From contig DASTFE010000176.1 in NCBI GenBank assembly GCA_035708905.1, positions 1 to 54,143 of the forward strand: a stretch of 54,143 nucleotides of DNA. The letters are read 5' to 3'. Below the pieces are notes generated by a model. The model made no database searches and was not told where the DNA came from. It was given only the letters and a program-made list of their open reading frames with translations. A program made the position numbers and the translations under genes. Of the stretch, positions 1 to 54,143 are shown piece after piece; within the stretch, counting starts at the first letter, position 1, and each line of letters begins with the position of its first letter. Origin of the DNA: Acidimicrobiales bacterium. Its GTDB lineage: Bacteria; Actinomycetota; Acidimicrobiia; Acidimicrobiales; VFJN01.

Positions 1-510
1 GCCGGCATCGGCGCGGCGGTGCTCGTAGCCGGTGCCGTCCACGTCATCGACGGCGACGGCACGCCGGGCGGCTCGTCCGGAGGCTACGAGCTGGGCCCAC
101 CGGGCGACGCGGGCGGCGGCGTGCCCGGCGGTGACGACGGCGACGAGCGACCGGCGGGTGACCCTCTGGTCAACGTGCTGGGGGCCCGGCCCGCCGGGTC
201 GCCGTCCGCCGGTGCCGGGGCGGACTCGACCGGCGCGAGCGGGTCGGGCGTGGCGGGAGCCGGGGCCCTGGGTGGCACCGCGCCGGCGGCAGGTGGCTCG
301 ACCGACGACCCGCCTGGTGGGGCCCCGGTGCCCGGCACGGCCACAGGAGCGCCGACGACGGCGCCCGGCGAGCCGTCGTTCGGCTCGGCGCCGCCGCCCA
401 GCACGACCACCACCCAGGCTCCGGCCGATCCCGGCGACGGCGACGGCGGGCACGGCGACGGGAGCAGTGGCGTGCTCGGCCACCTGCTCGACGTGCTCGG
501 GCTGGGGTGA
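1..510 (+). CDS. Partial hypothetical protein, 5' end cut by the window edge. A hydrophobic segment is followed by a Gly/Pro/Ala/Thr-rich low-complexity tail.
   Basis: Frame 1 is open from nt 1 (AGIGAAVLVAGAVHV...) to TGA at 508-510. GC3 bias is strong. No recognisable catalytic motif. Confidence 0.4.
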   Translation, partial: AGIGAAVLVAGAVHVIDGDGTPGGSSGGYELGPPGDAGGGVPGGDDGDERPAGDPLVNVLGARPAGSPSAGAGADSTGASGSGVAGAGALGGTAPAAGGSTDDPPGGAPVPGTATGAPTTAPGEPSFGSAPPPSTTTTQAPADPGDGDGGHGDGSSGVLGHLLDVLGLG

Positions 511-511
511 T

Positions 512-536
512 CGGCTGGGGCCGGCCACCCCAGCCG
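512..536. terminator. GC-rich hairpin between convergent genes; putative bidirectional terminator.
   Basis: The stem (C)GGCTGGGG at 512-520 pairs with CCCCAGCC(G) at 528-536, with loop CCGGCCA. It lies between stop codons at 508-510 (+) and 539-541 (-). Confidence 0.45.
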
Positions 537-538
537 GG

Positions 539-1135
539 TCAGCCGACCTCGACCGCCTGGTCGGCGGGGCGATCGGGTCGGCTGGTGCGCACGTCGTCGA
601 CGGTCACGTTCACCTCGACGACCTTGAGCCCCAGCATCCGCTGGGTCTTGCGCGCCACGTTGAGCTGCACCTGACGGGCGACCTCGAGGACGACGTGGCC
701 GAACTCGACCATGATCGTCACGCTGATCACCACCTCGTTGCCCTTGACGTCGGCCTTGATGCCCTGGTCGCCGCGCTTGTTGCCGATGCCGATGCGCTCG
801 CGGACGCTCTCGATGGCCCGGGCGAAGTCGCCCCCCACGTCGGCCACGCCTTCGACCTCGACGGCCGCCAGGCCGGCGACCTTCTCGACCACCTCGTCGG
901 CGATGTGGATGCGCCCCTTCACCTCGGGGACCGGGCGGGGCTGCTCGGGCCCGCGGGCGGTGTCGGGACGGCCGGCCTCGGCGCGGCCGGCCTCGGGGCG
1001 ACCGGGTGCGAAGCGCGGTGCGCCGCCCACGGGACCGGGCGCCGGCCCCGACTCGGCGGCGGGCGCCAGGTGGGCGCCCTCGTTCCGGGGCGGGAAGGGC
1101 GCGGGGCCGTTCGCCGGCGATGGGTTGTCGGCCAT
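539..1135 (-). CDS. Asp23/Gls24-family alkaline shock (stress) protein with a Pro/Ala/Gly-rich N-terminal extension.
   Basis: ORF 539..1618(-) is trimmed to the ATG at 1135 (MADNPSP...). The C-terminal ~130 aa read GRIHIADEVVEKVAGLAAVEVEGV...VVISVTIMVEFG...KVVEVNVTVDDV, which is typical of the Asp23 fold. Confidence 0.85.
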   Translation of the reverse strand: MADNPSPANGPAPFPPRNEGAHLAPAAESGPAPGPVGGAPRFAPGRPEAGRAEAGRPDTARGPEQPRPVPEVKGRIHIADEVVEKVAGLAAVEVEGVADVGGDFARAIESVRERIGIGNKRGDQGIKADVKGNEVVISVTIMVEFGHVVLEVARQVQLNVARKTQRMLGLKVVEVNVTVDDVRTSRPDRPADQAVEVG

Positions 1136-1255
1136 GAAGTCGGACAACTGTGCCTCCTCGTCGCAACGGGCCCATCCTGGCCGAAGTGTCAAGGGTCGTG
1201 CCGCCGGCCGGGTCGGCCATGATGCAGGGCGACGACCGAACCGGAGGACCGCCCG

Positions 1256-2287
1256 ATGAAGTACCGCACGCTCGGCCGCACCGGCCTCAAGGTCAGCCCG
1301 CTCTGCCTCGGCGCGATGATGTTCGGCGGCTGGGGCAACCGCGATCACGACGACTCGGTCAGGATCATCCACGCGGCCCTCGACGCCGGCATCAACTTCG
1401 TCGACACGGCCGACGTGTACTCGGCGGGCGAGTCCGAGGAGATCGTGGGCAAGGCGATCGCCGGGCGCCGCGACGACGTGGTGGTGGCCACCAAGTTCCA
1501 CGGCCCGATGGGCACCGACCCCAACCGGCAGGGCAACTCGCGGCGCTGGATCATGCGGGCGTGCGAGGACAGCCTCCGCCGACTCGGCACCGATCACATC
1601 GACCTGTACCAGGTCCACCGGCCCGAGCCGGGCACCGACATCGACGAGACGCTCGGTGCCCTGACCGACCTCGTGCGCCAGGGCAAGGTGCGGTACCTCG
1701 GCAGCTCGACGTTCCCCCCGTCGGCGGTGGTCGAGGCCCAGTGGGCCGCCGAGCGCCGCAACCTCGAGCGCTTCGTGTGCGAGCAGCCGCCGTACTCGAT
1801 GCTGGTGCGGGGCGTCGAGAGCGAGCTGCTACCCACCTGCGAACGCCACGGCATGGGGGTCATCGCCTGGAGCCCACTGGCGGGCGGGTGGCTGTCGGGC
1901 CGCTGGCGCAAGGGGGTCGACGGCCTGACGAGCCGACGGGCCGAGCGCATTCCGGACCGGTACGACCTGTCGAAGCCCGAGAACCAGGCCAAGCTCGACG
2001 CCACCGAGGAGCTGGCGGTGCTGGCCGAGCAGAACGACCTGAGCCTCATCCACCTGGCGCTGGCGTTCGTCATCAACCACCCCGCCGTTACCGCCGCCAT
2101 CATCGGGCCCCGCACGGGCGAGCACCTCGAATCGCAGCTGGACGCCGCGGACGTGGTGCTGAGCGACGACGTGCTCGACCGCATCGACGAGATCGTGCGC
2201 CCGGGCACGAACTTCAGCTGGGCGGACGCCGGCTACCTGCCGCCGGCCGTCGCCAGCTCCTGGCGGCGCCGCCGAGCCCGGCACTGA
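1256..2287 (+). CDS. Aldo/keto reductase family oxidoreductase.
   Basis: MKYRTLGRTGLKVSPLCLGAMMFGG...INFVDTADVYSAGESEEIVGKA...DLYQVHRPE...IGPRT. GGAGG RBS at 1243-1247. Confidence 0.9.
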   Translation: MKYRTLGRTGLKVSPLCLGAMMFGGWGNRDHDDSVRIIHAALDAGINFVDTADVYSAGESEEIVGKAIAGRRDDVVVATKFHGPMGTDPNRQGNSRRWIMRACEDSLRRLGTDHIDLYQVHRPEPGTDIDETLGALTDLVRQGKVRYLGSSTFPPSAVVEAQWAAERRNLERFVCEQPPYSMLVRGVESELLPTCERHGMGVIAWSPLAGGWLSGRWRKGVDGLTSRRAERIPDRYDLSKPENQAKLDATEELAVLAEQNDLSLIHLALAFVINHPAVTAAIIGPRTGEHLESQLDAADVVLSDDVLDRIDEIVRPGTNFSWADAGYLPPAVASSWRRRRARH

Positions 2288-2293
2288 TCCGGT

Positions 2294-2317
2294 AGTTTGA
2301 CAGCATGCTGTCAAACT
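2294..2317. promoter_or_regulatory. Perfect 24-bp AT-rich palindrome; putative operator, probably for the co-operonic MarR.
   Basis: AGTTTGACAGCATGCTGTCAAACT equals its own reverse complement. It is ~42% GC in a >70% GC context. Its central GCATGC contains the ATG (2305) of the next gene. Confidence 0.55.
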
Positions 2318-2811
2318 TCCTCGCGGCCTTCGGGGCCGACGGCCCGGCATCCGGCCTGGGCGACCGGCTCCACCTGTTCGGCCAGTTCGTCGGTTCGTGG
2401 GACCTGACCGTCACCGACATCGCGCCCGACGGCACCGAGACCACCCGGCCCGGAGAGTGGCACTTCGGATGGGCCCTCGCGGGCCGGGCCGTCGCCGACG
2501 TCTGGATCTGCCCCCGCCGCACGCGCGACGGCCGGTCGCCGGGCGAGCACGGCCTGAGCCTGCGGTTCTACGACGAGAGCCTGGGCGCATGGCGGTCGAC
2601 GTGGATGGGCCCGGGGCGGGGCATCGTCCGCCAGTTCGTCGCTCGACCGCAGGGCGACGGGATCGTGCTCGAGGGGCGCTTCGACGGCGTCGACACGCGG
2701 TGGTCGTTCGCGGACATCACCCCGAGCAGCTTCGCCTGGCGCAACGAGGAGTCGGTCGACGGCAAGCGCACCTGGCGGACGGTGCAACGGTTCGCGGCAC
2801 AGCGGGCGTGA
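2305..2811 (+). CDS. Conserved hypothetical small protein, tentatively a DUF1579/lipocalin-like beta-barrel.
   Basis: 168-aa ORF with good GC3 bias. W/G-rich pattern (GEWHFGWAL...VWICP...LRFYDESLGAWRSTW...FAWRNEESVDGKRTW). Its stop overlaps the MarR start (GTGA). Confidence 0.6.
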   Translation: MLSNFLAAFGADGPASGLGDRLHLFGQFVGSWDLTVTDIAPDGTETTRPGEWHFGWALAGRAVADVWICPRRTRDGRSPGEHGLSLRFYDESLGAWRSTWMGPGRGIVRQFVARPQGDGIVLEGRFDGVDTRWSFADITPSSFAWRNEESVDGKRTWRTVQRFAAQRA

Positions 2812-3287
2812 CCGGCGAACCGGCAGAGCCGGGCGACCCGACCTCCGCACGTGACGACCTGGCCGCGGCGTACCGGCTGCTGATCGCCGACGTCTACGAG
2901 TTGGCCGGCGCCTCCCGCCGGACCAGCGAAGCCATGGCGGCGACGGTGGGACAGACCGTGGCCCGGTGGCACGTGCTCAGCGTGATCTCCGACGGCCCCC
3001 GGTCGGTGGCCAGCGCCGCCCGCCGCCTCGGCCTGGCCCGCCAGAGCGTGCAGCGGGTGGCCGATCGGCTGGTGGCCGAGGGTCTGGTCGTGATCGAGCC
3101 CGATCCCGCCGACGCCCGGGCGCCCCGGCTGGCGTTGACCCGCCCTGGGCGCCGCGTGCTCGACGGCCTGGTCGAGCGGTCCGACGCTGCGCGGTCGGTC
3201 CAGCTGGCGGGCGCGGACGTCACGGTCGCCGACCTGCACGCCGCCCGGCGGGTCGTGCGCGAGTTGCGCCGGGTCCTCGACGGCTGA
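2808..3287 (+). CDS. MarR-family transcriptional regulator.
   Basis: GTG at 2808 overlaps TGA at 2809-2811 of the upstream gene. Winged-HTH segment: VARWHVLSVISDGPRSVASAARRLGLARQSVQRVADRLVAEGLVVIEPDPADARAPRLALTRPG. Confidence 0.85.
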   Translation: MTGEPAEPGDPTSARDDLAAAYRLLIADVYELAGASRRTSEAMAATVGQTVARWHVLSVISDGPRSVASAARRLGLARQSVQRVADRLVAEGLVVIEPDPADARAPRLALTRPGRRVLDGLVERSDAARSVQLAGADVTVADLHAARRVVRELRRVLDG

Positions 3288-3308
3288 GCAGGTCAGAGCC
3301 GCGGCGGA

Positions 3309-3324
3309 ATACCCATAGGGGTAT
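3309..3324. promoter_or_regulatory. CsoR/CstR-family type operator (TACCC-N4-GGGTA) upstream of the thioredoxin gene.
   Basis: ATACCCATAGGGGTAT has the same architecture as the two sites at 3753-3790 upstream of the CsoR-family gene. Confidence 0.5.
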
Positions 3325-3336
3325 ATCTGTAGCACC

Positions 3337-3735
3337 ATGTCGACCGCCGAGGATGGGAGGCGCCCAGTGGGCACCGTGAACCTGACCGAATCGACCTTCG
3401 AATCGACCGTGACCGGCAACGACATCGTCTTCGTGGACTGGTGGGCATCGTGGTGCGGGCCCTGCCGCGCCTTCGCCCCCGTGTTCGAGGCGGCGGCCGC
3501 CGCGAACGACGACATCGTGTTCGCCAAGGTGGACACCGAGGCCGAGCGGAACCTGGCGGGGAGCGCCGGGATCATGTCGATCCCCACCCTGATGATCTTC
3601 CGCGAGGGCGTCCTGGTGTTCTCGCAGCCCGGCGCCCTGCCGGCGGCTGCGCTCGACGACCTCATCTCGCAGGTGCGCGCCCTCGACATGGCAGAGGTGC
3701 ACAAGGCGGTGGCCGCGCAGGGTGCGGCCCGGTGA
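3337..3735 (+). CDS. trxA: Thioredoxin.
   Basis: WCGPC active site (FVDWWASWCGPCRAFAP) and the cis-Pro region SIPTLMIF. An alternative and perhaps better start is GTG at 3367, preceded by GGGAGG at 3355-3360. Confidence 0.9.
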   Translation: MSTAEDGRRPVGTVNLTESTFESTVTGNDIVFVDWWASWCGPCRAFAPVFEAAAAANDDIVFAKVDTEAERNLAGSAGIMSIPTLMIFREGVLVFSQPGALPAAALDDLISQVRALDMAEVHKAVAAQGAAR

Positions 3736-3752
3736 CCCAGCGTCAGTCGGCG

Positions 3753-3790
3753 GTACCCCCGGGGGTAGAAGTGGACACCCCCGGGGGTAC
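3753..3790. promoter_or_regulatory. Two tandem CsoR/CstR-type operators.
   Basis: GTACCCCCGGGGGTA (3753-3767; the palindromic core TACCCCCGGGGGTA is 3754-3767) and CACCCCCGGGGGTAC (3776-3790). They lie 37-74 nt upstream of the CsoR-family gene. Confidence 0.6.
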
Positions 3791-3826
3791 CCGCTAGGGT
3801 GAGTCGAGCCGACTGCCGGAGTGACG

Positions 3827-4096
3827 ATGGACCTGCCTGACGAGACGATCGCAGAACTGACCCGCCGACTACGCCGGGTCGAGGGCCAGGCCCGCGGCAT
3901 CCAGCAGATGCTGGCCGACGGTCGCGACTGCCGCGACGTGGTCACGCAGATCTCCGCCGCCACCCGGGCGCTCGAGCAGACCGGCTTCCTGCTGGTGGCG
4001 GCCGGGCTGCGGTGGTGCCTCGACAACCCCGAGCAGTCCGAGGCCGAGGGCCTCGGCGTCGACGAGGTCCAGAAGATGTTCCTCAAGCTGAGCTGA
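3827..4096 (+). CDS. CsoR/RcnR-family (DUF156) repressor with a CstR-like two-Cys fingerprint; candidate persulfide sensor.
   Basis: LTRRLRRVEGQARGIQQML...GRDCRDVVTQISAATRALE...LRWCLDNP. Cys37 and Cys66 (numbered from the GTG at 3821) are present, but Gly replaces the Cu-ligand His four residues before the second Cys. ATG at 3827 has GGAG 5 nt upstream; GTG at 3821 is an alternative start. Confidence 0.85.
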   Translation: MDLPDETIAELTRRLRRVEGQARGIQQMLADGRDCRDVVTQISAATRALEQTGFLLVAAGLRWCLDNPEQSEAEGLGVDEVQKMFLKLS

Positions 4097-4165
4097 CCCT
4101 TTCCCGTGCCGACAAAGTCCGGACAATCGGACCTTCACCACCCCCGACCCAGGAGTCCCAGACCG

Positions 4166-5548
4166 ATGAAGTTCGAGCAGTACTACCTCGAGTGCCTGTC
4201 CCACGCGTCGTATCTCGTGGGCGACGAGACCACCGGCGTCGCCGCGGTGATCGACCCCCGGCGTGACGTCGCCGAGTACATCGCCGACGCCGAGGCGGCA
4301 GGGTTGCGGATCGCGTACGTCATCGAGACGCACTTCCACGCCGACTTCCTGTCCGGCCACCTCGAGCTGGCCGAGGCCACGGGCGCGGAGATCGTGTTCG
4401 GCGCCGCGGCCGCACCGGAGTTCCCGGCCCGCCTCGTCGAGGACGGCGAGCGCATCTCGCTCGGCGACGTCGTCCTCGAGTTCCGGGCGACGCCCGGCCA
4501 CACCCCCGAGTCGACGTCCGTGGTCGTCTGGGAGCACGCCGACGACGCCGAGCCGTGGGGCGTGCTGACCGGCGACACGCTGTTCATCGGCGACGTCGGC
4601 CGGCCCGACCTGCTCGCCTCGATCGGCGTGACCGCCGACGAGCTGGGCTCGATGCTCTACGACTCGCTGCGGCACAAGCTGCTCACACTGCCCGACGCCA
4701 CCAAGGTCTGGCCGGCCCACGGCGCGGGCTCGGCCTGCGGCAAGAACCTGTCGACGGCCACCGTGTCGACGATCGGTGAGCAGCGCCGCGAGAACTACGC
4801 CCTGCAGCCCATGAGCCGTGACCGCTTCGTCGCCATGGTGACCGAGGGCCAGCCCGCCGCGCCCGACTACTTCGTGCACGACGCCATCCTCAACCGCAAG
4901 GCGCGGGGCCTGCTCGACGAGGCGGCCCCGCGGGCCATGACCTACGCAGAGGTCGAGGCGGCCCGGCAGGGCGGCGCCGTCGTCGTCGACGTGCGCGACG
5001 CCACCGCCTTCGCGGCCGGCCACCTCGCGGGCTCGGTCAACGTCGGGCTCGACGGGCGCTTCGCCGAGTACGCCGGCGAGGTCGCGGACCCGGGCGACGA
5101 GATCGTCGTGGCCGCGACCGACAGCGACATGGCCGCCGAGGCCAAGATCCGCCTCGGTCGCATCGGCTTCGACCGGGTGGTCGGCGCCCTCCACGACGTC
5201 GAGGGTGCGCTGGCCGCCCACCCCGAGGCCGCCCGTCGCTCGTCCCGGCTCACCGTCGCCGAGCTGGCCGACCGGATGGACGACACGCCCGGCCTCCAGG
5301 TCGTCGACGTCCGCAACCCCGGCGAGGCCGCGCTCGGCATGATCGACGGCGCGGTCAACATCCCGCTCGCGGCCCTGCGGCGGCAGGTGGGCGAGCTGGA
5401 CCTCGACCGCCCGATCGTCGTGCACTGCGCCGGCGGCTACCGCTCGTCCATCGGGGCGAGCTGGCTGCGCTCGGTCGGCGCCGCCGACGTGTCCGACCTG
5501 CTGGGCGGCTACAGCGCCTGGTCGGACCGGACGCCCGCCGCCCTCTGA
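4166..5548 (+). CDS. Persulfide dioxygenase (MBL fold) fused to two rhodanese domains; CstB-like.
   Basis: ETHFHADFLSG metal motif and TPGHTPES. The C-terminal rhodanese domains end in the active-site loop VVHCAGGYRSS. ATG at 4166 with AGGAG at 4151-4155. Confidence 0.9.
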   Translation: MKFEQYYLECLSHASYLVGDETTGVAAVIDPRRDVAEYIADAEAAGLRIAYVIETHFHADFLSGHLELAEATGAEIVFGAAAAPEFPARLVEDGERISLGDVVLEFRATPGHTPESTSVVVWEHADDAEPWGVLTGDTLFIGDVGRPDLLASIGVTADELGSMLYDSLRHKLLTLPDATKVWPAHGAGSACGKNLSTATVSTIGEQRRENYALQPMSRDRFVAMVTEGQPAAPDYFVHDAILNRKARGLLDEAAPRAMTYAEVEAARQGGAVVVDVRDATAFAAGHLAGSVNVGLDGRFAEYAGEVADPGDEIVVAATDSDMAAEAKIRLGRIGFDRVVGALHDVEGALAAHPEAARRSSRLTVAELADRMDDTPGLQVVDVRNPGEAALGMIDGAVNIPLAALRRQVGELDLDRPIVVHCAGGYRSSIGASWLRSVGAADVSDLLGGYSAWSDRTPAAL

Positions 5549-5676
5549 CCCACCCGCGGGCTCGGGCCGTCACCGCCGCGGCGACCCGGGCCCGCTCCGT
5601 ACATCCGGACGCGGCGTTCCGCGGGCCGCTCGTCCGCACCCGAACAGAACCATCGACATCCCACGAGGAGACACCA

Positions 5677-6258
5677 GTGACCACTCTCGACCGCCGCATC
5701 GACGCCGTCACCCTCGAGCGCCTGCTCGCCGAGGACGCCGACGTCCGGGTCCTCGACGTCCGCACGCCCGCCGAGTTCGAGTCCGCCCACATCCCCGGCG
5801 CCTACAACGTCCCGCTCGACACCCTCGGCGAGCACGCCGCCGAGCTCGAGCGGCACCTGAGCGAGCCGGTCATGCTCGTGTGCAAGTCGGGCACCCGGGC
5901 CAACCAGGCCTGCGAGAAGCTGGCCGCCACCGGCATGGCCAACCTGCACGTCCTCGACGGCGGCATGCAGTCGTGGGACGACGGCCGCCGCCCGGTGCGC
6001 CGGGGCCGCCAGCGCTGGGACCTGGAGCGCCAGGTGCGCCTCGTCGCCGGCAGCCTGGTGCTCGCGGGCATCGCCGGCAGCGTGTTCGTGCCCGGCCTGA
6101 AGTACGTCTCGGGGTTCGTCGGCGCCGGGCTGGCGTTCGCCGCCGTGACCAACACCTGCGCGATGGGCATGGCCCTGTCGAAGCTGCCCTACAACCGCGA
6201 CGCCGGCTGCGACGTCGAGGGCGTGGTGCGCGAGCTGACGGCCGCCAGCCGGAGCTGA
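5677..6258 (+). CDS. Rhodanese-domain sulfurtransferase fused to a DUF2892/YgaP-like membrane domain.
   Basis: LDVRTPAEFESAHIPGA...VMLVCKSGTRANQA (Cys-X4-Arg loop). The hydrophobic C-terminal half contains FAAVTNTCAMGMAL. GTG at 5677 with GAGGAG at 5665-5670. Confidence 0.85.
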   Translation: MTTLDRRIDAVTLERLLAEDADVRVLDVRTPAEFESAHIPGAYNVPLDTLGEHAAELERHLSEPVMLVCKSGTRANQACEKLAATGMANLHVLDGGMQSWDDGRRPVRRGRQRWDLERQVRLVAGSLVLAGIAGSVFVPGLKYVSGFVGAGLAFAAVTNTCAMGMALSKLPYNRDAGCDVEGVVRELTAASRS

Positions 6259-6259
6259 C

Positions 6260-8083
6260 GTGGCCGTGGCGACCGAACGACCGGGCGACGGGGCCCAGCC
6301 GGCAGCCGCCGGCGCGCGTCCCGCGTCGCCGGGCAGGCCGGCACGGCCGGGCCGGTCCGGCCGCGCCGGCCGTCTCGCACGGTTCATCCCGGCGCTGGGG
6401 TGGGCGCGCGGGTATCCGCGCCAACGGCTGCGGGGCGACGTGACCGCCGGCCTCACGGTGGCGGTGATGCTGATCCCGCAGGGCATGGCGTACGCCAGCC
6501 TCGCGGGCATGCCGCCCGTCACGGGTCTGTACGCCAGCATCGTCGGCATCGTGGCCTACGCCCTGCTGGGCACGAGCGGCTCGCTCGCGGTGGGCCCGGT
6601 CGCCATCACGTCACTGCTCACCGTCGAGGGGCTCGCCCGTGTCACCACACCGGGCGACCCCGCCTACCCGGCCATCGCCGCGCTGCTGGCCATGATGGTC
6701 GGCGGGCTGCTGCTCGTCCTCGGGCTGGCACGCCTGGGCGTGCTGGTCAATCTGCTGTCGCATCCCGTCATCAGCGGGTTCACCTCGGCCGCCGCCATCG
6801 TCATCGCCCTCAGCCAGGTCAAGGACCTGCTGGGCGTCGACATCGGCCGGCCCGACGGGGTCGTCGACACGGTCCGGGCCCTGGCGGAGAGCGTCGGCGA
6901 CACCAGCGCGGTCACGTTGGCGGTCGGCGCGCTCGCCGTCGCGGCGCTGGTCGCCGGGCGCCGGTACGCCCCCCGCTGGCCGACCGCCCTGGTGGTGGTC
7001 GTGGCCGGCATCCTGGCCACCTGGGGCCTGTCGCTGCACGAGCGGGGCATCGCCGTGCTGCGCGACGTGCCGTCCGGCCTGCCGACGCCGGCCCTGCCGG
7101 AGATGTCGACCGGCCTGCTCGGCGATCTCGCCCCTGTGGCCCTCACCATCGCCATCGTCGCCTTCGCCGAGGGGATCAGCGTGGCCAAGGCCATCGCCCG
7201 CAAGACCCGCGACGACGTCGACGCCAACCAGGAGCTGATCGCCACCGGCGCGGCCAACGCCGCCGCCGGCGCCTTCTCGGGCTTCCCGATCGCCGGCGGG
7301 TTCTCGCGCACTGCCGTCAACTTCCAGGCCGGCGCCCGCACCCCCCTGGCCAGCCTCGTCACCGCCGGGGTGCTGGCGGTCGCCGCGCTCTGGCTGACAC
7401 CGCTGTTCTACTACCTGCCCAAGGTCGTGCTGGCGGCCATCGTCGTGGTCGCCGTGCTGGGCCTGGTCGACGTCCGCGACGCGGTCGAGACGTTCCGCCT
7501 GCGACGCAGCGACGGCGCCACCCTCGCGGTCACTTTCCTGGCCACCTTGCTGATCGGGGTCGAGCCCGGTCTGGCCATCGGCGTCGTGTTCAGCCTGGCG
7601 GTGTTCATCTGGCGCAGCTCGAACCCCCACGCCACCGAGCTCGGCCGGGTGGTGGGCAGCAGCGAGTACCGCAACGTCGACCGGTGGCCGACCCGCACCG
7701 CCGACGACGTGGCCCTGCTGCGGGTGGACGGCCCGCTGTTCTTCGCCAACACCAAGCGCCTCGAGGACCGGGTCCAGGCCACCGTCGCCGACCGGCCGGA
7801 GGTGCGGGCCGTGATCCTCGACGCCTCGTCCACCACCGACATCGACGCCAGCGGCGCCCACGCCCTGCACGAGCTGTCGGCCGACCTCGACGCCGCCGGC
7901 ATCGCCCTGCACCTGGCGGTCGTGCGCGGGCCGGTCCGCGACGTGCTGGGCCGGGGCGGGTACTGGCGAGCGCTCGACGACCGCGTCCACCCGTCGGTCG
8001 CCGACGCCTGCGAAGCCGTGGCCCCGGGCAGCGTGCTGAGCCGCATCGCCGACGACGAGCCGAGGGACGTCCATGTCGTCTGA
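6260..8083 (+). CDS. SulP-family anion permease with a C-terminal STAS domain.
   Basis: GDVTAGLTVAVMLIPQGMAYASLAGMPPVTGLYAS... with multiple TM segments. STAS tail: LLRVDGPLFFANTKRLEDRV...VILDASSTTDIDASG. It starts 1 nt after the preceding stop. Confidence 0.9.
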   Translation: MAVATERPGDGAQPAAAGARPASPGRPARPGRSGRAGRLARFIPALGWARGYPRQRLRGDVTAGLTVAVMLIPQGMAYASLAGMPPVTGLYASIVGIVAYALLGTSGSLAVGPVAITSLLTVEGLARVTTPGDPAYPAIAALLAMMVGGLLLVLGLARLGVLVNLLSHPVISGFTSAAAIVIALSQVKDLLGVDIGRPDGVVDTVRALAESVGDTSAVTLAVGALAVAALVAGRRYAPRWPTALVVVVAGILATWGLSLHERGIAVLRDVPSGLPTPALPEMSTGLLGDLAPVALTIAIVAFAEGISVAKAIARKTRDDVDANQELIATGAANAAAGAFSGFPIAGGFSRTAVNFQAGARTPLASLVTAGVLAVAALWLTPLFYYLPKVVLAAIVVVAVLGLVDVRDAVETFRLRRSDGATLAVTFLATLLIGVEPGLAIGVVFSLAVFIWRSSNPHATELGRVVGSSEYRNVDRWPTRTADDVALLRVDGPLFFANTKRLEDRVQATVADRPEVRAVILDASSTTDIDASGAHALHELSADLDAAGIALHLAVVRGPVRDVLGRGGYWRALDDRVHPSVADACEAVAPGSVLSRIADDEPRDVHVV

Positions 8084-8555
8084 CGCGCCGACCTTCGCCG
8101 CTGCGGTCACCTGCATCGACGGGCGGGTGCACCCGCCCCTCACCGAGTGGGTGCGCGACCGCTTCGGGGTCGACCACGTCGACCTGCTCACCCAGCCCGG
8201 CCCCGACCTGGCGCTGTGCTGCGGCGACGACGCCGCCGTCGCGCACCTGCGCGACCACCTCGGCGTGTCCACGCGCGCCCACCGGCCCGGCGCGCTCGTC
8301 GTGGCCGGGCACGCCGACTGCGCCGCCAACCCGGTGTCCGAGGCAGAGCACCGCCGCCACCTGCACCTGGCACTGGCGCGGGCGCGGGCGTGGGTGCCGG
8401 AGGGCCTGCCGGTCGTCGGCGTGTGGGTCGACCACGACGGTCGCGTGGCCGAGATCGACCCCGGCACGCTCCCGGCCTACGAGGCGAGCACGTCGTCGCC
8501 CGGCGCCGGCCGGGTGGCGCCGCCGGCTCCGGACCACGTGGCCACGAACGCGTAG
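8073..8555 (+). CDS. Small beta-carbonic-anhydrase-like protein (CxDxR...HxxC).
   Basis: TCIDGRVH and VAGHADCAAN supply the Cys/Asp/Arg and His/Cys zinc-site signature. The ATG overlaps the SulP 3' end by 11 nt. At ~160 aa it is shorter than typical beta-CAs. Confidence 0.5.
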   Translation: MSSDAPTFAAAVTCIDGRVHPPLTEWVRDRFGVDHVDLLTQPGPDLALCCGDDAAVAHLRDHLGVSTRAHRPGALVVAGHADCAANPVSEAEHRRHLHLALARARAWVPEGLPVVGVWVDHDGRVAEIDPGTLPAYEASTSSPGAGRVAPPAPDHVATNA

Positions 8556-9223
8556 CGGTCGCCCCGCACGGTCGTCTCGCGCCACTCGACCGGCTCGTCG
8601 GCGGTGTAGCTGAGCCGTTCCATGACGAACACCGCCTGGTCGGGGCCGACGCCGAGCAGCGTCCGAGCCCGGCCGTCGGGCACCGCGGCCCGCACCCGCT
8701 CGCGCCCGCTCGTCGGCCGCACCCCGCACCGGTCGGCCAGCTCGTCGTAGAGCGCCGTGTGGGTGAAGTCCGCGTCGAGGAGCGGCCGGGCGAGGGTGGC
8801 CGGCAGCCACACGGTGTCGTGGGCCAGTGGCTCGTCGTCGGCGAGGCGCAGGCGCTCGAGGCGGATCAGGGGCGTGCGCGCCGGCCGCCGGAGCCGCTCG
8901 CTCACCGTGCCGTCGGTGACCTCGGAGAGGTCGAGCACCCGGCTGCGCTGCTCGTAGCCGAGCGACTCGACCGAGCGGAACAGGCTGTAGGCCACGCCGA
9001 CGCCCCACGAGCGCTCGATGGCGGGCGCGGTCACGAAGGTGCCCCGGCCCCGCTCGCGGCTGACCAGGCCCTCGTCCTGCAGCCGGCGGACCGCCTCGCG
9101 CGCGGTGTGCCGCGAGACCCCGTACTCGTCCATCAGCACGGCGTCGGTCGGGAAGCCCGCCGCGAACTCGCCGCTGCCGAGGCGGCCCCGCAGGTCGTCG
9201 AGGAGCTGGGCCCACAGCGGCAT
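8477..9223 (-). CDS. GntR-family (HutC/UTRA-type) transcriptional regulator.
   Basis: ORF 8477..10342(-) is trimmed to the ATG at 9223. MPLWAQLLDDLRGRLGSGEF..FPTDAVLMDEYGVSRHTAREAVRRLQDEGLVSRERGRGTFV, followed by a UTRA-like C-terminal domain. Confidence 0.85.
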   Translation of the reverse strand: MPLWAQLLDDLRGRLGSGEFAAGFPTDAVLMDEYGVSRHTAREAVRRLQDEGLVSRERGRGTFVTAPAIERSWGVGVAYSLFRSVESLGYEQRSRVLDLSEVTDGTVSERLRRPARTPLIRLERLRLADDEPLAHDTVWLPATLARPLLDADFTHTALYDELADRCGVRPTSGRERVRAAVPDGRARTLLGVGPDQAVFVMERLSYTADEPVEWRETTVRGDRYAFVATWSGAGGATRPAPGDDVLAS

Positions 9224-9273
9224 GGGGCTCGACCGGTCTATGCCACGCACAAGCCCCAATGTACGGACATCGG

Positions 9274-10767
9274 CTACGGCGGCGGGAAGATCCCCTGGCC
9301 CGGGGTCAGCACCCCGTCGGGGTCGAACCGGCGCTTGGCCCGCGCGAACGCGTCCCAGCGGCCGCCGAAGTGGTGCCGCCAGTCGGCTGCCGTCATGTCG
9401 GGCACGGCGCCGATGACGTAGCGCGTGCCCCCGCTGGCGACGGCCTCGTCGTAGAAGGCGCGGTTCTGCGCCAGCAGCCCGGTGATGTCGGGGTAGCCGG
9501 GGAACGGGAAGCGCAGCAGGTTGAGCTGGAAGGCCACCGGCTCGTCGGGCACGGCGAACAGGGGCCGGGTGATCGTGGTGGTGTCGACCGGGTACAGGCT
9601 CACGGGCCCGACCCCCATCTGGTCGGGCGTGAGCTGCGCCAGCAGCGACTCGACGACCCCGGCCGTGGCCGAGCCCGGCAGGAACAACGAGAGCCACGGC
9701 TTGGGCTGATCCCAGAAGCCGCCGGCCACGAGCTGGGCCACGAGCGGGTCGAGCCGGAAGGCCCAGTCGAGGTAGGGCTGGTCGACGACGACCGCCGCGG
9801 CGCGGTCGTCGAACAGGCCGGCCAGCAGCGCGTCCCGGTCGGGCTCGGCGGGCGGCGTGTAGTAGGTGGCGACCTCCATCATGAAGCGCCAGCCCCTCCC
9901 GTCCTGGCGGGGCTCGAGGTGCCCCTCCTGGTAGCTGAACCGGCCGTCCTGCATGACCGTGACCTGGTCGGCGAGGTAGGTCGCCAGGTCGTCGTAGACC
10001 AGGTTGAACACGAGCGCGTGCGTCTCGGCGGGGACCAGGCGCACCTTGGCCCGCACGATGAGCCCGCACTGACCGGCCCCGGCCAGCACGGCGTCGAACA
10101 GGTCGGGACGGCGGGCCCGTGAGCACGTGACGAGCTGCCCCCGGCCGGTGACCACCTGCAGCTCGACGACGTTGTCGGCCTGGGTACCGGCCCGCTGCAT
10201 CGTGCCCCCGGTGCCGCCCACGCTGAGCGTGCCGCCGACGGACAGGTGCAGGAAGTCGGTGAGCACCGGCGGGGTGCGGCCGTCCGCGGCCGCGGCGCCG
10301 ACGAGCTCGGCCCAGGTGACGCCCGCGTCGACGTCGGCCCACGTCTCACCGATGTGGTGGATCGTGGCCAGCGACCGGGCGTCGACCGCGATGCCGCCCG
10401 GCGCCGTGGCCTGGCCGTAGTTGGAGTGCGACTCGCGCACGTCCGGCGGGCCGCCCTGGCCGTTCACCGCGATGGCGAGGTCGTTGCGGCGGGCGTAGCC
10501 CACCATCTTCACCACGTCCCTGACCGACCCCGGCCGCAGCACCGCCCACGGCGACGCCGAGACCAGCCGACCGAAGTCGCCGGCGAAGGCGGCCAGCGTG
10601 TCGGGGTCCGTCGCCAGCACACCGTCGAGGCGCGGCACCGGGCGGGTGCCCGGCCGGCCGGCCTCGGCCGCCGTCACCCACCCGCCGCGCAGCGGGTTCC
10701 ACCCCACCACCGCGGCGCCCGCCGCCAACCCCTGGAGCACCTTCCGGCGCGACAGCTCCGTCCGCAT
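9274..10767 (-). CDS. Tat-exported FAD-linked oxidase of the cytokinin oxidase/dehydrogenase (CKX)-like family.
   Basis: Twin-arginine signal MRTELSRRKVLQGLAAGAAVVG. PCMH-type FAD domain. CKX-like motifs PKPWLSLFLPGS and a C-terminal FDPDGVLTPGQGIF. Confidence 0.8.
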   Translation of the reverse strand: MRTELSRRKVLQGLAAGAAVVGWNPLRGGWVTAAEAGRPGTRPVPRLDGVLATDPDTLAAFAGDFGRLVSASPWAVLRPGSVRDVVKMVGYARRNDLAIAVNGQGGPPDVRESHSNYGQATAPGGIAVDARSLATIHHIGETWADVDAGVTWAELVGAAAADGRTPPVLTDFLHLSVGGTLSVGGTGGTMQRAGTQADNVVELQVVTGRGQLVTCSRARRPDLFDAVLAGAGQCGLIVRAKVRLVPAETHALVFNLVYDDLATYLADQVTVMQDGRFSYQEGHLEPRQDGRGWRFMMEVATYYTPPAEPDRDALLAGLFDDRAAAVVVDQPYLDWAFRLDPLVAQLVAGGFWDQPKPWLSLFLPGSATAGVVESLLAQLTPDQMGVGPVSLYPVDTTTITRPLFAVPDEPVAFQLNLLRFPFPGYPDITGLLAQNRAFYDEAVASGGTRYVIGAVPDMTAADWRHHFGGRWDAFARAKRRFDPDGVLTPGQGIFPPP

Positions 10768-10918
10768 CCCGGTAGTTGTAGCTCACCGCGTGCGGGCCTG
10801 CGCACGCATCGACGTGCCCGTCGCCGCTCACCGGACACATCGGGGGCGGCCTGGCTCAGTTCCTTCTCGGTGGCTGCGGGACCTGATCCATCATGGAGTC
10901 GCCACGGAGGGGCCGGCC

Positions 10919-12409
10919 GTGGATGTCCGCCACACAGTGAGGAACGCCGTGGAACCGATCGTCGAGACCGATGCCGGTCGGGTGCGGGGGATCGCCGACG
11001 AGGGCGGTGCCGCGTTCCTCGGCATCCCGTTCGCCGCGCCGCCGGTGGGGCGGCACCGGCTGGCCGCGCCCGCTCCGGTCGAGCCCTGGTCGGGGGTGCG
11101 CGACGCCCGCGAGCACGGGCCGACGGCGGTGCAGCCCGAGCAGGGCTTTACGCTGATCCCCGAGCCGGTCGTCCCCGGCGACGACTGCCTCAACCTCAAC
11201 GTGTTCACCCCCGACCCGGGCGCCGGCGGGCTGCCGGTGCTGGTGTGGATCCACGGCGGCGGGTTCGTGTCAGGGTGCAACCGCAGCCCCTGGTACCGGG
11301 GCTCGCGCTTCGCCCGAGACGGCGTCGTCGTGGTGGCGGTCAACTACCGCCTCGGCGTCGAGGGGTTCGCCGCCGTCGAGGGCGCGCCCCCCAACCGGGG
11401 CGTGCTCGACTGGCTGGCGGCGCTGGCGTGGGTGCAGCGCAACATCGCCGCGTTCGGCGGCGACCCGGCCCGTGTCACGGTGGGCGGCCAGTCCGCGGGG
11501 GCGGCGGCCGCGGTGACGCTCCTGACCATGCCCCGGGCCGGTGGCCTGTTCGACAGGGTGCTGGCGATGAGCGGCACGGCCGTGCTGTCCCGCAGCTACG
11601 ACGAGGCGCTGGACGACACCCGGCGCGTGGCCGCAGAGCTGGGTGTGCCGGCGACGCGCGACGGGCTGGCCGGGGTGCAGGCCGCGCAGGTGATGACCAC
11701 CGAGCGCCGGCTGGCCACCGAGCGTCGCGGGACGGCGGGCGGGCTGGCGGGCGGCGTGGCCGCGGGGCCGCTCGTCGACGGCGACCTGATCCCCGAGCGG
11801 CCGCTCGACGCCCTCGCCCACGGGGTGGGGGCCGACCGGGCACTGCTGCTGGGCACGACCGCGGAGGAGGTGAACCCGGCGCTCGCCCTCGCCGCCGACC
11901 GCGTCGACGAGGCGCGCCTGCGCCGCCGCCTGGCACGCATGGGGCTGGGCGACGGCGCGGCGCGGTCCTACCGCGACGACCTGCCCGCCGGCGCCGCCCC
12001 GTGGCAGGTGCTGGCCGCCGCCGTCACCGACCAGATCTTCCGGCTGCCGGCGGCCCGGACAGCCGACGCCCGGGCGGGGGCGGCAGCCGGCACCTTCGCC
12101 TACGAGTTCCGGTGGCGGTCGCCGGCCCTGGGCGGCGTGGGGGCCGCCCACTGCGTCGACCTGCCCTTCGCCTGGGACCTGCTCGACGCCGACCACGTCC
12201 CCGCGGTGCTGGGCGAGGCCCCGCCCGGGGCGCTCGCCGAGCGGATGCACCGCCACTGGGTCGACTTCGTCACGGCCGGCGACCCGGGCTGGCCGGCGTA
12301 CGAGCCGGGGTCGCGGCGGGTCATGGCCCTCGACGACGAGAGCGAGGTGCTCGAGGACCCCCTGGCGGCGCGGCGCGCCATCTGGGACGGCGTCGACGGC
12401 GCCGGGTGA
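10919..12409 (+). CDS. Type-B carboxylesterase/lipase family protein.
   Basis: IVETDAGRVRG...FLGIPFAAPPVG..RL..P, VLVWIHGGGFVSG and the nucleophile elbow GGQSAGAA. GTG at 10919 has GGAGG 8 nt upstream; GTG at 10937 is an alternative start. Confidence 0.85.
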   Translation: MDVRHTVRNAVEPIVETDAGRVRGIADEGGAAFLGIPFAAPPVGRHRLAAPAPVEPWSGVRDAREHGPTAVQPEQGFTLIPEPVVPGDDCLNLNVFTPDPGAGGLPVLVWIHGGGFVSGCNRSPWYRGSRFARDGVVVVAVNYRLGVEGFAAVEGAPPNRGVLDWLAALAWVQRNIAAFGGDPARVTVGGQSAGAAAAVTLLTMPRAGGLFDRVLAMSGTAVLSRSYDEALDDTRRVAAELGVPATRDGLAGVQAAQVMTTERRLATERRGTAGGLAGGVAAGPLVDGDLIPERPLDALAHGVGADRALLLGTTAEEVNPALALAADRVDEARLRRRLARMGLGDGAARSYRDDLPAGAAPWQVLAAAVTDQIFRLPAARTADARAGAAAGTFAYEFRWRSPALGGVGAAHCVDLPFAWDLLDADHVPAVLGEAPPGALAERMHRHWVDFVTAGDPGWPAYEPGSRRVMALDDESEVLEDPLAARRAIWDGVDGAG

Positions 12410-12450
12410 CCGGTGTGCCCGCCGGCCGGGGGCGGGGCATCATCGGACCC

Positions 12451-15033
12451 ATGGCCACGACGCTCACCGACCACCTGCCCGACCCGGGGGCGGCGGCGGG
12501 CGCCGACGCCGTGCTCGACGGGTTCACGACCTGGGTCGCCGCCCGCGGCCTGACGCTGTACCCGGCGCAGGAGGAGGCGGTGCTCGAGATCTGCTCGGGC
12601 GCCAACGTCGTGCTGGCCACGCCCACGGGCTCGGGGAAGTCGCTCGTGGCGCTGGCCGCCCACGCCGCCGCCATGGCCGAGGGGCGCCGCTCGTTCTACA
12701 CCGCGCCGATCAAGGCGCTCGTGTCGGAGAAGTTCTTCGACCTCTGCCACGAGCTGGGGTCCGACAACGTGGGCATGCTCACCGGCGACGCCGCGGTCAA
12801 CCCCGGCGCCCCGGTGATCTGCTGCACCGCGGAGATCCTGGCCAACCTGGCCCTGCGCGGCGGCGAGCGGGCCGACGTCGGCCAGGTGGTGATGGACGAG
12901 TTCCACTTCTACGCCGACCCTGACCGGGGCTGGGCGTGGCAGGTGCCGCTGCTCACGCTGCCGCAGGCCCAGTTCGTGCTCATGTCCGCCACGCTGGGCG
13001 ACACCCGGCGCTTCGAGGCCGAGCTGACCGGGCGCACGGGCCGCCCCACCACGCTCGTCACCAGCGTCACCCGCCCGGTCCCGCTCGAGTACGAGTACCG
13101 CTCGACCGCCCTGCACGAGACCATCGCCACGCTGCTGGCCACCGACCGGGCGCCGGTCTACGTGGTGCACTTCACCCAGCAGGCGGCGGTCGAGCGGGCA
13201 CAGTCGCTGATGAGCGTGAACGTGTGCACGCGGGCCGAGAAGGACGCCATCGCCGCGGCCATCGGCGAGTTCCGCTTCGGCCCCGGGTTCGGCCGCTCGC
13301 TGTCGCGGCTCGTGCGCCACGGCCTCGGCGTGCACCACGCGGGCATGCTGCCCAAGTACCGCCGCCTGGTCGAGCGCCTGGCCCAGGAGGGGCACCTCAA
13401 GGTGATCTGCGGCACCGACACGCTGGGGGTCGGCATCAACGTCCCGATCCGCACGGTGCTGTTCACCCAGCTGTGCAAATTCGACGGCAGCACGTCGCGG
13501 CTGCTGTCGGCACGCGAGTTCCACCAGATCGCCGGCCGGGCGGGCCGGGCGGGGTTCGACACGGTGGGCTACGCCTGGGCCCAGGCCCCCGACCACGTGA
13601 TCGAGAACGAGAAGGCGCTGGCCAAGGCCGGCGACGACCCCCGCCGGCGGCGCAAGGTGGTGCGCCGCAAGCCGCCCGGTCGCGGGTTCGTGCCCTGGAA
13701 CGAGGAGACGTTCGCCCGGCTGGCCGCCGCGCCGCCCGAGCCGCTGACGTCGAGCTTCGCCGTGTCGCACGCCATGTTGCTCAACGTGCTCGACCGCCCC
13801 GGCGACGGCTGCGGGGCGATGCGGTCGCTGCTGGTCGGCAACCACGATCCCCGGCCCGCACAGCGCCGCCACATCCGCCGTGCCATCGCCATCTACCGCT
13901 CGCTGCTGGGCGCGGGCGTGATCGAGCGGCTCGACGAGCCCGACGAGGACGACCGCCTGGTGCGGGTGACCGTCGACCTCCAGATCGACTTCGCGCTCAA
14001 CCAGCCGCTGTCGCCCTTCGTGCTCGAAGCGGTGAGCCACCTCGACCCGGCCTCGCCCGACTACCCCCTCGACGTGCTGTCCGTCGTCGAGTCGGTGCTC
14101 GAGAACCCGACCGTGGTGCTCAACGCCCAGCTCGACCGGCTGCGGTCCGAGACGATCGCCCGGCTCAAGCGCGAGGGCGTCGAGTACGAGGAGCGCATGG
14201 CCGAGCTCGACAAGCTCGAGCACCCCAAGCCGCTGCGCGACGTCACCTACGAGCTGTTCAACGCCTACGCCGCCCGGCACCCGTGGGTGGTCGACCACAC
14301 GATCCGGCCCAAGTCGGTGGCCCGCGACCTGTTCGAGCGGGCGATGACCTTCACCGACTACATCGGCCACTACGGGCTGGCCCGGTCCGAGGGCCTCGTG
14401 CTGCGCTACCTGACCGACGCCTACAAGGGCCTGGTGCAGAACGTGCCCGAGGACGCCAAGACCGACGCGCTGCTCGACCTGACCGAGTGGCTGGGCGAGC
14501 TGGTCCGACAGGTCGACTCCAGCCTGCTCGACGAGTGGGAGCAGCTCCGCCACCCGGACCCCGACGGCGGCCCCGCGGCCCGGGCCGAGGGCGGGATCGC
14601 CGACGCCGACCGACCGCACACGACGGCGGTGCCGCCACCGCCCCGGGGTGTCACGGCCAACGCGCGGGCCTTCCGGCTGATGGTGCGCAACGAGTTGTTC
14701 CTCTGGGTCGAGCTGCTGTCCCGGCGGGCGTACGCCGACCTGGCAGCCCGCCTGCCGGACCGGGAGTGGACGGCCGAGGCGCTGGCCGACGGGATGGCGC
14801 CCTACTGGGCCGAGCACGACGCGGTCGGCATCGGGCCCGGCGCCCGCAGCGGTGCGCTGCTCCAGGTGGTCGAGTCGCCGGACGGGTGGGTGGTGCGCCA
14901 GGCGCTCGACGACCCGGCGGGACACCGGGACTGGGCGGTCGAGGCCCGCGTCGACCTGGCGGCCTCCGACGACGAGGGCGGGCCCGTCATCTCGCTGCTG
15001 TCGATCGGGCCCGACGTGCCCGCCTCGGCGTGA
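12451..15033 (+). CDS. DEAD/DEAH-box (Ski2-like) helicase with a long C-terminal DUF3516-type extension.
   Basis: ATPTGSGKS (motif I), MDEFH (motif II), SAT, HHAGMLP and QIAGRAGR (motif VI). ATG at 12451. The upstream 2.2 kb of the 1595-aa track ORF is off-frame readthrough. Confidence 0.9.
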   Translation: MATTLTDHLPDPGAAAGADAVLDGFTTWVAARGLTLYPAQEEAVLEICSGANVVLATPTGSGKSLVALAAHAAAMAEGRRSFYTAPIKALVSEKFFDLCHELGSDNVGMLTGDAAVNPGAPVICCTAEILANLALRGGERADVGQVVMDEFHFYADPDRGWAWQVPLLTLPQAQFVLMSATLGDTRRFEAELTGRTGRPTTLVTSVTRPVPLEYEYRSTALHETIATLLATDRAPVYVVHFTQQAAVERAQSLMSVNVCTRAEKDAIAAAIGEFRFGPGFGRSLSRLVRHGLGVHHAGMLPKYRRLVERLAQEGHLKVICGTDTLGVGINVPIRTVLFTQLCKFDGSTSRLLSAREFHQIAGRAGRAGFDTVGYAWAQAPDHVIENEKALAKAGDDPRRRRKVVRRKPPGRGFVPWNEETFARLAAAPPEPLTSSFAVSHAMLLNVLDRPGDGCGAMRSLLVGNHDPRPAQRRHIRRAIAIYRSLLGAGVIERLDEPDEDDRLVRVTVDLQIDFALNQPLSPFVLEAVSHLDPASPDYPLDVLSVVESVLENPTVVLNAQLDRLRSETIARLKREGVEYEERMAELDKLEHPKPLRDVTYELFNAYAARHPWVVDHTIRPKSVARDLFERAMTFTDYIGHYGLARSEGLVLRYLTDAYKGLVQNVPEDAKTDALLDLTEWLGELVRQVDSSLLDEWEQLRHPDPDGGPAARAEGGIADADRPHTTAVPPPPRGVTANARAFRLMVRNELFLWVELLSRRAYADLAARLPDREWTAEALADGMAPYWAEHDAVGIGPGARSGALLQVVESPDGWVVRQALDDPAGHRDWAVEARVDLAASDDEGGPVISLLSIGPDVPASA

Positions 15034-15061
15034 CGGGGCCGGCGCCCGGGCCGGGAGCGGC

Positions 15062-16537
15062 TCACGCCGTGGTGCGGGCGTCGGATCTGGCCGCGACGAG
15101 TTGGCGGCGGAGCGACGCGACGGTGTCGTCGCTCGTCCGGTAGCTGGTGATGCAGGCGCGGAGGGCTGGCCAGCCGTCGAGTGCGACCTGCGACAGCCAG
15201 GCGGTGCCGCCGGCGATCACGGCGTCGAGGATCGCGTGGAGGTGCGCCGACGACCGATCGGGCGCGACGGCGGGGTCGTCGAAGCAGACGATGGGCAGCG
15301 GGGTGTCGTTGCGCACCCGCCAGCCGTCGGCGCGCAACCCCGCGCGAAGCCGGTCGCCGAGGGCGACGTCGCGGTCGATCTGGGCGGCGACGCCCTCCCG
15401 CCCGCTGGCGGCGAGCGCGAGGAACACCTTGAGCCCCGTGCACCGCCGCGACCACTGCAGCCCGCTGAGGTAGGGGTCCACGGCGTCGCCGCTGGGCATG
15501 TAGCCGGCGTCGACGGCGAACGCCTGGCGGAGCGCGGCCGCGTGCGGGGTGAGCAGGACGCCGGCGCCCATGGGTGCCGACAGCCACTTGTGGGCGTCGA
15601 CGGTGACCGAGTCGGCCGCGGCGATGCCGTCGAGCAGGTGGCGGTGGCGGTCGGAGAGCGCGACGGCTCCGGCCCAGGCGGCATCGACGTGGAGGTGCAG
15701 GCGCTGCTCGGCGGTGAGCGCGGCCAGTGCGGCGAGGGGATCGATGGCGCCGCCGCTCGTGGTGCCCGCGGTGGCGACGACGAGGAAGGGCGCCGATCCG
15801 GCGGCGCGGTCGGCGGCGACCGTGCGCTCCAGCGCGCCGACGTCGAGCCGGTGGTTGCCGTCGACCGGGATGCTGCGCACGGCCGACGCGCCGAGGCCGA
15901 TCGCCCGGGCCAGCTTGGCGGTGCTGTGGTGCGCTTCGGTCGAGGCGTACAGCAGCGGACGGTGCGCGAGACCGTGCACGCCGTCGGCCGCCACCGAGGG
16001 GAAGGCGCGGTGCAGGCCGGTCAGCAGGCCGAGCAGGTTCGCCTCGCTGCCCCCGGACGCGAACTGGCCGACCGAGCCCGGCGGGAGGCCCATGCGGTCG
16101 ATCAGCAGGTCGGTGACGGCGCTCTCGATCGCGGCGGCGGCAGGCGCATGGGACCGCACCGCGAGCTGCGGGTTGAACGATGCGGCCAGTGCGTCACCGA
16201 TCACGCCCATGAACGTCGGGGCCGGGTTGAACAGCCCGAGGTAGCCCGGGTGCCCGGTGTGGACGATGCCGTCCCGGAGGATGGACTCGACGGCGCCCAC
16301 GAGCTCGACGGGATCGGTGCCGTGCTCGAGGTCGATGGCGCGCACGCGGGCCACCGCGCCGTCGACCACGTCGCCGGCGGGCACGACCGGCAGGTCGGCC
16401 ATGCCGTCGAAGTGGTCCGCCACTGTGCGGTGCAGCCGGTCGAGCACGGCGTCACGCTCGGCCGGATCGAGGTCGAGGCTCGTCGGCCGGGCCGGCGCCC
16501 ACGGGCGCCCCGCACCGGAGTCGTCGACGGAGGGCAT
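15062..16537 (-). CDS. PLP-dependent (group II-like) decarboxylase.
   Basis: Trimmed to the ATG at 16537 (MPSVDDSG...). SGGSEANLL, HVDAAWAG and the PLP-lysine motif VTVDAHKWL. Confidence 0.85.
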   Translation of the reverse strand: MPSVDDSGAGRPWAPARPTSLDLDPAERDAVLDRLHRTVADHFDGMADLPVVPAGDVVDGAVARVRAIDLEHGTDPVELVGAVESILRDGIVHTGHPGYLGLFNPAPTFMGVIGDALAASFNPQLAVRSHAPAAAAIESAVTDLLIDRMGLPPGSVGQFASGGSEANLLGLLTGLHRAFPSVAADGVHGLAHRPLLYASTEAHHSTAKLARAIGLGASAVRSIPVDGNHRLDVGALERTVAADRAAGSAPFLVVATAGTTSGGAIDPLAALAALTAEQRLHLHVDAAWAGAVALSDRHRHLLDGIAAADSVTVDAHKWLSAPMGAGVLLTPHAAALRQAFAVDAGYMPSGDAVDPYLSGLQWSRRCTGLKVFLALAASGREGVAAQIDRDVALGDRLRAGLRADGWRVRNDTPLPIVCFDDPAVAPDRSSAHLHAILDAVIAGGTAWLSQVALDGWPALRACITSYRTSDDTVASLRRQLVAARSDARTTA

Positions 16538-16656
16538 CGGCCCTCGACGGTAACGACGCGGTCCGTGACCCGCGCCGGCGCCGGCCCCGCTGGCAGGATC
16601 CGGTCGCCATCTGGCAGGGCCCACGTGGTCGGCCCGATGGCGCGGCCCGCAGTGCG

Positions 16657-17907
16657 TCAGTTGCCGAAGTCCCAGCCCTTGTCGAGCGCCCGGTAGCGGT
16701 TGAGCACGTTCTTGGCCATGAGGATGCGGTGCACCTCGTCGGGGCCGTCGGCCAGCCGCAATGTGCGGGCGCCCTGGTACATGGCGGCGAGCGGCAGGTC
16801 GCCGGTGACCCCCGCGGCGCCCCACACCTGGATCGCCCGGTCGACGACCCGGTGGAAGGCGGCGGGCACGAACACCTTGATCGCCGAGATGTCGGTCCGG
16901 GCGTCCTGACCGGCCGCCATCTTCTCGGCGCAGTTGATGGTCATGAGCCGGGCCGACTGGACGTCCATGTACGAGTCGGCGATGAACCCCTGGATGAACT
17001 GCTTGGTCTCGAGCGGGCCGCCGTGCACCTCACGGGTGAGCGACCGCTCGACCATCAGGTCGAACGCCCGCCACATGGCCCCCAGCGAGTTCATGCAGTG
17101 GTACACCCGACCGGCGCCCAGGCGGTCCTGGGCCGCCTGGTGGCCCGAGCCGCGGGCGCCCAGGGCGTTGTCGAGCGGCACCCGCACGTCGTCGTAGATG
17201 ATCTCGCAGTGGTCGCTCTCACGGCCCCACACGTTGATGCCGCGCACGATGGTGACGCCCGGGGTGTCGGACGGGACGATGATCTGGGTCATGGCGGCGT
17301 TGCGATCGGCCCCGCCCTCGACGTCCTCGGTGCGGCACATGACGATGAAGAAGTCGGCCCGCTTGCCGTTCGAGGTGAACCACTTGTGGCCGTTGACGAC
17401 CCACTCGTCGCCGTCGCGCCGCGCCGTGGTCTTCAGCGACCGGGGGTCGGAGCCGGGCTGGTCGGGCTCGGTCATCGAGAAGCCCGACTGCATGGTGCCC
17501 TCGATGAGCGGCAGCAGCCAGCGCTGCTTCTGCTCGTCGGTGCCGTACTTGACCAGGATCGACTGGTTCCCCGAGTTGGGCGCGACCACGCCGAACAGCG
17601 TCGACGCCCCGACCGCGTAGGCCAGCACCTCGTACATGTAGGCCAGCTCGAGGAAGTCGAGGCCGGCCCCGCCGTACTCGGCGGGCAGGTGAGGCGCCCA
17701 CAGGCCGGCCTGGCGCACCTTGTCCTGCACCCGGGCCCGCAGCATGCGGGACTGCTCGCGGTCGCTGTCGGTGAGGTGCATGCCCGCCCGGGTCTCGGCC
17801 CACAGCATGTTCTCGTCGGGCAGGATGTCGCGGTTGACGATCTCGGCGGTGAGCGCCCGGATCTCGTTGATCCGGTCCGACACCGTGGGAATCGGCTGGA
17901 CGTTCAT
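16657..17907 (-). CDS. Acyl-CoA dehydrogenase family protein.
   Basis: Trimmed to the ATG at 17907 (MNVQPIP...). GFSMTEPDQPGSDP, VVNGHKWFTSNG and a C-terminal helical domain ending ...GPDEVHR. Confidence 0.9.
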   Translation of the reverse strand: MNVQPIPTVSDRINEIRALTAEIVNRDILPDENMLWAETRAGMHLTDSDREQSRMLRARVQDKVRQAGLWAPHLPAEYGGAGLDFLELAYMYEVLAYAVGASTLFGVVAPNSGNQSILVKYGTDEQKQRWLLPLIEGTMQSGFSMTEPDQPGSDPRSLKTTARRDGDEWVVNGHKWFTSNGKRADFFIVMCRTEDVEGGADRNAAMTQIIVPSDTPGVTIVRGINVWGRESDHCEIIYDDVRVPLDNALGARGSGHQAAQDRLGAGRVYHCMNSLGAMWRAFDLMVERSLTREVHGGPLETKQFIQGFIADSYMDVQSARLMTINCAEKMAAGQDARTDISAIKVFVPAAFHRVVDRAIQVWGAAGVTGDLPLAAMYQGARTLRLADGPDEVHRILMAKNVLNRYRALDKGWDFGN

Positions 17908-17941
17908 CTGCAGCACGGCGCGCTCCTCGTGACGGTCCACA

Positions 17942-17961
17942 GTTGATGCGACCGCATCAAC
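17942..17961. promoter_or_regulatory. Inverted repeat (9-2-9) in the divergent promoter region; putative operator.
   Basis: GTTGATGCG-AC-CGCATCAAC, ~50% GC. It lies between the acyl-CoA dehydrogenase start (17907) and the ligase start. Confidence 0.4.
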
Positions 17962-18002
17962 ATCTGGCGCGTGCGCATGGTAGGGCGTGGCAGAGTGGCC
18001 GT

Positions 18003-19451
18003 GTGACCCACGTGTCGTTCGCCCGGCGCCTGACCGACCTCGCCGACGCCGATCCCTCCCGGCCCGCCATCTCGTGCGGCGAGAGCCAGCTCGCCCGGCT
18101 CGAGCTCGACGGCGCGGCCAACGCCCTGGCACGCGACCTCGCCGCCCGCGGGGTGTCCGTGGGCGACATGGTGACGGTCGCGCTGCCCAACTCGGTCGAC
18201 TGGTTCGTGGCCGTGGCCGCCGCCTGGAAGCTGGGGGCCGTCCCCCAGCCCGTGAGCGCCCGGCTGCCGGTCCGCGAGCTGCAGGCCATCGTCGACCTCG
18301 CCGACCCCAAGGTCGTCGTCGGCGGCCCGCCCGAGGCCGCTGGCGACCGCCCGTGGCTGCCCGAGGGCCATCGCCCACCGCCGGGCACCGACACCACACC
18401 GCTGCCCGACGCCGTGTCGCCCGCCTGGAAGGCGCCCACCTCGGGCGGGTCGACCGGCCGGCCCAAGCTGATCGTGTCGGGCGACCGCAGCGTGGTCGAT
18501 CCCGACGGCCCGGTGCCGCTGCGCATGCGCCCCGACGGCTGCCTGGTCATGCCCGGCCCGCTGTACCACAACGGCCCGATCGTGTGGTCGTGCCAGGCCC
18601 TGCTGTGGGGCAACCACGTGGTGGTGCTGCCCCGGTTCGACGCCGAGGCCACCCTGGCGGCCGTCGAGGCCAACGGCGCGGATGTCGTCTACCTCGTGCC
18701 CACCATGATGAAGCGGATCTGGCGGCTGCCCGCCGAGGTGCGCGACCGCTACGACCTGTCGTCGCTGCACACGGTCTGGCACCTGGCCGAGCCCTGCCCG
18801 CCCTGGCTCAAGGAGGCGTGGATCGACTGGCTGGGCCCTGACCGCGTCGTCGAGCTGTACGCCGGCACCGAGGCGCAGGTCGCCACCGTCATCACCGGGT
18901 CGGAGTGGCTCGAGCACCGCGGCTCGGTGGGCCGGCCGGTGGCCGGCGAGGTCATGATCTGCGACGCCGACGGCGTCGAGGTGCCGCCGGGCACCGAGGG
19001 CGAGGTGTGGCTGCGCAGCGGTCGGGACCGGCCCACCTACCGCTACGTGGGCGCCGAGCCCCGCCGGCGCGACGGCGGCTGGGAGTCGCTGGGCGACCAC
19101 GGCCACGTCGACGAGGACGGCTACCTGTACCTGGGCGACCGCCTCCAGGACATGATCCTGGTCGGCGGGGCCAACGTGTACCCGGCCGAGGTCGAGGCCG
19201 CGCTGGCCGAGCACCCCGCCGTGCGCAGCGTTGTCGTCATCGGCCTGCCCGACGACGACACCGGCAACCGGGTGCACGCGATCGTCGAGGCCGACCCCGC
19301 CGAGGCGCCCGCGGCCGACCTGCTCGCCTTCGCAGGCGGGCGGCTCGCCCGCTACAAGCTGCCCCGCACGGTCGAGCACGTCGACCACGTGCTGCGCGAC
19401 GACGCCGGCAAGGTGCGCCGCAGCGAGCTGCGCCGCCAGCGGCTCGGGTAG
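18003..19451 (+). CDS. AMP-dependent synthetase/ligase (acyl-CoA ligase family).
   Basis: TSGGSTGRPK (P-loop-like AMP motif), YAGTE, GDHGHVDEDGYLYLGDR and a C-terminal DDAGKVRR. The GTG at 18003 is preferred because an ATG at 17943 would leave only 35 bp to the divergent gene. Confidence 0.85.
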   Translation: MTHVSFARRLTDLADADPSRPAISCGESQLARLELDGAANALARDLAARGVSVGDMVTVALPNSVDWFVAVAAAWKLGAVPQPVSARLPVRELQAIVDLADPKVVVGGPPEAAGDRPWLPEGHRPPPGTDTTPLPDAVSPAWKAPTSGGSTGRPKLIVSGDRSVVDPDGPVPLRMRPDGCLVMPGPLYHNGPIVWSCQALLWGNHVVVLPRFDAEATLAAVEANGADVVYLVPTMMKRIWRLPAEVRDRYDLSSLHTVWHLAEPCPPWLKEAWIDWLGPDRVVELYAGTEAQVATVITGSEWLEHRGSVGRPVAGEVMICDADGVEVPPGTEGEVWLRSGRDRPTYRYVGAEPRRRDGGWESLGDHGHVDEDGYLYLGDRLQDMILVGGANVYPAEVEAALAEHPAVRSVVVIGLPDDDTGNRVHAIVEADPAEAPAADLLAFAGGRLARYKLPRTVEHVDHVLRDDAGKVRRSELRRQRLG

Positions 19452-19458
19452 CCGGCGG

Positions 19459-20034
19459 TCAGGCCCGGGCGCGCCGGGCCCCGGCGACCTCGGGCGCTCG
19501 GGCCGGGCGGGCACGGGGTGCGAGGACCCGCACGAGCGTCAGGAACACCACGGTGGCTGCGGCGAGGTCGACCGCCACCACGGCGAGCGGGTTGCCGGCG
19601 TCGGTGCCGGCGAGGACGAAGTGCAGGGTGGCGGCCCAGAACAGCACGAAGCTGGCGAGGTGGACGCGGCGCCAGAGCCGGCGGGGCAAGCGCCGCATCA
19701 GCAGCGAGGTGATCTCGACCGCCGCCAGCAGCTGCAGCGACACGACGCCGAGCGCGACCGGGCCGGGCCGCCACGACGACGCGAACGGGACGAGGAGGTC
19801 GACGAGGTCGAACGAGACGTAGCTGTCGGCAACGAGCCCGGCCAGGTGCAGGCCGGTGAAGGCGACTGCGGCGCCGCCCAGGAAGCGGTGCAGGTCGCTG
19901 AGCCAGGCGGGGGTCGGGCGGCGCCGGGCCAGCCGCGTGCTGAGCACCAGGCCCCCGGCGACGGCTGCGAACAGCAGCGCCCACGCCACGATCCCCGTCG
20001 CCCGCGCCACGTACCACCAGACCTGCGTGCTCAC
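19459..20034 (-). CDS. Ferric-reductase-like / MsrQ-like transmembrane heme-binding domain protein.
   Basis: Six hydrophobic segments with conserved His residues (LSDLHRFLG, FTGLHLAG, RRVHLASF, ATLHFVLAG). GTG at 20034 overlaps the apbE stop (GTGA). Confidence 0.7.
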   Translation of the reverse strand: MSTQVWWYVARATGIVAWALLFAAVAGGLVLSTRLARRRPTPAWLSDLHRFLGGAAVAFTGLHLAGLVADSYVSFDLVDLLVPFASSWRPGPVALGVVSLQLLAAVEITSLLMRRLPRRLWRRVHLASFVLFWAATLHFVLAGTDAGNPLAVVAVDLAAATVVFLTLVRVLAPRARPARAPEVAGARRARA

Positions 20035-20993
20035 GACAGCACCGCCGCCAGGCCGGGGGTGGCGTGACGTTCGCCGTCGGCGGTGACCACGAGGGCGTGG
20101 ACGTCGGAGTACCCGTCGAGACCGGCGGGGCCGGACAGGTGGAGCGCCGTGGCGACCACCTCGGCCCACCACGCCTCGCCGGCCACGACGGTGGCGGCGA
20201 CGACGGCCGACGCGGCCGGGCGTCCGGTCGCGGGGTCGATCAGGTGGTGCGCCTCACCGCCTGCGGTGCGCCACCGGCGGCGCAACGGGCTGCTGGTGGC
20301 CACACCGCCGCCCGGCACCGCCCCTCGCATCAGCGCACCTGCGGGGCCCCGGGGATCGTCGACGGCGACGGTCCATCCGCCACCGGTCGGGGGCGTGCCG
20401 GCGGCCCGGAGGTCGCCGCCCAGCGCGACGAGCGCACCCGCCGCGCCCGCGGCGAGGAGCGTGGCGACGACCAGGTCCGCCGCCAGGCCCTTCCCGATGC
20501 CGCCGGGGTCGAACACCGTCCCGGCGGGGAGGGTGACCGCGGGCAGCCACGGGTCGAGCAACATGCAGCCCAGGCCGGGCGCGGGCCCGGCGGCCTCCGC
20601 CCCGGGCGGTCGGGTGGGCGCCGTCCCCTCCGGGGCGCGGGCGACCACCTCGGACAGGTCGGCGTCGTACCCGTGGGCCACGAGCGAAGCGCCGACGGTC
20701 GGGTCGAACAGGCCGGCGGTGCCCCGCCAGCCTTCGGCGGCCCGCCGGTACAGCGTCAGCGTGTCGGCCGACACGGGCACGGCGCGGCCCGCACCCTGGT
20801 TGACCGCCGACACCTCGCTGTCGGGCAGGAAGCGGCTCCAGCGGCGCTCGAGGTCGTCGACCCGGCGCCATCCCACCCGCATCAGGTGGTCCGATCGCCC
20901 ACGGTCGGCGACGACGACCATGTGGGCGTCGGATCCCATCGCCGGGCGGCGTGCCTCGACCACGAGCGGTGCGGGCACCTCGCCGGCCGCCAT
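20031..20993 (-). CDS. apbE: ApbE-family FAD:protein FMN transferase, with no obvious signal peptide.
   Basis: RRPAMGSDAHMVVV... SRFLPDSEVSAVN... GLFDPTV... FDPGGIGKGLAAD... AVATSS..RR.W......HHLIDPATGRP. Confidence 0.85.
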   Translation of the reverse strand: MAAGEVPAPLVVEARRPAMGSDAHMVVVADRGRSDHLMRVGWRRVDDLERRWSRFLPDSEVSAVNQGAGRAVPVSADTLTLYRRAAEGWRGTAGLFDPTVGASLVAHGYDADLSEVVARAPEGTAPTRPPGAEAAGPAPGLGCMLLDPWLPAVTLPAGTVFDPGGIGKGLAADLVVATLLAAGAAGALVALGGDLRAAGTPPTGGGWTVAVDDPRGPAGALMRGAVPGGGVATSSPLRRRWRTAGGEAHHLIDPATGRPAASAVVAATVVAGEAWWAEVVATALHLSGPAGLDGYSDVHALVVTADGERHATPGLAAVLS

Positions 20994-20995
20994 CG

Positions 20996-21268
20996 TCAGC
21001 TCGCGCTGCTCGTGGCGACCGGCGGGGCGGGCGACCGGGTGACAGGAGGCGGCGGCACCCGTGTCGCGGTGGCGGGGGCGTCGGCGGGCGACGGCTGTAC
21101 CGCGACGGCCGGGGCGACGGGCGCCGGGCCGGTGCCGGGCGCGGCGGCCCGGGCCATGGCGGACGCCATCACCGCGGCGGCGCTGACGCTGACCGCGACG
21201 GTCAGCAGGCGCGCCCCGGTGGCGGCATGGGGCCGCCGGGCACGGTGGCCGCGCCGATCAGTCGTCAT
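20996..21268 (-). CDS. Hypothetical small single-pass membrane protein with a Pro/Ala-rich tail.
   Basis: ATG at 21268: MTTDRRGHRARRPH-ATGARLLTVAVSVSAAAVMASAMA-RAAAPGTGPAP.... Its stop at 20996-20998 lies 2 nt before the apbE ATG, and it overlaps the upstream gene by 11 nt. GC3 bias is high. No homology is recognised. Confidence 0.35.
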   Translation of the reverse strand: MTTDRRGHRARRPHAATGARLLTVAVSVSAAAVMASAMARAAAPGTGPAPVAPAVAVQPSPADAPATATRVPPPPVTRSPAPPVATSSAS

Positions 21269-21557
21269 CGTCGGCGCCCTCGTACTCGTGCTCGTCGTCG
21301 TGCCGGTCCTCGTACCGGTCGTCGTCCTCGTTCCGGTCGTCGTCCTCGTACCGGTCGTCGTCTGGCGTGCCGACGGGGTCGTCCACCTGGACCGGCGCCC
21401 CGGGCGGCTCGCTCGACGTGGCGATCGGGCTGACACGGCCCACACCGTCGTCGCCGCCGGCGTCGACCAGCTGGGTGTTGAGGCTGATGGCGGCGGCGCC
21501 CGCCAGCAGCGTGAGCGAGGTGGCGGCGGCCGCCACGATGGCTGTACGTCGTTCCAT
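21258..21557 (-). CDS. Small exported or anchored protein with a highly acidic Asp/Glu/Tyr/His repeat tail.
   Basis: MERRTAIVAAAATSLTLLAGAAAISL (signal/anchor), then ...DDDRYEDDDRNEDDDRYEDRHDDEHEYEGADDDD. Confidence 0.55.
   Translation of the reverse strand: MERRTAIVAAAATSLTLLAGAAAISLNTQLVDAGGDDGVGRVSPIATSSEPPGAPVQVDDPVGTPDDDRYEDDDRNEDDDRYEDRHDDEHEYEGADDDD
21303..21362. repeat. 18-bp in-frame tandem repeat, about 3.3 copies.
   Basis: The unit CCGGTCGTCGTCCTCGT(A/T) is repeated. It encodes the DDDRYE/DDDRNE units of the acidic protein on the minus strand. Confidence 0.7.
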
Positions 21558-21593
21558 GGCGTCGACGGTACGGAGGGGCCGGTGAGGCGCCGG

Positions 21594-23042
21594 TCAGGCC
21601 GAGGTGAGCGCCGGGTTAAGGTCCTGCGACACGACGCCGGGCCGGGCCAACCGCACGGTCGCGTCGAGGCCGCACCCGTCGGGCCCGGGCGCCAGCACGG
21701 CGTCGCCGCCACAGGCCCGCGCCAGTTGCCGCACGATGGCCAGGCCCAGCCCGAAGCCGGGCCCCGGCGCGCCGGCAGGGCGCCAGAAGCGCTCGAAGGC
21801 GTGGGCCCGCGCCTCGGGCGGCAGGCCGGGGCCCCGGTCGACGACGTGCAGCTCGACCCACCGGTCGCTGGTCGACACGGCGACGGTGACCGGCGACCCG
21901 GCCGGCGCCGCCTCGATGGCGTTGGAGACGAGGTTGTCGAGGATCTGCTCCAGCGCCCCGGCGGCGGCGCGCACGGGCACGGGCCCCGGCACGTCGACGC
22001 CGAGGTCGATGCCGTGGTCGCCGGCCACCGGCCGCCAGGCGTCGGCCCGCCCGGCGACGACGGCGGCGAGGTCGACGGTGCCGCACTCGGGGGTCGCCGC
22101 GTCGGTGCGCGCCAGCACCAGCAGCGACTGCACGAGCTGGCCCAGCCGGGTCGCCTCGGCCAACGCTGCTGCCAGGTCGGCGTGGGCGGCCGGGGGCACG
22201 GACGTCTCCAGCATCTCCAGCCGCAGCCGCAGCGCGGTCAGCGGCGTGCGCAGCTGGTGCGAAGCGTCGGCGACGAACCGGTGCTGGGCGTCGACGAGCA
22301 CCCCCAGCCGCTCGGCCGTCCGGTTGAGGGTGTCGGCCAGCGCCCGCAGCTCAGGGGCTCCCTCCCGGACGTCCGCCCGGGCGGACAGGTCGCCGGCCGC
22401 CATCCGGGCGGCCGCGTCCCGCAGGTGCCGGACCGGACGGCTGACGCTGCGCGCCAGCACCATCCCGACCGCGGCCACCAGCACCAGCACCAGCACCGAC
22501 AGCGCGCCGAGCCGCAGCCACGTGGACCGGACCCGGGCGTCGAGGGTCGAGGTGGGGTAGGTGACCCGCACGGCGCCGTGGACGATGCCCGCCGAGGCGA
22601 CGGGCACGGTCACGTACATCAGGTTCGTGCCCAGCGTCTCGGAGCTGCGGCTGCCGCTCGTGCGCCGGCCGTCGAGCGCCGCCGCGATCTCGGGACGGGT
22701 CGAGAAGTCGCGGGGCACCGCCGCCCCCGGGTCGGAGTCGGCCACGCTGATGCCATCGGTGCCGACCACCACGATGCGCCCGCCGGTGCCGGCGTAGTCG
22801 CGCAGGACGTCGTCGACCGTCGGCGCCACCCCGGCCTCCAGGGCGTCCTCGACGAGCGACGCCACCGCCTGCGCGTCGCGCTCGATGTCGAAGACCAGGC
22901 GGTCGCGCTCGCGCGACGCGAAGGTGAGCCCCAGGGGGATCACCACGACGGCCAGGGCGAACGCCGTGATGGTCAGGTAGGTGGCGAGGAGGCGGCGGGC
23001 CACGGCGGGCTCATCCCGGAGGGTCGAGCCGGTACCCGACAC
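21594..23042 (-). CDS. Sensor histidine kinase (two TM segments, HAMP, HisKA, HATPase_c).
   Basis: FVADASHQLRTPLTAL (H-box), NLVSNAIEA (N-box) and GFGLGLAIV (G-box). The GTG at 23042 overlaps the response-regulator gene by 32 nt. The alternative GTG at 23003 (VARRLLATYL...) lies 7 nt after the regulator's stop. Confidence 0.9.
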   Translation of the reverse strand: MSGTGSTLRDEPAVARRLLATYLTITAFALAVVVIPLGLTFASRERDRLVFDIERDAQAVASLVEDALEAGVAPTVDDVLRDYAGTGGRIVVVGTDGISVADSDPGAAVPRDFSTRPEIAAALDGRRTSGSRSSETLGTNLMYVTVPVASAGIVHGAVRVTYPTSTLDARVRSTWLRLGALSVLVLVLVAAVGMVLARSVSRPVRHLRDAAARMAAGDLSARADVREGAPELRALADTLNRTAERLGVLVDAQHRFVADASHQLRTPLTALRLRLEMLETSVPPAAHADLAAALAEATRLGQLVQSLLVLARTDAATPECGTVDLAAVVAGRADAWRPVAGDHGIDLGVDVPGPVPVRAAAGALEQILDNLVSNAIEAAPAGSPVTVAVSTSDRWVELHVVDRGPGLPPEARAHAFERFWRPAGAPGPGFGLGLAIVRQLARACGGDAVLAPGPDGCGLDATVRLARPGVVSQDLNPALTSA

Positions 23043-23748
23043 CCCGCAGCGTGGTGATCCATTCGTGGTCCCCCCGCCCGCGCAGCTTGCGGCGCAGCGC
23101 GGCGACGTGGACGTCGAGCGTCTTGGTCGGCCCCCACCAGTTCTCGTCCCAGACCCGGGCGATGATGTCCTCGCGGGTGCGCACCTGCGAGGGCTCCTCG
23201 GCCAGGTAGGCCAGCAGGTCGTACTCCTTGGGCGTCAGGTCGACCTCGGCGTCCCCGAGCCACACGCGCCGGGCCGGGCGGTCGAGGACCAGAGGGCCGA
23301 GCGCCTGTCTGCTGCCTGCCGGCGAGCGGTCGCCGGTGCGGCGCCGGACGGCCCGGATCCGGGCGACGAGCTCACGGAAGCCGAACGGCTTGACCACGTA
23401 GTCGTCGGCCCCGATCTCGAGGAGGAGCACGCGGTCGACCTCGTCGGCCCGGGCCGACACGACGATGATCGGCACCCCGGAGCGCTGGCGGAGCCGGCGG
23501 CACACCTCGCGACCGTCCAGGTCGGGCAGTCCCAGGTCGAGCAGCACGAGATCGGCGCCGCCGGCCGCGAGCGCCTCGGCGCCCGTGGCGGCCCGGGTGA
23601 CCGCGTACCCCTCGCGGGTCAGGCCCTCGACCAGCGGGTCCGCGATCGAGTCGTCGTCCTCGACGACGAGCAGCCGGCCGCCCCGGGCGGAGCCGAGCCC
23701 GTCCGCGTGCCCGTTCGGGTGCACCGTGTCGCTGGTCACCACTCCCAC
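23011..23748 (-). CDS. OmpR/PhoB-family response regulator.
   Basis: LLVVEDDDSI...DLVLLDLGLPDLDG...ADDYVVKPF in the receiver domain. Winged helix: LTPKEYDLLAYL...TLDVHVAALRRKL...ITTLRGVGYRL. Confidence 0.9.
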   Translation of the reverse strand: MGVVTSDTVHPNGHADGLGSARGGRLLVVEDDDSIADPLVEGLTREGYAVTRAATGAEALAAGGADLVLLDLGLPDLDGREVCRRLRQRSGVPIIVVSARADEVDRVLLLEIGADDYVVKPFGFRELVARIRAVRRRTGDRSPAGSRQALGPLVLDRPARRVWLGDAEVDLTPKEYDLLAYLAEEPSQVRTREDIIARVWDENWWGPTKTLDVHVAALRRKLRGRGDHEWITTLRGVGYRLDPPG

Positions 23749-23774
23749 GATGCCCGTGCCCGGGCACGCCGGCC

Positions 23775-23820
23775 ACGGTCGAAGGTCCCGAAGCTGGCCG
23801 CCGGCGGGACCTTGGCCTCT
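23775..23820. promoter_or_regulatory. Inverted pair of DosR-like boxes in the divergent promoter between the response regulator and the metallophosphoesterase.
   Basis: ACGGTCGAAGGTCCC (23775-23789) and GGGACCTTGGCCTCT (23806-23820). They share GGTCCC/GGGACC cores with the boxes at 35850, 41882 and others. Confidence 0.45.
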
Positions 23821-23890
23821 GCCCTGGCGGTGGCAGGCTGGGGACGATGATGACGTGGCAGTCGCTTTGCACCCTCCCCGCCGCCGGGTG

Positions 23891-24778
23891 ATGCTGTCGA
23901 TCGTTGCCGTCGTGGCGATGGTCGCCGTCGCCGTCGGCCTGCTCTACCACGACCAGATCTACCGCTACCTCACCCACACCAAGGGCAGCCCCACGGAGAC
24001 GGTGGCCTGGCAGCCCTTCCCGGGCGACGAGGCGCCGGAGCTGCATCTGGCCGTGGTCGGCGACGTGGGCGACGGCGGGAAGCGCATCGACGCCACCGGC
24101 GCCGCCGTCGCCCGGCTCGACCAGCGGCTGCCCCTCGACGGGCTCGTGGTCGGCGGTGACAACGTGTACCCGGCGGGCAACCCGGCCGGCCTGTCCGGCA
24201 CGGTGTTCGAGCCGTTCGGTCCGGTGCTCGACCACGCCCCGCTGTACGCGGTGCTGGGCAACCACGACGTCAAGCGCGACAACGCCGCCGGGCAGGTGGC
24301 GGCGTTGGGCATGCCGGGGCGGTGGTGGGCCGAGCACCTCGGCGACGTCCTGCTGGTGGGGCTCGACTCGAACGTGGTCGACGACCCCGACCAGCGGGCC
24401 TGGCTCGAGGAGACGCTCGCGTCGGCCACCGAGCGCTGGCGCATCGTGGTGGTGCACCACCCGCCCTACTCGGCCGGCTACCAGGGGTCGAGCGAGGACG
24501 TGCGGGCCGCCTTCTCGCCGCTGTTCGAGCGGTACGGGGTCCAGCTCGTGCTGTCGGGGCACGACCACGACTACCAGCGCAGCGTGCCCGTCGGTGGCGT
24601 GACCTACGTGGTCACGGGCGGCGCGTCGGGCACGCGCCGCACCGGCGAGGACGACTTCACGGCCGAGTCGTTCTCGTGGCACCACTTCACCGAGGTCGCC
24701 GTGTTCCGCGACCGGATCGTGGTCCGCGCGATCAACCAGGACCTGCGGGTCGCCGACGAGGCGGCGATCCAGGGCTGA
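23891..24778 (+). CDS. Membrane-anchored metallophosphoesterase (calcineurin-like).
   Basis: N-terminal TM MLSIVAVVAMVAVAVGLL. Motifs VVGDVGDGG, VGGDNVY, LGNHD, VVHHPPYS and SGHDHDYQR. Confidence 0.85.
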   Translation: MLSIVAVVAMVAVAVGLLYHDQIYRYLTHTKGSPTETVAWQPFPGDEAPELHLAVVGDVGDGGKRIDATGAAVARLDQRLPLDGLVVGGDNVYPAGNPAGLSGTVFEPFGPVLDHAPLYAVLGNHDVKRDNAAGQVAALGMPGRWWAEHLGDVLLVGLDSNVVDDPDQRAWLEETLASATERWRIVVVHHPPYSAGYQGSSEDVRAAFSPLFERYGVQLVLSGHDHDYQRSVPVGGVTYVVTGGASGTRRTGEDDFTAESFSWHHFTEVAVFRDRIVVRAINQDLRVADEAAIQG

Positions 24779-24845
24779 GCCCGCCCAGGGCGTGCGGTCC
24801 GCTGGGGCGCTGGAAAGATCGTCCCCGCTGAGCGACCCTGGTGGC

Positions 24846-25442
24846 ATGACGAGGCGCCGGGTCGTGGTGGTCGTCTCCCTGGCGGCCTTCGTCGGGGGTG
24901 CCGTCGTGGTGCGGCGCGCCGGCACGACGGCTGCCGAGCAGCGCTGCTTCGCGCTGCTGAACGGCCTGTCCCACCGGGCGCACGCCCTGGTGTGGGCGCC
25001 CATGCAGCTCGGCAGCCTGGGCGGGCCGCTGGCCGTGGGGGCGGCGTTGCGGGCGACCGGCCGGCGGCGCGTGGGTGACCGCGTGGCGGCCGTCGGGGTG
25101 GTCACCTGGGTCGCAGCCCGCGCCGTCAAGCCGCTGGCCCGCCGGTCGCGCCCTGCCCACGCCATCCCCGCGACCCGCATCCTGGGCTCGGCCCAGCGGG
25201 GCCTGGGCTACCCGTCCGGCCACGCGGCCGTCGCCGCCGCGGTGGCGGCGGTGGCGGCGCCGCACCTGCCGAGGCAATGGCGCCCCGCCGCCTGGGCGGC
25301 CGCGCTGGCCGTCGGCCCCATGCGGGCCTACGTCGGCGCCCACCTGCCGCTCGACGTCGTCGGCGGCGCCGCGCTCGGCATCGCCATCGGCACCGCGGCC
25401 GCCGGCCCGGGCGACGGCGCCGTGGGCCTCGCGAGGCGATGA
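24846..25442 (+). CDS. PAP2-family lipid phosphate phosphatase.
   Basis: KPLARRSRP ... YPSGHAA ... MRAYVGAHLPLDVVGG (the KX6RP / PSGH / SRX5HX3D signature) in a polytopic membrane protein. Confidence 0.8.
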   Translation: MTRRRVVVVVSLAAFVGGAVVVRRAGTTAAEQRCFALLNGLSHRAHALVWAPMQLGSLGGPLAVGAALRATGRRRVGDRVAAVGVVTWVAARAVKPLARRSRPAHAIPATRILGSAQRGLGYPSGHAAVAAAVAAVAAPHLPRQWRPAAWAAALAVGPMRAYVGAHLPLDVVGGAALGIAIGTAAAGPGDGAVGLARR

Positions 25443-25536
25443 CGCTCGCCGAGCGACGTCGGAGGACATAACCGTCGGGGGCCGACCCCGATTGCCTCGG
25501 GAGCTCCGGACCGACCGCCGGTGCCTCGTAGGGCCC

Positions 25537-26073
25537 TCACGGGTCGAGGGTGATGCCCAGGTCGTCGTGCAGCTCCTGGCGGAGCTGGCGGCGCGGGTAG
25601 AGCTGGACCGCCTGCTGGAGCTCGGCGACCAGGGCGATGTGGGGGCCGCGGGCGAAGTCGAACTCGTAGACCACGCAGCCGTCCGCGAACACGTCGTAGA
25701 AGCGGCCCGTGTAGCGCGACGACACCGACGACACCGCCAGGTACGTCCGGACACCCTCGTCGCGCGGGGCCACCGGCAGAGCGGGGCCCACCTCGCAGCC
25801 CGCGACCAGCTCGACGTCGACGGCGCGGTCGGCCCGGTCGGAGCGCAGCGAGAAGCGGGCCCCGTCCTCGTCGACCTCGAACGACTCGAACGTCCAGCCC
25901 GGCGGCAGGGTGGCGACGCACGGCAGGTAGGCGGCGCCGGGCACCGACTGGGCGACGATGCCCAGCCGCTGGCCGGGTTCGCAACGGGGCATGGCGGCCT
26001 CGGCGTCGGCGCACGCGGCGGCCGCGGCCACCAGGCCGGCGAGCGCGGCCGTGGGCCACCGCCGGGCCCTCAT
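25537..26073 (-). CDS. Hypothetical lipoprotein.
   Basis: MRARRWPTAALAGLVAAAAAC is a lipobox-type signal. The ATG at 26073 overlaps the upstream stop (ATGA). There are four further Cys residues. Confidence 0.6.
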   Translation of the reverse strand: MRARRWPTAALAGLVAAAAACADAEAAMPRCEPGQRLGIVAQSVPGAAYLPCVATLPPGWTFESFEVDEDGARFSLRSDRADRAVDVELVAGCEVGPALPVAPRDEGVRTYLAVSSVSSRYTGRFYDVFADGCVVYEFDFARGPHIALVAELQQAVQLYPRRQLRQELHDDLGITLDP

Positions 26074-27767
26074 GCCAGCCCCGCCAGGCGCAGGTTGACC
26101 GCCACCAGCACGACGACGAGGACGGCTCCGGCGGCGACGCTGAGGGTGAGCGCCGCCCGTCGCAGGCTCCACCGCTGGATCGCGACCGGCGGCGCGGGTG
26201 GGGCGAGGGCCCGGAAGCGGGCGGGCAGGTCGCGCCCGTCGGCCCGCAGCAGCGAGCGGAGCTGCGACGGGACGGTCACGCCCCGCGTCGCCGCGAAGGC
26301 CTCGCCGATCTCGCCCGGCGTGAACAGCGCCAGCGCCCGCTCGTAGACCCGCTCGGGGGTCGAGCACAGCCCGAGGGTCAGCATCATGTTGGCCAGGTCG
26401 ACCGCCTGCCGCCACGGGGTCGGGCGCAACTCGGCGAACGCGACGTCGATCAGCAGCACGCGGCCGTCGCACTCGAGCACGTTGCCCGGCTTGATGTCGC
26501 GGTGCGCCAGGCCCGTGTCCCACATGCGCCGCACGGCGGCCAGCGCACCGTCGATGACGTCGTCGCCGATGTCGCCGCACTCGGTGATGTGGCGGGCCCC
26601 GGTTAGGAACTCGGTGAGCACGAGGTACTCGCGGTCGGGCGTGATCTCGACGATCCCGTACGGCTCGGGGCTGGGCAGGCCGGCATCGTGGAAGACGCGC
26701 AGCATGTGGTCCTCGTACTGGACCAGCCGTCGCACGGTGTTGAACGGCCGCTCGTCCTCGAGCCGGCCGTAGCGCACCGTCCGGGCGAGCTTGTACCAGC
26801 GGTCCGACCACAGGTGGGTGGAGGCGTAGAGCTTGCCGAAAAGATGGCGATCCGGCCCGCCGGCCGCCCGGTGATCGCCGTCGCGGTCGTCCCGGCCGTC
26901 GTCGGTCGTCAGGCGCAGTGGTGTCGAGCCCGCCGAGCTGCCCAGGCGGAACGGCTCGACGCTGGTGACCGCGATCCCCGCCTGCGTGGCGAGCGCGCTG
27001 CAGATGGCCTCACCCCGCCGGCCGCCGACGTCGAGGTGGGCGCGCACCCCCCGCCGGTAGGTCACGGGGAACGCCTCTTCGGGCGTCACCAGGCGGAAGG
27101 CGAGCACGGGCACCGCCGCGCCGGTCACCAGCGCCGCTGCCACGTCGGACGGGTGGTCGACCGCGAGGACCAGGCGGGCCGCCGCCACCAGGCCCACGGC
27201 GACGACCGCCACCCACACCGCCCGCCTGCGCCAGCGACCCGGTGGCGCCAGCGTGAGGACGACGGCCGTCAGCGCCACCGCCAGGTTGGCGACCGGGATC
27301 GAGGGGTGGGCGTAGCCGTCCCACGGGCCCGCGATGGTCACGCCCGTGGGCCGCATCCGCCCCAGCCACACCGACACCAGCTCGTTGGTCAGCGGGACCA
27401 CCAGCAGCACGGCCAGCACGACGAGCAGGTGCTGGAACCGGCGCACGGCGATCAGCACCAGCAGGGTGGTCCACGCCACGATCCGGAAGGTCCACAGCGA
27501 CCCGAGGTCGGCGACGTGGCGGGCGAGGTCGGCGACCGTGTCGTTGCGCAGCCGGCCGAGCGCGTCGAGCACGGCGACGTCGGCGGCGGTGACGGCGCGC
27601 GTGCCCACCTGGGTGGCCAGCGCCACCCAGACGAGCGCCACCAGGGCGCAGGCCAGCAGCGAGAGGCGGCTGCCCGGGCTGACCGGTCGGGGCAGCGGCG
27701 GGGGCTCGCCGGACGGTCGCCGCCGGGGGAGTGGGGCCGTGTGGTCCGCAGCGCGATCGAGCGTCAT
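26070..27767 (-). CDS. Polytopic membrane protein with a degenerate PAP2-like N-terminal domain fused to a Kdo/RIO/eukaryotic-like kinase domain and a C-terminal TM anchor.
   Basis: Kinase catalytic loop GLAHRDIKPGNVL, LLIDVAF and LFGKLY. The start is set at the ATG at 27767 (MTLDRAADH...) because the longer track ORF (to 27950) would overlap the divergent SBP gene. Confidence 0.7.
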   Translation of the reverse strand: MTLDRAADHTAPLPRRRPSGEPPPLPRPVSPGSRLSLLACALVALVWVALATQVGTRAVTAADVAVLDALGRLRNDTVADLARHVADLGSLWTFRIVAWTTLLVLIAVRRFQHLLVVLAVLLVVPLTNELVSVWLGRMRPTGVTIAGPWDGYAHPSIPVANLAVALTAVVLTLAPPGRWRRRAVWVAVVAVGLVAAARLVLAVDHPSDVAAALVTGAAVPVLAFRLVTPEEAFPVTYRRGVRAHLDVGGRRGEAICSALATQAGIAVTSVEPFRLGSSAGSTPLRLTTDDGRDDRDGDHRAAGGPDRHLFGKLYASTHLWSDRWYKLARTVRYGRLEDERPFNTVRRLVQYEDHMLRVFHDAGLPSPEPYGIVEITPDREYLVLTEFLTGARHITECGDIGDDVIDGALAAVRRMWDTGLAHRDIKPGNVLECDGRVLLIDVAFAELRPTPWRQAVDLANMMLTLGLCSTPERVYERALALFTPGEIGEAFAATRGVTVPSQLRSLLRADGRDLPARFRALAPPAPPVAIQRWSLRRAALTLSVAAGAVLVVVLVAVNLRLAGLA

Positions 27768-27810
27768 GCACCTCGTTCCCGTCGGCTGTCGCCGCGGTAA
27801 TGCTAGGAGC

Positions 27811-28749
27811 GTGGGCACGCCCGACGCGTCACCGCTGCGGCGCGCCGCCCGGCTCGTCGCCGCGGTGGGCCTGCTCGCCGCGGCCTGCGGCGACGGCCGG
27901 ACCGGCGACGACGCCGGGCCCCCGCCGGGCCTCGGGGTGGCGTCGTTCAACTTCGCCGAGAGCCGGCTGGTGGCCGAGATCTACGCCCAGGCGCTCGAAG
28001 GCGAGGGCATCCAGGTACGGCGCGAGCTCGACCTGGGCCCCCGCGAGCTGGTGCAGCCCGCGCTGCGCCAGGGGCTCGTCGACGTCGTGCCCGAGTACCT
28101 GGGCTCGGCGCTGACCAGCGTCGACCCGGCGGCCGAGGTCGACCCCTCGGTACCAGCCGACGTCCGGCGCCACCTCGACGCGGCGGTCGATCCCTGGGGC
28201 CTGCGGGTGCTCGAGCCGTCGGCGGCCCAGAACCAGAACGGGCTGGCGGTCACCCGGGCGACGGCCGAGCGCCTGGACCTCGAGGTCACGAGCGACCTGC
28301 GGGGCGCCGCCGCGGAGCTGACGATCGGCGGGCCGCCGGAGTGCCCCGACCGCCCCTACTGCCTTCCCGGACTGGCCGAGGCGTACGGGCTGACGTTCGC
28401 CGAGTTCCGGCCGCTCGCCGACCAGGCGTACGTCCGCCAGGCCCTCGCCGACCGCGTGATCGACGTGGGGGTGCTGTTCACCACCGACGGGGCGCTCGCC
28501 GGGGGCGACCTCGTGCTGCTGGGCGACGACCGGGGGCTGCAACCGGCCGAGAACCTGGTGCCCATGGTGCGGGCCGAGGCGCTGGCGGCACCGGGCGGCG
28601 ACCGGGTGGCGGCGACCCTCGACGCGGTGTCCGGCCACCTCACGACCGCCAACCTGCGGTTCCTCAACTGGCGGGTGTCGGTCGCCGGCAACGACCCCGC
28701 CGACGAGGCGCACGCGTGGCTGGTCCGCCAGGGCCTGGTCGAGCGGTGA
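27811..28749 (+). CDS. Glycine-betaine/osmoprotectant-type (OpuAC family) ABC substrate-binding lipoprotein.
   Basis: Signal plus lipobox LVAAVGLLAAAC. VASFNFAESRLVAEIYAQALEGEGIQV....LVDVVPEYLGSAL. The alternative ATG at 27766 gives a longer signal peptide. Confidence 0.8.
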   Translation: MGTPDASPLRRAARLVAAVGLLAAACGDGRTGDDAGPPPGLGVASFNFAESRLVAEIYAQALEGEGIQVRRELDLGPRELVQPALRQGLVDVVPEYLGSALTSVDPAAEVDPSVPADVRRHLDAAVDPWGLRVLEPSAAQNQNGLAVTRATAERLDLEVTSDLRGAAAELTIGGPPECPDRPYCLPGLAEAYGLTFAEFRPLADQAYVRQALADRVIDVGVLFTTDGALAGGDLVLLGDDRGLQPAENLVPMVRAEALAAPGGDRVAATLDAVSGHLTTANLRFLNWRVSVAGNDPADEAHAWLVRQGLVER

Positions 28750-28765
28750 GCCCCCCGGGGGCCGG

Positions 28766-30085
28766 TCACGTCCCCCACGCGGCGGCCGCGGCCGCTTCGA
28801 GCCGGGCCGCGGCGCCGGCCACGTCGGGCGGGTCGGCGGGGTCGGCGACGAGGTCGCGCAGGATCGCCCACATGCCGCTGCCCGTCGTGCCGCCGAACTC
28901 GACGGGCTGCAGGTCGGAGAGGTCGAACCGGAACCCGTCGCCGGCCTCGAGCAGGGCGCGGGCGATGTCGCGGGTCCGGTCGTCGGGGTAGACGCTCAGG
29001 TCGACGTCTTCGTTGGGTGAGAGGAAGCCGCCGCGGGCCGCCCAGATCTCACCGGCCTCCGCGGTGGCCAGGAACCGGACCAGCTCCTCGCCGGCGGGCT
29101 GCGGGCGCATGAGCACGGCGGCGTCGCCGCCGCCGACCACGAGGCGCCCGCCGGCCTGCCGTTCGGGGAACGGCATCACGTCGACGTCGACGCCCAGCTC
29201 GGCCTCGCCGGCACCGGCCACGACGCCCGGCACGAAGTCGCCCTCGACGATCATCCCGGCTGCCGGGTCGGGCGCGAACACCGCGGCGGCCGCGTCGGGC
29301 AACCGCCACCCGAGCGCACCCTCCGGGCCGCCGGCCAGGTGCTGCGGGGCGAGCAGGTCGGCGAAGAGCGCCAGCGTCGCCACCACGGTGCTGTCGGTCC
29401 AGGAGACGCGGCGGTCGGCCAGCGCGTCGTAGCGCTCCGGACCGGCGACACGCAGGTAGAGGTTCTCGAACAGGTCGGTGAGCACCCACGAGTCCTCCGG
29501 GGCGGCCGCCACGGCGAACGGGGGCGTGCCCGACGCCGCGAGCGCGTCGGCGACCTCGCCCAGCCGGTCGAGATCGGTGGGCGGTACCACCCCGGCCCGC
29601 TCGAACGCTCCGAGGCTGTACCACACCAGGCTCTTGTTGGCGGCCTTGAACCACACGCCGTACATGTCGCCGTCGACCGTCGCCAGGCGACGCCAGGGCG
29701 CACCGAAGCGGTCGCCGACCTCGGCGGCGAGCGCGTCGCCCAGGGGGTGGATGGCGCCGTCGCGGGCGTAGCGCTGGAGCAGCCCCGGCTGGGGGAGCAC
29801 GGCGACGTCGGGCACGTCGCCGCCGGCGATCCGGTCGTCGAGCACGGCGCCGATGTCGCGTCCCTCGGTCGAGGTGAGCACGACCGAGGCGCCGGTGCGA
29901 GCCTCGAAGGCGTCGAGCACGTGCTCGAAGGCCTCGGCCTCTGCGTCCTGCCAGACGGCCACGACCTCGATCGTCGAGCCGGACAGGTCGAGCCAGCCGT
30001 CGTCGTCGGTCGCGCACCCGGGAACGAGGGCCAGAGCGAGCACGGCGACCGCGACTGCCCGCAAGCGCGCCCACCGGTTCGCCAC
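28766..30085 (-). CDS. Family-1 extracellular solute-binding lipoprotein (sugar-type ABC SBP).
   Basis: GTG at 30085 with GGAGG 5 nt upstream. VANRWARLRAVAVAVLALALVPGC lipobox. IEVVAVWQD.EAEAF..VL..F...TG..V and WFKAANKSLVWY. Confidence 0.8.
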   Translation of the reverse strand: MANRWARLRAVAVAVLALALVPGCATDDDGWLDLSGSTIEVVAVWQDAEAEAFEHVLDAFEARTGASVVLTSTEGRDIGAVLDDRIAGGDVPDVAVLPQPGLLQRYARDGAIHPLGDALAAEVGDRFGAPWRRLATVDGDMYGVWFKAANKSLVWYSLGAFERAGVVPPTDLDRLGEVADALAASGTPPFAVAAAPEDSWVLTDLFENLYLRVAGPERYDALADRRVSWTDSTVVATLALFADLLAPQHLAGGPEGALGWRLPDAAAAVFAPDPAAGMIVEGDFVPGVVAGAGEAELGVDVDVMPFPERQAGGRLVVGGGDAAVLMRPQPAGEELVRFLATAEAGEIWAARGGFLSPNEDVDLSVYPDDRTRDIARALLEAGDGFRFDLSDLQPVEFGGTTGSGMWAILRDLVADPADPPDVAGAAARLEAAAAAAWGT

Positions 30086-30219
30086 GGGGACCTCCAGGGT
30101 CGGCCGGCTCCACCGGCATTCTGCCACGGCGGGTGGGACGATCGGCACTTGCCCCACGGCGCCGGCAGGGGCACGGTGGGTGCGGTACGGGCGCGCCGCT
30201 GCCGGCCGAGGAGGTCCGC

Positions 30220-30987
<768 letters not shown>

Positions 30988-30988
30988 C

Positions 30989-33535
30989 GTGCTGCTGACG
31001 GCGATCCGCAACCTGCTGGCCCACAAGCTGCGGCTCTTGACCACGGGACTGGCGGTGATGATCGGCGTGGCCTTCATGGCCGGCACGCTCGTGCTCACCG
31101 ACACGATCCAGAAGACCTTCGACGACCTCTTCACCGACGCCTTCGAGAACACCGACGCCCTGGTGCGCGCCGAGGCGTCGTTCGACGACCCCAACGGCTT
31201 CGGCGAGCTGCGCGGCCGCATCGACGCCTCGCTGCTCGACGAGGTCGAAGACGTCGACGGCGTCGCCCTGGCGGCCGGCGACGTGTGGGGCTTCGCGCAG
31301 GCGGTCGACCGCGACGGCGATCCCATCGGCAACCCCGGCGCCGGTTCCCCCACCTTCGGCACCAACTGGACGGCGAGCGAGCTGAACACGTGGACCCTCG
31401 TCGAGGGCGACCCGCCCCGCGGTGACGAGCAGGTCGTGTTCGACAAGGGGACCGCCGACGACGGCGGCTTCGGCGTCGGCGACCAGGCGACCGTCCTCGT
31501 GCAGGGCGCACCCCTCGAGGTGACGGTCTCGGGCATCGCCCGCATCGGTGGGGCGGACTCGCCGGGCGGCGCCAGCTTCACCATGTTCACCACCGAGGCG
31601 GCCCAGCGCTACGTGGGTGAGGTCGGCAAGTTCGACAGCATCTCGATCGCCGCAGAGGACGGGGTGTCGCAGGACGAGGTGGTCGAGCGCATCGCGCCCA
31701 CCCTGCCCGACGGGATCGAGGTGGTGACCGGCGCCACGGTCACCGAGGAGAACCAGGACGCGCTGCGCGAGGGGCTGTCGTTCTTCAACACCTTCATGCT
31801 GGTCTTCGCCGTGGTGGCGCTGCTCGTGGGCGGCTTCATCATCTTCAACACGTTCTTCATCACGGTCGCCCAGCGCACCCGCGAGAACGCCCTGCTGCGG
31901 GCGATCGGCGCCACCCGCCGCCAGGTCCTGGCCGCCGTGCTGATCGAGGCACTGGCCATCGGCCTGATCGCCTCGGCGCTCGGGCTGGTCGCCGGCATCC
32001 CCCTCGCCGCCGGGCTCAAGGCGCTGCTGGCCGGCTTCGGCTTCGAGATCCCCGCCGGGGGGATCGTCCTGGCGACCGGCAGCGCGGTGCTGGCCTTCTC
32101 GGCCGGGGTGATCGTGACGGTGCTGGCCGCCGTGTCGCCCAGCCGGAAGGCGGGCAAGGTGCCGCCGGTGGCCGCCATGCGCGACGTGGCGGTCGGCAGC
32201 ACCGGCTACGGGTCGCGGCAGCGCATCATCGTGGGCGTCCTCATCCTCGTCCTGGGCGCGGCCGCCCTGCTCTACGGGCTGTTCGGTGATCCGGGCAGCG
32301 CGCTGGCCGTCGTCGGCCTCGGCGTGCTGCTCGTGTTCTTCGGCGTCTCGGTGCTGGGGCGCACGGTGGCGCTGCCGCTCAGCCGGGTCATCGGCCTGCC
32401 CCTGCCCCGCGTGCGCGGCATCGCCGGGCAGTTGGCCCGCGAGAACGCCATGCGCAACCCCAAGCGCACCGCGGCGACCGCCTCGGCGCTGATGATCGGC
32501 GTGGGGCTGGTCAGCTTCATCACCATCTTCGCCGCGTCGACCAAGGCGTCGTTCAGCAACACCGTCGACGAGGCGTTCACCGGCGACTTCATCGCGACAT
32601 CGGGACAGATGGGCGTGGGCGGCGTGTCGCCCGAGTTCACCGAGCGGGTGAACGACCTGCCCGAGATCGAGGCCGCCGGCGGCATCCGGGCCGGCCTGGC
32701 CGCCATCGACGGCGACTCCGAGTCGCTCATCGGCGCCAGCCCCGAGGCGTTCGAGATCTTCGACGTGGGGCCCGTGGCGGGCACACCGGACGACCTCGAC
32801 GAGACCTCGATCGCGGTCAGCGAGCAGACCGCCGATGACGAGGGCCTCGCCGTCGGCGACCGCGTGACGGTGGACTTCACCTCCACCGGCGAGCAGGACA
32901 TGACGGTGGCGATGGTGTACGCCGAGAACGCGGCGGCGGGGAACTGGATCCTCGGCCTCGACGCCTTCGAGGCCAACTACCCCGATCAGATGGACGTGCA
33001 GGTCTTCGTGAGGAAGGCCGAGGGCGTGCCGTCGGCCGAGGCGCTGGCCGCGGTCGAGGAGGTTGCCGACGACTTCCCGGGCGTCAGCGTGCTCGACCAG
33101 ACCGAGTACAAGGAGGAGCAGATGGCCTTCGTCGACCAGATGCTCGGGCTCGTCTACGCCCTGCTGGCGCTGGCCATCATCATCGCCCTGCTGGGCATCG
33201 GGAACACGCTCGCGCTCTCGATCGTCGAGCGCACCCGCGAGCTGGGCGTGCTGCGGGCGGTGGGCATGACGCGCAGCCAGCTCCGGTCGGCCATCCGCTG
33301 GGAGTCGGTGATCATCGCCGTGCAGGGGGCCCTGCTCGGCCTGATCATCGGGCTGTTCTTCGGCTGGGCGCTCGTCACCGCGCTCGAGGACGAGGGCCTC
33401 AACACGTTCGCCGTGCCGTTCACCAGCCTGGTGGTCGTGGTGGTGCTGGCCGCGCTGGCCGGCGTCGTCGCCGCGGTGCTGCCCGCCCGCCGGGCGTCGC
33501 GCCTCGACGTGCTGCGGGCGGTGGTGACCGAGTGA
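30989..33535 (+). CDS. ABC transporter permease with duplicated FtsX-like domains.
   Basis: 848 aa with two MacB_PCD/FtsX modules (...RTRENALLRAIGATRRQV... and ...RTRELGVLRAVGMTRSQL...). GTG lies 1 nt after the ATPase stop. Confidence 0.9.
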   Translation: MLLTAIRNLLAHKLRLLTTGLAVMIGVAFMAGTLVLTDTIQKTFDDLFTDAFENTDALVRAEASFDDPNGFGELRGRIDASLLDEVEDVDGVALAAGDVWGFAQAVDRDGDPIGNPGAGSPTFGTNWTASELNTWTLVEGDPPRGDEQVVFDKGTADDGGFGVGDQATVLVQGAPLEVTVSGIARIGGADSPGGASFTMFTTEAAQRYVGEVGKFDSISIAAEDGVSQDEVVERIAPTLPDGIEVVTGATVTEENQDALREGLSFFNTFMLVFAVVALLVGGFIIFNTFFITVAQRTRENALLRAIGATRRQVLAAVLIEALAIGLIASALGLVAGIPLAAGLKALLAGFGFEIPAGGIVLATGSAVLAFSAGVIVTVLAAVSPSRKAGKVPPVAAMRDVAVGSTGYGSRQRIIVGVLILVLGAAALLYGLFGDPGSALAVVGLGVLLVFFGVSVLGRTVALPLSRVIGLPLPRVRGIAGQLARENAMRNPKRTAATASALMIGVGLVSFITIFAASTKASFSNTVDEAFTGDFIATSGQMGVGGVSPEFTERVNDLPEIEAAGGIRAGLAAIDGDSESLIGASPEAFEIFDVGPVAGTPDDLDETSIAVSEQTADDEGLAVGDRVTVDFTSTGEQDMTVAMVYAENAAAGNWILGLDAFEANYPDQMDVQVFVRKAEGVPSAEALAAVEEVADDFPGVSVLDQTEYKEEQMAFVDQMLGLVYALLALAIIIALLGIGNTLALSIVERTRELGVLRAVGMTRSQLRSAIRWESVIIAVQGALLGLIIGLFFGWALVTALEDEGLNTFAVPFTSLVVVVVLAALAGVVAAVLPARRASRLDVLRAVVTE

Positions 33536-33559
33536 GCCGTCCGACGAGGAGGACGTGAC

Positions 33560-33994
33560 ATGCGGGTCAGCGAGTTGATGCACACGCCGGCGGTCACCTG
33601 CCGCTCCGGGGCCACGATCGGCGAGGTCGCCCGCCAGATGCGAGACCGCAACGTGGGCAGCGTGGTGGTCGTCGACGACATCGGCTACCTCGCCGGCATC
33701 GTGACCGACCGGGACGTGGCCCTGCGGGGCGTCGCCGAGGGGCGGCCGGGCGAGGAGCCGGTCGACGAGATCATGACCCGCAACGTCGCCACCGTGCCGG
33801 CCCGGGCCGACGTCGCCGACGCGGCGGCGCTGATGGTCAAGCGCCGGGTCCGCCGGCTGCCCGTCGTCGACGACGCCGGCGCACCCCACGGGATGCTGGC
33901 GCTCGACGACCTGGTCCGCCAGTTGGGCCACGACGCCGACGCGCTGGCCGACACGGTGATGATCCAGGCCGCCGACCTGCCGGGCGGCCCGTGA
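33560..33994 (+). CDS. CBS-pair domain protein.
   Basis: VSELMHTPAVTC...VGSVVVVDD.GYLAGIVTDRDVALR...IMTRNVATV...MVKRRVRRLPVVD. It is a paralogue of the gene at 46227. Confidence 0.85.
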   Translation: MRVSELMHTPAVTCRSGATIGEVARQMRDRNVGSVVVVDDIGYLAGIVTDRDVALRGVAEGRPGEEPVDEIMTRNVATVPARADVADAAALMVKRRVRRLPVVDDAGAPHGMLALDDLVRQLGHDADALADTVMIQAADLPGGP

Positions 33995-34034
33995 CGTGTG
34001 ACCCGGCCCCGGCGACCGGCCCGGCGGCGCCCCG

Positions 34035-34919
34035 TCAGCCGCGGGCCGCGGGCTGGACCAGGACGGGTGCCGGGCTGCGGTGGACGATCTTGGCGGCCTC
34101 GCTGCCGAGCGCGGCGCGGGCCACCCCGCGGCGGGCGTGCGACGTCGCGACGACCAGAGCGGCCGGGTGGCGCTCGAGGTGCTCGCCGATGCCGATGTGC
34201 GGGTAGGCGAGGCCCCACATGACCTCGCGGTCCACCGCCAGGCCCCGCAGCTCCGGGCGGGCCGCCATCGCCTCGAGGTAGACGCGGGGGTCGCCGTCGG
34301 GCGGATAGTGCCCGTCCGCGTGCCCCTGCTCGGGGGCGACGAGGATCGGGTCGGTGGCCGTGATCAGCGAGACCCGCAGCCCCAGGGCCCGGGCCCAGGT
34401 GGCTGCCAGCGGCAGCGCCTGCTCGGCCAGGGGCCCGCCGTCGAGGCAGACGAGCAGGCGGGCGGCCGCCTCGTTCGTGTGGGCCACGGCGCGGGGACCG
34501 ACGGCGACCAGGGGAGCCTCGCCCCGGGAGGCCATGTCGGCGAACGTCGACCCGACGACGGCGGCGGAGCGCGACCGGCCGTGGGTCGCCATGCACACCA
34601 GGCACGGGTCGAGCTCGGCGGCCGTCGCCAGGATGGCCGCCGCGACGTCGCGGTCGTCCGACACGTGGGGCGTGGCCCCCGGCATGCGGCCCGCGATCTC
34701 GTCGGCGTAGCTCTCGTACCACCAGCGCTCGTCCCGCGCCACGCGGGCGGCGACGTAATGGAGGGTCGCGTCGAAGCGGTCGGCGAGCCACGCGGCCGGG
34801 GCCAGCGCCCGCTCGGCCAGATCGGAGCCGTCGATCGGCACCAGCACCGCGCCGTAGCGGACGGCGGGGGGCGGCGCAGGCGCGGACGCCGCGGCGTTCG
34901 TCTCACCGGAGCGTGTCAC
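34035..34919 (-). CDS. Tandem-domain universal stress protein (UspA family).
   Basis: VLVPIDGSDLAERAL...CMATHGRSRS...LLVCLDGGPLAEQAL...LVVATSHARRG...GSEAAKIVHRSPAPVLV. Confidence 0.85.
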   Translation of the reverse strand: MTRSGETNAAASAPAPPPAVRYGAVLVPIDGSDLAERALAPAAWLADRFDATLHYVAARVARDERWWYESYADEIAGRMPGATPHVSDDRDVAAAILATAAELDPCLVCMATHGRSRSAAVVGSTFADMASRGEAPLVAVGPRAVAHTNEAAARLLVCLDGGPLAEQALPLAATWARALGLRVSLITATDPILVAPEQGHADGHYPPDGDPRVYLEAMAARPELRGLAVDREVMWGLAYPHIGIGEHLERHPAALVVATSHARRGVARAALGSEAAKIVHRSPAPVLVQPAARG

Positions 34920-34953
34920 ACCCCGAGCATGGCCCCTGGTCGACGACGATCCC

Positions 34954-34968
34954 AGGGCCCAAGGTCAC
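34954..34968. promoter_or_regulatory. DosR/DevR-like box centred in the divergent USP-USP promoter.
   Basis: AGGGCCCAAGGTCAC (reverse complement GTGACCTTGGGCCCT). It lies 35 nt from each start codon. Confidence 0.5.
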
Positions 34969-35002
34969 GTATCGTCGAGGCACCGCAGCCGGAGGGAGCA
35001 CC

Positions 35003-35806
35003 GTGCAGTTACCGTTCACCGAGATCGTCGTCCCGCTCGACGGGTCACCGACCGCCGAGCGGGCGATGGGCCCCGCCCTCGATCTGTCCCGGCGCACCGG
35101 CGTGCCGCTGCGCGTCCTCAGCCGGGCACTGCCCGGCGAGAAGGAGGAGCTGACGACGTACCTGGCCGGCGTGGCCGACCGGTACGCCGCGCTGGCCGAC
35201 GTCGAGACGCTGGTCACGGGCCGCGACGACGTGGCCGCCGCCATCGTCGACGGTCTCGAGCCGGGCTCGCTCGTCTGCATGTCGTCGCACGGCCGCACCG
35301 GCCTCGTCCGGGCGGCGCTCGGCAGCGTGGCCGAGGCGGTCATGCGCACCCTGCGGCAACCCGTCCTCGTGGTCGGTCCCGAGGTCAGCTCCGGTCGGGC
35401 CCTGTCCGGCCGGGTGGTCGCCTGCCTCGACGGCTCGCCCGCGGCCGACCTCACGCTCGGGCCGGCTGCGCAGTGGGCGGCCGCTCTCGGGCTGCCCCTG
35501 TGGCTGGTCTCGGTCGTCGACCCGGCGGTGGCCACCCCCGAGGCGCTGGCCGCGGGCGACGTGGTCGAGTCGGGCCACCTGGCGTCGCTGGCCGAGCGGA
35601 TCGGGGGCGTCGAGGGGTGGGACGTGCTGCACCGCGACGACCCGGCCGAGGCGCTCGCCGAGCTCGACGGCCGGGCCGAGGTGGCGGTGCTGGTGATGGC
35701 GACGCACGGCCGCACCGGGTGGGACCGCCTGCGGCTCGGCAGCGTCACCGTCGGCACGGTGCGGCGCTCGCCCGTGCCGGTGCTGGTCGTCCCCGCCGCG
35801 CCGTAG
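35003..35806 (+). CDS. Tandem-domain universal stress protein (UspA family).
   Basis: GTG at 35003 with GGAGGGA at 34991-34997. IVVPLDGSPTAERAM...CMSSHGRTG...VVACLDGSPAAD...LVMATHGRTGW...GSVTVGTVRRSPVPVLVV. Confidence 0.85.
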   Translation: MQLPFTEIVVPLDGSPTAERAMGPALDLSRRTGVPLRVLSRALPGEKEELTTYLAGVADRYAALADVETLVTGRDDVAAAIVDGLEPGSLVCMSSHGRTGLVRAALGSVAEAVMRTLRQPVLVVGPEVSSGRALSGRVVACLDGSPAADLTLGPAAQWAAALGLPLWLVSVVDPAVATPEALAAGDVVESGHLASLAERIGGVEGWDVLHRDDPAEALAELDGRAEVAVLVMATHGRTGWDRLRLGSVTVGTVRRSPVPVLVVPAAP

Positions 35807-35849
35807 TTCGGGCCGCCGGGCGGCGGCGCGGGGTGGTCCCGTGGCCGTC

Positions 35850-35864
35850 GGGACCTTCGCCCCT
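35850..35864. promoter_or_regulatory. DosR/DevR-like box upstream of the cupin gene.
   Basis: GGGACCTTCGCCCCT is an identical 15-mer to the reverse complement of 41882-41896. It is preceded by GGTCCC-N9, which forms a GGTCCC...GGGACC inverted repeat. Confidence 0.5.
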
Positions 35865-35891
35865 GCCTCGCCCGCCGCCGTGGGTGCGACC

Positions 35892-36275
35892 ATGCGGGTG
35901 ATGACGAACATCGACCAGCCCGAGGCAGCGACCGTCGCGACGCTCGTGACCCGTGCGGCGTCGGATGCGCTGGCCTGGCATCCCCTCGAGCCCTTCGACC
36001 GCGTCGACTACAAGCTGCTGTGGCGGTCGGGCAAGTCGGTCGCCGGGATCATGCGCGTCGGGCCCGGCGGCTCGGTGAGCCCGCACACCCACCAGCGCAC
36101 GCACCACCACCTGTGGGTGCTCGAGGGCACGGCCGAGATGCTGGGCGAGCGCGTCGGCCCCGGCACGTACCTGCACGTGCCGGCCGGCGTCGAGCACGGC
36201 ATCAGCGATCCCGGCGACGAGGGCTGCACCTTCCTCTACCTCTACCTGCGCGAGCCGGACGCCGCGGCCACGTAG
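35892..36275 (+). CDS. Cupin-domain protein (ChrR-like cupin).
   Basis: GGSVSPHTHQRTHHHLWVLEGTAEM....GTYLHVPAGVEHG. ATG at 35892 (35901 is an alternative start). Confidence 0.7.
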   Translation: MRVMTNIDQPEAATVATLVTRAASDALAWHPLEPFDRVDYKLLWRSGKSVAGIMRVGPGGSVSPHTHQRTHHHLWVLEGTAEMLGERVGPGTYLHVPAGVEHGISDPGDEGCTFLYLYLREPDAAAT

Positions 36276-36496
36276 GCGACGAACCCGTCGACCGACGCCA
36301 CCTGCGGGTAGTCCCGCTCGGGGACCTCGATGCCGGTCTCGTCGTAGAGCGCGCTCACCAGGTTGAGGAAGTCCATCGAGTCGAGCTCGGCCTCTTCCTG
36401 CAGCGGCGCCGCCGGGTCGAGGCCGTCGAGGTCGACCTCGGGGGCGATGCCGTGGAGCAGCCGGGCGAGCAGGGTGCGGGTCTCGGCGGCGTTCAC
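36242..36496 (-). CDS. Stand-alone acyl carrier protein (phosphopantetheine attachment site).
   Basis: 84 aa. ...PLQEEAELDSMDFLNLVSALYDETGIEVPE... (DSM serine motif). GTG at 36496 overlaps the E2 stop (GTGA). Its 3' end overlaps the convergent cupin gene by 34 nt. Confidence 0.7.
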   Translation of the reverse strand: MNAAETRTLLARLLHGIAPEVDLDGLDPAAPLQEEAELDSMDFLNLVSALYDETGIEVPERDYPQVASVDGFVAYVAAASGSRR

Positions 36497-37722
36497 AGGT
36501 CCTCCGGATGCTGGAGCAGGCGGTCGATGGCGTTCAGCAGGCGGGCGCCGATCATGCCGTCCGTGGCCCGGTGGTCGGCGGCCAGCGTGGCCCGTACGGT
36601 GGGGCGCACGCCGAGCATGCCGCCGCAGGCCCAGGGCCGCTCGGCCACCCGCCCGAAGCCGACCAGCGCCACCTGGGGCGGGTAGATGACCCCGTGCACC
36701 TCGTCGACCCCCTGGTCGCCCAGGTTGGTGACGGTGAGGGTGGGGTCGGACATCTCGGAGCTGCGCAGCCGCCCGGCCCGGGCCCGGCCGACCAGGTCGC
36801 GCAGGGCGGCCATCAACTCGTCGAGCGTGAGCCGGTCGGCGTCGTGGATGGCGGGGGCGATCAGGCCGCCGCCCCGCAACGACACGGCGACGCCCAGGTG
36901 GACCGCCGGCGACGGGCGGTACGAGCCGTCCCAGAAGCCGTTGAGCGCAGGGACCTCGCGGGCCGCGAGCGCCGTCGCCTTGAGCAGCAGCGCACCGGGG
37001 AGCAGGCGCTCGGACACCGACCGCTGCTCGTTGGTCTCGGCGAGCCACGCCAGCGCGGTCGCCATGTCGATCGTCGTGGCCAGGTGGTAGTGGGGGATCT
37101 CCCGCGCCGAGCGGGCCATGAGCGCGCCGATGGCGCGGCGCATCGCCGCCTGGCGGTCCTCGCGGCGGCCCGGCGGGCCGGGCACGGCGGCCTCCGGCGC
37201 GGCCGGCGCCGGTACCACCGTGGCCCGGTCGAGGTCGGCGGCGACCACCGCGCCGCCCGGCCCCGAGCCGGCGACGGCGGCGAGGTCGATGCCCCGCTCG
37301 GCCGCACGGCGCCGAGCCAGCGGCGACGCCCGGAGGTGGGCGGCGACCGGCGCGACGGTGGGCGCGGGCTCGGCCGTGCCGGGCCGGGCCGCCGGCTTCG
37401 CCTTGGCCTTGCGGGGCCGGGCCGCCCGCTTGCGGCCGGCTGCCACGGCTCGGGTCGGTCGTGCGGCCGCGGCCGGCGCGGCGGGCGCGACGGCCGCGAT
37501 GCGGGCGAGGGGGGCGCCGACGGGCGCCTCGGTGCCCGGCTCGACGAGCAGGGCCTCGACGACGCCGTCCTCGAACACCTCGACCTCGATGGTGGACTTC
37601 TCGGTGTCGACCACGGCGACGATGTCGCCCCGGTGGACGGTGTCACCCGGCTGTACCCGCCACTCGAGCAGCGTGCCGGCCTCCATGTCGGCGCCCAGCG
37701 ACGGCATCACGAACTCGCCCAC
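36493..37722 (-). CDS. Dihydrolipoamide acyltransferase (E2) of a 2-oxoacid/acetoin dehydrogenase complex.
   Basis: Lipoyl domain [18 protein letters not shown]...[12 protein letters not shown]. Subunit-binding domain [16 protein letters not shown]...GSGPGG. Catalytic motif [10 protein letters not shown]. Confidence 0.9.
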
Positions 37723-37724
37723 GG

Positions 37725-38696
37725 TCAGCCCCCGAGCTCCTTGGCCGCGGCCACGATGTCGGCGACCTGAGGGAGGGCGGCCTCCTCGAGGTGCCTGGCG
37801 TACGGCATCGGCACCTCGGCGCTGCACACCCGGCCCACGGGCGCGTCCAGGTCGTAGAAGGCCTCCTCGGTGATGCGGGCGCTGACCTCGGCCGCCAGGC
37901 TGCCCGTGCGCCAGCCCTCGTCGACGACGACGGCCCGGTGGGTGCGGGTGACCGAGCCGACGATCGTCGCGGTGTCGAGCGGCCGCAGCGTGCGCAGGTC
38001 GACCACCTCGGCGTCGATGCCGTCGGCCGTGAGCTGGTCGGCCGCCGCCAGCGCCTTGCCGAGCGTGCCGCCGTAGGCGACGACCGTCAGGTCGCGGCCC
38101 GGCCGTCGGACGGCGGCCCGGTCGATGTCGACGGCGCCGGCGTCGTCGGCCAGCTCGCCCTCGATGTTGTAGAGGCTGCCGTGCTCGAACACGAGCACGG
38201 GATCGGGGTCGCACAGCGCGGTCCACAGCATGCCCCGAGCGTCCTCGAGGGTGGCCGGCGCCACGACCCGGATGCCGGGCACGTGCGCGTACCAGCCCTC
38301 GAAGCTGTGCGAGTGCTGGGCGGCGAGCTGGCGGCCGGCGCCCGTCGTCATGCGCACCACCAGGGGCACGTTGAACTGGCCGCCCGACATGTGCAGCAGG
38401 GTGGCCGCGTTGTTCACGATCTGGTCGAGCGCCAGCAGGCTGAAGTTGACGGTCATGACCTCGACGATCGGGCGCATGCCCCCCAGCGCCGCGCCGATGC
38501 CGGCACCGACGAAGGCCGACTCGGACAGGGGGGCGTCCCGCACCCGGTCGGGCCCGAACTCCTCGAGCAGGCCGAGGCTGACGGCGAAGCAGCCCCCGTA
38601 GCGGCCGACGTCCTCACCCATGAGGAACACCCGGTCGTCGCGGGTGAGCGCGTCCCGCAGCGCAGCCCGCACGGCCTCGCGGTAGGTGGTCGTCAT
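37725..38696 (-). CDS. 2-oxoacid (pyruvate/acetoin-type) dehydrogenase E1 beta subunit.
   Basis: [32 protein letters not shown].....L..EFGP.RV.D.PLSE... Transketolase-like pyrimidine-binding and C-terminal domains. Confidence 0.9.
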
Positions 38697-39660
38697 GTCG
38701 TCACCTCGCTCGTGACGAACCGGGTCAGGTCCTCGACCGGCTCGAGCGTGCCCGCTCGGGCGCCGGCCACCGCCGCGTCAAGCTCGGCGGCCACCTCGTC
38801 CTCCATGGCCGCCAGGTCGTCGTCGCCGAGCGCGCCGTCCGCGCGGAGGCGCTCGGTCAGCAGGGCGATCGGGTCGCGCCGGCGCCACAGCTCCACCTCG
38901 TCCTTGGACCGGTAGCGCTCGGGGTCGTACATCGAGTGGGCGCGGAACCGGTAGGTGCGCAGCTCGAGGAACACCGGGCCGCCGCCGTCGCGGACCTGCA
39001 CCACCGCCCGGCGGGCGGCGTCGGCCACGGCCAGCACGTCCATGCCGTCGACGGGCCAGGCGGGCACGCCGTAGCCGGTGGCCCGCATGGCCAGGTCGGT
39101 GACCGCCTCGCTGCGTGCCAGGGCCGTGCCCATGGCGTAGAGGTTGTTCTCGCAGCAGAACAGCACGGGCAGGTGCCACAGCGCGGCCAGGTTCATGGTC
39201 TCGTGGAACTCGCCCTCGGCCACCGCGCCCTCGCCGAAGAAGCAGGCGGTGACCTGCCGGCGGCCCTGCATGGCGTCGGCCAGCGCCAGGCCCGCCGCCA
39301 GGGGGATGCCGCCGCCGACGATGGCGTTGCCGCCGTAGAAGCGGCTGGACCGGTCGAACAGGTGCATCGAGCCGCCCCGGCCGCGGCTGGTGCCCTCGAC
39401 CTTGCCGAGCATCTCGGCCATGATCGCCTCGGCCGGGACGCCCCGGGCCAGCGCGTGGCCGTGGTCGCGGTAGGTCGCCACCACGGCGTCCTCGGGGGCG
39501 AGGGCCCCCATCACCCCGACCGCGACGGCCTCCTCGCCGATGTACAGGTGGAGGAAGCCGCGGATCTCGGTGGCGCTGTACAGCTCGACGCAGCGCTCCT
39601 CGAACCGGCGGATGCGCAGCATCTCGCGCAGCAGGTGCAGCCCCTCGGCGCGCTCGACGG

Positions 39661-39664
<4 letters not shown>
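38693..39664 (-). CDS. 2-oxoacid (Aco/PDH-type) dehydrogenase E1 alpha subunit, TPP-dependent.
   Basis: [11 protein letters not shown]....[13 protein letters not shown]; GGSMH. TPP motif [39 protein letters not shown]; note GEG where GDG is usual. GTG at 39664 overlaps the upstream stop. Confidence 0.9.
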
Positions 39665-41462
<1,798 letters not shown>

Positions 41463-41466
<4 letters not shown>

Positions 41467-41831
41467 CCGGTGGCCGCCGCCCGGTCGGCCTCCTCGCTGA
41501 ACTCGAGGTAGGCCTCCCAGGCCCGCGGCGCGTACACGCTGGCCGTGCCGCCGCCGAGCAGCAGCGCGACGCCCAGCATCTCGGCGACCTCGCCCGGCGT
41601 GGCCCCGGCCCGGGCGGCGGCCTTGGCGTGGTAGGCGATGCACCCGTCGCACCTGGTGGCCACCGAGATGGCCACCGCCGCGGCCTCCTTGAGCCGGGTG
41701 GGCACCTCGCCCTCGGCCATGGCCGCCTGGTGGAGCGCCAGGAACCCGGACCAGGCGTCGGGGATGGAGTGGCGCAGCAGGCGGGTCGGCTCGCGCAGGT
41801 CCTGCAGGGTCTCGTGGTGACGGTGCGACAT
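41463..41831 (-). CDS. Carboxymuconolactone decarboxylase-family / AhpD-like protein with a CxxC motif.
   Basis: 122 aa. ...[26 protein letters not shown]... is an AhpD-core signature. It is the first gene of the six-gene operon. Confidence 0.85.
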
Positions 41832-41881
41832 GGGAACCCTCCCGTTCACTGCCATGGTGCGCCGCGCCGGTGGGGCCGGAC

Positions 41882-41896
41882 AGGGGCGAAGGTCCC
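41882..41896. promoter_or_regulatory. DosR/DevR-like box in the divergent promoter between the AhpD-like operon and the GNAT gene.
   Basis: AGGGGCGAAGGTCCC is the reverse complement of GGGACCTTCGCCCCT. It lies 51 nt from the AhpD-like ATG and 71 nt from the GNAT GTG. Confidence 0.5.
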
Positions 41897-41966
41897 CGCC
41901 CGGGCGGACCCGGCGGCGGGACGTACGGCCCTGGTGACCGGGTCCGGGTCGGGCCACGATGGGTGC

Positions 41967-42995
41967 GTGGAACCGACCACCGCCGGTGCGCGCCGCGTCG
42001 ACCTGCCGCCGGGCAGGGCGCTGGTCGTCCGCCCCGTCGGGCCGGGTGACGTGGACGCGCTCATGGCCCTCTACGACGGCCTGTCCGACGACGACCGCTA
42101 CCGGCGGTTCTTCTCCGCCTACCGGCCCGACCGCGCCTTCTTCGAGCGGGCGGCGGCCGTGCGGTCGCGCGGCGGTCACGGCCTGGTGGCGGTGGAGGCG
42201 GCGACGGCCCCCGAGCGCGAGCTGCGGATCGTCGGCGAGGCCAACTACGAGCTGCTGCCCAACGGCGATGGCGAGCTGGCCATGGCGGTGGCCGCCGACT
42301 GGCGGGGTTGGCTGGGCCCCTACCTGCTCGACGCGCTGGTCGACGCCGCCGCCGATCGGGGGGTGCCCAACCTCGAGGCGGACGTGCTGGCCACCAACGC
42401 GCCCATGCTGGCCCTGCTGCGATCGCGGGGCTACGCCAACCTGTCCAGCGACGACTGGGTGTCGCTGCGCCTGATCGTCGGCACCCGCGGCCGGACCCCG
42501 ACGTGGCCGCGCGGCGCCGTGCGCGGCGGCGGCCCCGCCGGGCCGCGGGTGCTGGTGGAGGCCCCGGGCGGGCGGTGGCACGCGGCGCGGGAGGCGGCGG
42601 ACGCCGGCTTCGACGTCATCGCCTGCTCGGGCCCCCGCGGCGGGCGGTGCCCGGCACTGGCCGGCGAGCCGTGCCCGCTGGTCGCCGGTGCGGATGCCGT
42701 CGTCGTGTCGCGCCCCCGCGACGACGAGCGGTGGCGCGCGCTGGTCGACGCCCACGCCCGGGCCCACCCCGGGGTGCCCGTGTGCGTCGAGCCCCGGCCG
42801 GGCGGCGACGTCGACGACCCGCGCCTGGTCGTGTCGATCATCGACCGGGTCACGGCGGCCGTCCGGCGGGGGGACGTCGGGACGATCGCCTCTGGACAGG
42901 AGGCGCCGGGTGCGCGCGCGCTGAACGTGGAGAGGAATGCGGAGACCGAGACACCTCCACGAGGAGGAGGTAGCGATGGCACTGATGCGACGTGA
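41967..42995 (+). CDS. Pat-type GNAT N-acetyltransferase with an uncharacterised Cys-containing C-terminal domain.
   Basis: [30 protein letters not shown]...[10 protein letters not shown]...[25 protein letters not shown]...[16 protein letters not shown]. The start is uncertain (GTG at 41967). The 3' end overlaps the hsp20 start by 20 nt. Confidence 0.65.
42879..42893. promoter_or_regulatory. Weaker DosR-like box about 83 nt upstream of hsp20, inside the GNAT coding sequence.
   Basis: GGGACGATCGCCTCT matches GGGACCTTCGCCCCT at 12 of 15 positions. Confidence 0.3.
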
Positions 42996-43413
42996 GCGGT
43001 TCGAGCTCCCCGACCTGTTCCAGATGGGCTTCCCGGAGCTGTTCCGGCGGATGACCGACGTCGAGCCCTTCACCGGCTGGCTGCGGGTGGAGGAGTACAC
43101 CGAGGACGGTTCGCTGGTCGTGCGGGCCGAGCTGCCCGACATCGACCCGGACAAGGACGTCGAGCTGTCCGTGACCGAGGGCATGCTCCACATCCAGGCG
43201 ACGCGCCAGGAGAAGTCCGAGAAGCGCGACAAGGAGATGTACCGGTCCGAGTTCCGGTACGGCTCGTTCGTCCGCAACATCCGGCTGCCCGAGGGCACGA
43301 AGGACGAGGACATCACGGCGTCGTACAAGGACGGCATCCTCGAGATCCGGGTGCCGATGCCCGAGCAGGCCGAGAAGGAGACCGTCACCCGGGTGCCCAT
43401 CACCCACGGGTGA
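42976..43413 (+). CDS. Hsp20/alpha-crystallin family small heat-shock protein.
   Basis: ATG at 42976 is preceded by GAGGAGGAGG. ...VRAELPDIDPDKDVELSVTEGMLHIQATR....RSEFRYGSFVRNIRLPEG...ITASYKDGILEIRVP. Confidence 0.9.
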   Translation: MALMRRERFELPDLFQMGFPELFRRMTDVEPFTGWLRVEEYTEDGSLVVRAELPDIDPDKDVELSVTEGMLHIQATRQEKSEKRDKEMYRSEFRYGSFVRNIRLPEGTKDEDITASYKDGILEIRVPMPEQAEKETVTRVPITHG

Positions 43414-43423
43414 CCACGGGCCT

Positions 43424-43456
43424 CGGGGCCCTGCCCTCCCGGTGGGCGGGGCCCCG
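43424..43456. terminator. Strong GC hairpin between convergent hsp20 and the P-type ATPase; putative bidirectional terminator.
   Basis: CGGGGCCCTGCCC (43424-43436) pairs with GGGCGGGGCCCCG (43444-43456), with loop TCCCGGT. There is one G-U pair and no clear U-tract. Confidence 0.45.
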
Positions 43457-43463
43457 GGTCGCG

Positions 43464-46082
43464 TCAGGCCGCCGGGCCGGTGACGGCGGCCACCTTCGCG
43501 GTGGCCGGTGAGCGGGCGCGCCGCCGGCGCTTGTCGAGGGCGTCGCCCGCCAGCAGCGCCGCCGCGGCCGCGAACGCCACCAGCCACCCGATCAGCGGCG
43601 GGCTCGCGTGCCCCAGCTCGCGCGCCACCGGCCCGATCAGCAGCATGGCCAGCGAGAGGCCGGCCTCGATGGCCACGGCGGCGATCAGCAGGCGGTTGGT
43701 CGTCCAGCCGAGGGCCCCGGGCGTGCGCGTCGCGCTGCGGCAGGCGAAGGCGTTGGCCGACTGGGCGACCACCACCGTGAGGAAGGCCGCCCCCGACGCC
43801 GCTGCCGCGGTGTGCCCACCCGGGAACGCCTCGCCGGGTCGCCACCCGAGCGCGACGAACGTCAGGACGAACGCCGCCATGGCGCTCGCCGCCTCGATCG
43901 GGCCGAGCAGGCCGAACGCCCGCTGGGCCACCCGCCCGCTCAGCAAGCGTCCCCCGACGGGCGGGCGGTCCAGCACGTCGCGCGCCGGCGGCTCGGCACC
44001 CAGGGCCACCGACGAGAAGGTGTCGGTGCCGATGTCGAGGGCCAGGATCTGCAGCACGCCGAGGGCGAGCGGGAACCGGCCGCCCGACAGTGCCCACACG
44101 AGGAACGGGGTGAGCTCGGCGACGTTGTCGGTGAGGGGGTAGGTGAGGAAGCGCCGGATGTTGACGAAGGTGGCCCGGCCCTGCTCGACCCCGGCGACGA
44201 TCGTGGCGAAGTGGTCGTCGAGCAGCACGAGGTCGGCGGCCTCACGGGCCACGTCGGTGCCCGAGCGACCCATGGCGATGCCGATGTCGGCCTCGTGGAG
44301 GGCCGGGCCGTCGTTGACGCCGTCGCCGGTCATGGCCACGACGTGGCCACGGGCCCGCAGCGCCCGGGCGATGCGCAGCTTGTCCTCGGGCGACACCCGG
44401 GCGACGACGATGCCGTCGTGGTCGAGCAGCGCGCCGAGCGCGCCCTCGTCGGCCGGCAGGTCGGCGCCCGTCACGACCGGATCGTCCCCCCGGCGCAACC
44501 CGACCTCCGTGCCGATCGCGGCGGCCGTCGCCGGGTGGTCGCCGGTGATCATCGCCACCTTGATCCCCGCGTGGCGGCACGCCTCGATGGCGCCGTCGAC
44601 GTCCTCGCGGGGCGGGTCCTCGAGGGCCAGCACCCCGAGCAGCTGCAGGCCGCACTCGGCCGCGGCGGCGGTGGCCGGCATGCCGTCGCCGAGCGGCCGG
44701 CCGGCGACGGCGAGCATCCGCAGACCCCGCCGGGTGAGCGCCTCGACGACCGGCGCCGCCGCTGCGCCGCCGGCGCACAGCGGCAGGACGGCGTCGGGTG
44801 CGCCCTTGACCACGATCTCGCCGTCGACCACGACGGACATGCGCCGCCGGCGCGGGTCGAACGGGAACCGCGCCGTGGGGGCGTGGTCGGCCCGGTCGGC
44901 ATCCGTGTCGATGCCGAGCCGTCGCGCCAGCACGTCGATCGCCGCCTCCGTCGGGTCGCCGTGGGCCACCCACGCCCCGTCGGACGGGTGGGCGTAGCCG
45001 GTCGAGCACCGCACCCCCGCGAGCGCGAGCCGGGCGAGGGCGGGGCCGGCGGCGGGATCCGGCAGCGTCACCGTCGCGTGCGGCTCGTAGCCGCTGCCGC
45101 TGATCCGGGCGCCGCCGGCCGGCGTCCAGGCCTCGACCACGGCCATCTGGTTGCGCGTCAGGGTGCCGGTCTTGTCGGTGCAGATGAAGGTGGTCGACCC
45201 GAGCGTCTCGACCGCCTCGAGGTCGCGCACCAGCACCTGGCGCCCGGCCATCCGCTCGGCGCCCCAGGCGAGCGACAGGGTCACGGTGGGCAGCAGCGCC
45301 TCGGGCACGAGGGCGACCGTGACGCCGATGGCGAACACGAACCCGTCCGCCGGGTCGTTGCCCAGCAGCAGCGCCAGGCCGAAGAAGGCACCGCCGACCG
45401 CCACCGCGATGGTCGCCACCGTGCGGACGACCCGGTGCAGCTCGTGCGCGAGCGGGGTCACCGGTTTGGCCGTCACGGTGGTCAGCCGGGCGATGCCGGC
45501 GAGCCGCGTGGCCGCACCGATCGCCCGCACGGTCGCATCGGCCTCGCCTTCGACCACGAACATGCCGGCCAGCACCTCGTCGCCCGGCCCCGCAGCGGTC
45601 GCCTCGCTCTCGCCGGTGAGCAGCGACGTGTCGACCAGCAGGCCGTGCGCCACGGTGACGACGGCGTCGGCGGGGACGCGGTCGCCCTGCCCGAGGGCCA
45701 GCAGGTCGCCCGTGACGACCTCGGTCGCATCGATCTCGATCCGCCGGCCGTCACGGCGGACCGTGATGCGGCGGGGCAGCAGGTCGCGCAGGCGCTCGGC
45801 CGCCCGGTCGGCGCGGGTCTCCTGCGCGAACGCGAAGAGGGCGTTCACCACGATCACGGCGAAGATGGCGATGCCGAGCTCGGGCAGGTCGGCGACGAAG
45901 GCGAGCACGCCCGCGACCCACAGCATGAGGGCGAAGAAGTGCACGAGCTGGTCGGCGAGCCGGCGCAGCGGGTGCGGCCGCCGGGGCGGTGGCAGGCGGT
46001 TGGGCCCGTCGCGGGCGAGCCGCTCGGCGGCCTCCTGCGACGACAGGCCGTCGCGGCCGGCCGCAGACAGGGTGTCGCGCAC
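43464..46082 (-). CDS. Cation-transporting P-type ATPase (type II, Ca2+/Mg2+-like; CtpF-like).
   Basis: GLSSQEAAERL...GPN N-terminus, TGES, the phosphorylation site CTDKTGTLT, MITGDH and TGDGVNDGPAL. About 10 TM segments. Confidence 0.9.
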   Translation of the reverse strand: MRDTLSAAGRDGLSSQEAAERLARDGPNRLPPPRRPHPLRRLADQLVHFFALMLWVAGVLAFVADLPELGIAIFAVIVVNALFAFAQETRADRAAERLRDLLPRRITVRRDGRRIEIDATEVVTGDLLALGQGDRVPADAVVTVAHGLLVDTSLLTGESEATAAGPGDEVLAGMFVVEGEADATVRAIGAATRLAGIARLTTVTAKPVTPLAHELHRVVRTVATIAVAVGGAFFGLALLLGNDPADGFVFAIGVTVALVPEALLPTVTLSLAWGAERMAGRQVLVRDLEAVETLGSTTFICTDKTGTLTRNQMAVVEAWTPAGGARISGSGYEPHATVTLPDPAAGPALARLALAGVRCSTGYAHPSDGAWVAHGDPTEAAIDVLARRLGIDTDADRADHAPTARFPFDPRRRRMSVVVDGEIVVKGAPDAVLPLCAGGAAAAPVVEALTRRGLRMLAVAGRPLGDGMPATAAAAECGLQLLGVLALEDPPREDVDGAIEACRHAGIKVAMITGDHPATAAAIGTEVGLRRGDDPVVTGADLPADEGALGALLDHDGIVVARVSPEDKLRIARALRARGHVVAMTGDGVNDGPALHEADIGIAMGRSGTDVAREAADLVLLDDHFATIVAGVEQGRATFVNIRRFLTYPLTDNVAELTPFLVWALSGGRFPLALGVLQILALDIGTDTFSSVALGAEPPARDVLDRPPVGGRLLSGRVAQRAFGLLGPIEAASAMAAFVLTFVALGWRPGEAFPGGHTAAAASGAAFLTVVVAQSANAFACRSATRTPGALGWTTNRLLIAAVAIEAGLSLAMLLIGPVARELGHASPPLIGWLVAFAAAAALLAGDALDKRRRRARSPATAKVAAVTGPAA

Positions 46083-46146
46083 CCGCAGATCCTCATCCAG
46101 GCGCCGGCCGCCGCGCCAGTACCCGCGCCGCCGGATCGGCCGGGCT

Positions 46147-46161
46147 GGTGACCTTCGGCCC
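46147..46161. promoter_or_regulatory. DosR/DevR-like box in the divergent promoter between the P-type ATPase and the CBS-domain gene.
   Basis: GTGACCTTCGGCCCT lies about 65 nt from both start codons. Confidence 0.5.
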
Positions 46162-46226
46162 TACAGCGCCCGCCCGGGCGGGAGGACCCTGGAGCGTGGA
46201 GAGCATGCTCGTCCAGGAGGTGCGCC

Positions 46227-46679
46227 ATGCACGCGAAGGAAGCCGCACGCAGGGAACCCGTGACCGTCGCCCCGGACGCCACCGTCACGACCGCCGCTCA
46301 GCTGATGGACGAGGCCGCCGTCGGGGCGCTGGTGGTCGTCGAGCCCGAGGGCCGCCCGGTGGGGATCGTGACCGACCGCGACCTCGTGGTGCGGGCGCTG
46401 GCGCACCGGTGCGACCCGGAGGCCCGCGTCGACTCGGCGATGTCGACCGACCTCGTCACGCTGCCCGCCGACGCCGACCTGCGCGACGCCCTGGCGGTGT
46501 TCGAGGACCACGCGATCCGGCGGCTGCCGCTGATGGAGGGCGACCGGATGGTGGGGATGCTGACGATGGACGACCTCGTCGTCGACCTCGTGTCCGACCT
46601 CGGCCGCCTCACCCGGCCGATCCTCGGCCAGGTGCTGTTCGGCCACCCGGAGCCCGCCACGCCGGTGCCCACCGCCTGA
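46227..46679 (+). CDS. CBS-pair domain protein (Hrp1-like).
   Basis: VGALVVVEPEGRPVGIVTDRDLVVR...AMSTDLVTL...FEDHAIRRLPLMEGDRMVGMLTMDDL. Confidence 0.85.
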   Translation: MHAKEAARREPVTVAPDATVTTAAQLMDEAAVGALVVVEPEGRPVGIVTDRDLVVRALAHRCDPEARVDSAMSTDLVTLPADADLRDALAVFEDHAIRRLPLMEGDRMVGMLTMDDLVVDLVSDLGRLTRPILGQVLFGHPEPATPVPTA

Positions 46680-46699
46680 GCCGGATCGGCCCGCCCGGC

Positions 46700-47515
46700 T
46701 CAGCCCGGGGTCAGGAGCCGGGAACGGAAGAGGTCGAGCACGCGGTCGAGGGCGGCCCGGGTGGGTTGGCCGGGCTCGTCGATCAGGTGCTCGGTCAGCA
46801 CCGAGTGCGGGCTGCCGGCCGCCTCGGGGTTGGCCGACGCGGCGTCGAGCTCGACGGCGACGAACGCGTCGCCGAGCTGCTCGGCCAGGAACGCGAACCG
46901 CTCGGCCGGCACGAACCGGTCGCCGCGGAAGCGCAGGCCCAGCACCTGCAACCCCCCGGCCGCGCACCGATCCCTCACGGTGGCGAGCTCGTCGGGGGCG
47001 ATGTCGATGGAGCGCCTGGCCCGCCCGGTCACGCCGAGCGGCATCGACGGCTGCGACAGCACCGGGGCGAGCAGCCGCTCGTCGGTGGCCATCGCCAGCG
47101 CGAACCCCCCGGTGAAGCACATGCCCACCGCCCCGACCCCGGGGCCGCCGCAGCGGGCGTGCTCGTCGGCGGCCAGGGCGCGCAGCCACGCCACGACCGG
47201 GGACGAGCGGCCGGTGGCCAGCACCGTGAACTCGCGGCTCACGCACGCCGGCACCACCGACCGCAGCATGGTGGCGGTGCGGGCGAGGCGGCCGCCCACG
47301 TAGGGGTCGCGACCCGGCTCGCCGAACAGGTGGGGCAGCACCGCGGTGCACCCGATGGCCGCCACCCGGTCGGCGAACTCGACGACCTTGGGCGTGATGC
47401 CCGGCATCTCGGCGACGACGATCACCGCCGGGCCGGAGCCTCGACGGTAGACGGTGCGCTCGGCGCCGTCGTGGGCGAACATCGTGCGCTCGTAGGCGGC
47501 GAGGACGTCTGTCAC
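46700..47515 (-). CDS. Dienelactone hydrolase family protein.
   Basis: Alpha/beta-hydrolase pattern with the nucleophile elbow GAVGMCFTGG (Cys nucleophile, as in DLH) and a C-terminal ...SPHSVLT. Confidence 0.75.
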   Translation of the reverse strand: MTDVLAAYERTMFAHDGAERTVYRRGSGPAVIVVAEMPGITPKVVEFADRVAAIGCTAVLPHLFGEPGRDPYVGGRLARTATMLRSVVPACVSREFTVLATGRSSPVVAWLRALAADEHARCGGPGVGAVGMCFTGGFALAMATDERLLAPVLSQPSMPLGVTGRARRSIDIAPDELATVRDRCAAGGLQVLGLRFRGDRFVPAERFAFLAEQLGDAFVAVELDAASANPEAAGSPHSVLTEHLIDEPGQPTRAALDRVLDLFRSRLLTPG

Positions 47516-47635
47516 GGGGGCGGACCGTAGCGGCGACCGGCGTGCCGCGCGCCGCCGGGGCGGGCTGTTCGGCCCTGCGCCCGGGCACCACTAGGGTGCT
47601 CGCGCGGGCGCACCGACGACGGAGGAGAAGGGTTC

Positions 47636-48061
47636 ATGCCGGCACGCACAGCTTCGGCTCGCTGGGAGGGCGGCCTCCAGGACGGCAAGGGCACCATGCG
47701 GTTCGGGAGCGGGGCCTTCGAGGGCCAGTACTCGTTCGCGTCACGGTTCGAGCAGGGCGAGGGCACCAACCCCGAGGAGCTGATCGGCGCCGCCCACGCC
47801 GGCTGCTTCTCGATGGCCCTCTCCGGCGGCCTCGGGCGAGCCGGGCACCCGCCCACCTCGGTCGAGACGACGGCCACGGTCCACATCGAGCGGGGCGACT
47901 CGGGCTTCCAGATCTCGCGCATCGACCTCGACTGCACCGCCGTCGTGCCGGGCCTGGACGACGAGGGCTTCCAGGCGCTGGCCGCCACCGCCAAGGCCAC
48001 GTGCCCGGTGTCGCAGGCGCTCGCCGGGGTCGACATCAACCTCGACGCCCGCCTGGGCTAG
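47636..48061 (+). CDS. osmC: OsmC-family peroxiredoxin.
   Basis: ASARWEGGLQDGKGTM....TNPEELIGAAHAGCFSMAL....AKATCPVSQAL contains the two conserved OsmC cysteines. Confidence 0.9.
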   Translation: MPARTASARWEGGLQDGKGTMRFGSGAFEGQYSFASRFEQGEGTNPEELIGAAHAGCFSMALSGGLGRAGHPPTSVETTATVHIERGDSGFQISRIDLDCTAVVPGLDDEGFQALAATAKATCPVSQALAGVDINLDARLG

Positions 48062-48074
48062 GGCTACCTCGCGA

Positions 48075-48123
48075 TTCCTGCCGCGGGATCCGGGGCTCCG
48101 ACACCCGAATCCGGGGCGAGAAC
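48075..48123. repeat. REP-like palindromic intergenic element, copy A; probably also a bidirectional terminator.
   Basis: TTCCTGCCGCGGGATCCGGGGCTCCGACACCCGAATCCGGGGCGAGAAC. It shares the 16-mer GCCGCGGGATCCGGGG and flanking GTTCTCG/CAGGAA arms with 53863-53912. It lies between convergent osmC and hrpA. Confidence 0.6.
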
Positions 48124-48135
48124 CCGTCGGAGCGC

Positions 48136-51100
48136 TCAACCGGTGATGGCGGCGAGGGCCTTGCGGATGCGCTGCTCGCTGACCGGCCGCGGCGTGCCGA
48201 GCACCTGGGCGAAGAAGCTGACGCGCAGCTCCTCGAGCATCCAGCGCACCTCGACCGCCTCGGGGGCGCGCTGCCGCTCGCGGGGCAGCGCGGCGACGGC
48301 CGCCGCGCTCGCGTCCTCGATGGCGCGCACCCGCGCCATCAGCTCGCGATCGCGCTCGGGGCGGTCGCCCAGCTTGTCGAGGCGCACCCGCACCCCCTCG
48401 AGGTAGCGCGCCAGGTCGCGCAGCCGGCTCAGGCCCGACGCGGCGACGAAGCCGGGCCGGACGAGCGCGCGCACCTGGCTGCGCATGTCGGCGACCGCGG
48501 GCTGCAGCACCGGCGCCCGGGTACCGTCGAGCCGGGCCTCGAGGGCGACGGCGGCGGCGACGAGGGCCGCGGCCTGGCCGGCGGCGCCGGCGGCCAGTGA
48601 GGCGAGCCGGTCGCGGGCCGCGGCCGCCAGGCGGCCGAACCCGTCCTCGTCCCAGGCCGGGCCGCCGTGGGTGGCGAGGATGCGGTCGGCGGCGGCGGTC
48701 ACGCAGTCGTCGGCGAGGTCGCTCACGCCGGGCAGGTGCCCGGGAGCGGCCGCCAGCGCAGGCTCGCGGCGCAGGCGGCGCTCGGCGTCGCGCCGGGCGG
48801 CGGGAGCGGCGAGCACGAGCAGCCGGCGGGTGCCGGTCCACATCGCCCGTGCCTGGTCGTCCGGCGTGGCCATGACCCGCACGGCCACCGTCTCGCCCTC
48901 GTCGATCAGCGCCGGGTAGCCGCGCACCGGTCGCCCGCCCGCCTCGACCTCGACCGACCGGGGCAGCGTGCCCACGTCCCACGACCGCAGGCCCCGCCGC
49001 TCGACGCCCGGCGCCGCCTCGGCGACCGCCCGCCGGGCCCGCCCGCCGAGCCGGGCCTTCAGCTCGGCCAGGTCGCGCCCGCTGGCCACCTCGTCGCCGG
49101 CCGCGTCCTCGACCCGGAACCGCACCCGCAGGTGGGGAGGCACGCGGTCGGGATCGAGGTCACCGGCCGTGATGCGCTCGCCGGCGAGGGTGGACAGCCG
49201 TCGCGCCAGCACGTCGAGCAGGGGGCCGTCGCCGGGGTCGATGGCGGCCAGCGCCTCGCGGGCCCGGTCGGGCGCCGGCACGAGGTGGCGCCGCAGCGCC
49301 TTGGGGAGCGTCCTCACCAGGGCGACGACCAGGTCGAGGCGGTGCCCCGGCACCTGCCAGTCGAACCCGTCGGGCCGGACCTGGTTGAGCACCGCCAGCG
49401 GCACGTGCACGGTGACGCCGTCGTCGTCGGCGCCCGGCCCGAACGTGTACGACACGTCGAAGGCCAGCTCGCCCTGCTGCCAGGTCGTGGGGAAGGCATC
49501 GACGTCCGCGAAGGCGGCGTCGGGGTCGAGCAGGTCGTCCAACGTGTAGGTGAGCAGGTCCGGGTCGCGCCGGCGGGCGTCACGCCACCACCGGTCGAAG
49601 TGGCGGGCCGACACCACGTCCTCGGGCAGCCGCCGGTCGAAGAACGCCACCAGCCGGTCGTCGGTGACCAGCAGATCGCGGCGACGTGTGCGCTCCTCGA
49701 GGCCGTGCACCTCGTCCAGCAGCGCCCGGTTGGCCGCGGCGAAGGGATGCCGGGTGCGCCACTCGCCGGCGACGAGGGCGTGCTCGATGAACATCCGCCG
49801 CGCGGTCGCCGGGTCGACGCGCCCGAGCTGGGTGCGGCGGCCGTCGACGATCGGCAGGCCGTACAGCGTCACCCGCTCGCTGGTCATGGCCGCGCCCCGC
49901 GCCGCGTCCCACCACGGCTCGCCGTAGCTGCGGCGCACGAGGTGCTCGGCGAGGGGCTCGATCCACGCGGGGTCGATGCGGGCCACCATCCGGGCCCAGA
50001 GGCGGTTGGTCTCGACCAGCTCGCCCGCCATCACCCAGGCCGGGGAGCGCCGGTGCAGCACCGAGCCGCGGGCGATGGTGAAGTGGGCCTGGCGGGCGCT
50101 CACGTGGTCGCGGGTCGTGCGGTCGTACATCCCGACGTGCGAGAGCATCCCGGTCAGCAGCGCCCGGTGGATCCGGTCGGGCGCCGCCGGGGGCCCGCCG
50201 CGGCGGATGCCGAGGTCGCTCGCCACCTCGCGGAGCTGGCGCACCAGGTCCTGCCACTCGCGCACCCGCACGTGGTTGATGTGCTCGGCCCGGCACATCC
50301 GCCGGAACCCGCTCGACGACCGGGCGCGCTGCTCGGTCTCGAGGTGGCGCCACAGGTTGAGGACGGCGGTGAAGTCGGAGTCGGGGTCCGCGAAGCGGGC
50401 ATGGAGCTGGTCGGCCTCGACCTCGGCGCCGGTGGGCCGCTCGCGCACGTCCTGGATCGACAGGGCGGCGGCGATCACCAGCACCTCGCGCACGCACCCC
50501 TCGCCGTCCGCCGCCAGGATCATGCGGCCGAACCGGGGGTCGATCGGCAGGCGGGCCAGCCGGCGCCCGACGGCGGTGAGCGTGCGGTCGGGCCGCATGG
50601 CCCCGAGCTCGACCAGCAGGGCCACGGCGTCGCGCACGGCGCGGGCGTCGGGCGGGTCGACGAAGGGGAACGACTCGACGTCGCCGAGGCGCAGGGCCGC
50701 CATCTGCAGGATGACCGAGGCCAGGTTGGTGCGCAGGATCTCGGGCTCGGTGAACGGCGGGCGGGCGGCGTAGTCGTCCTCGCCGTAGAGGCGGATGCAG
50801 ATGCCCGGCGCCACCCGGCCGCACCGCCCGGCCCGCTGGTCGGCCGACGCCTGGCTGACCGGCTCGATGGGCAGGCGCTGCACCTTCGTCCGGCGGTTGT
50901 AGCGCGAGATGCGGGCGGTGCCGGGGTCGACGACGTACCGGATGCCGGGCACGGTGATCGAGGTCTCGGCCACGTTGGTGGCCAGCACGATGCGCCGCCC
51001 CCGGTGGGGACGGAAGGCCCGTTGCTGCTCGGCGGCCGACAGCCGGGCGTAGAGCGGCAGGATCTCGGTGTCGCCCAGACCGGCGTCCGACAGGGCGGTC

Positions 51101-51999
51101 GCCGTGTCGCGGATCTCGCGCTCGCCGCTGAGGAACACGAGGATGTCGCCGGGGCCCTCGCGCCGCAGCTCGTCGACGGCGGCGCGGATGCCGTCGATCT
51201 GGTCGCCGTCGTGCGGGCGGTAGCGCATCTCGACCGGGTAGGTGCGGCCGGACACCTCGACCACCGGGGCGCCGAAGTGGGCGGCGAACCGCTCGGTGTC
51301 GATGGTGGCGGAGGTGACGACGACCTTCAGGTCGGGCCGCCGGGGCAGCAGGTTCGTCAGGTAGCCGAGGAGGAAGTCGATGTTGAGGCTGCGCTCGTGG
51401 GCCTCGTCGACGATCAGCGTGTCGTAGCCGCGCAGCAGCCGGTCGCGCTGCATCTCGGCCAGCAGGATGCCGTCGGTCATGAGCTTGACGAGGGTGCGCT
51501 CGCCCACCTGGTCGGTGAAGCGCACCGTGTAGCCGACCAGGTCGCCCAGGTCGGTGCCCATCTCGTCCGCGATGCGGGCCGCCACCGTGCGGGCGGCGAG
51601 GCGGCGGGGCTGGGTGTGGCCGATCAGGCCCCGCACGCCGCGGCCCAGCTCGAGGCACAACTTTGGCAGCTGCGTGCTCTTGCCCGACCCGGTCTCGCCG
51701 GCGACGACCACGACCTGGTGGTCGCGGATGGCGGCGAGCAGGTCGTCGCGCCGCTCGGCGATGGGCAGCGACTCGGGGTAGGTCAGGGTGGGGACGCTGG
51801 CGCGGCGCTTCTCGACCCGGCGCTCGGCCTCGTCGACCTCGGCCGCGATGCGCTCGATGTCGGCCGCGGCGGCCACGGCGCCCGAGCCTGCCGGCGCACC
51901 AGCCGCCAGCGCGCGGTCGAGCCGGCGGCGGAGGCGGTGCTCGTCGCGCAGGGTGAGCTCGCCGAGGCGGGCGCGGAGGTCGGCAGGGGAGGGGCGCAC
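48136..51999 (-). CDS. hrpA: ATP-dependent RNA helicase HrpA (DEAH/RHA family).
   Basis: 1287 aa. GETGSGKSTQLP, DEAHERS, SAT, TNVAETSITVPG and QRAGRCGR, plus HA2/OB and a long C-terminal DUF3418-type region. GTG start at 51999. Confidence 0.9.
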   Translation of the reverse strand: MRPSPADLRARLGELTLRDEHRLRRRLDRALAAGAPAGSGAVAAAADIERIAAEVDEAERRVEKRRASVPTLTYPESLPIAERRDDLLAAIRDHQVVVVAGETGSGKSTQLPKLCLELGRGVRGLIGHTQPRRLAARTVAARIADEMGTDLGDLVGYTVRFTDQVGERTLVKLMTDGILLAEMQRDRLLRGYDTLIVDEAHERSLNIDFLLGYLTNLLPRRPDLKVVVTSATIDTERFAAHFGAPVVEVSGRTYPVEMRYRPHDGDQIDGIRAAVDELRREGPGDILVFLSGEREIRDTATALSDAGLGDTEILPLYARLSAAEQQRAFRPHRGRRIVLATNVAETSITVPGIRYVVDPGTARISRYNRRTKVQRLPIEPVSQASADQRAGRCGRVAPGICIRLYGEDDYAARPPFTEPEILRTNLASVILQMAALRLGDVESFPFVDPPDARAVRDAVALLVELGAMRPDRTLTAVGRRLARLPIDPRFGRMILAADGEGCVREVLVIAAALSIQDVRERPTGAEVEADQLHARFADPDSDFTAVLNLWRHLETEQRARSSSGFRRMCRAEHINHVRVREWQDLVRQLREVASDLGIRRGGPPAAPDRIHRALLTGMLSHVGMYDRTTRDHVSARQAHFTIARGSVLHRRSPAWVMAGELVETNRLWARMVARIDPAWIEPLAEHLVRRSYGEPWWDAARGAAMTSERVTLYGLPIVDGRRTQLGRVDPATARRMFIEHALVAGEWRTRHPFAAANRALLDEVHGLEERTRRRDLLVTDDRLVAFFDRRLPEDVVSARHFDRWWRDARRRDPDLLTYTLDDLLDPDAAFADVDAFPTTWQQGELAFDVSYTFGPGADDDGVTVHVPLAVLNQVRPDGFDWQVPGHRLDLVVALVRTLPKALRRHLVPAPDRAREALAAIDPGDGPLLDVLARRLSTLAGERITAGDLDPDRVPPHLRVRFRVEDAAGDEVASGRDLAELKARLGGRARRAVAEAAPGVERRGLRSWDVGTLPRSVEVEAGGRPVRGYPALIDEGETVAVRVMATPDDQARAMWTGTRRLLVLAAPAARRDAERRLRREPALAAAPGHLPGVSDLADDCVTAAADRILATHGGPAWDEDGFGRLAAAARDRLASLAAGAAGQAAALVAAAVALEARLDGTRAPVLQPAVADMRSQVRALVRPGFVAASGLSRLRDLARYLEGVRVRLDKLGDRPERDRELMARVRAIEDASAAAVAALPRERQRAPEAVEVRWMLEELRVSFFAQVLGTPRPVSEQRIRKALAAITG

Positions 52000-52092
52000 G
52001 GCGGTCCACCATCCTACGGACGCACCGGCGGTGAGGCGGTTGCATTAGAACATCCGACGAGCGCTGGGCCCACGGCGCTAGGGTTCCGGCCC

Positions 52093-53331
52093 GTGACCTC
52101 CACGCTGGACCTGACCGCCGATCCCGACACCGCCGGCTTCGATCCCGCCCGGCTGTCCCGCATCGACGAGCACCTCCGCACCCGCTACGTCGAGCCGGGC
52201 AAGATCGCCGGCTGCCAGGTGCTGGTGTCGCGGGCCGGGCGGCTGGCCCACGCCGCGACGCTCGGGCTGGCCGACCGCGAGCGCGGGGTGCCGGTCGCCG
52301 CCGACACCATCTGGCGGATCTACTCGATGACCAAGCCGATCACCGGCGTGGCCCTGCTCACCCTCTATGAGCGGGGGATGTTCCAGCTCGGCGACCCGGT
52401 GCACCGCTTCCTGCCCGAGTTCCGCGGCCTGCAGGTGCGCGAGCGACTCGACGACGGCACCCGGCGCCTCGTCGAGCCGGCCCGGCCGATGACGATGCGC
52501 GACGCCATGATGCACATGACCGGCATCGGCTGGGGCCCGCGGGGCGCACGGCTCGACCTGGCGGCGATGACCACCCGGCCGCCCTCCCTGCGCATCGACG
52601 GCGACCTCCAGACGCTCGTCGAGCGCCTCGCCGGCGAGCCGCTGCGGTTCCACCCCGGCACGGCCTGGCTCTACTCGTGGTCGACCGACGTGTGCGCCCG
52701 GCTGGTCGAGGTGCTGTCGGGCCGGCGCTTCGACGACTACCTGCAGGCCACGATCTTCGATCCGCTCGGCATGGCCGACACGGGGTTCTCGGTGCCCGAC
52801 GGCGAGATCGGGCGGTTCGCCGCCCTGTACCGCCGGGACGAGCACAAGCGGCTGGTGCTGTCCGACGACCCGCGCACGAGCGCCTACCGCGAGCACCCCA
52901 GATTCCTGTCGGGCGGCGGCGGGCTGATCTCGACCGCAGCCGACTACCAGCGGTTCTGCCACATGCTCGTCGGCGGTGGCGCGGTCGACGGGGTGCGGGT
53001 CCTCGGCCCGCGGACGGTCGCGCTGATGCGCACGAACCACCTGCCCGGTGGCGGCGACCTCCGCCGCTTCGCCCTGCCCGGCGGCTACGGGGAGGTGGGC
53101 TTCGACGGCATGGGGTTCGGCCTGACGGTCGCCGTGGCCAAGGGGCCGGCGGACACGCAGGTGGTGGGGTCGCCGGGGGAGTTCATGTGGGGCGGGTTCG
53201 CCTCGACGATCTTCTGGGTCGACCCCGTCGACGAGGTCGTCGTGGTGTTCATGACCCAGCTGCTCCCGTCGGGCACGTTCGACTTCCGCGGCCAGCTCAA
53301 GGCGCTCGTCTACGGCGCGCTGGTGGCGTGA
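52093..53331 (+). CDS. Beta-lactamase-family serine hydrolase (class C / esterase EstB-like).
   Basis: The GTG at 52093 is the real start within the 1554-aa track ORF. SxxK motif IYSMTKPITG; YSW(S) and ...GGFASTIFWVDP. Confidence 0.85.
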   Translation: MTSTLDLTADPDTAGFDPARLSRIDEHLRTRYVEPGKIAGCQVLVSRAGRLAHAATLGLADRERGVPVAADTIWRIYSMTKPITGVALLTLYERGMFQLGDPVHRFLPEFRGLQVRERLDDGTRRLVEPARPMTMRDAMMHMTGIGWGPRGARLDLAAMTTRPPSLRIDGDLQTLVERLAGEPLRFHPGTAWLYSWSTDVCARLVEVLSGRRFDDYLQATIFDPLGMADTGFSVPDGEIGRFAALYRRDEHKRLVLSDDPRTSAYREHPRFLSGGGGLISTAADYQRFCHMLVGGGAVDGVRVLGPRTVALMRTNHLPGGGDLRRFALPGGYGEVGFDGMGFGLTVAVAKGPADTQVVGSPGEFMWGGFASTIFWVDPVDEVVVVFMTQLLPSGTFDFRGQLKALVYGALVA

Positions 53332-53334
53332 GCG

Positions 53335-53781
53335 TCACTCGTCCTCGTCGCCGATGAGGTAGCGCGGCCCGCTGCCGTGCTCGCCGGCGTGGTCGCCGGG
53401 GTTGAGCAGGCGGCACGCCTTGAGCGACAGGCAGCCGCAGCCGATGCAACCGTCGAGGCGGTCGCGCAGCCGTTCGATGAGGTGGATCTGCTCGTCGAGC
53501 CGGGGTCGCCAGGCCCGCGAGATGCGCGACCAGTCCTCCTGGGTCGGCGTGCGCGACTCGGGCAGCGAGGCCAGCGCCTCGTGGATCTCGCCGAGCGACA
53601 GCCCCACCTGCTGGGCCACCTTGACGAACGACACGCGCCGCAGCACGTCGCGGTGGTACCGGCGCTGGTTCCCGTCGGTGCGCGTCGACGTGATGAGCCC
53701 CTCGGCCTCGTAGTAGCGCAGCGCCGAGGGGGCGACGCCGGTGCGCTCGGCCACTGCCCCGATCGTGAGGGCCTGTTCCAT
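53335..53781 (-). CDS. soxR: SoxR, a MerR-family [2Fe-2S] redox-sensing transcriptional activator.
   Basis: LTIGAVAERTGVAPSALRYYEAEGLI...GNQRRY (MerR HTH) and the diagnostic cluster motif CIGCGCLSLKACRLLNP. Confidence 0.9.
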   Translation of the reverse strand: MEQALTIGAVAERTGVAPSALRYYEAEGLITSTRTDGNQRRYHRDVLRRVSFVKVAQQVGLSLGEIHEALASLPESRTPTQEDWSRISRAWRPRLDEQIHLIERLRDRLDGCIGCGCLSLKACRLLNPGDHAGEHGSGPRYLIGDEDE

Positions 53782-53804
53782 GCCCGCCACGCTAGCGCCG
53801 CGGT

Positions 53805-53828
53805 CCTCGAGTTCGAGCGAACTTGAGG
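53805..53828. promoter_or_regulatory. Near-perfect 24-bp palindrome with SoxR-box-like arms, upstream of soxR.
   Basis: CCTCGAGTTCG-AG-CGAACTTGAGG has one mismatched pair. The outer arms resemble CCTCAAG...CTTGAGG, but the half-sites are 6 bp further apart than in the classical 18-bp box. Confidence 0.45.
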
Positions 53829-53862
53829 TGTGTGCCGCGTCGATGCGGCGGCCCACCCCTGC

Positions 53863-53912
53863 GTTCTCGCCGCGGGATCCGGGGTCGGGACCCCCGATCC
53901 CGCGGCAGGAAC
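53863..53912. repeat. REP-like palindromic intergenic element, copy B.
   Basis: GTTCTCGCCGCGGGATCCGGGGTCGGGACCCCCGATCCCGCGGCAGGAAC is about 80% identical to the reverse complement of 48075-48123. It is internally self-complementary. Confidence 0.6.
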
Positions 53913-53953
53913 GAAGGTGGCGGCCCCGACGAGGCCGAGTAACGTGCCCCGCG

Positions 53954-54143
53954 ATGACCCCGGCCGCCTCCCCGCCGAGCGCCCGGCGCGCAGCCCGGCG
54001 GGCCGAGCTGCTCGACGCCGCCATCCGAGCCATCCGGCGGGGCGGGGGCCGCGTCGCCATGGAGGACATCGCCGCCGAGGCAGGCATCAGCCGGCCGATC
54101 CTCTACCGGCACTTCGGCGACGCCACCGGGCTGTACGCGGCCG
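53954..54143 (+). CDS. TetR-family transcriptional regulator; N-terminal part only, 3' end cut by the window edge.
   Basis: ATG at 53954. MTPAASPPSARRAARRAELLDAAIRAIRRGGGRVAMEDIAAEAGISRPILYRHFGDATGLYAA is a typical TetR_N HTH. It is absent from the ORF track because it has no stop inside the window. Confidence 0.7.
   Translation, partial: MTPAASPPSARRAARRAELLDAAIRAIRRGGGRVAMEDIAAEAGISRPILYRHFGDATGLYAA

What the first reader, a model, noticed from the sequence alone, without database searches (positions are those of the whole stretch)
3300..8555. CstR-like persulfide-sensing cluster extended by thioredoxin, a SulP permease and a beta-CA-like protein
Seen in the sequence:
- The DUF156 repressor (3827-4096) keeps the two Cys residues (RDC...RWC) but has Gly where Cu(I)-sensing CsoR has its His ligand. 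This x-C-x-C fingerprint is associated with the persulfide sensor CstR rather than with CsoR (x-C-H-C) or RcnR (H-C-H-H).
- It is followed by a persulfide dioxygenase fused to two rhodanese domains (HFHADF; active loop CAGGYRS), a rhodanese-DUF2892 membrane protein (CKSGTRA) and a SulP/STAS permease that starts 1 nt after the preceding stop.
- Last is a small CxDxR/HxxC protein overlapping the permease by 11 nt.

Established knowledge: the S. aureus cst operon pairs CstR with CstA, CstB, SQR and a TauE exporter.

Inference: this is an actinobacterial variant. In it a SulP transporter may export sulfite or thiosulfate, a carbonic-anhydrase-like protein takes part, and a thioredoxin sits behind the same operator type. 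No SQR gene is present in the window.
Basis: partly seen in the sequence, partly recalled or inferred. Interest (0 to 1): 0.6.

Follow-up and report, generated by a model that had tools for sequence, protein, structure and literature searches.

The report
CstR-type persulfide operon with SulP transporter
An uncultured Acidimicrobiales actinobacterium carries a sulfur-stress gene cluster of a known kind (persulfide-sensing repressor plus persulfide dioxygenase) that uses a SulP transporter where relatives have the TauE exporter, and adds a thioredoxin and an unstudied carbonic-anhydrase-like protein.

Summary

- **Repressor.** The CsoR-family repressor (3827-4096) has both sensing Cys. It has Gly where Cu(I)-CsoR has His, as do all 21 orthologues examined. 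The same genome also holds a true C-H-C CsoR.
- **Operators.** TACCC-N4-GGGTA palindromes lie before trx and, in tandem, before the repressor gene. The two exact copies are the only ones in the 4.6 Mb assembly. The motif is conserved at the same places in relatives.
- **Downstream genes.** These are a CstB-type persulfide dioxygenase-rhodanese fusion, a membrane rhodanese, a SULTR-like SulP permease and a PF20393 protein with a beta-carbonic-anhydrase zinc site and fold.
- **Gene order elsewhere.** The five-gene order recurs in several Acidimicrobiia genomes and metagenomes. A same-genus relative has TauE where this window has rhodanese-SulP.
- **SulP clade.** Across about eight phyla this SulP clade sits next to persulfide dioxygenases (37 of 80 loci within 1.5 kb).
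- **Carbonic-anhydrase-like protein.** Its subfamily occurs only in such clusters, once without SulP. Its function is open.
- **SQR.** A homologue exists on another contig.

Transport direction, the inducer and all enzyme activities are inferred, not shown. This is a new variant of a known kind (S. aureus CstR, S. coelicolor ScCsoR), of moderate interest.

The parts
3310..3323 (.). CstR-type operator before trx (TACCCATAGGGGTA; full palindrome ATACCC-N4-GGGTAT), 13 nt upstream of the trx ATG
   Evidence: one of only two exact matches in the genome. The same motif lies directly upstream of trx homologues in L042, L046, L052 and L088.
3337..3735 (+). Thioredoxin (WCGPC), a predicted regulon member and likely persulfide/polysulfide reductant
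   Evidence: PF00085 E 5e-24. TIGR01068 scores 99.4 bits against a cut-off of 96.8. Linked to CstR-like genes in L046, L047, L051, L052, L088 and L174.
3754..3801 (.). Tandem operators before the repressor gene: TACCCCCGGGGGTA (3754-3767), CACCCCCGGGGGTA (3776-3789, 22 bp centre to centre) and a weaker overlapping TACCCGCTAGGGTG (3788-3801)
   Evidence: Tandem sites 21-24 bp apart recur upstream of CstR-like or PDO genes in L039, L041, L045, L046, L047, L048, L050, L055, L088, L094, L095 and L174.
3827..4096 (+). CstR-type (x-C-x-C) CsoR/RcnR-family repressor. Cys37 and Cys66 in the numbering from the GTG at 3821.
   Evidence: PF02583 E 1.8e-21. Aligned to 4M1P, 7MQ1 and 4ADZ. In a 21-orthologue alignment both Cys are invariant and Gly stands at the CsoR His position.
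4166..5548 (+). CstB-type persulfide dioxygenase fused to a Cys-less rhodanese domain and a catalytic rhodanese (HCAGGYRS)
   Evidence: PDB 3TP9 E 1.7e-84, 3R2U E 4e-58 over the full length, BpPRF 5VE3 E 5e-28. Motifs ETHFHADF, TPGHTPES, GDxxFxGDVGRPD and HGAGSACGK are conserved.
5556..5595 (+). GC-rich stem-loop just after the PDO stop codon, without a U-tract. Possibly an attenuator or an mRNA-stability element inside the operon.
   Evidence: Present in L088 and L056. L089 has a different sequence that folds to an equally strong stem (z -4.85). Weak or absent in L037 and L094.
5677..6258 (+). Membrane-anchored rhodanese (CKSGTRA) with a YgaP-like two-helix TM domain
   Evidence: PF00581 E 2.9e-18 and PF11127 E 6.5e-9. 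Conserved directly upstream of SulP in L037, L056, L088, L089, L093-L095, L174 and L176.
6260..8083 (+). SulP/SLC26 permease with STAS domain, SULTR-like. Predicted transporter of sulfite, thiosulfate or sulfate.
   Evidence: PF00916 E 2e-107 and TIGR00815 at 465 bits. Closest solved structure is AtSULTR4;1 7LHV, E 7e-103, against BicA 6e-25. Equivalents of Q112, Y116, A153, E347, F391, S392 and R393 are conserved. Linked to PDO in 37 of 80 loci within 1.5 kb.
8073..8555 (+). Minimal beta-carbonic-anhydrase-like protein (PF20393 Pro_CA_2), translationally coupled to SulP by an 11-nt overlap. Function unknown.
   Evidence: PF20393 E 1.3e-33. C14, D16, G17, R18, H80 and C83 are invariant in 24 sequences. 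AlphaFold2 pLDDT 88.7. The top 20 Foldseek PDB hits are all beta-CAs, TM about 0.5. Every context examined for subfamily members at 50% identity or more is a cst-like cluster.

Best explanation
This is a reactive-sulfur (persulfide/polysulfide) homeostasis regulon of the CstR type in an Acidimicrobiales bacterium.

**Proposed mechanism (inferred unless marked as shown).**
1. The reduced repressor binds the TACCC-N4-GGGTA palindromes before trx and before cstR. It holds both promoters off.
2. Sulfane sulfur modifies its two Cys by persulfidation or a di-/tri-/tetrasulfide bridge. The repressor then leaves the DNA.
3. Thioredoxin reduces protein and small-molecule persulfides.
4. The CstB-like enzyme oxidises low-molecular-weight persulfides to sulfite. 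Through its C-terminal rhodanese it forms thiosulfate.
5. The membrane-anchored rhodanese handles sulfane sulfur or thiosulfate at the membrane next to the transporter.
6. The SULTR-like SulP permease carries the sulfur oxyanion product across the membrane, most likely outwards. It takes the place that TauE holds in S. aureus, S. coelicolor and a same-genus relative.
7. The small beta-CA-like zinc protein, made in step with SulP, is a lineage-specific accessory whose chemistry is unknown. It may interconvert CO2/HCO3-/H+ next to an H+-coupled transporter, or it may act on a sulfur analogue.

**Shown here.** Gene content, ligand fingerprint, operator conservation, conservation of the module, and the SulP-PDO linkage.

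**Inferred.** The inducer, the enzyme activities, the direction and substrate of transport, and co-transcription beyond the PDO gene.
For: **Repressor**
- PF02583.
- It aligns to CsoR structures with Gly at the His ligand and Asp at the CsoR Tyr position. E. faecalis CstR also has Asp at that position (RDC in both) but has Asn at the His position.
- Both Cys are invariant, and the residue is Gly in all 21 orthologues.
- A separate C-H-C CsoR is encoded on contig C417.

**Operators**
- 4 hits against 0.35 expected.
- The exact motif occurs in the genome only here.
- It is conserved upstream of CstR-like genes in most of the 20 relatives' loci, often in tandem, and upstream of trx.
- It lies directly upstream of PDO-Rhd-SulP(-CA) in L094 and L095, where no cstR gene intervenes.
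- The motif resembles the published ScCsoR site ATACCn6GGTAT (PMC7533328).

**PDO**
- Full-length match to 3R2U and 3TP9, and to the characterised BpPRF.

**Module conservation**
- L088 is fully syntenic.
- L089, L174, L176, L056 and L037 have the same core in other flanks.

**TauE replacement**
- The same-genus locus L039 reads SQR-like/DsrC/DsrE | CstR-PDO-TauE.

**SulP**
- SULTR-like, with the sulfate-site residues and the proton Glu conserved.
- The MBL/PDO domain is found in 44 of the 80 closest SulP loci from many phyla, and within 600 nt in 28.
- Other recurrent neighbours are YeeE/YedE, rhodanese, type II SQR and varied regulators.
- Published precedent: a pdo-sqrB-sulP cluster in Methylophaga (PMC6548844).
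Against:
- A strong stem-loop follows the PDO stop, and no operator lies in the 128-nt gap before the rhodanese gene. CstR control of rhd-sulP-CA therefore rests on read-through and on gene order.
- AtSULTR4;1 is a 2H+/sulfate symporter (PMC8298490). With the proton Glu conserved, the proton-motive force would favour uptake rather than export.
- YeeE/YedE proteins in the same neighbourhoods include thiosulfate importers (from my own knowledge, not tested here).
- ScCsoR and S. aureus CstR differ in their sensing chemistry, so the exact modification cannot be predicted.
- SQR is not linked and carries no operator. The source of the persulfide is therefore open.
Confidence: 0.72

Rival explanations
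1. The transporter works inwards. SulP imports thiosulfate (or sulfate) with protons. The membrane rhodanese splits thiosulfate into sulfite and a persulfide. The CstB-like enzyme then clears that persulfide. On this reading the cluster is a thiosulfate-utilisation module switched on by its own sulfane-sulfur intermediate.
For: - The SulP keeps the sulfate site and the proton-coupling Glu of the 2H+/sulfate symporter AtSULTR4;1.
- A rhodanese is fused to a membrane anchor and translationally coupled to the transporter.
- YeeE/YedE-family genes recur in the SulP-clade neighbourhoods (24 of 80 loci).
Against: - Control by a persulfide-released repressor fits removal of sulfur better than uptake.
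- TauE, annotated as a sulfite exporter, occupies the same position in a same-genus relative and in the characterised S. coelicolor circuit.
- No assimilatory sulfite-reductase or cysteine-synthase genes lie in the cluster.
Confidence: 0.15
2. SulP plus the carbonic-anhydrase-like protein is an independent bicarbonate (or other non-sulfur anion) transport unit that merely lies next to the cst-like genes. It would resemble the SulP-carbonic anhydrase fusions described by Felce and Saier (recalled from memory).
For: - The partner has the beta-CA zinc site and fold.
- A hairpin separates PDO from the downstream genes, and no operator lies in that gap.
- The CA-like gene is absent from some otherwise identical clusters (L037, L093, L095).
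Against: - This SulP clade is tied to PDO genes in many phyla that lack any CA-like gene.
- It is far closer to SULTR4;1 than to BicA (E 7e-103 against 6e-25).
- SulP starts 1 nt after the rhodanese stop, and this coupling is conserved.
- The CA-like subfamily also occurs in a cst-like cluster without SulP (L178).
Confidence: 0.06
3. The repressor is an ordinary copper sensor (CsoR), or it senses another electrophile such as an aldehyde (FrmR-type), and the sulfur genes are coincidental neighbours.
For: NCBIfam's best, sub-threshold hit is RicR (50.5 bits against a cut-off of 175), with weak hits to FrmR and RcnR. The operator shape is shared with CsoR and RicR.
Against: - The His ligand is Gly in all 21 orthologues.
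- The N-terminus has neither His nor Pro2 (MDLPDE...), so it lacks the RcnR and FrmR determinants.
- A true CsoR is encoded elsewhere in the genome.
- Neighbours in relatives are PDO, rhodanese, TauE, DsrE/DsrC and SQR-like genes, with no copper ATPase.
Confidence: 0.03

Closest known systems
Streptomyces coelicolor ScCsoR circuit (SCO0618-0621: ScPDO, TauE, ScCsoR, rhodanese; Lu et al. 2020, PMC7533328)
   Same: - It is actinobacterial.
- The CsoR-family repressor has two Cys at positions numbered the same (Cys37, Cys66).
- The palindromic operator is ATACC-N6-GGTAT, with two sites at the PDO promoter.
- It has a type III PDO-rhodanese fusion and a separate rhodanese gene.
- The circuit contains no SQR.
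   Different: - The transporter here is SulP/STAS, not TauE.
- The rhodanese is membrane-anchored (YgaP-like).
- A thioredoxin carries its own operator.
- A PF20393 beta-CA-like gene is appended.
- All genes are co-directional, with cstR first.
- The host belongs to class Acidimicrobiia, not Streptomyces.
Staphylococcus aureus cst operon (cstR / tauE-cstA-cstB-sqr) and Enterococcus faecalis CstR (PDB 7MQ1)
   Same: - The fingerprint is x-C-x-C, with no His ligand.
- The CstB domain order is the same: PDO, then a Cys-less rhodanese, then a catalytic rhodanese. It aligns full-length to 3R2U.
- The repressor gene is adjacent to the sulfur-oxidation genes.
   Different: - There is no CstA (rhodanese-TusA-type multidomain protein), no TauE and no SQR in the cluster.
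- SQR is unlinked, on contig C119.
- Identity to EfCstR is modest (E 7e-11).
SULTR/SLC26 sulfate transporters (AtSULTR4;1, PDB 7LHV) and the pdo-sqrB-sulP clusters of Methylophaga thiooxydans (PMC6548844)
   Same: - The protein has SLC26 core and STAS domains.
- The sulfate-coordinating residues and the proton Glu are conserved.
- SulP lies next to PDO, as in Methylophaga and in many phyla surveyed here.
   Different: - Neither the substrate nor the direction has been measured for any PDO-linked bacterial SulP.
- Here the gene is translationally coupled to a membrane rhodanese upstream and to a CA-like gene downstream.
Beta-class carbonic anhydrases (Cab-type, e.g. M. thermoautotrophicum 1G5C, M. 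tuberculosis Rv1284 1YLK) and SulP-CA fusion proteins
   Same: - The CxDxR...HxxC zinc-site motif is present.
- The fold is alpha/beta, and every top Foldseek hit is a beta-CA.
- It is physically associated with a SulP gene.
   Different: - Only about 125 residues are structured.
- Pfam PF00484 gives no hit; only PF20393 does.
- TM-scores are only about 0.5.
- The subfamily has an extra conserved Cys (C49/C50).
- It occurs only in persulfide clusters, once without SulP.
- No member of PF20393 has been studied.

Membership tests
CstR-type persulfide sensors (CsoR/RcnR family, x-C-x-C) | CsoR/RcnR (DUF156, PF02583) fold | tested here: met
   PF02583 E 1.8e-21, 76.8 bits against a cut-off of 22.8.
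CstR-type persulfide sensors (CsoR/RcnR family, x-C-x-C) | Two conserved Cys at the X and Z positions; no His at Y and no His or Cys at the N-terminal W position | tested here: met
   Cys in RDC and RWC. Gly stands 4 residues before the second Cys, where CsoR 4M1P, 4ADZ and the genome's own CsoR have His. This holds in 21 of 21 orthologues.
CstR-type persulfide sensors (CsoR/RcnR family, x-C-x-C) | Genomic association with persulfide and sulfur-transfer genes, and autoregulation through a GC-tract palindrome | tested here: met
   PDO lies next to the CstR-like gene in about half of the 20 relatives' loci. The operator is conserved upstream of the gene in most of them.
CstR-type persulfide sensors (CsoR/RcnR family, x-C-x-C) | DNA release on persulfide or polysulfide treatment, and not on Cu(I) | not testable with these tools
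   Needs EMSA or fluorescence anisotropy with purified protein.
CstB / type III persulfide dioxygenase-rhodanese fusions | MBL-fold PDO domain with the metal-site motifs, followed by a Cys-less rhodanese and a catalytic rhodanese with an active-site Cys | tested here: met
   Full-length alignment to 3R2U (E 4e-58) and 3TP9 (E 1.7e-84). Motifs ETHFHADF, TPGHTPES, GDVGRPD, HGAGSACGK and HCAGGYRS are present. The middle domain has no Cys.
CstB / type III persulfide dioxygenase-rhodanese fusions | Persulfide dioxygenase and thiosulfate-forming activity | not testable with these tools
   Enzyme assay required.
S. aureus-type cst operon | TauE exporter, CstA multidomain sulfurtransferase and SQR in the same operon | tested here: not met
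   The window has none of the three. SulP and a YgaP-type rhodanese stand in their place. The SQR homologue is on contig C119 with no operator.
SulP/SLC26 family, SULTR-like sulfate transporters | Sulfate_transp core plus C-terminal STAS; conserved anion-site residues and proton-coupling Glu of AtSULTR4;1 | tested here: met
   PF00916 and PF01740. TIGR00815 scores 465 bits against a cut-off of 380. Equivalents of Q112, Y116, A153, E347, F391, S392 and R393 are identical in the 7LHV alignment.
SulP/SLC26 family, SULTR-like sulfate transporters | Measured substrate and direction of transport | not testable with these tools
   Proteoliposome or whole-cell flux assays are needed.
Beta-class carbonic anhydrase | Zinc ligands Cys-His-Cys with the Asp-Arg dyad (CxDxR ... 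HxxC) | tested here: met
   C14, D16, R18, H80 and C83 are invariant in 24 sequences.
Beta-class carbonic anhydrase | Beta-CA fold | tested here: inconclusive
   The 20 best Foldseek PDB hits are all beta-CAs at probability 1.00. However, TM is only 0.4-0.53 and rmsd 4.5-8 A.
Beta-class carbonic anhydrase | Membership of the canonical sequence family (Pfam PF00484) | tested here: not met
   Only PF20393 is hit at E <= 0.01. There is no significant sequence match to any solved CA.
Beta-class carbonic anhydrase | CO2 hydration activity | not testable with these tools
   Stopped-flow assay required. COS and CS2 should be tried as alternative substrates.

The most novel reading that the evidence does not exclude
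The PF20393 subfamily found here may not be a CO2-hydrating helper of the transporter. It may instead be a dedicated zinc enzyme of reactive-sulfur metabolism, for example a COS/CS2-type hydrolase or an enzyme acting on another sulfur analogue of CO2/HCO3-, recruited into CstR regulons of Acidimicrobiia.

The evidence does not exclude this:
- Every context examined for members at 50% identity or more is a cst-like cluster carrying the CstR-type operator.
- One such cluster (L178) has the gene between a membrane rhodanese and the PDO, with no SulP.
- The subfamily has an extra conserved Cys (C49/C50) that the distant PF20393 members lack.
Probability: 0.2. Interest if true: 0.65.

Novelty: new variant of a known kind. 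Interest (0 to 1): 0.42.

Why it matters
- **Range of the system.** CstR-type sulfane-sulfur circuits are characterised in Firmicutes and in Streptomyces. This locus extends them to Acidimicrobiia, which are abundant but mostly uncultured soil, freshwater and marine actinobacteria.
- **Three testable additions.**
  1. A thioredoxin that sits directly behind the CstR-type operator. This would link the oxidative (PDO) and reductive (Trx) routes of persulfide removal under one sensor.
  2. A SULTR-like SulP clade that partners persulfide dioxygenases across many phyla. It is a candidate for the sulfite/thiosulfate transporter that has never been shown biochemically.
  3. An unstudied beta-CA-like family (PF20393) whose sulfur-linked subfamily now has a clear physiological context in which to assay it.
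- **Significance.** None of this overturns current understanding. It supplies good candidates for missing parts of bacterial reactive-sulfur handling.

Tried and rejected
- **The search for related loci, single CA-like protein.** No confirmed relatives in genome contigs. I used the genome search, the search for homologous proteins and the look-up of encoding contigs instead.
- **The genome search, SulP protein at phylum level.** It failed twice with a machine error. I replaced it with the search for related loci.
- **Promoter and terminator consensus scan of 3200-9400.** No sigma-70-like promoter was found. The one terminator-like site lies inside sulP and is at chance level.
- **Literature.** Nothing on PF20393/Pro_CA_2. 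No paper describes trx as a CstR target. The first 'SulP' searches mostly matched 'sulphur' or 'sulphide'.
- **Genome-wide operator scan with one mismatch.**
  - 39 hits against 101 for the reversed control, so the other hits are noise.
  - None lies near the SQR or CsoR genes.
  - A tandem imperfect pair on C387 before isocitrate dehydrogenase was judged to be chance.
- **GntR/HutC gene as part of the module.** Considered and rejected. It is syntenic only in close relatives (L088; in L093 it lies 4.6 kb away) and is absent from L089, L174 and L176.
- **MarR, the 168-aa protein and the aldo-keto reductase upstream.** Considered and rejected as parts. They are syntenic only in L088.

Full report
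**1. What is in the sequence**

Window 3300-8555 lies in 72-76% G+C DNA. It holds six co-directional genes on the + strand (ORFs; Pfam; NCBIfam).

| Gene | Coordinates | Main evidence |
|---|---|---|
| Thioredoxin | 3337-3735 | WCGPC; TIGR01068 above its cut-off |
| CsoR/RcnR-family repressor | 3827-4096 | PF02583, E 1.8e-21 |
| MBL-fold protein with two rhodanese domains | 4166-5548 | see section 4 |
| Rhodanese fused to a YgaP-like two-helix membrane domain | 5677-6258 | PF00581, PF11127 |
| SulP permease with STAS domain | 6260-8083 | PF00916, E 2e-107 |
| PF20393 'Pro_CA_2' protein, 160 aa | 8073-8555 | E 1.3e-33 |

- Reading the DNA confirms a 1-nt gap between the rhodanese stop (TGA, 6256-6258) and the SulP GTG (6260).
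- It also confirms the 11-nt overlap of the SulP 3' end with the ATG of the last gene.
- Refinement: only the C-terminal rhodanese of the fusion protein has a catalytic Cys (HCAGGYRS). The middle domain has none.

**2. The repressor is of the CstR type, not a copper sensor**

- phmmer alignments to solved CsoR structures (Geobacillus 4M1P, S. lividans 4ADZ) align the two Cys of the window protein with the two Cu(I)-ligand Cys.
- The His ligand, four residues before the second Cys, is Gly here. E. faecalis CstR (7MQ1) has Asn there.
- I aligned 21 orthologues from relatives with these references. Both Cys are invariant and the position is Gly in all of them.
- The residue before the first Cys is Asp or Glu, as in EfCstR (RDC). 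CsoR has Tyr there.
- The N-terminus (MDLPDE...) has neither the His of RcnR nor the Pro2 of FrmR.
- The same genome encodes a second PF02583 protein on contig C417 with the full C...HxxxC set, that is, a true CsoR.

**3. Operators**

*In this window and genome*
- The palindrome TACCC-N4-GGGTA occurs at 3310-3323, 13 nt before the trx ATG.
- It occurs again at 3754-3767. One-mismatch copies lie at 3776-3789 and 3788-3801, before the repressor gene.
- That is four matches against 0.35 expected.
- The exact pattern occurs nowhere else in the 4.59 Mb assembly.
- With one mismatch allowed the genome gives 39 hits against 101 for a reversed control. None of them is near the SQR or CsoR genes.

*In relatives (phylogenetic footprinting)*
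- In about 18 of 20 loci holding a CstR-like gene, the motif lies directly upstream of that gene. It is often a tandem pair 21-24 bp apart.
- It also lies directly upstream of thioredoxin homologues in L042, L046, L052 and L088.
- In a Microthrixaceae MAG (L094) and an Ilumatobacter MAG (L095), tandem sites lie directly before PDO-rhodanese-SulP(-CA) with no repressor gene in between.
- The motif is close to the experimentally defined ScCsoR site ATACCn6GGTAT (PMC7533328).

**4. The enzymes**

- The fusion protein aligns over its full length to 3TP9 (E 1.7e-84) and 3R2U (E 4e-58). I take 3R2U, from memory, to be S. aureus CstB.
- Its MBL domain aligns to the characterised PDO-rhodanese fusion BpPRF (5VE3) and to human ETHE1 (4CHL).
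- The motifs ETHFHADF, TPGHTPES, GDxxFxGDVGRPD and HGAGSACGK are conserved.
- It therefore has the CstB architecture (type III PDO).
- The next gene is a YgaP-like membrane rhodanese, not CstA.

**5. The transporter**

*Similarity and binding site*
- The closest solved structure is the 2H+/sulfate symporter AtSULTR4;1 (7LHV, E 7e-103).
- The bicarbonate transporter BicA (6e-25) and the fumarate transporter SLC26Dg (1e-20) are far more distant.
- In the alignment, the residues that coordinate sulfate in AtSULTR4;1 (Q112, Y116, A153, F391, S392, R393) and the proton-coupling Glu347 are all identical in the window protein (residue roles from PMC8298490).

*First line of context evidence*
- In a same-genus genome (G012, locus L039) the arrangement is SQR-like/DsrC-like/DsrE-like | CstR-PDO-TauE, with operators at both promoters.
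- TauE thus stands where this window has rhodanese-SulP-CA.

*Second line of context evidence*
- I examined the 80 closest SulP relatives among species-representative genomes.
- They come from Acidimicrobiia, Rubrobacteria, Chloroflexota, Bacteroidota, Rhodothermales, Gemmatimonadota, Myxococcota, Calditrichia and Bacillaceae.
- Of these, 44 loci contain a PDO MBL domain. It lies within 1.5 kb in 37 and within 600 nt in 28, of which 25 are on the same strand.
- Many of the remaining loci are contigs too short to show neighbours.

*Other recurrent neighbours*

| Neighbour | Loci |
|---|---|
| YeeE/YedE | 24 |
| Single-domain rhodanese | 18 |
| Crp-type regulator | 15 |
| Type II SQR (E 1e-124 to human SQOR) | 12 |
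| Mo-oxidoreductase | 11 |
| ArsR-type regulator | 9 |

- A published instance is the pdo-sqrB-sulP cluster of Methylophaga (PMC6548844).
- Earlier notes of this scan report the same adjacency under other regulators. I treat those as leads only; my own survey is the test.
- The SulP clade is therefore a general partner of persulfide dioxygenases.
- Direction is not settled. Regulation by a persulfide-released repressor and the replacement of TauE argue for export. SULTR-like proton symport argues that uptake is possible.

**6. The carbonic-anhydrase-like protein**

*Sequence and fold*
- PF20393 is uncharacterised; no paper mentions it.
- In a 24-sequence alignment C14, D16, G17, R18, H80 and C83 are invariant. 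This is the beta-CA zinc site with its Asp-Arg dyad.
- An AlphaFold2 model (pLDDT 88.7, with a disordered tail after residue 130) finds only beta-CAs among its 20 best PDB matches.
- These include Cab 1G5C and Rv1284 1YLK, at probability 1.00 but TM of only about 0.5.
- It does not hit PF00484 or any solved CA by sequence.

*Distribution*
- The family is rare: 2 of 61 relatives' genomes and 15 of 401 genomes across the phylum.
- Distant members (43% identity or less) lie in unrelated contexts.
- Every context I examined for members at 50% identity or more is a cst-like cluster:

| Locus | Arrangement |
|---|---|
| L088 (NCBI Acidimicrobiales MAG) | fully syntenic with the window |
| L089, L174, L176/L177, L056 | PDO-rhodanese-SulP-CA; 11-nt overlap in the loci with called genes |
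| L094 | SulP-CA |
| L179 | SulP-CA-[operator]-rhodanese-PDO |
| L178 | membrane rhodanese-CA-[operator]-PDO-DUF302, no SulP |
| L081 | frameshifted SulP-CA |

- Otherwise identical clusters lack the gene (L037, L093, L095).
- It is therefore a lineage-specific accessory tied to the persulfide module, not strictly to SulP.
- The subfamily carries an extra Cys or Cys pair (C49, C50) that distant members lack.
- Its chemistry is open. It may interconvert CO2/HCO3-/H+ beside a proton-coupled anion transporter, or it may act on a sulfur analogue such as COS or CS2.

**7. What is missing or uncertain**

- SQR is absent from the window. A 402-aa homologue lies on contig C119, matching Aquifex SQR 3HYV at E 2e-69 over the full length. 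Both SQR segments visible in that alignment (GAGCFGAAYEY, PAVCVLD) keep their Cys. It has no operator.
- The assembly is 89% complete.
- A strong GC-rich stem-loop (5556-5595) follows the PDO stop codon. It recurs in L088 and L056.
- L089 has a different sequence that folds equally well. The stem is weak or absent in L037 and L094.
- With no operator in the 128-nt gap, control of the last three genes by the repressor depends on read-through. The stem may tune their level.

**8. Comparison with what is known, and verdict**

- The system works like the S. aureus CstR and S. coelicolor ScCsoR circuits. It passes the sequence-level membership tests for a CstR-type repressor and a CstB-type enzyme.
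- It is not an S. aureus-type cst operon in composition: it has no TauE, no CstA and no linked SQR.
- The new elements are:
  - the thioredoxin under its own operator;
  - SulP with a membrane rhodanese in place of TauE;
  - the PF20393 protein.
- I file it as a new variant of a known kind, of moderate interest (0.42).
- The most novel reading still open is that the PF20393 subfamily is a sulfur-specific zinc enzyme (probability about 0.2).

Noticed in passing
window 5556-5595: A GC-rich hairpin (about 15 pairs, no U-tract) lies immediately after the PDO stop codon, inside the presumed operon. L088 and L056 share it. L089 has a different sequence that folds just as well (z -4.85). It may be an attenuator or an RNA-stability element that sets the ratio of enzyme to transporter.
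   Followed up: partly
window 8217-8222 (Cys49-Cys50 of the 8073-8555 protein): The sulfur-cluster subfamily of PF20393 has a conserved Cys-Cys pair (LALCC), or a single Cys (VCA) in the L178/L179-type members. Distant family members have none. This could be a redox or sulfur-carrying site.
   Followed up: partly
window 8477-9223 (minus strand): A GntR/HutC-type regulator gene (GntR + UTRA in the L088 orthologue) converges on the CA-like gene and overlaps its 3' end by 79 nt. It is syntenic in L088. In L093 it lies 4.6 kb from SulP. It is absent from the other module-bearing loci, so it is probably not part of the module. An earlier scan note proposed a GntR/HutC regulator for a SulP-type cluster in another Acidimicrobiales genome.
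   Followed up: partly
window 1256-3287: An aldo-keto reductase, a 168-aa protein with no family hit and a MarR-family regulator lie directly upstream of trx. They are syntenic in L088 only. MarR proteins have been reported to sense sulfane sulfur (PMC11211675), but no link was tested here.
   Followed up: no
L039 (G012:C70) 3313-8173: A same-genus relative has a fuller cst-like locus: SQR-like flavoprotein, DsrC-like and DsrE-like genes behind one operator, then CstR-PDO-TauE behind a tandem pair. It is useful as the reference 'TauE version' of this module.
   Followed up: yes
G000 contig C119 (L173:1189-2397, minus): An SQR homologue (402 aa) lies next to a class-V aminotransferase/cysteine-desulfurase-like gene and an ECF-type sigma factor gene. 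It is unlinked to the cst-like cluster and has no CstR-type operator.
   Followed up: partly
G000 contig C417 (L001:987-1268): A canonical CsoR (YC...HLHHC) paralogue. No TACCC-N4-GGGTA site lies nearby, so the two paralogues probably use distinct operators.
   Followed up: partly
L081 (G248:C109) 1450-2945: SulP and the CA-like gene are both split over frames in this genome. They are either decaying copies of the pair or the result of assembly errors.
   Followed up: no
L091/L092 (metagenome contigs): A distant PF20393 member (43% identity) sits between two CxxCxxCC (PF03692) genes. An ArsP_1 permease and an AA_permease-PTS_EIIA_2 fusion flank them. This is another transporter-rich but non-sulfur context for the family.
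   Followed up: no
G000 contig C387 5043-5081: Two one-mismatch operator-like sites 25 bp apart lie between a secreted-protein gene and isocitrate dehydrogenase. Judged to be chance, given 39 such hits genome-wide against 101 for the control.
   Followed up: partly

Follow-up and report, generated by a model that had tools for sequence, protein, structure and literature searches.

A conserved 15-bp element on an Acidimicrobiales contig is probably the operator of a DevR/OsdR-type regulon

Similar 15-bp elements recur in front of USP, cupin, Hsp20 and CBS genes of this contig from an uncultured Acidimicrobiales bacterium, raising the question of what they are and which protein reads them. A preliminary description of the window, the whole 54,143-nucleotide stretch analysed here, listed six such 15-mers as DosR/DevR-like boxes of a regulon occupying positions 33560–47635. 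All six are present, five exactly where it had placed them, while GTGACCTTCGGCCCT lies at 46148–46162 and not at 46147–46161 (Table 1). The cupin box and the box between the AhpD-like operon and the GNAT gene are exact reverse complements, and the gene annotations given for the block agree with Pfam and NCBIfam. Three strong boxes absent from that description, in front of the OmpR-family regulator, metallophosphoesterase and GNAT genes, together with a weaker candidate upstream of the ABC ATPase gene, take the regulon beyond the proposed block; it extends to 23.8 kb and probably to 30.1 kb.

Table 1. Boxes, associated promoter elements and target loci in the window; distances to start codons are from the box start.
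Feature	Position	Strand	-10-like hexamer	Start codon	Downstream genes, remarks
Box GGGACCTTCGACCGT	23775–23789	-	CATCGT, 23747–23752	23742, 47 nt	OmpR-family response regulator/histidine kinase operon
Box GGGACCTTGGCCTCT	23806–23820	+	GACGAT, 23843–23848	in-frame GTG 23855, 49 nt	metallophosphoesterase
Candidate weaker box GGGACGATCGGCACT	30135–30149	+	CACGGT, offset 37		ABC ATPase/FtsX permease/CBS1 (30220–33994)
Box GTGACCTTGGGCCCT	34954–34968	-	CATGCT, 34926–34931	GTG 34919, 49 nt	left tandem-USP gene; kept in L090
Box GGGACCTTCGCCCCT	35850–35864	+	GACCAT, 35888–35893	ATG 35901, 51 nt	cupin; kept in L090 and L213
Box GGGACCTTCGCCCCT	41882–41896	-	CACCAT, 41854–41859		six-gene operon
Box GGGACGTACGGCCCT	41918–41932	+	CACGAT, 41955–41960	in-frame GTG 41967, 49 nt	GNAT (Pat-like) acetyltransferase
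Weaker box GGGACGATCGCCTCT	42879–42893	+			hsp20; inside 3' end of GNAT coding sequence
Box GTGACCTTCGGCCCT	46148–46162	+	GACCCT, 46185–46190	ATG 46227, after Shine-Dalgarno sequence	second CBS gene; intergenic region common to P-type ATPase gene
Weaker OsdR-like box GGGCTGTTCGGCCCT	47562–47576	+			osmC; region common to dienelactone hydrolase gene
Six-gene operon	41831 down to 36242				AhpD-like, acetate-CoA ligase, PDH-type E1 alpha, E1 beta, E2, ACP
Target gene block	33560–48061				CBS1, two divergent tandem-USP genes, cupin, ACP/E2/E1/Acs/AhpD-like operon, GNAT, Hsp20, P-type ATPase, CBS2, dienelactone hydrolase, OsmC
Second target locus	21594–24778				outside the block of the preliminary description
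OmpR-family regulator	23011–23742	-			second target locus
HAMP/HisKA kinase	21594–23003	-			second target locus
Metallophosphoesterase	23855–24778	+			second target locus; divergent from OmpR-family regulator

The boxes follow the 15-bp consensus GKGACCTTSGSCCCT (K at the second position, N at the eleventh). With at most two mismatches the window holds 8 matches against 1.5 ± 1.1 expected, a number that none of 100 dinucleotide shuffles yielded, and seven of the eight are non-coding in a window whose non-coding share is 7.4%. A position weight matrix built non-circularly, from the sites of the other contigs L082, L085 and L091 only, ranks seven non-coding sites at the top of the window. Similarly, a matrix for which only OsdR sites published for S. 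coelicolor (Urem et al. 2016, PMC5069765) were used places four non-coding window sites first, with the GNAT box as best, the osmC box as second best and the candidate box 5' of the ABC ATPase gene as third best match. The flanks of the boxes differ between sites and no longer repeat is present; no Rfam family matched the boxes. The preponderance of intergenic over coding matches within the window and the result of the dispersed-repeat test both uphold the preliminary description, although its formula GGGrC-N4-GyCCC was imprecise. The first and fourth sites of its list (34954 and 46148) begin with GTGAC and fall outside that formula, which by itself has 3 matches in the window against 2.5 expected and is not enriched. 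The genome is 75% G+C and the loose formula occurs at chance frequency, as would suit boxes that had arisen by chance in G+C-rich sequence or that belonged to a dispersed repeat; this explanation was rejected, with a vanishingly small probability left to it, on the enrichment, the agreement of two independent matrices whose top matches are all non-coding, the unrelated flanks and the conservation at orthologous promoters.

That conservation was followed in relatives whose AhpD-like protein is 75–98% identical, where boxes are kept 5' of the orthologous USP, cupin, CBS, GNAT, hsp20 and AhpD-Acs-operon promoters. A relative whose proteins are roughly 90% identical keeps the hsp20 box in a better-matching form, GGGACGTTGGCCTCT, and the osmC box is kept in L089 although the upstream flank diverges. 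In other orders of Actinomycetota, too, boxes precede the Acs operon. The earlier proposal that the Acs/E1/E2/ACP operon, the cupin and the GNAT acetyltransferase were recruited into the regulon is supported by these orthologous sites. The Acs/PDH-like/ACP operon, the cupin, OsmC and the OmpR system are not known DosR targets of M. tuberculosis.

The consensus equals two published S. coelicolor OsdR sites, CGGGACCTTCGGCCCT, from the EMSA-bound SCO5978/79 intergenic region, and AGGGACCTTCGGCCCC, found at a USP gene and narG2 (PMC5069765), and the right half of the window box, TCGGCCCT, equals the OsdR consensus AGGGCCGATCGGCCCT. The OsdR/OsdK system also targets USP genes and a pyruvate phosphate dikinase, and the orthologous operon of the relatives L085 and L213 encodes the latter enzyme as well. 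In S. coelicolor, several of the sites are found about 50 nt 5' of the gene start, and the predicted targets include a second two-component system (PMC5069765). In contrast, the OsdR consensus of Streptomyces forms a symmetric 16-mer with GGGCCG halves, whereas the boxes found here carry GGGACC as their promoter-distal half and have a fixed orientation; osdR-osdK lies within the Streptomyces island and is autoregulated, whereas no NarL regulator is found in or near the island here, and this contig is without nitrate reductase genes. The M. tuberculosis DosR/DevR box displays the same GGG-N8-CCC architecture, and the box found here agrees with its core, GGGACTTTAGTCCC, at 11 of 14 positions, as originally described. 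The mycobacterial box likewise serves alpha-crystallin Hsp20, USP and CBS-pair targets; a P-type ATPase gene adjoins a box here. The mycobacterial boxes, however, are symmetric with an A+T-richer centre and often form two or more cooperative tandem boxes per promoter, whereas most promoters here carry a single box, and divergent regions one for each direction. We consider it likely that a DevR/DosR-OsdR-type response regulator of the NarL family, encoded elsewhere in the genome, uses the 15-bp element as its operator, in line with the DosR/DevR-like assignment of the preliminary description. Some features count against this reading. The devR-devS genes belong to the regulon locus in M. tuberculosis, as osdR does to the Streptomyces island, and have no counterpart in the window. 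The box has a locked orientation and an asymmetric sequence in which A4 and T15 lack mirror partners, features that a purely symmetric dimer site would not call for.

The promoter geometry is fixed at most sites. A -10-like hexamer, nAnnnT, stands exactly 22 nt after the box at 7 of the 10 window sites and is off by 1 nt at an eighth (background 1.5% per position; P about 2e-11). The hsp20 and osmC sites lack the standard spacing, and the geometry at osmC is non-standard in that TAGGGT lies just 15 nt downstream. Five window genes have start codons 47–51 nt from the box start, and in metagenomes 16 of 61 genes downstream of an exact box start at this distance, compared with 1 of 51 when the orientation is mirrored. 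The metallophosphoesterase GTG, 49 nt from its box start, suggests a leaderless transcript. The orientation and distance, both fixed, and the location of T15 at about -35 could suit a promoter element, of an unusual -35 or upstream type, that an alternative sigma factor recognises directly, without an activator site. This is very improbable: the conserved part stops 22 nt 5' of the hexamer and the strongly conserved half GGGACCTT lies 29–36 nt 5' of it, distances that appear too great for sigma region 4, whose usual spacing is 16–19 nt, while the -10-like element resembles the housekeeping type and a response regulator binds the identical sequence in Streptomyces.

If transcription starts are placed according to the leaderless start codons and the -10-like hexamers, the box centre would lie at about -42, where class II activators bind. 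The same holds for DevR: in the promoters of its M. tuberculosis targets, the DevR site closest to the transcription start overlaps the -35 element (PMC3029386). Class II activation of the CRP/FNR type (about -41.5) likewise has a dimeric activator site about 42 bp 5' of the start that replaces a recognisable -35 element beside a -10 element, although the protein family differs and the starts here are deduced rather than mapped. The classic CRP/FNR position, the asymmetric motif and the putative status of the regulator in Acidimicrobiales would all accommodate a factor of another family (CRP/FNR-type, WhiB-associated or a novel redox sensor) that came to use the same operator by convergence or by descent. 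We regard such a factor as unlikely, as the actinobacterial CRP consensus TGTGA-N6-TCACA is unlike the box, the window shows no gene of the CRP/FNR family, and operator sequence, geometry and target families are identical to those of lineages with a DevR orthologue beside the box.

Those lineages emerged from metagenome contigs carrying the exact box. Twelve of 120 such contigs encode a regulator 52–64% identical to M. tuberculosis DevR, often directly 3' of the box, an association in favour of the DevR/OsdR reading; these orthologues belong to Micromonosporaceae, Modestobacter and Propionibacteriales and not to Acidimicrobiales, which counts against the DevR/OsdR reading. The absence of a NarL/LuxR-type regulator from the 54-kb window was confirmed, a GAF-type kinase is likewise not encoded there, and about ten related Acidimicrobiales-type islands, each of 8–20 kb, yielded neither a NarL-type regulator nor such a kinase; these absences also count against that reading. 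Among 62 genes 3' of exact boxes in metagenomes the commonest families are Pyridox_ox_2, USP, cytochrome bd, NarL-type regulators, ferredoxins, CBS, Hsp20 and CMD, in keeping with a DosR/OsdR-type regulon. The sole two-component system in the window is the OmpR-family regulator with its HAMP/HisKA kinase, whose own promoter carries a perfectly placed box (CATCGT at offset 37, start codon at offset 47), and it might read the box, autoregulate and control the island 10 kb away, given that no related island searched holds a NarL regulator. That arrangement is decidedly improbable. OmpR/PhoB-family proteins usually bind direct repeats with 10–11 bp periodicity and not a GGG-N8-CCC inverted repeat; the OmpR regulator is likewise absent from all related islands searched, and a relative of it occurs on 1 of the 120 exact-box contigs, 5 kb from the box, against the 12 with a DevR-type protein. 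Moreover, the NarL-type OsdR binds the identical sequence in Streptomyces, where SCO6163c/6162c offers a precedent for an OsdR site 5' of another two-component system.

Under the DevR/OsdR-type reading, a hypoxia, NO or redox signal would lead to phosphorylation of the regulator, whose dimer would bind the box about 42 bp 5' of the transcription start, abutting or replacing the -35 element, and would recruit RNA polymerase to promoters equipped with no more than the -10-like nAnnnT, a case of class II activation; many mRNAs may be leaderless. The regulon on the contig would comprise the USP, cupin, Hsp20 and CBS genes, the Pat-like GNAT, the AhpD-like/acetate-CoA ligase/PDH-type E1-E2/ACP operon, the OmpR-type two-component system and the metallophosphoesterase, and probably the ABC exporter and OsmC. 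This content, with USP, Hsp20, CBS and other genes downstream of boxes, matches DosR/OsdR regulons. As the box is the same as that bound by DevR in Mycobacterium and by OsdR in Streptomyces, the regulon appears to be real and of a familiar kind, one previously undescribed in the Acidimicrobiales lineage.

The six 15-mers from which the preliminary description proposed a recurring DosR/DevR-like box are all present in the window, five of them at the positions it reported and the fourth, displaced by 1 nt, at 46148-46162. The formula it drew from them, GGGrC-N4-GyCCC, does not describe the element, as it has 3 window matches against 2.5 expected, which is chance level, and misfits two sites beginning with GTGAC. 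The actual consensus is GKGACCTTSGSCCCT, which at 2 mismatches allowed has 8 window matches against 1.5 +/- 1.1 expected, a number that 0 of 100 shuffles reach. Seven of these eight matches are located in non-coding DNA, which makes up 7.4% of the window. A matrix built from the four strong sites of the preliminary description reveals three further strong non-coding sites that it had missed. Two matrices were built from outside the window in order to avoid circularity. The first comprises 13 sites from the related contigs L082, L085 and L091, and its seven best window matches are the seven non-coding sites (P about 1e-8 under random placement). The second comprises the 25 Streptomyces coelicolor OsdR sites that Urem et al. 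2016 list in their Table 1; non-coding DNA holds all four of its best window matches and 10 of its 20 top matches, and it also brings up the osmC site and a new candidate upstream of the ABC/FtsX/CBS1 genes. The stress block originally delimited at 33560-47635 does contain box-bearing genes, but the regulon reaches outside it, with boxes at 23.8 kb. The sites share no flank similarity, belong to no repeat family and match no Rfam family; a dispersed repeat is ruled out, and chance matches or repeat copies are refuted as an explanation.

Genes, gene clusters and promoter elements of the window, with start codons and their distance from the box start
Feature	Position	Strand	Start codon (distance)	Basis or location
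CsoR-like repressor to carbonic anhydrase cluster	3908-8555
OmpR regulator to ferric-reductase-like protein unit	19459-23742	-
HAMP/HisKA kinase	21594-23003	-
OmpR-family regulator	23011-23742	-	23742 (47 nt)
Box, missed earlier	23775-23789	-		between OmpR system and metallophosphoesterase gene
Box, missed earlier	23806-23820	+		between OmpR system and metallophosphoesterase gene
Metallophosphoesterase			GTG 23855 (49 nt)
PAP2-family gene	26070-27641	-
OpuAC-domain ORF	27334-28749	+
Box, new candidate	30135-30149			upstream of ABC/FtsX/CBS1 genes; S. coelicolor OsdR matrix
CBS pair	33560-33994	+		Pfam/NCBIfam
Tandem USP (left)	34035-34919	-	GTG 34919 (49 nt)	Pfam/NCBIfam
TATCGT	34970-34975			abuts box of left USP
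Tandem USP (right)	35003-35806	+		Pfam/NCBIfam
Cupin	35892-36275	+	ATG 35901 (51 nt)	Pfam/NCBIfam
Operon of AhpD-like CMD protein, acetate-CoA ligase (Acs), PDH-type E1 alpha, E1 beta, E2, ACP	41831 down to 36242	-
Box, missed earlier	41918-41932	+		facing GNAT gene
GNAT, weakly similar to mycobacterial Pat	41934-42995	+	GTG 41967 (49 nt)	GTG 41967 start favoured by box geometry
hsp20 box	42879-42893			within 3' end of GNAT coding sequence
Hsp20 (HET9609696)	up to 43413	+
P-type ATPase	43464-46082	-
Fourth 15-mer	46148-46162
CBS pair, second	46227-46679	+
Dienelactone hydrolase	46700-47515	-
TAGGGT	47592-47597			upstream of osmC
OsmC (HET9609700)	47636-48061	+

Genes of the window, whose G+C is 75%, were called via third-position G+C and named with Pfam and NCBIfam, and the earlier gene annotations were upheld. 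The acetate-CoA ligase (HET9609693) and the PDH-type E1 alpha match NF003313 and TIGR03182, respectively, above the model cut-offs. The OmpR-family regulator and its HAMP/HisKA kinase constitute the sole two-component system of the window; preceded by a box, they are followed by a 92-aa protein, an ApbE flavin transferase and a ferric-reductase-like membrane protein, and the whole may form one redox-related unit under the box. The cluster at 3908-8555 resembles a unit for sulfide/persulfide detoxification: it encodes a CsoR-like metal/persulfide-type repressor, a metallo-beta-lactamase-rhodanese fusion, a rhodanese/YgaP membrane protein, a SulP-STAS transporter and a carbonic anhydrase. No DevR-type box precedes it. 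The OpuAC-domain ORF overlaps the 5' part of the PAP2-family gene by ~300 nt, and the start of one of these genes has probably been placed wrongly.

Alignment of 23 sites from the window and non-identical relatives yields the logo G1 K2 G3 A4 C5 C6 T7 T8 C9 G10 N11 C12 C13 C14 T15 (G16), with no conservation beyond the 15-16 bp box. Compared by sequence, the window consensus is identical or near-identical to two sites listed for OsdR, the DevR orthologue of S. coelicolor, for which the consensus AGGGCCGATCGGCCCT was derived (Urem et al. 2016, PMC5069765). One, CGGGACCTTCGGCCCT, lies in the SCO5978/SCO5979 intergenic region and was reported to be bound in EMSA, while the other, AGGGACCTTCGGCCCC, precedes SCO0167 (USP) and narG2 (PMC5069765). 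The window boxes also share the GGG-N8-CCC imperfect inverted repeat of the M. tuberculosis DevR box, and the earlier count of 11 of 14 core positions in common with the M. tuberculosis core, GGGACTTTAGTCCC, is correct. The likeness extends to the targets, as the families typical of DevR/OsdR regulons (USP, alpha-crystallin/Hsp20, CBS, nitroreductase/PNPOx-like, ferredoxin and anaerobic metabolism) are enriched in the window, its relatives and the metagenome census described below.

The promoters display a constrained geometry. A -10-like nAnnnT hexamer (CATGCT, CACCAT, GACCCT, GACGAT, CATCGT, CACGAT or CACGGT) lies exactly 22 nt past the box end in 7/10 window sites and is displaced by 1 nt in an eighth; with a background of 1.5% per position, the observed spacing has a P of about 2e-11. 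Five window genes have in-frame start codons 47-51 nt from the box start, while at the remaining box-preceded genes the leaders are short and contain a Shine-Dalgarno sequence. The same peak appears in 120 metagenome contigs collected with the exact pattern GGGACCTTCGNCCCT: a start 47-51 nt from the box is found for 16 of the 61 well-supported downstream genes, against 1 of 51 in the mirrored orientation (Fisher P = 3e-4). The fixed -10 spacing and the start-codon peak thus show an orientation-locked box whose GGGACC half is promoter-distal, and place its centre ~42 bp ahead of the inferred transcription start; many of these transcripts would be leaderless. Relative to these putative starts, the box would sit where a -35 element would otherwise begin; in M. 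tuberculosis target promoters, it is the start-proximal DevR site that overlaps the -35 element (PMC3029386). That the box is itself a sigma-factor element is extremely improbable, because it stands 22-36 nt from the -10 element. A conserved GGG located 17 nt past the box was considered as a SigB/SigF-like -10 element and rejected, being inconsistent across sites where nAnnnT at offset 37 is consistent.

Since a start codon lies ~49 nt from the box start, the geometry suggests corrected leaderless starts for the metallophosphoesterase, cupin and GNAT genes; that of GNAT agrees with the shorter 335-aa call in the related contig L089. Two sites deviate, the -10-like element being 7 nt further off at hsp20 and 7 nt closer at osmC. 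The hsp20 box is embedded in the GNAT coding sequence and is therefore under coding and regulatory constraint together. Upstream of osmC a perfect TAGGGT, resembling SigB/SigF-type GGGTA -10 elements, is found only 15 nt past the box, and this promoter may belong to another class, where the position of the box would serve repression or co-regulation. The right-hand USP gene is without its own box; a perfect TANNNT element (TATCGT) directly abuts the box of the left USP, so that a protein bound there might block the promoter of the right-hand gene or modulate it.

Phylogenetic footprinting, proposed in the preliminary description, bears the boxes out. In related contigs reached through homologues of the AhpD-like protein, boxes are kept at orthologous promoters (L081, L089, L090, L082, L085, L091, L212 and L213). 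L081, whose AhpD-like protein is 98% identical to that of the window, and L089/L090, whose Acs, Hsp20 and OsmC proteins group with those of the window in one sequence cluster (>=90% identity), are syntenic with the window and retain every box. The hsp20 box matches the consensus better in L089 than in the window, and the osmC box is retained in close relatives though its upstream flank has diverged. Another Acidimicrobiales MAG (L082/L083, 79%) has five co-oriented boxes before five transcription units in a row; for three of these boxes, the distance to the called start is exactly 50 nt. Three divergent box pairs occur in L091 (81%), and in L213 (79%) boxes precede CBS, a GNAT-like gene, the AhpD operon, cupin, USP and PPDK. 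Related islands (L212 2337-2705 and neighbours; L082 4267-5007; L217 8301-8969) also contain dormancy/NO-stress-type genes, several of them box-preceded, which encode a ribosome hibernation factor (S30AE C-terminal domain), a baeRF-family protein, DUF2267, BON and Pyridox_ox_2 proteins, a ScdA/hemerythrin protein and a nitroreductase.

The AhpD/Acs operon is preceded by a box in 7 of 8 AhpD-anchored loci. In L085-L088 (77%) the box precedes an AhpD-PPDK-Acs-E1-E2-ACP operon. No box is found upstream of the CMD gene of L217. The operon box is also present in Jiangellaceae, Acidimicrobiia, Arthrobacter, Agromyces, Nanopelagicales, Streptosporangiaceae and Micromonosporaceae genomes. Against the genome collection, Acs has relatives at no more than 71% identity, from many phyla, and the operon itself is conserved in many phyla, with Acs 63-71% identical in Nitrospira, Acidobacteriota, Deltaproteobacteria, Chloroflexota and others. 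The operon is without an E3 gene (in the window and in L085, L091, L213, L217 and L001-L080), and some relatives have pyruvate phosphate dikinase inserted in it. An AhpD-like protein encoded together with a lipoyl-E2 is reminiscent of the AhpD/DlaT peroxidase relay of mycobacteria.

The earlier statement that the window encodes no NarL/LuxR regulator is confirmed by Pfam/NCBIfam and by tblastn with M. tuberculosis DevR. Neither a DevR orthologue nor a cognate GAF-type sensor kinase was found in the 54-kb window or in ~10 related Acidimicrobiales-type islands; in contrast, in Mycobacterium and Streptomyces the regulator lies inside the island. Among the 120 exact-box metagenome contigs, tblastn detects a regulator 52-64% identical to M. 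tuberculosis DevR in 12, often encoded directly downstream of a box (at 49-50 nt in contigs L098 and L132), so that the DevR-type autoregulatory arrangement is present in other lineages. The placeable DevR-bearing contigs belong to Micromonosporaceae, Modestobacter and Propionibacteriales, and their regulators bear the JGI annotation 'response regulator DevR'. A Pfam census of 62 genes downstream of an exact box is led by Pyridox_ox_2 (5) and USP (4), followed by cytochrome bd, receiver+GerE regulators and ferredoxins (3 each) and by CBS, Hsp20 and CMD (2 each). A transcription factor of a different family is an unlikely reader of the box. It is very improbable that the box is read by the OmpR regulator of the window, whose own promoter carries a well-placed box. 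A DevR-type site before another two-component system has a precedent in SCO6163c/6162c of the OsdR list (PMC5069765), an OmpR-type relative occurs in only 1/120 box contigs (5 kb from the box) against 12/120 for DevR, a co-occurrence that speaks for DevR, and the direct repeats of ~10-11 bp periodicity of an OmpR/PhoB-type operator are missing, as nothing is conserved outside the box.

The best-supported reading, which we consider probable, is class II activation of the box promoters by the dimer of a DevR/OsdR-type NarL-family regulator whose gene would lie elsewhere in the genome. It is quite unlikely that in Acidimicrobiales the DevR-type operator has been uncoupled from a resident devRS and answers to another regulator, or to one that has moved, for example via the box-controlled OmpR system, to drive from orientation-locked, single-box, leaderless promoters a lineage-wide hypoxia programme centred on AhpD-like protein, acetate-CoA ligase, PDH-type E1-E2 and ACP.

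A DevR/OsdR-type regulon is a well-known kind of system. The new points are that it occurs in Acidimicrobiales, with its anatomy in detail, that it extends beyond the block first delimited, that the AhpD-like/Acs/PDH-like/ACP operon is a conserved member, and that its geometry is strictly oriented and leaderless; a full-text literature search returned no paper linking DosR or DevR to class Acidimicrobiia. The box-geometry rule would serve to correct gene starts and to predict leaderless transcripts in MAGs. The AhpD-like/Acs/PDH-like/ACP operon, the cupin, the Pat-like GNAT and the OmpR-type system, as conserved regulon members, are flagged as candidate hypoxia functions. Beyond Mycobacterium and Streptomyces, the DevR/OsdR dormancy-type regulon would also occur in the Acidimicrobiia, a deep-branching and largely uncultured class, with operator sequence, promoter geometry and core targets conserved across Actinomycetota.
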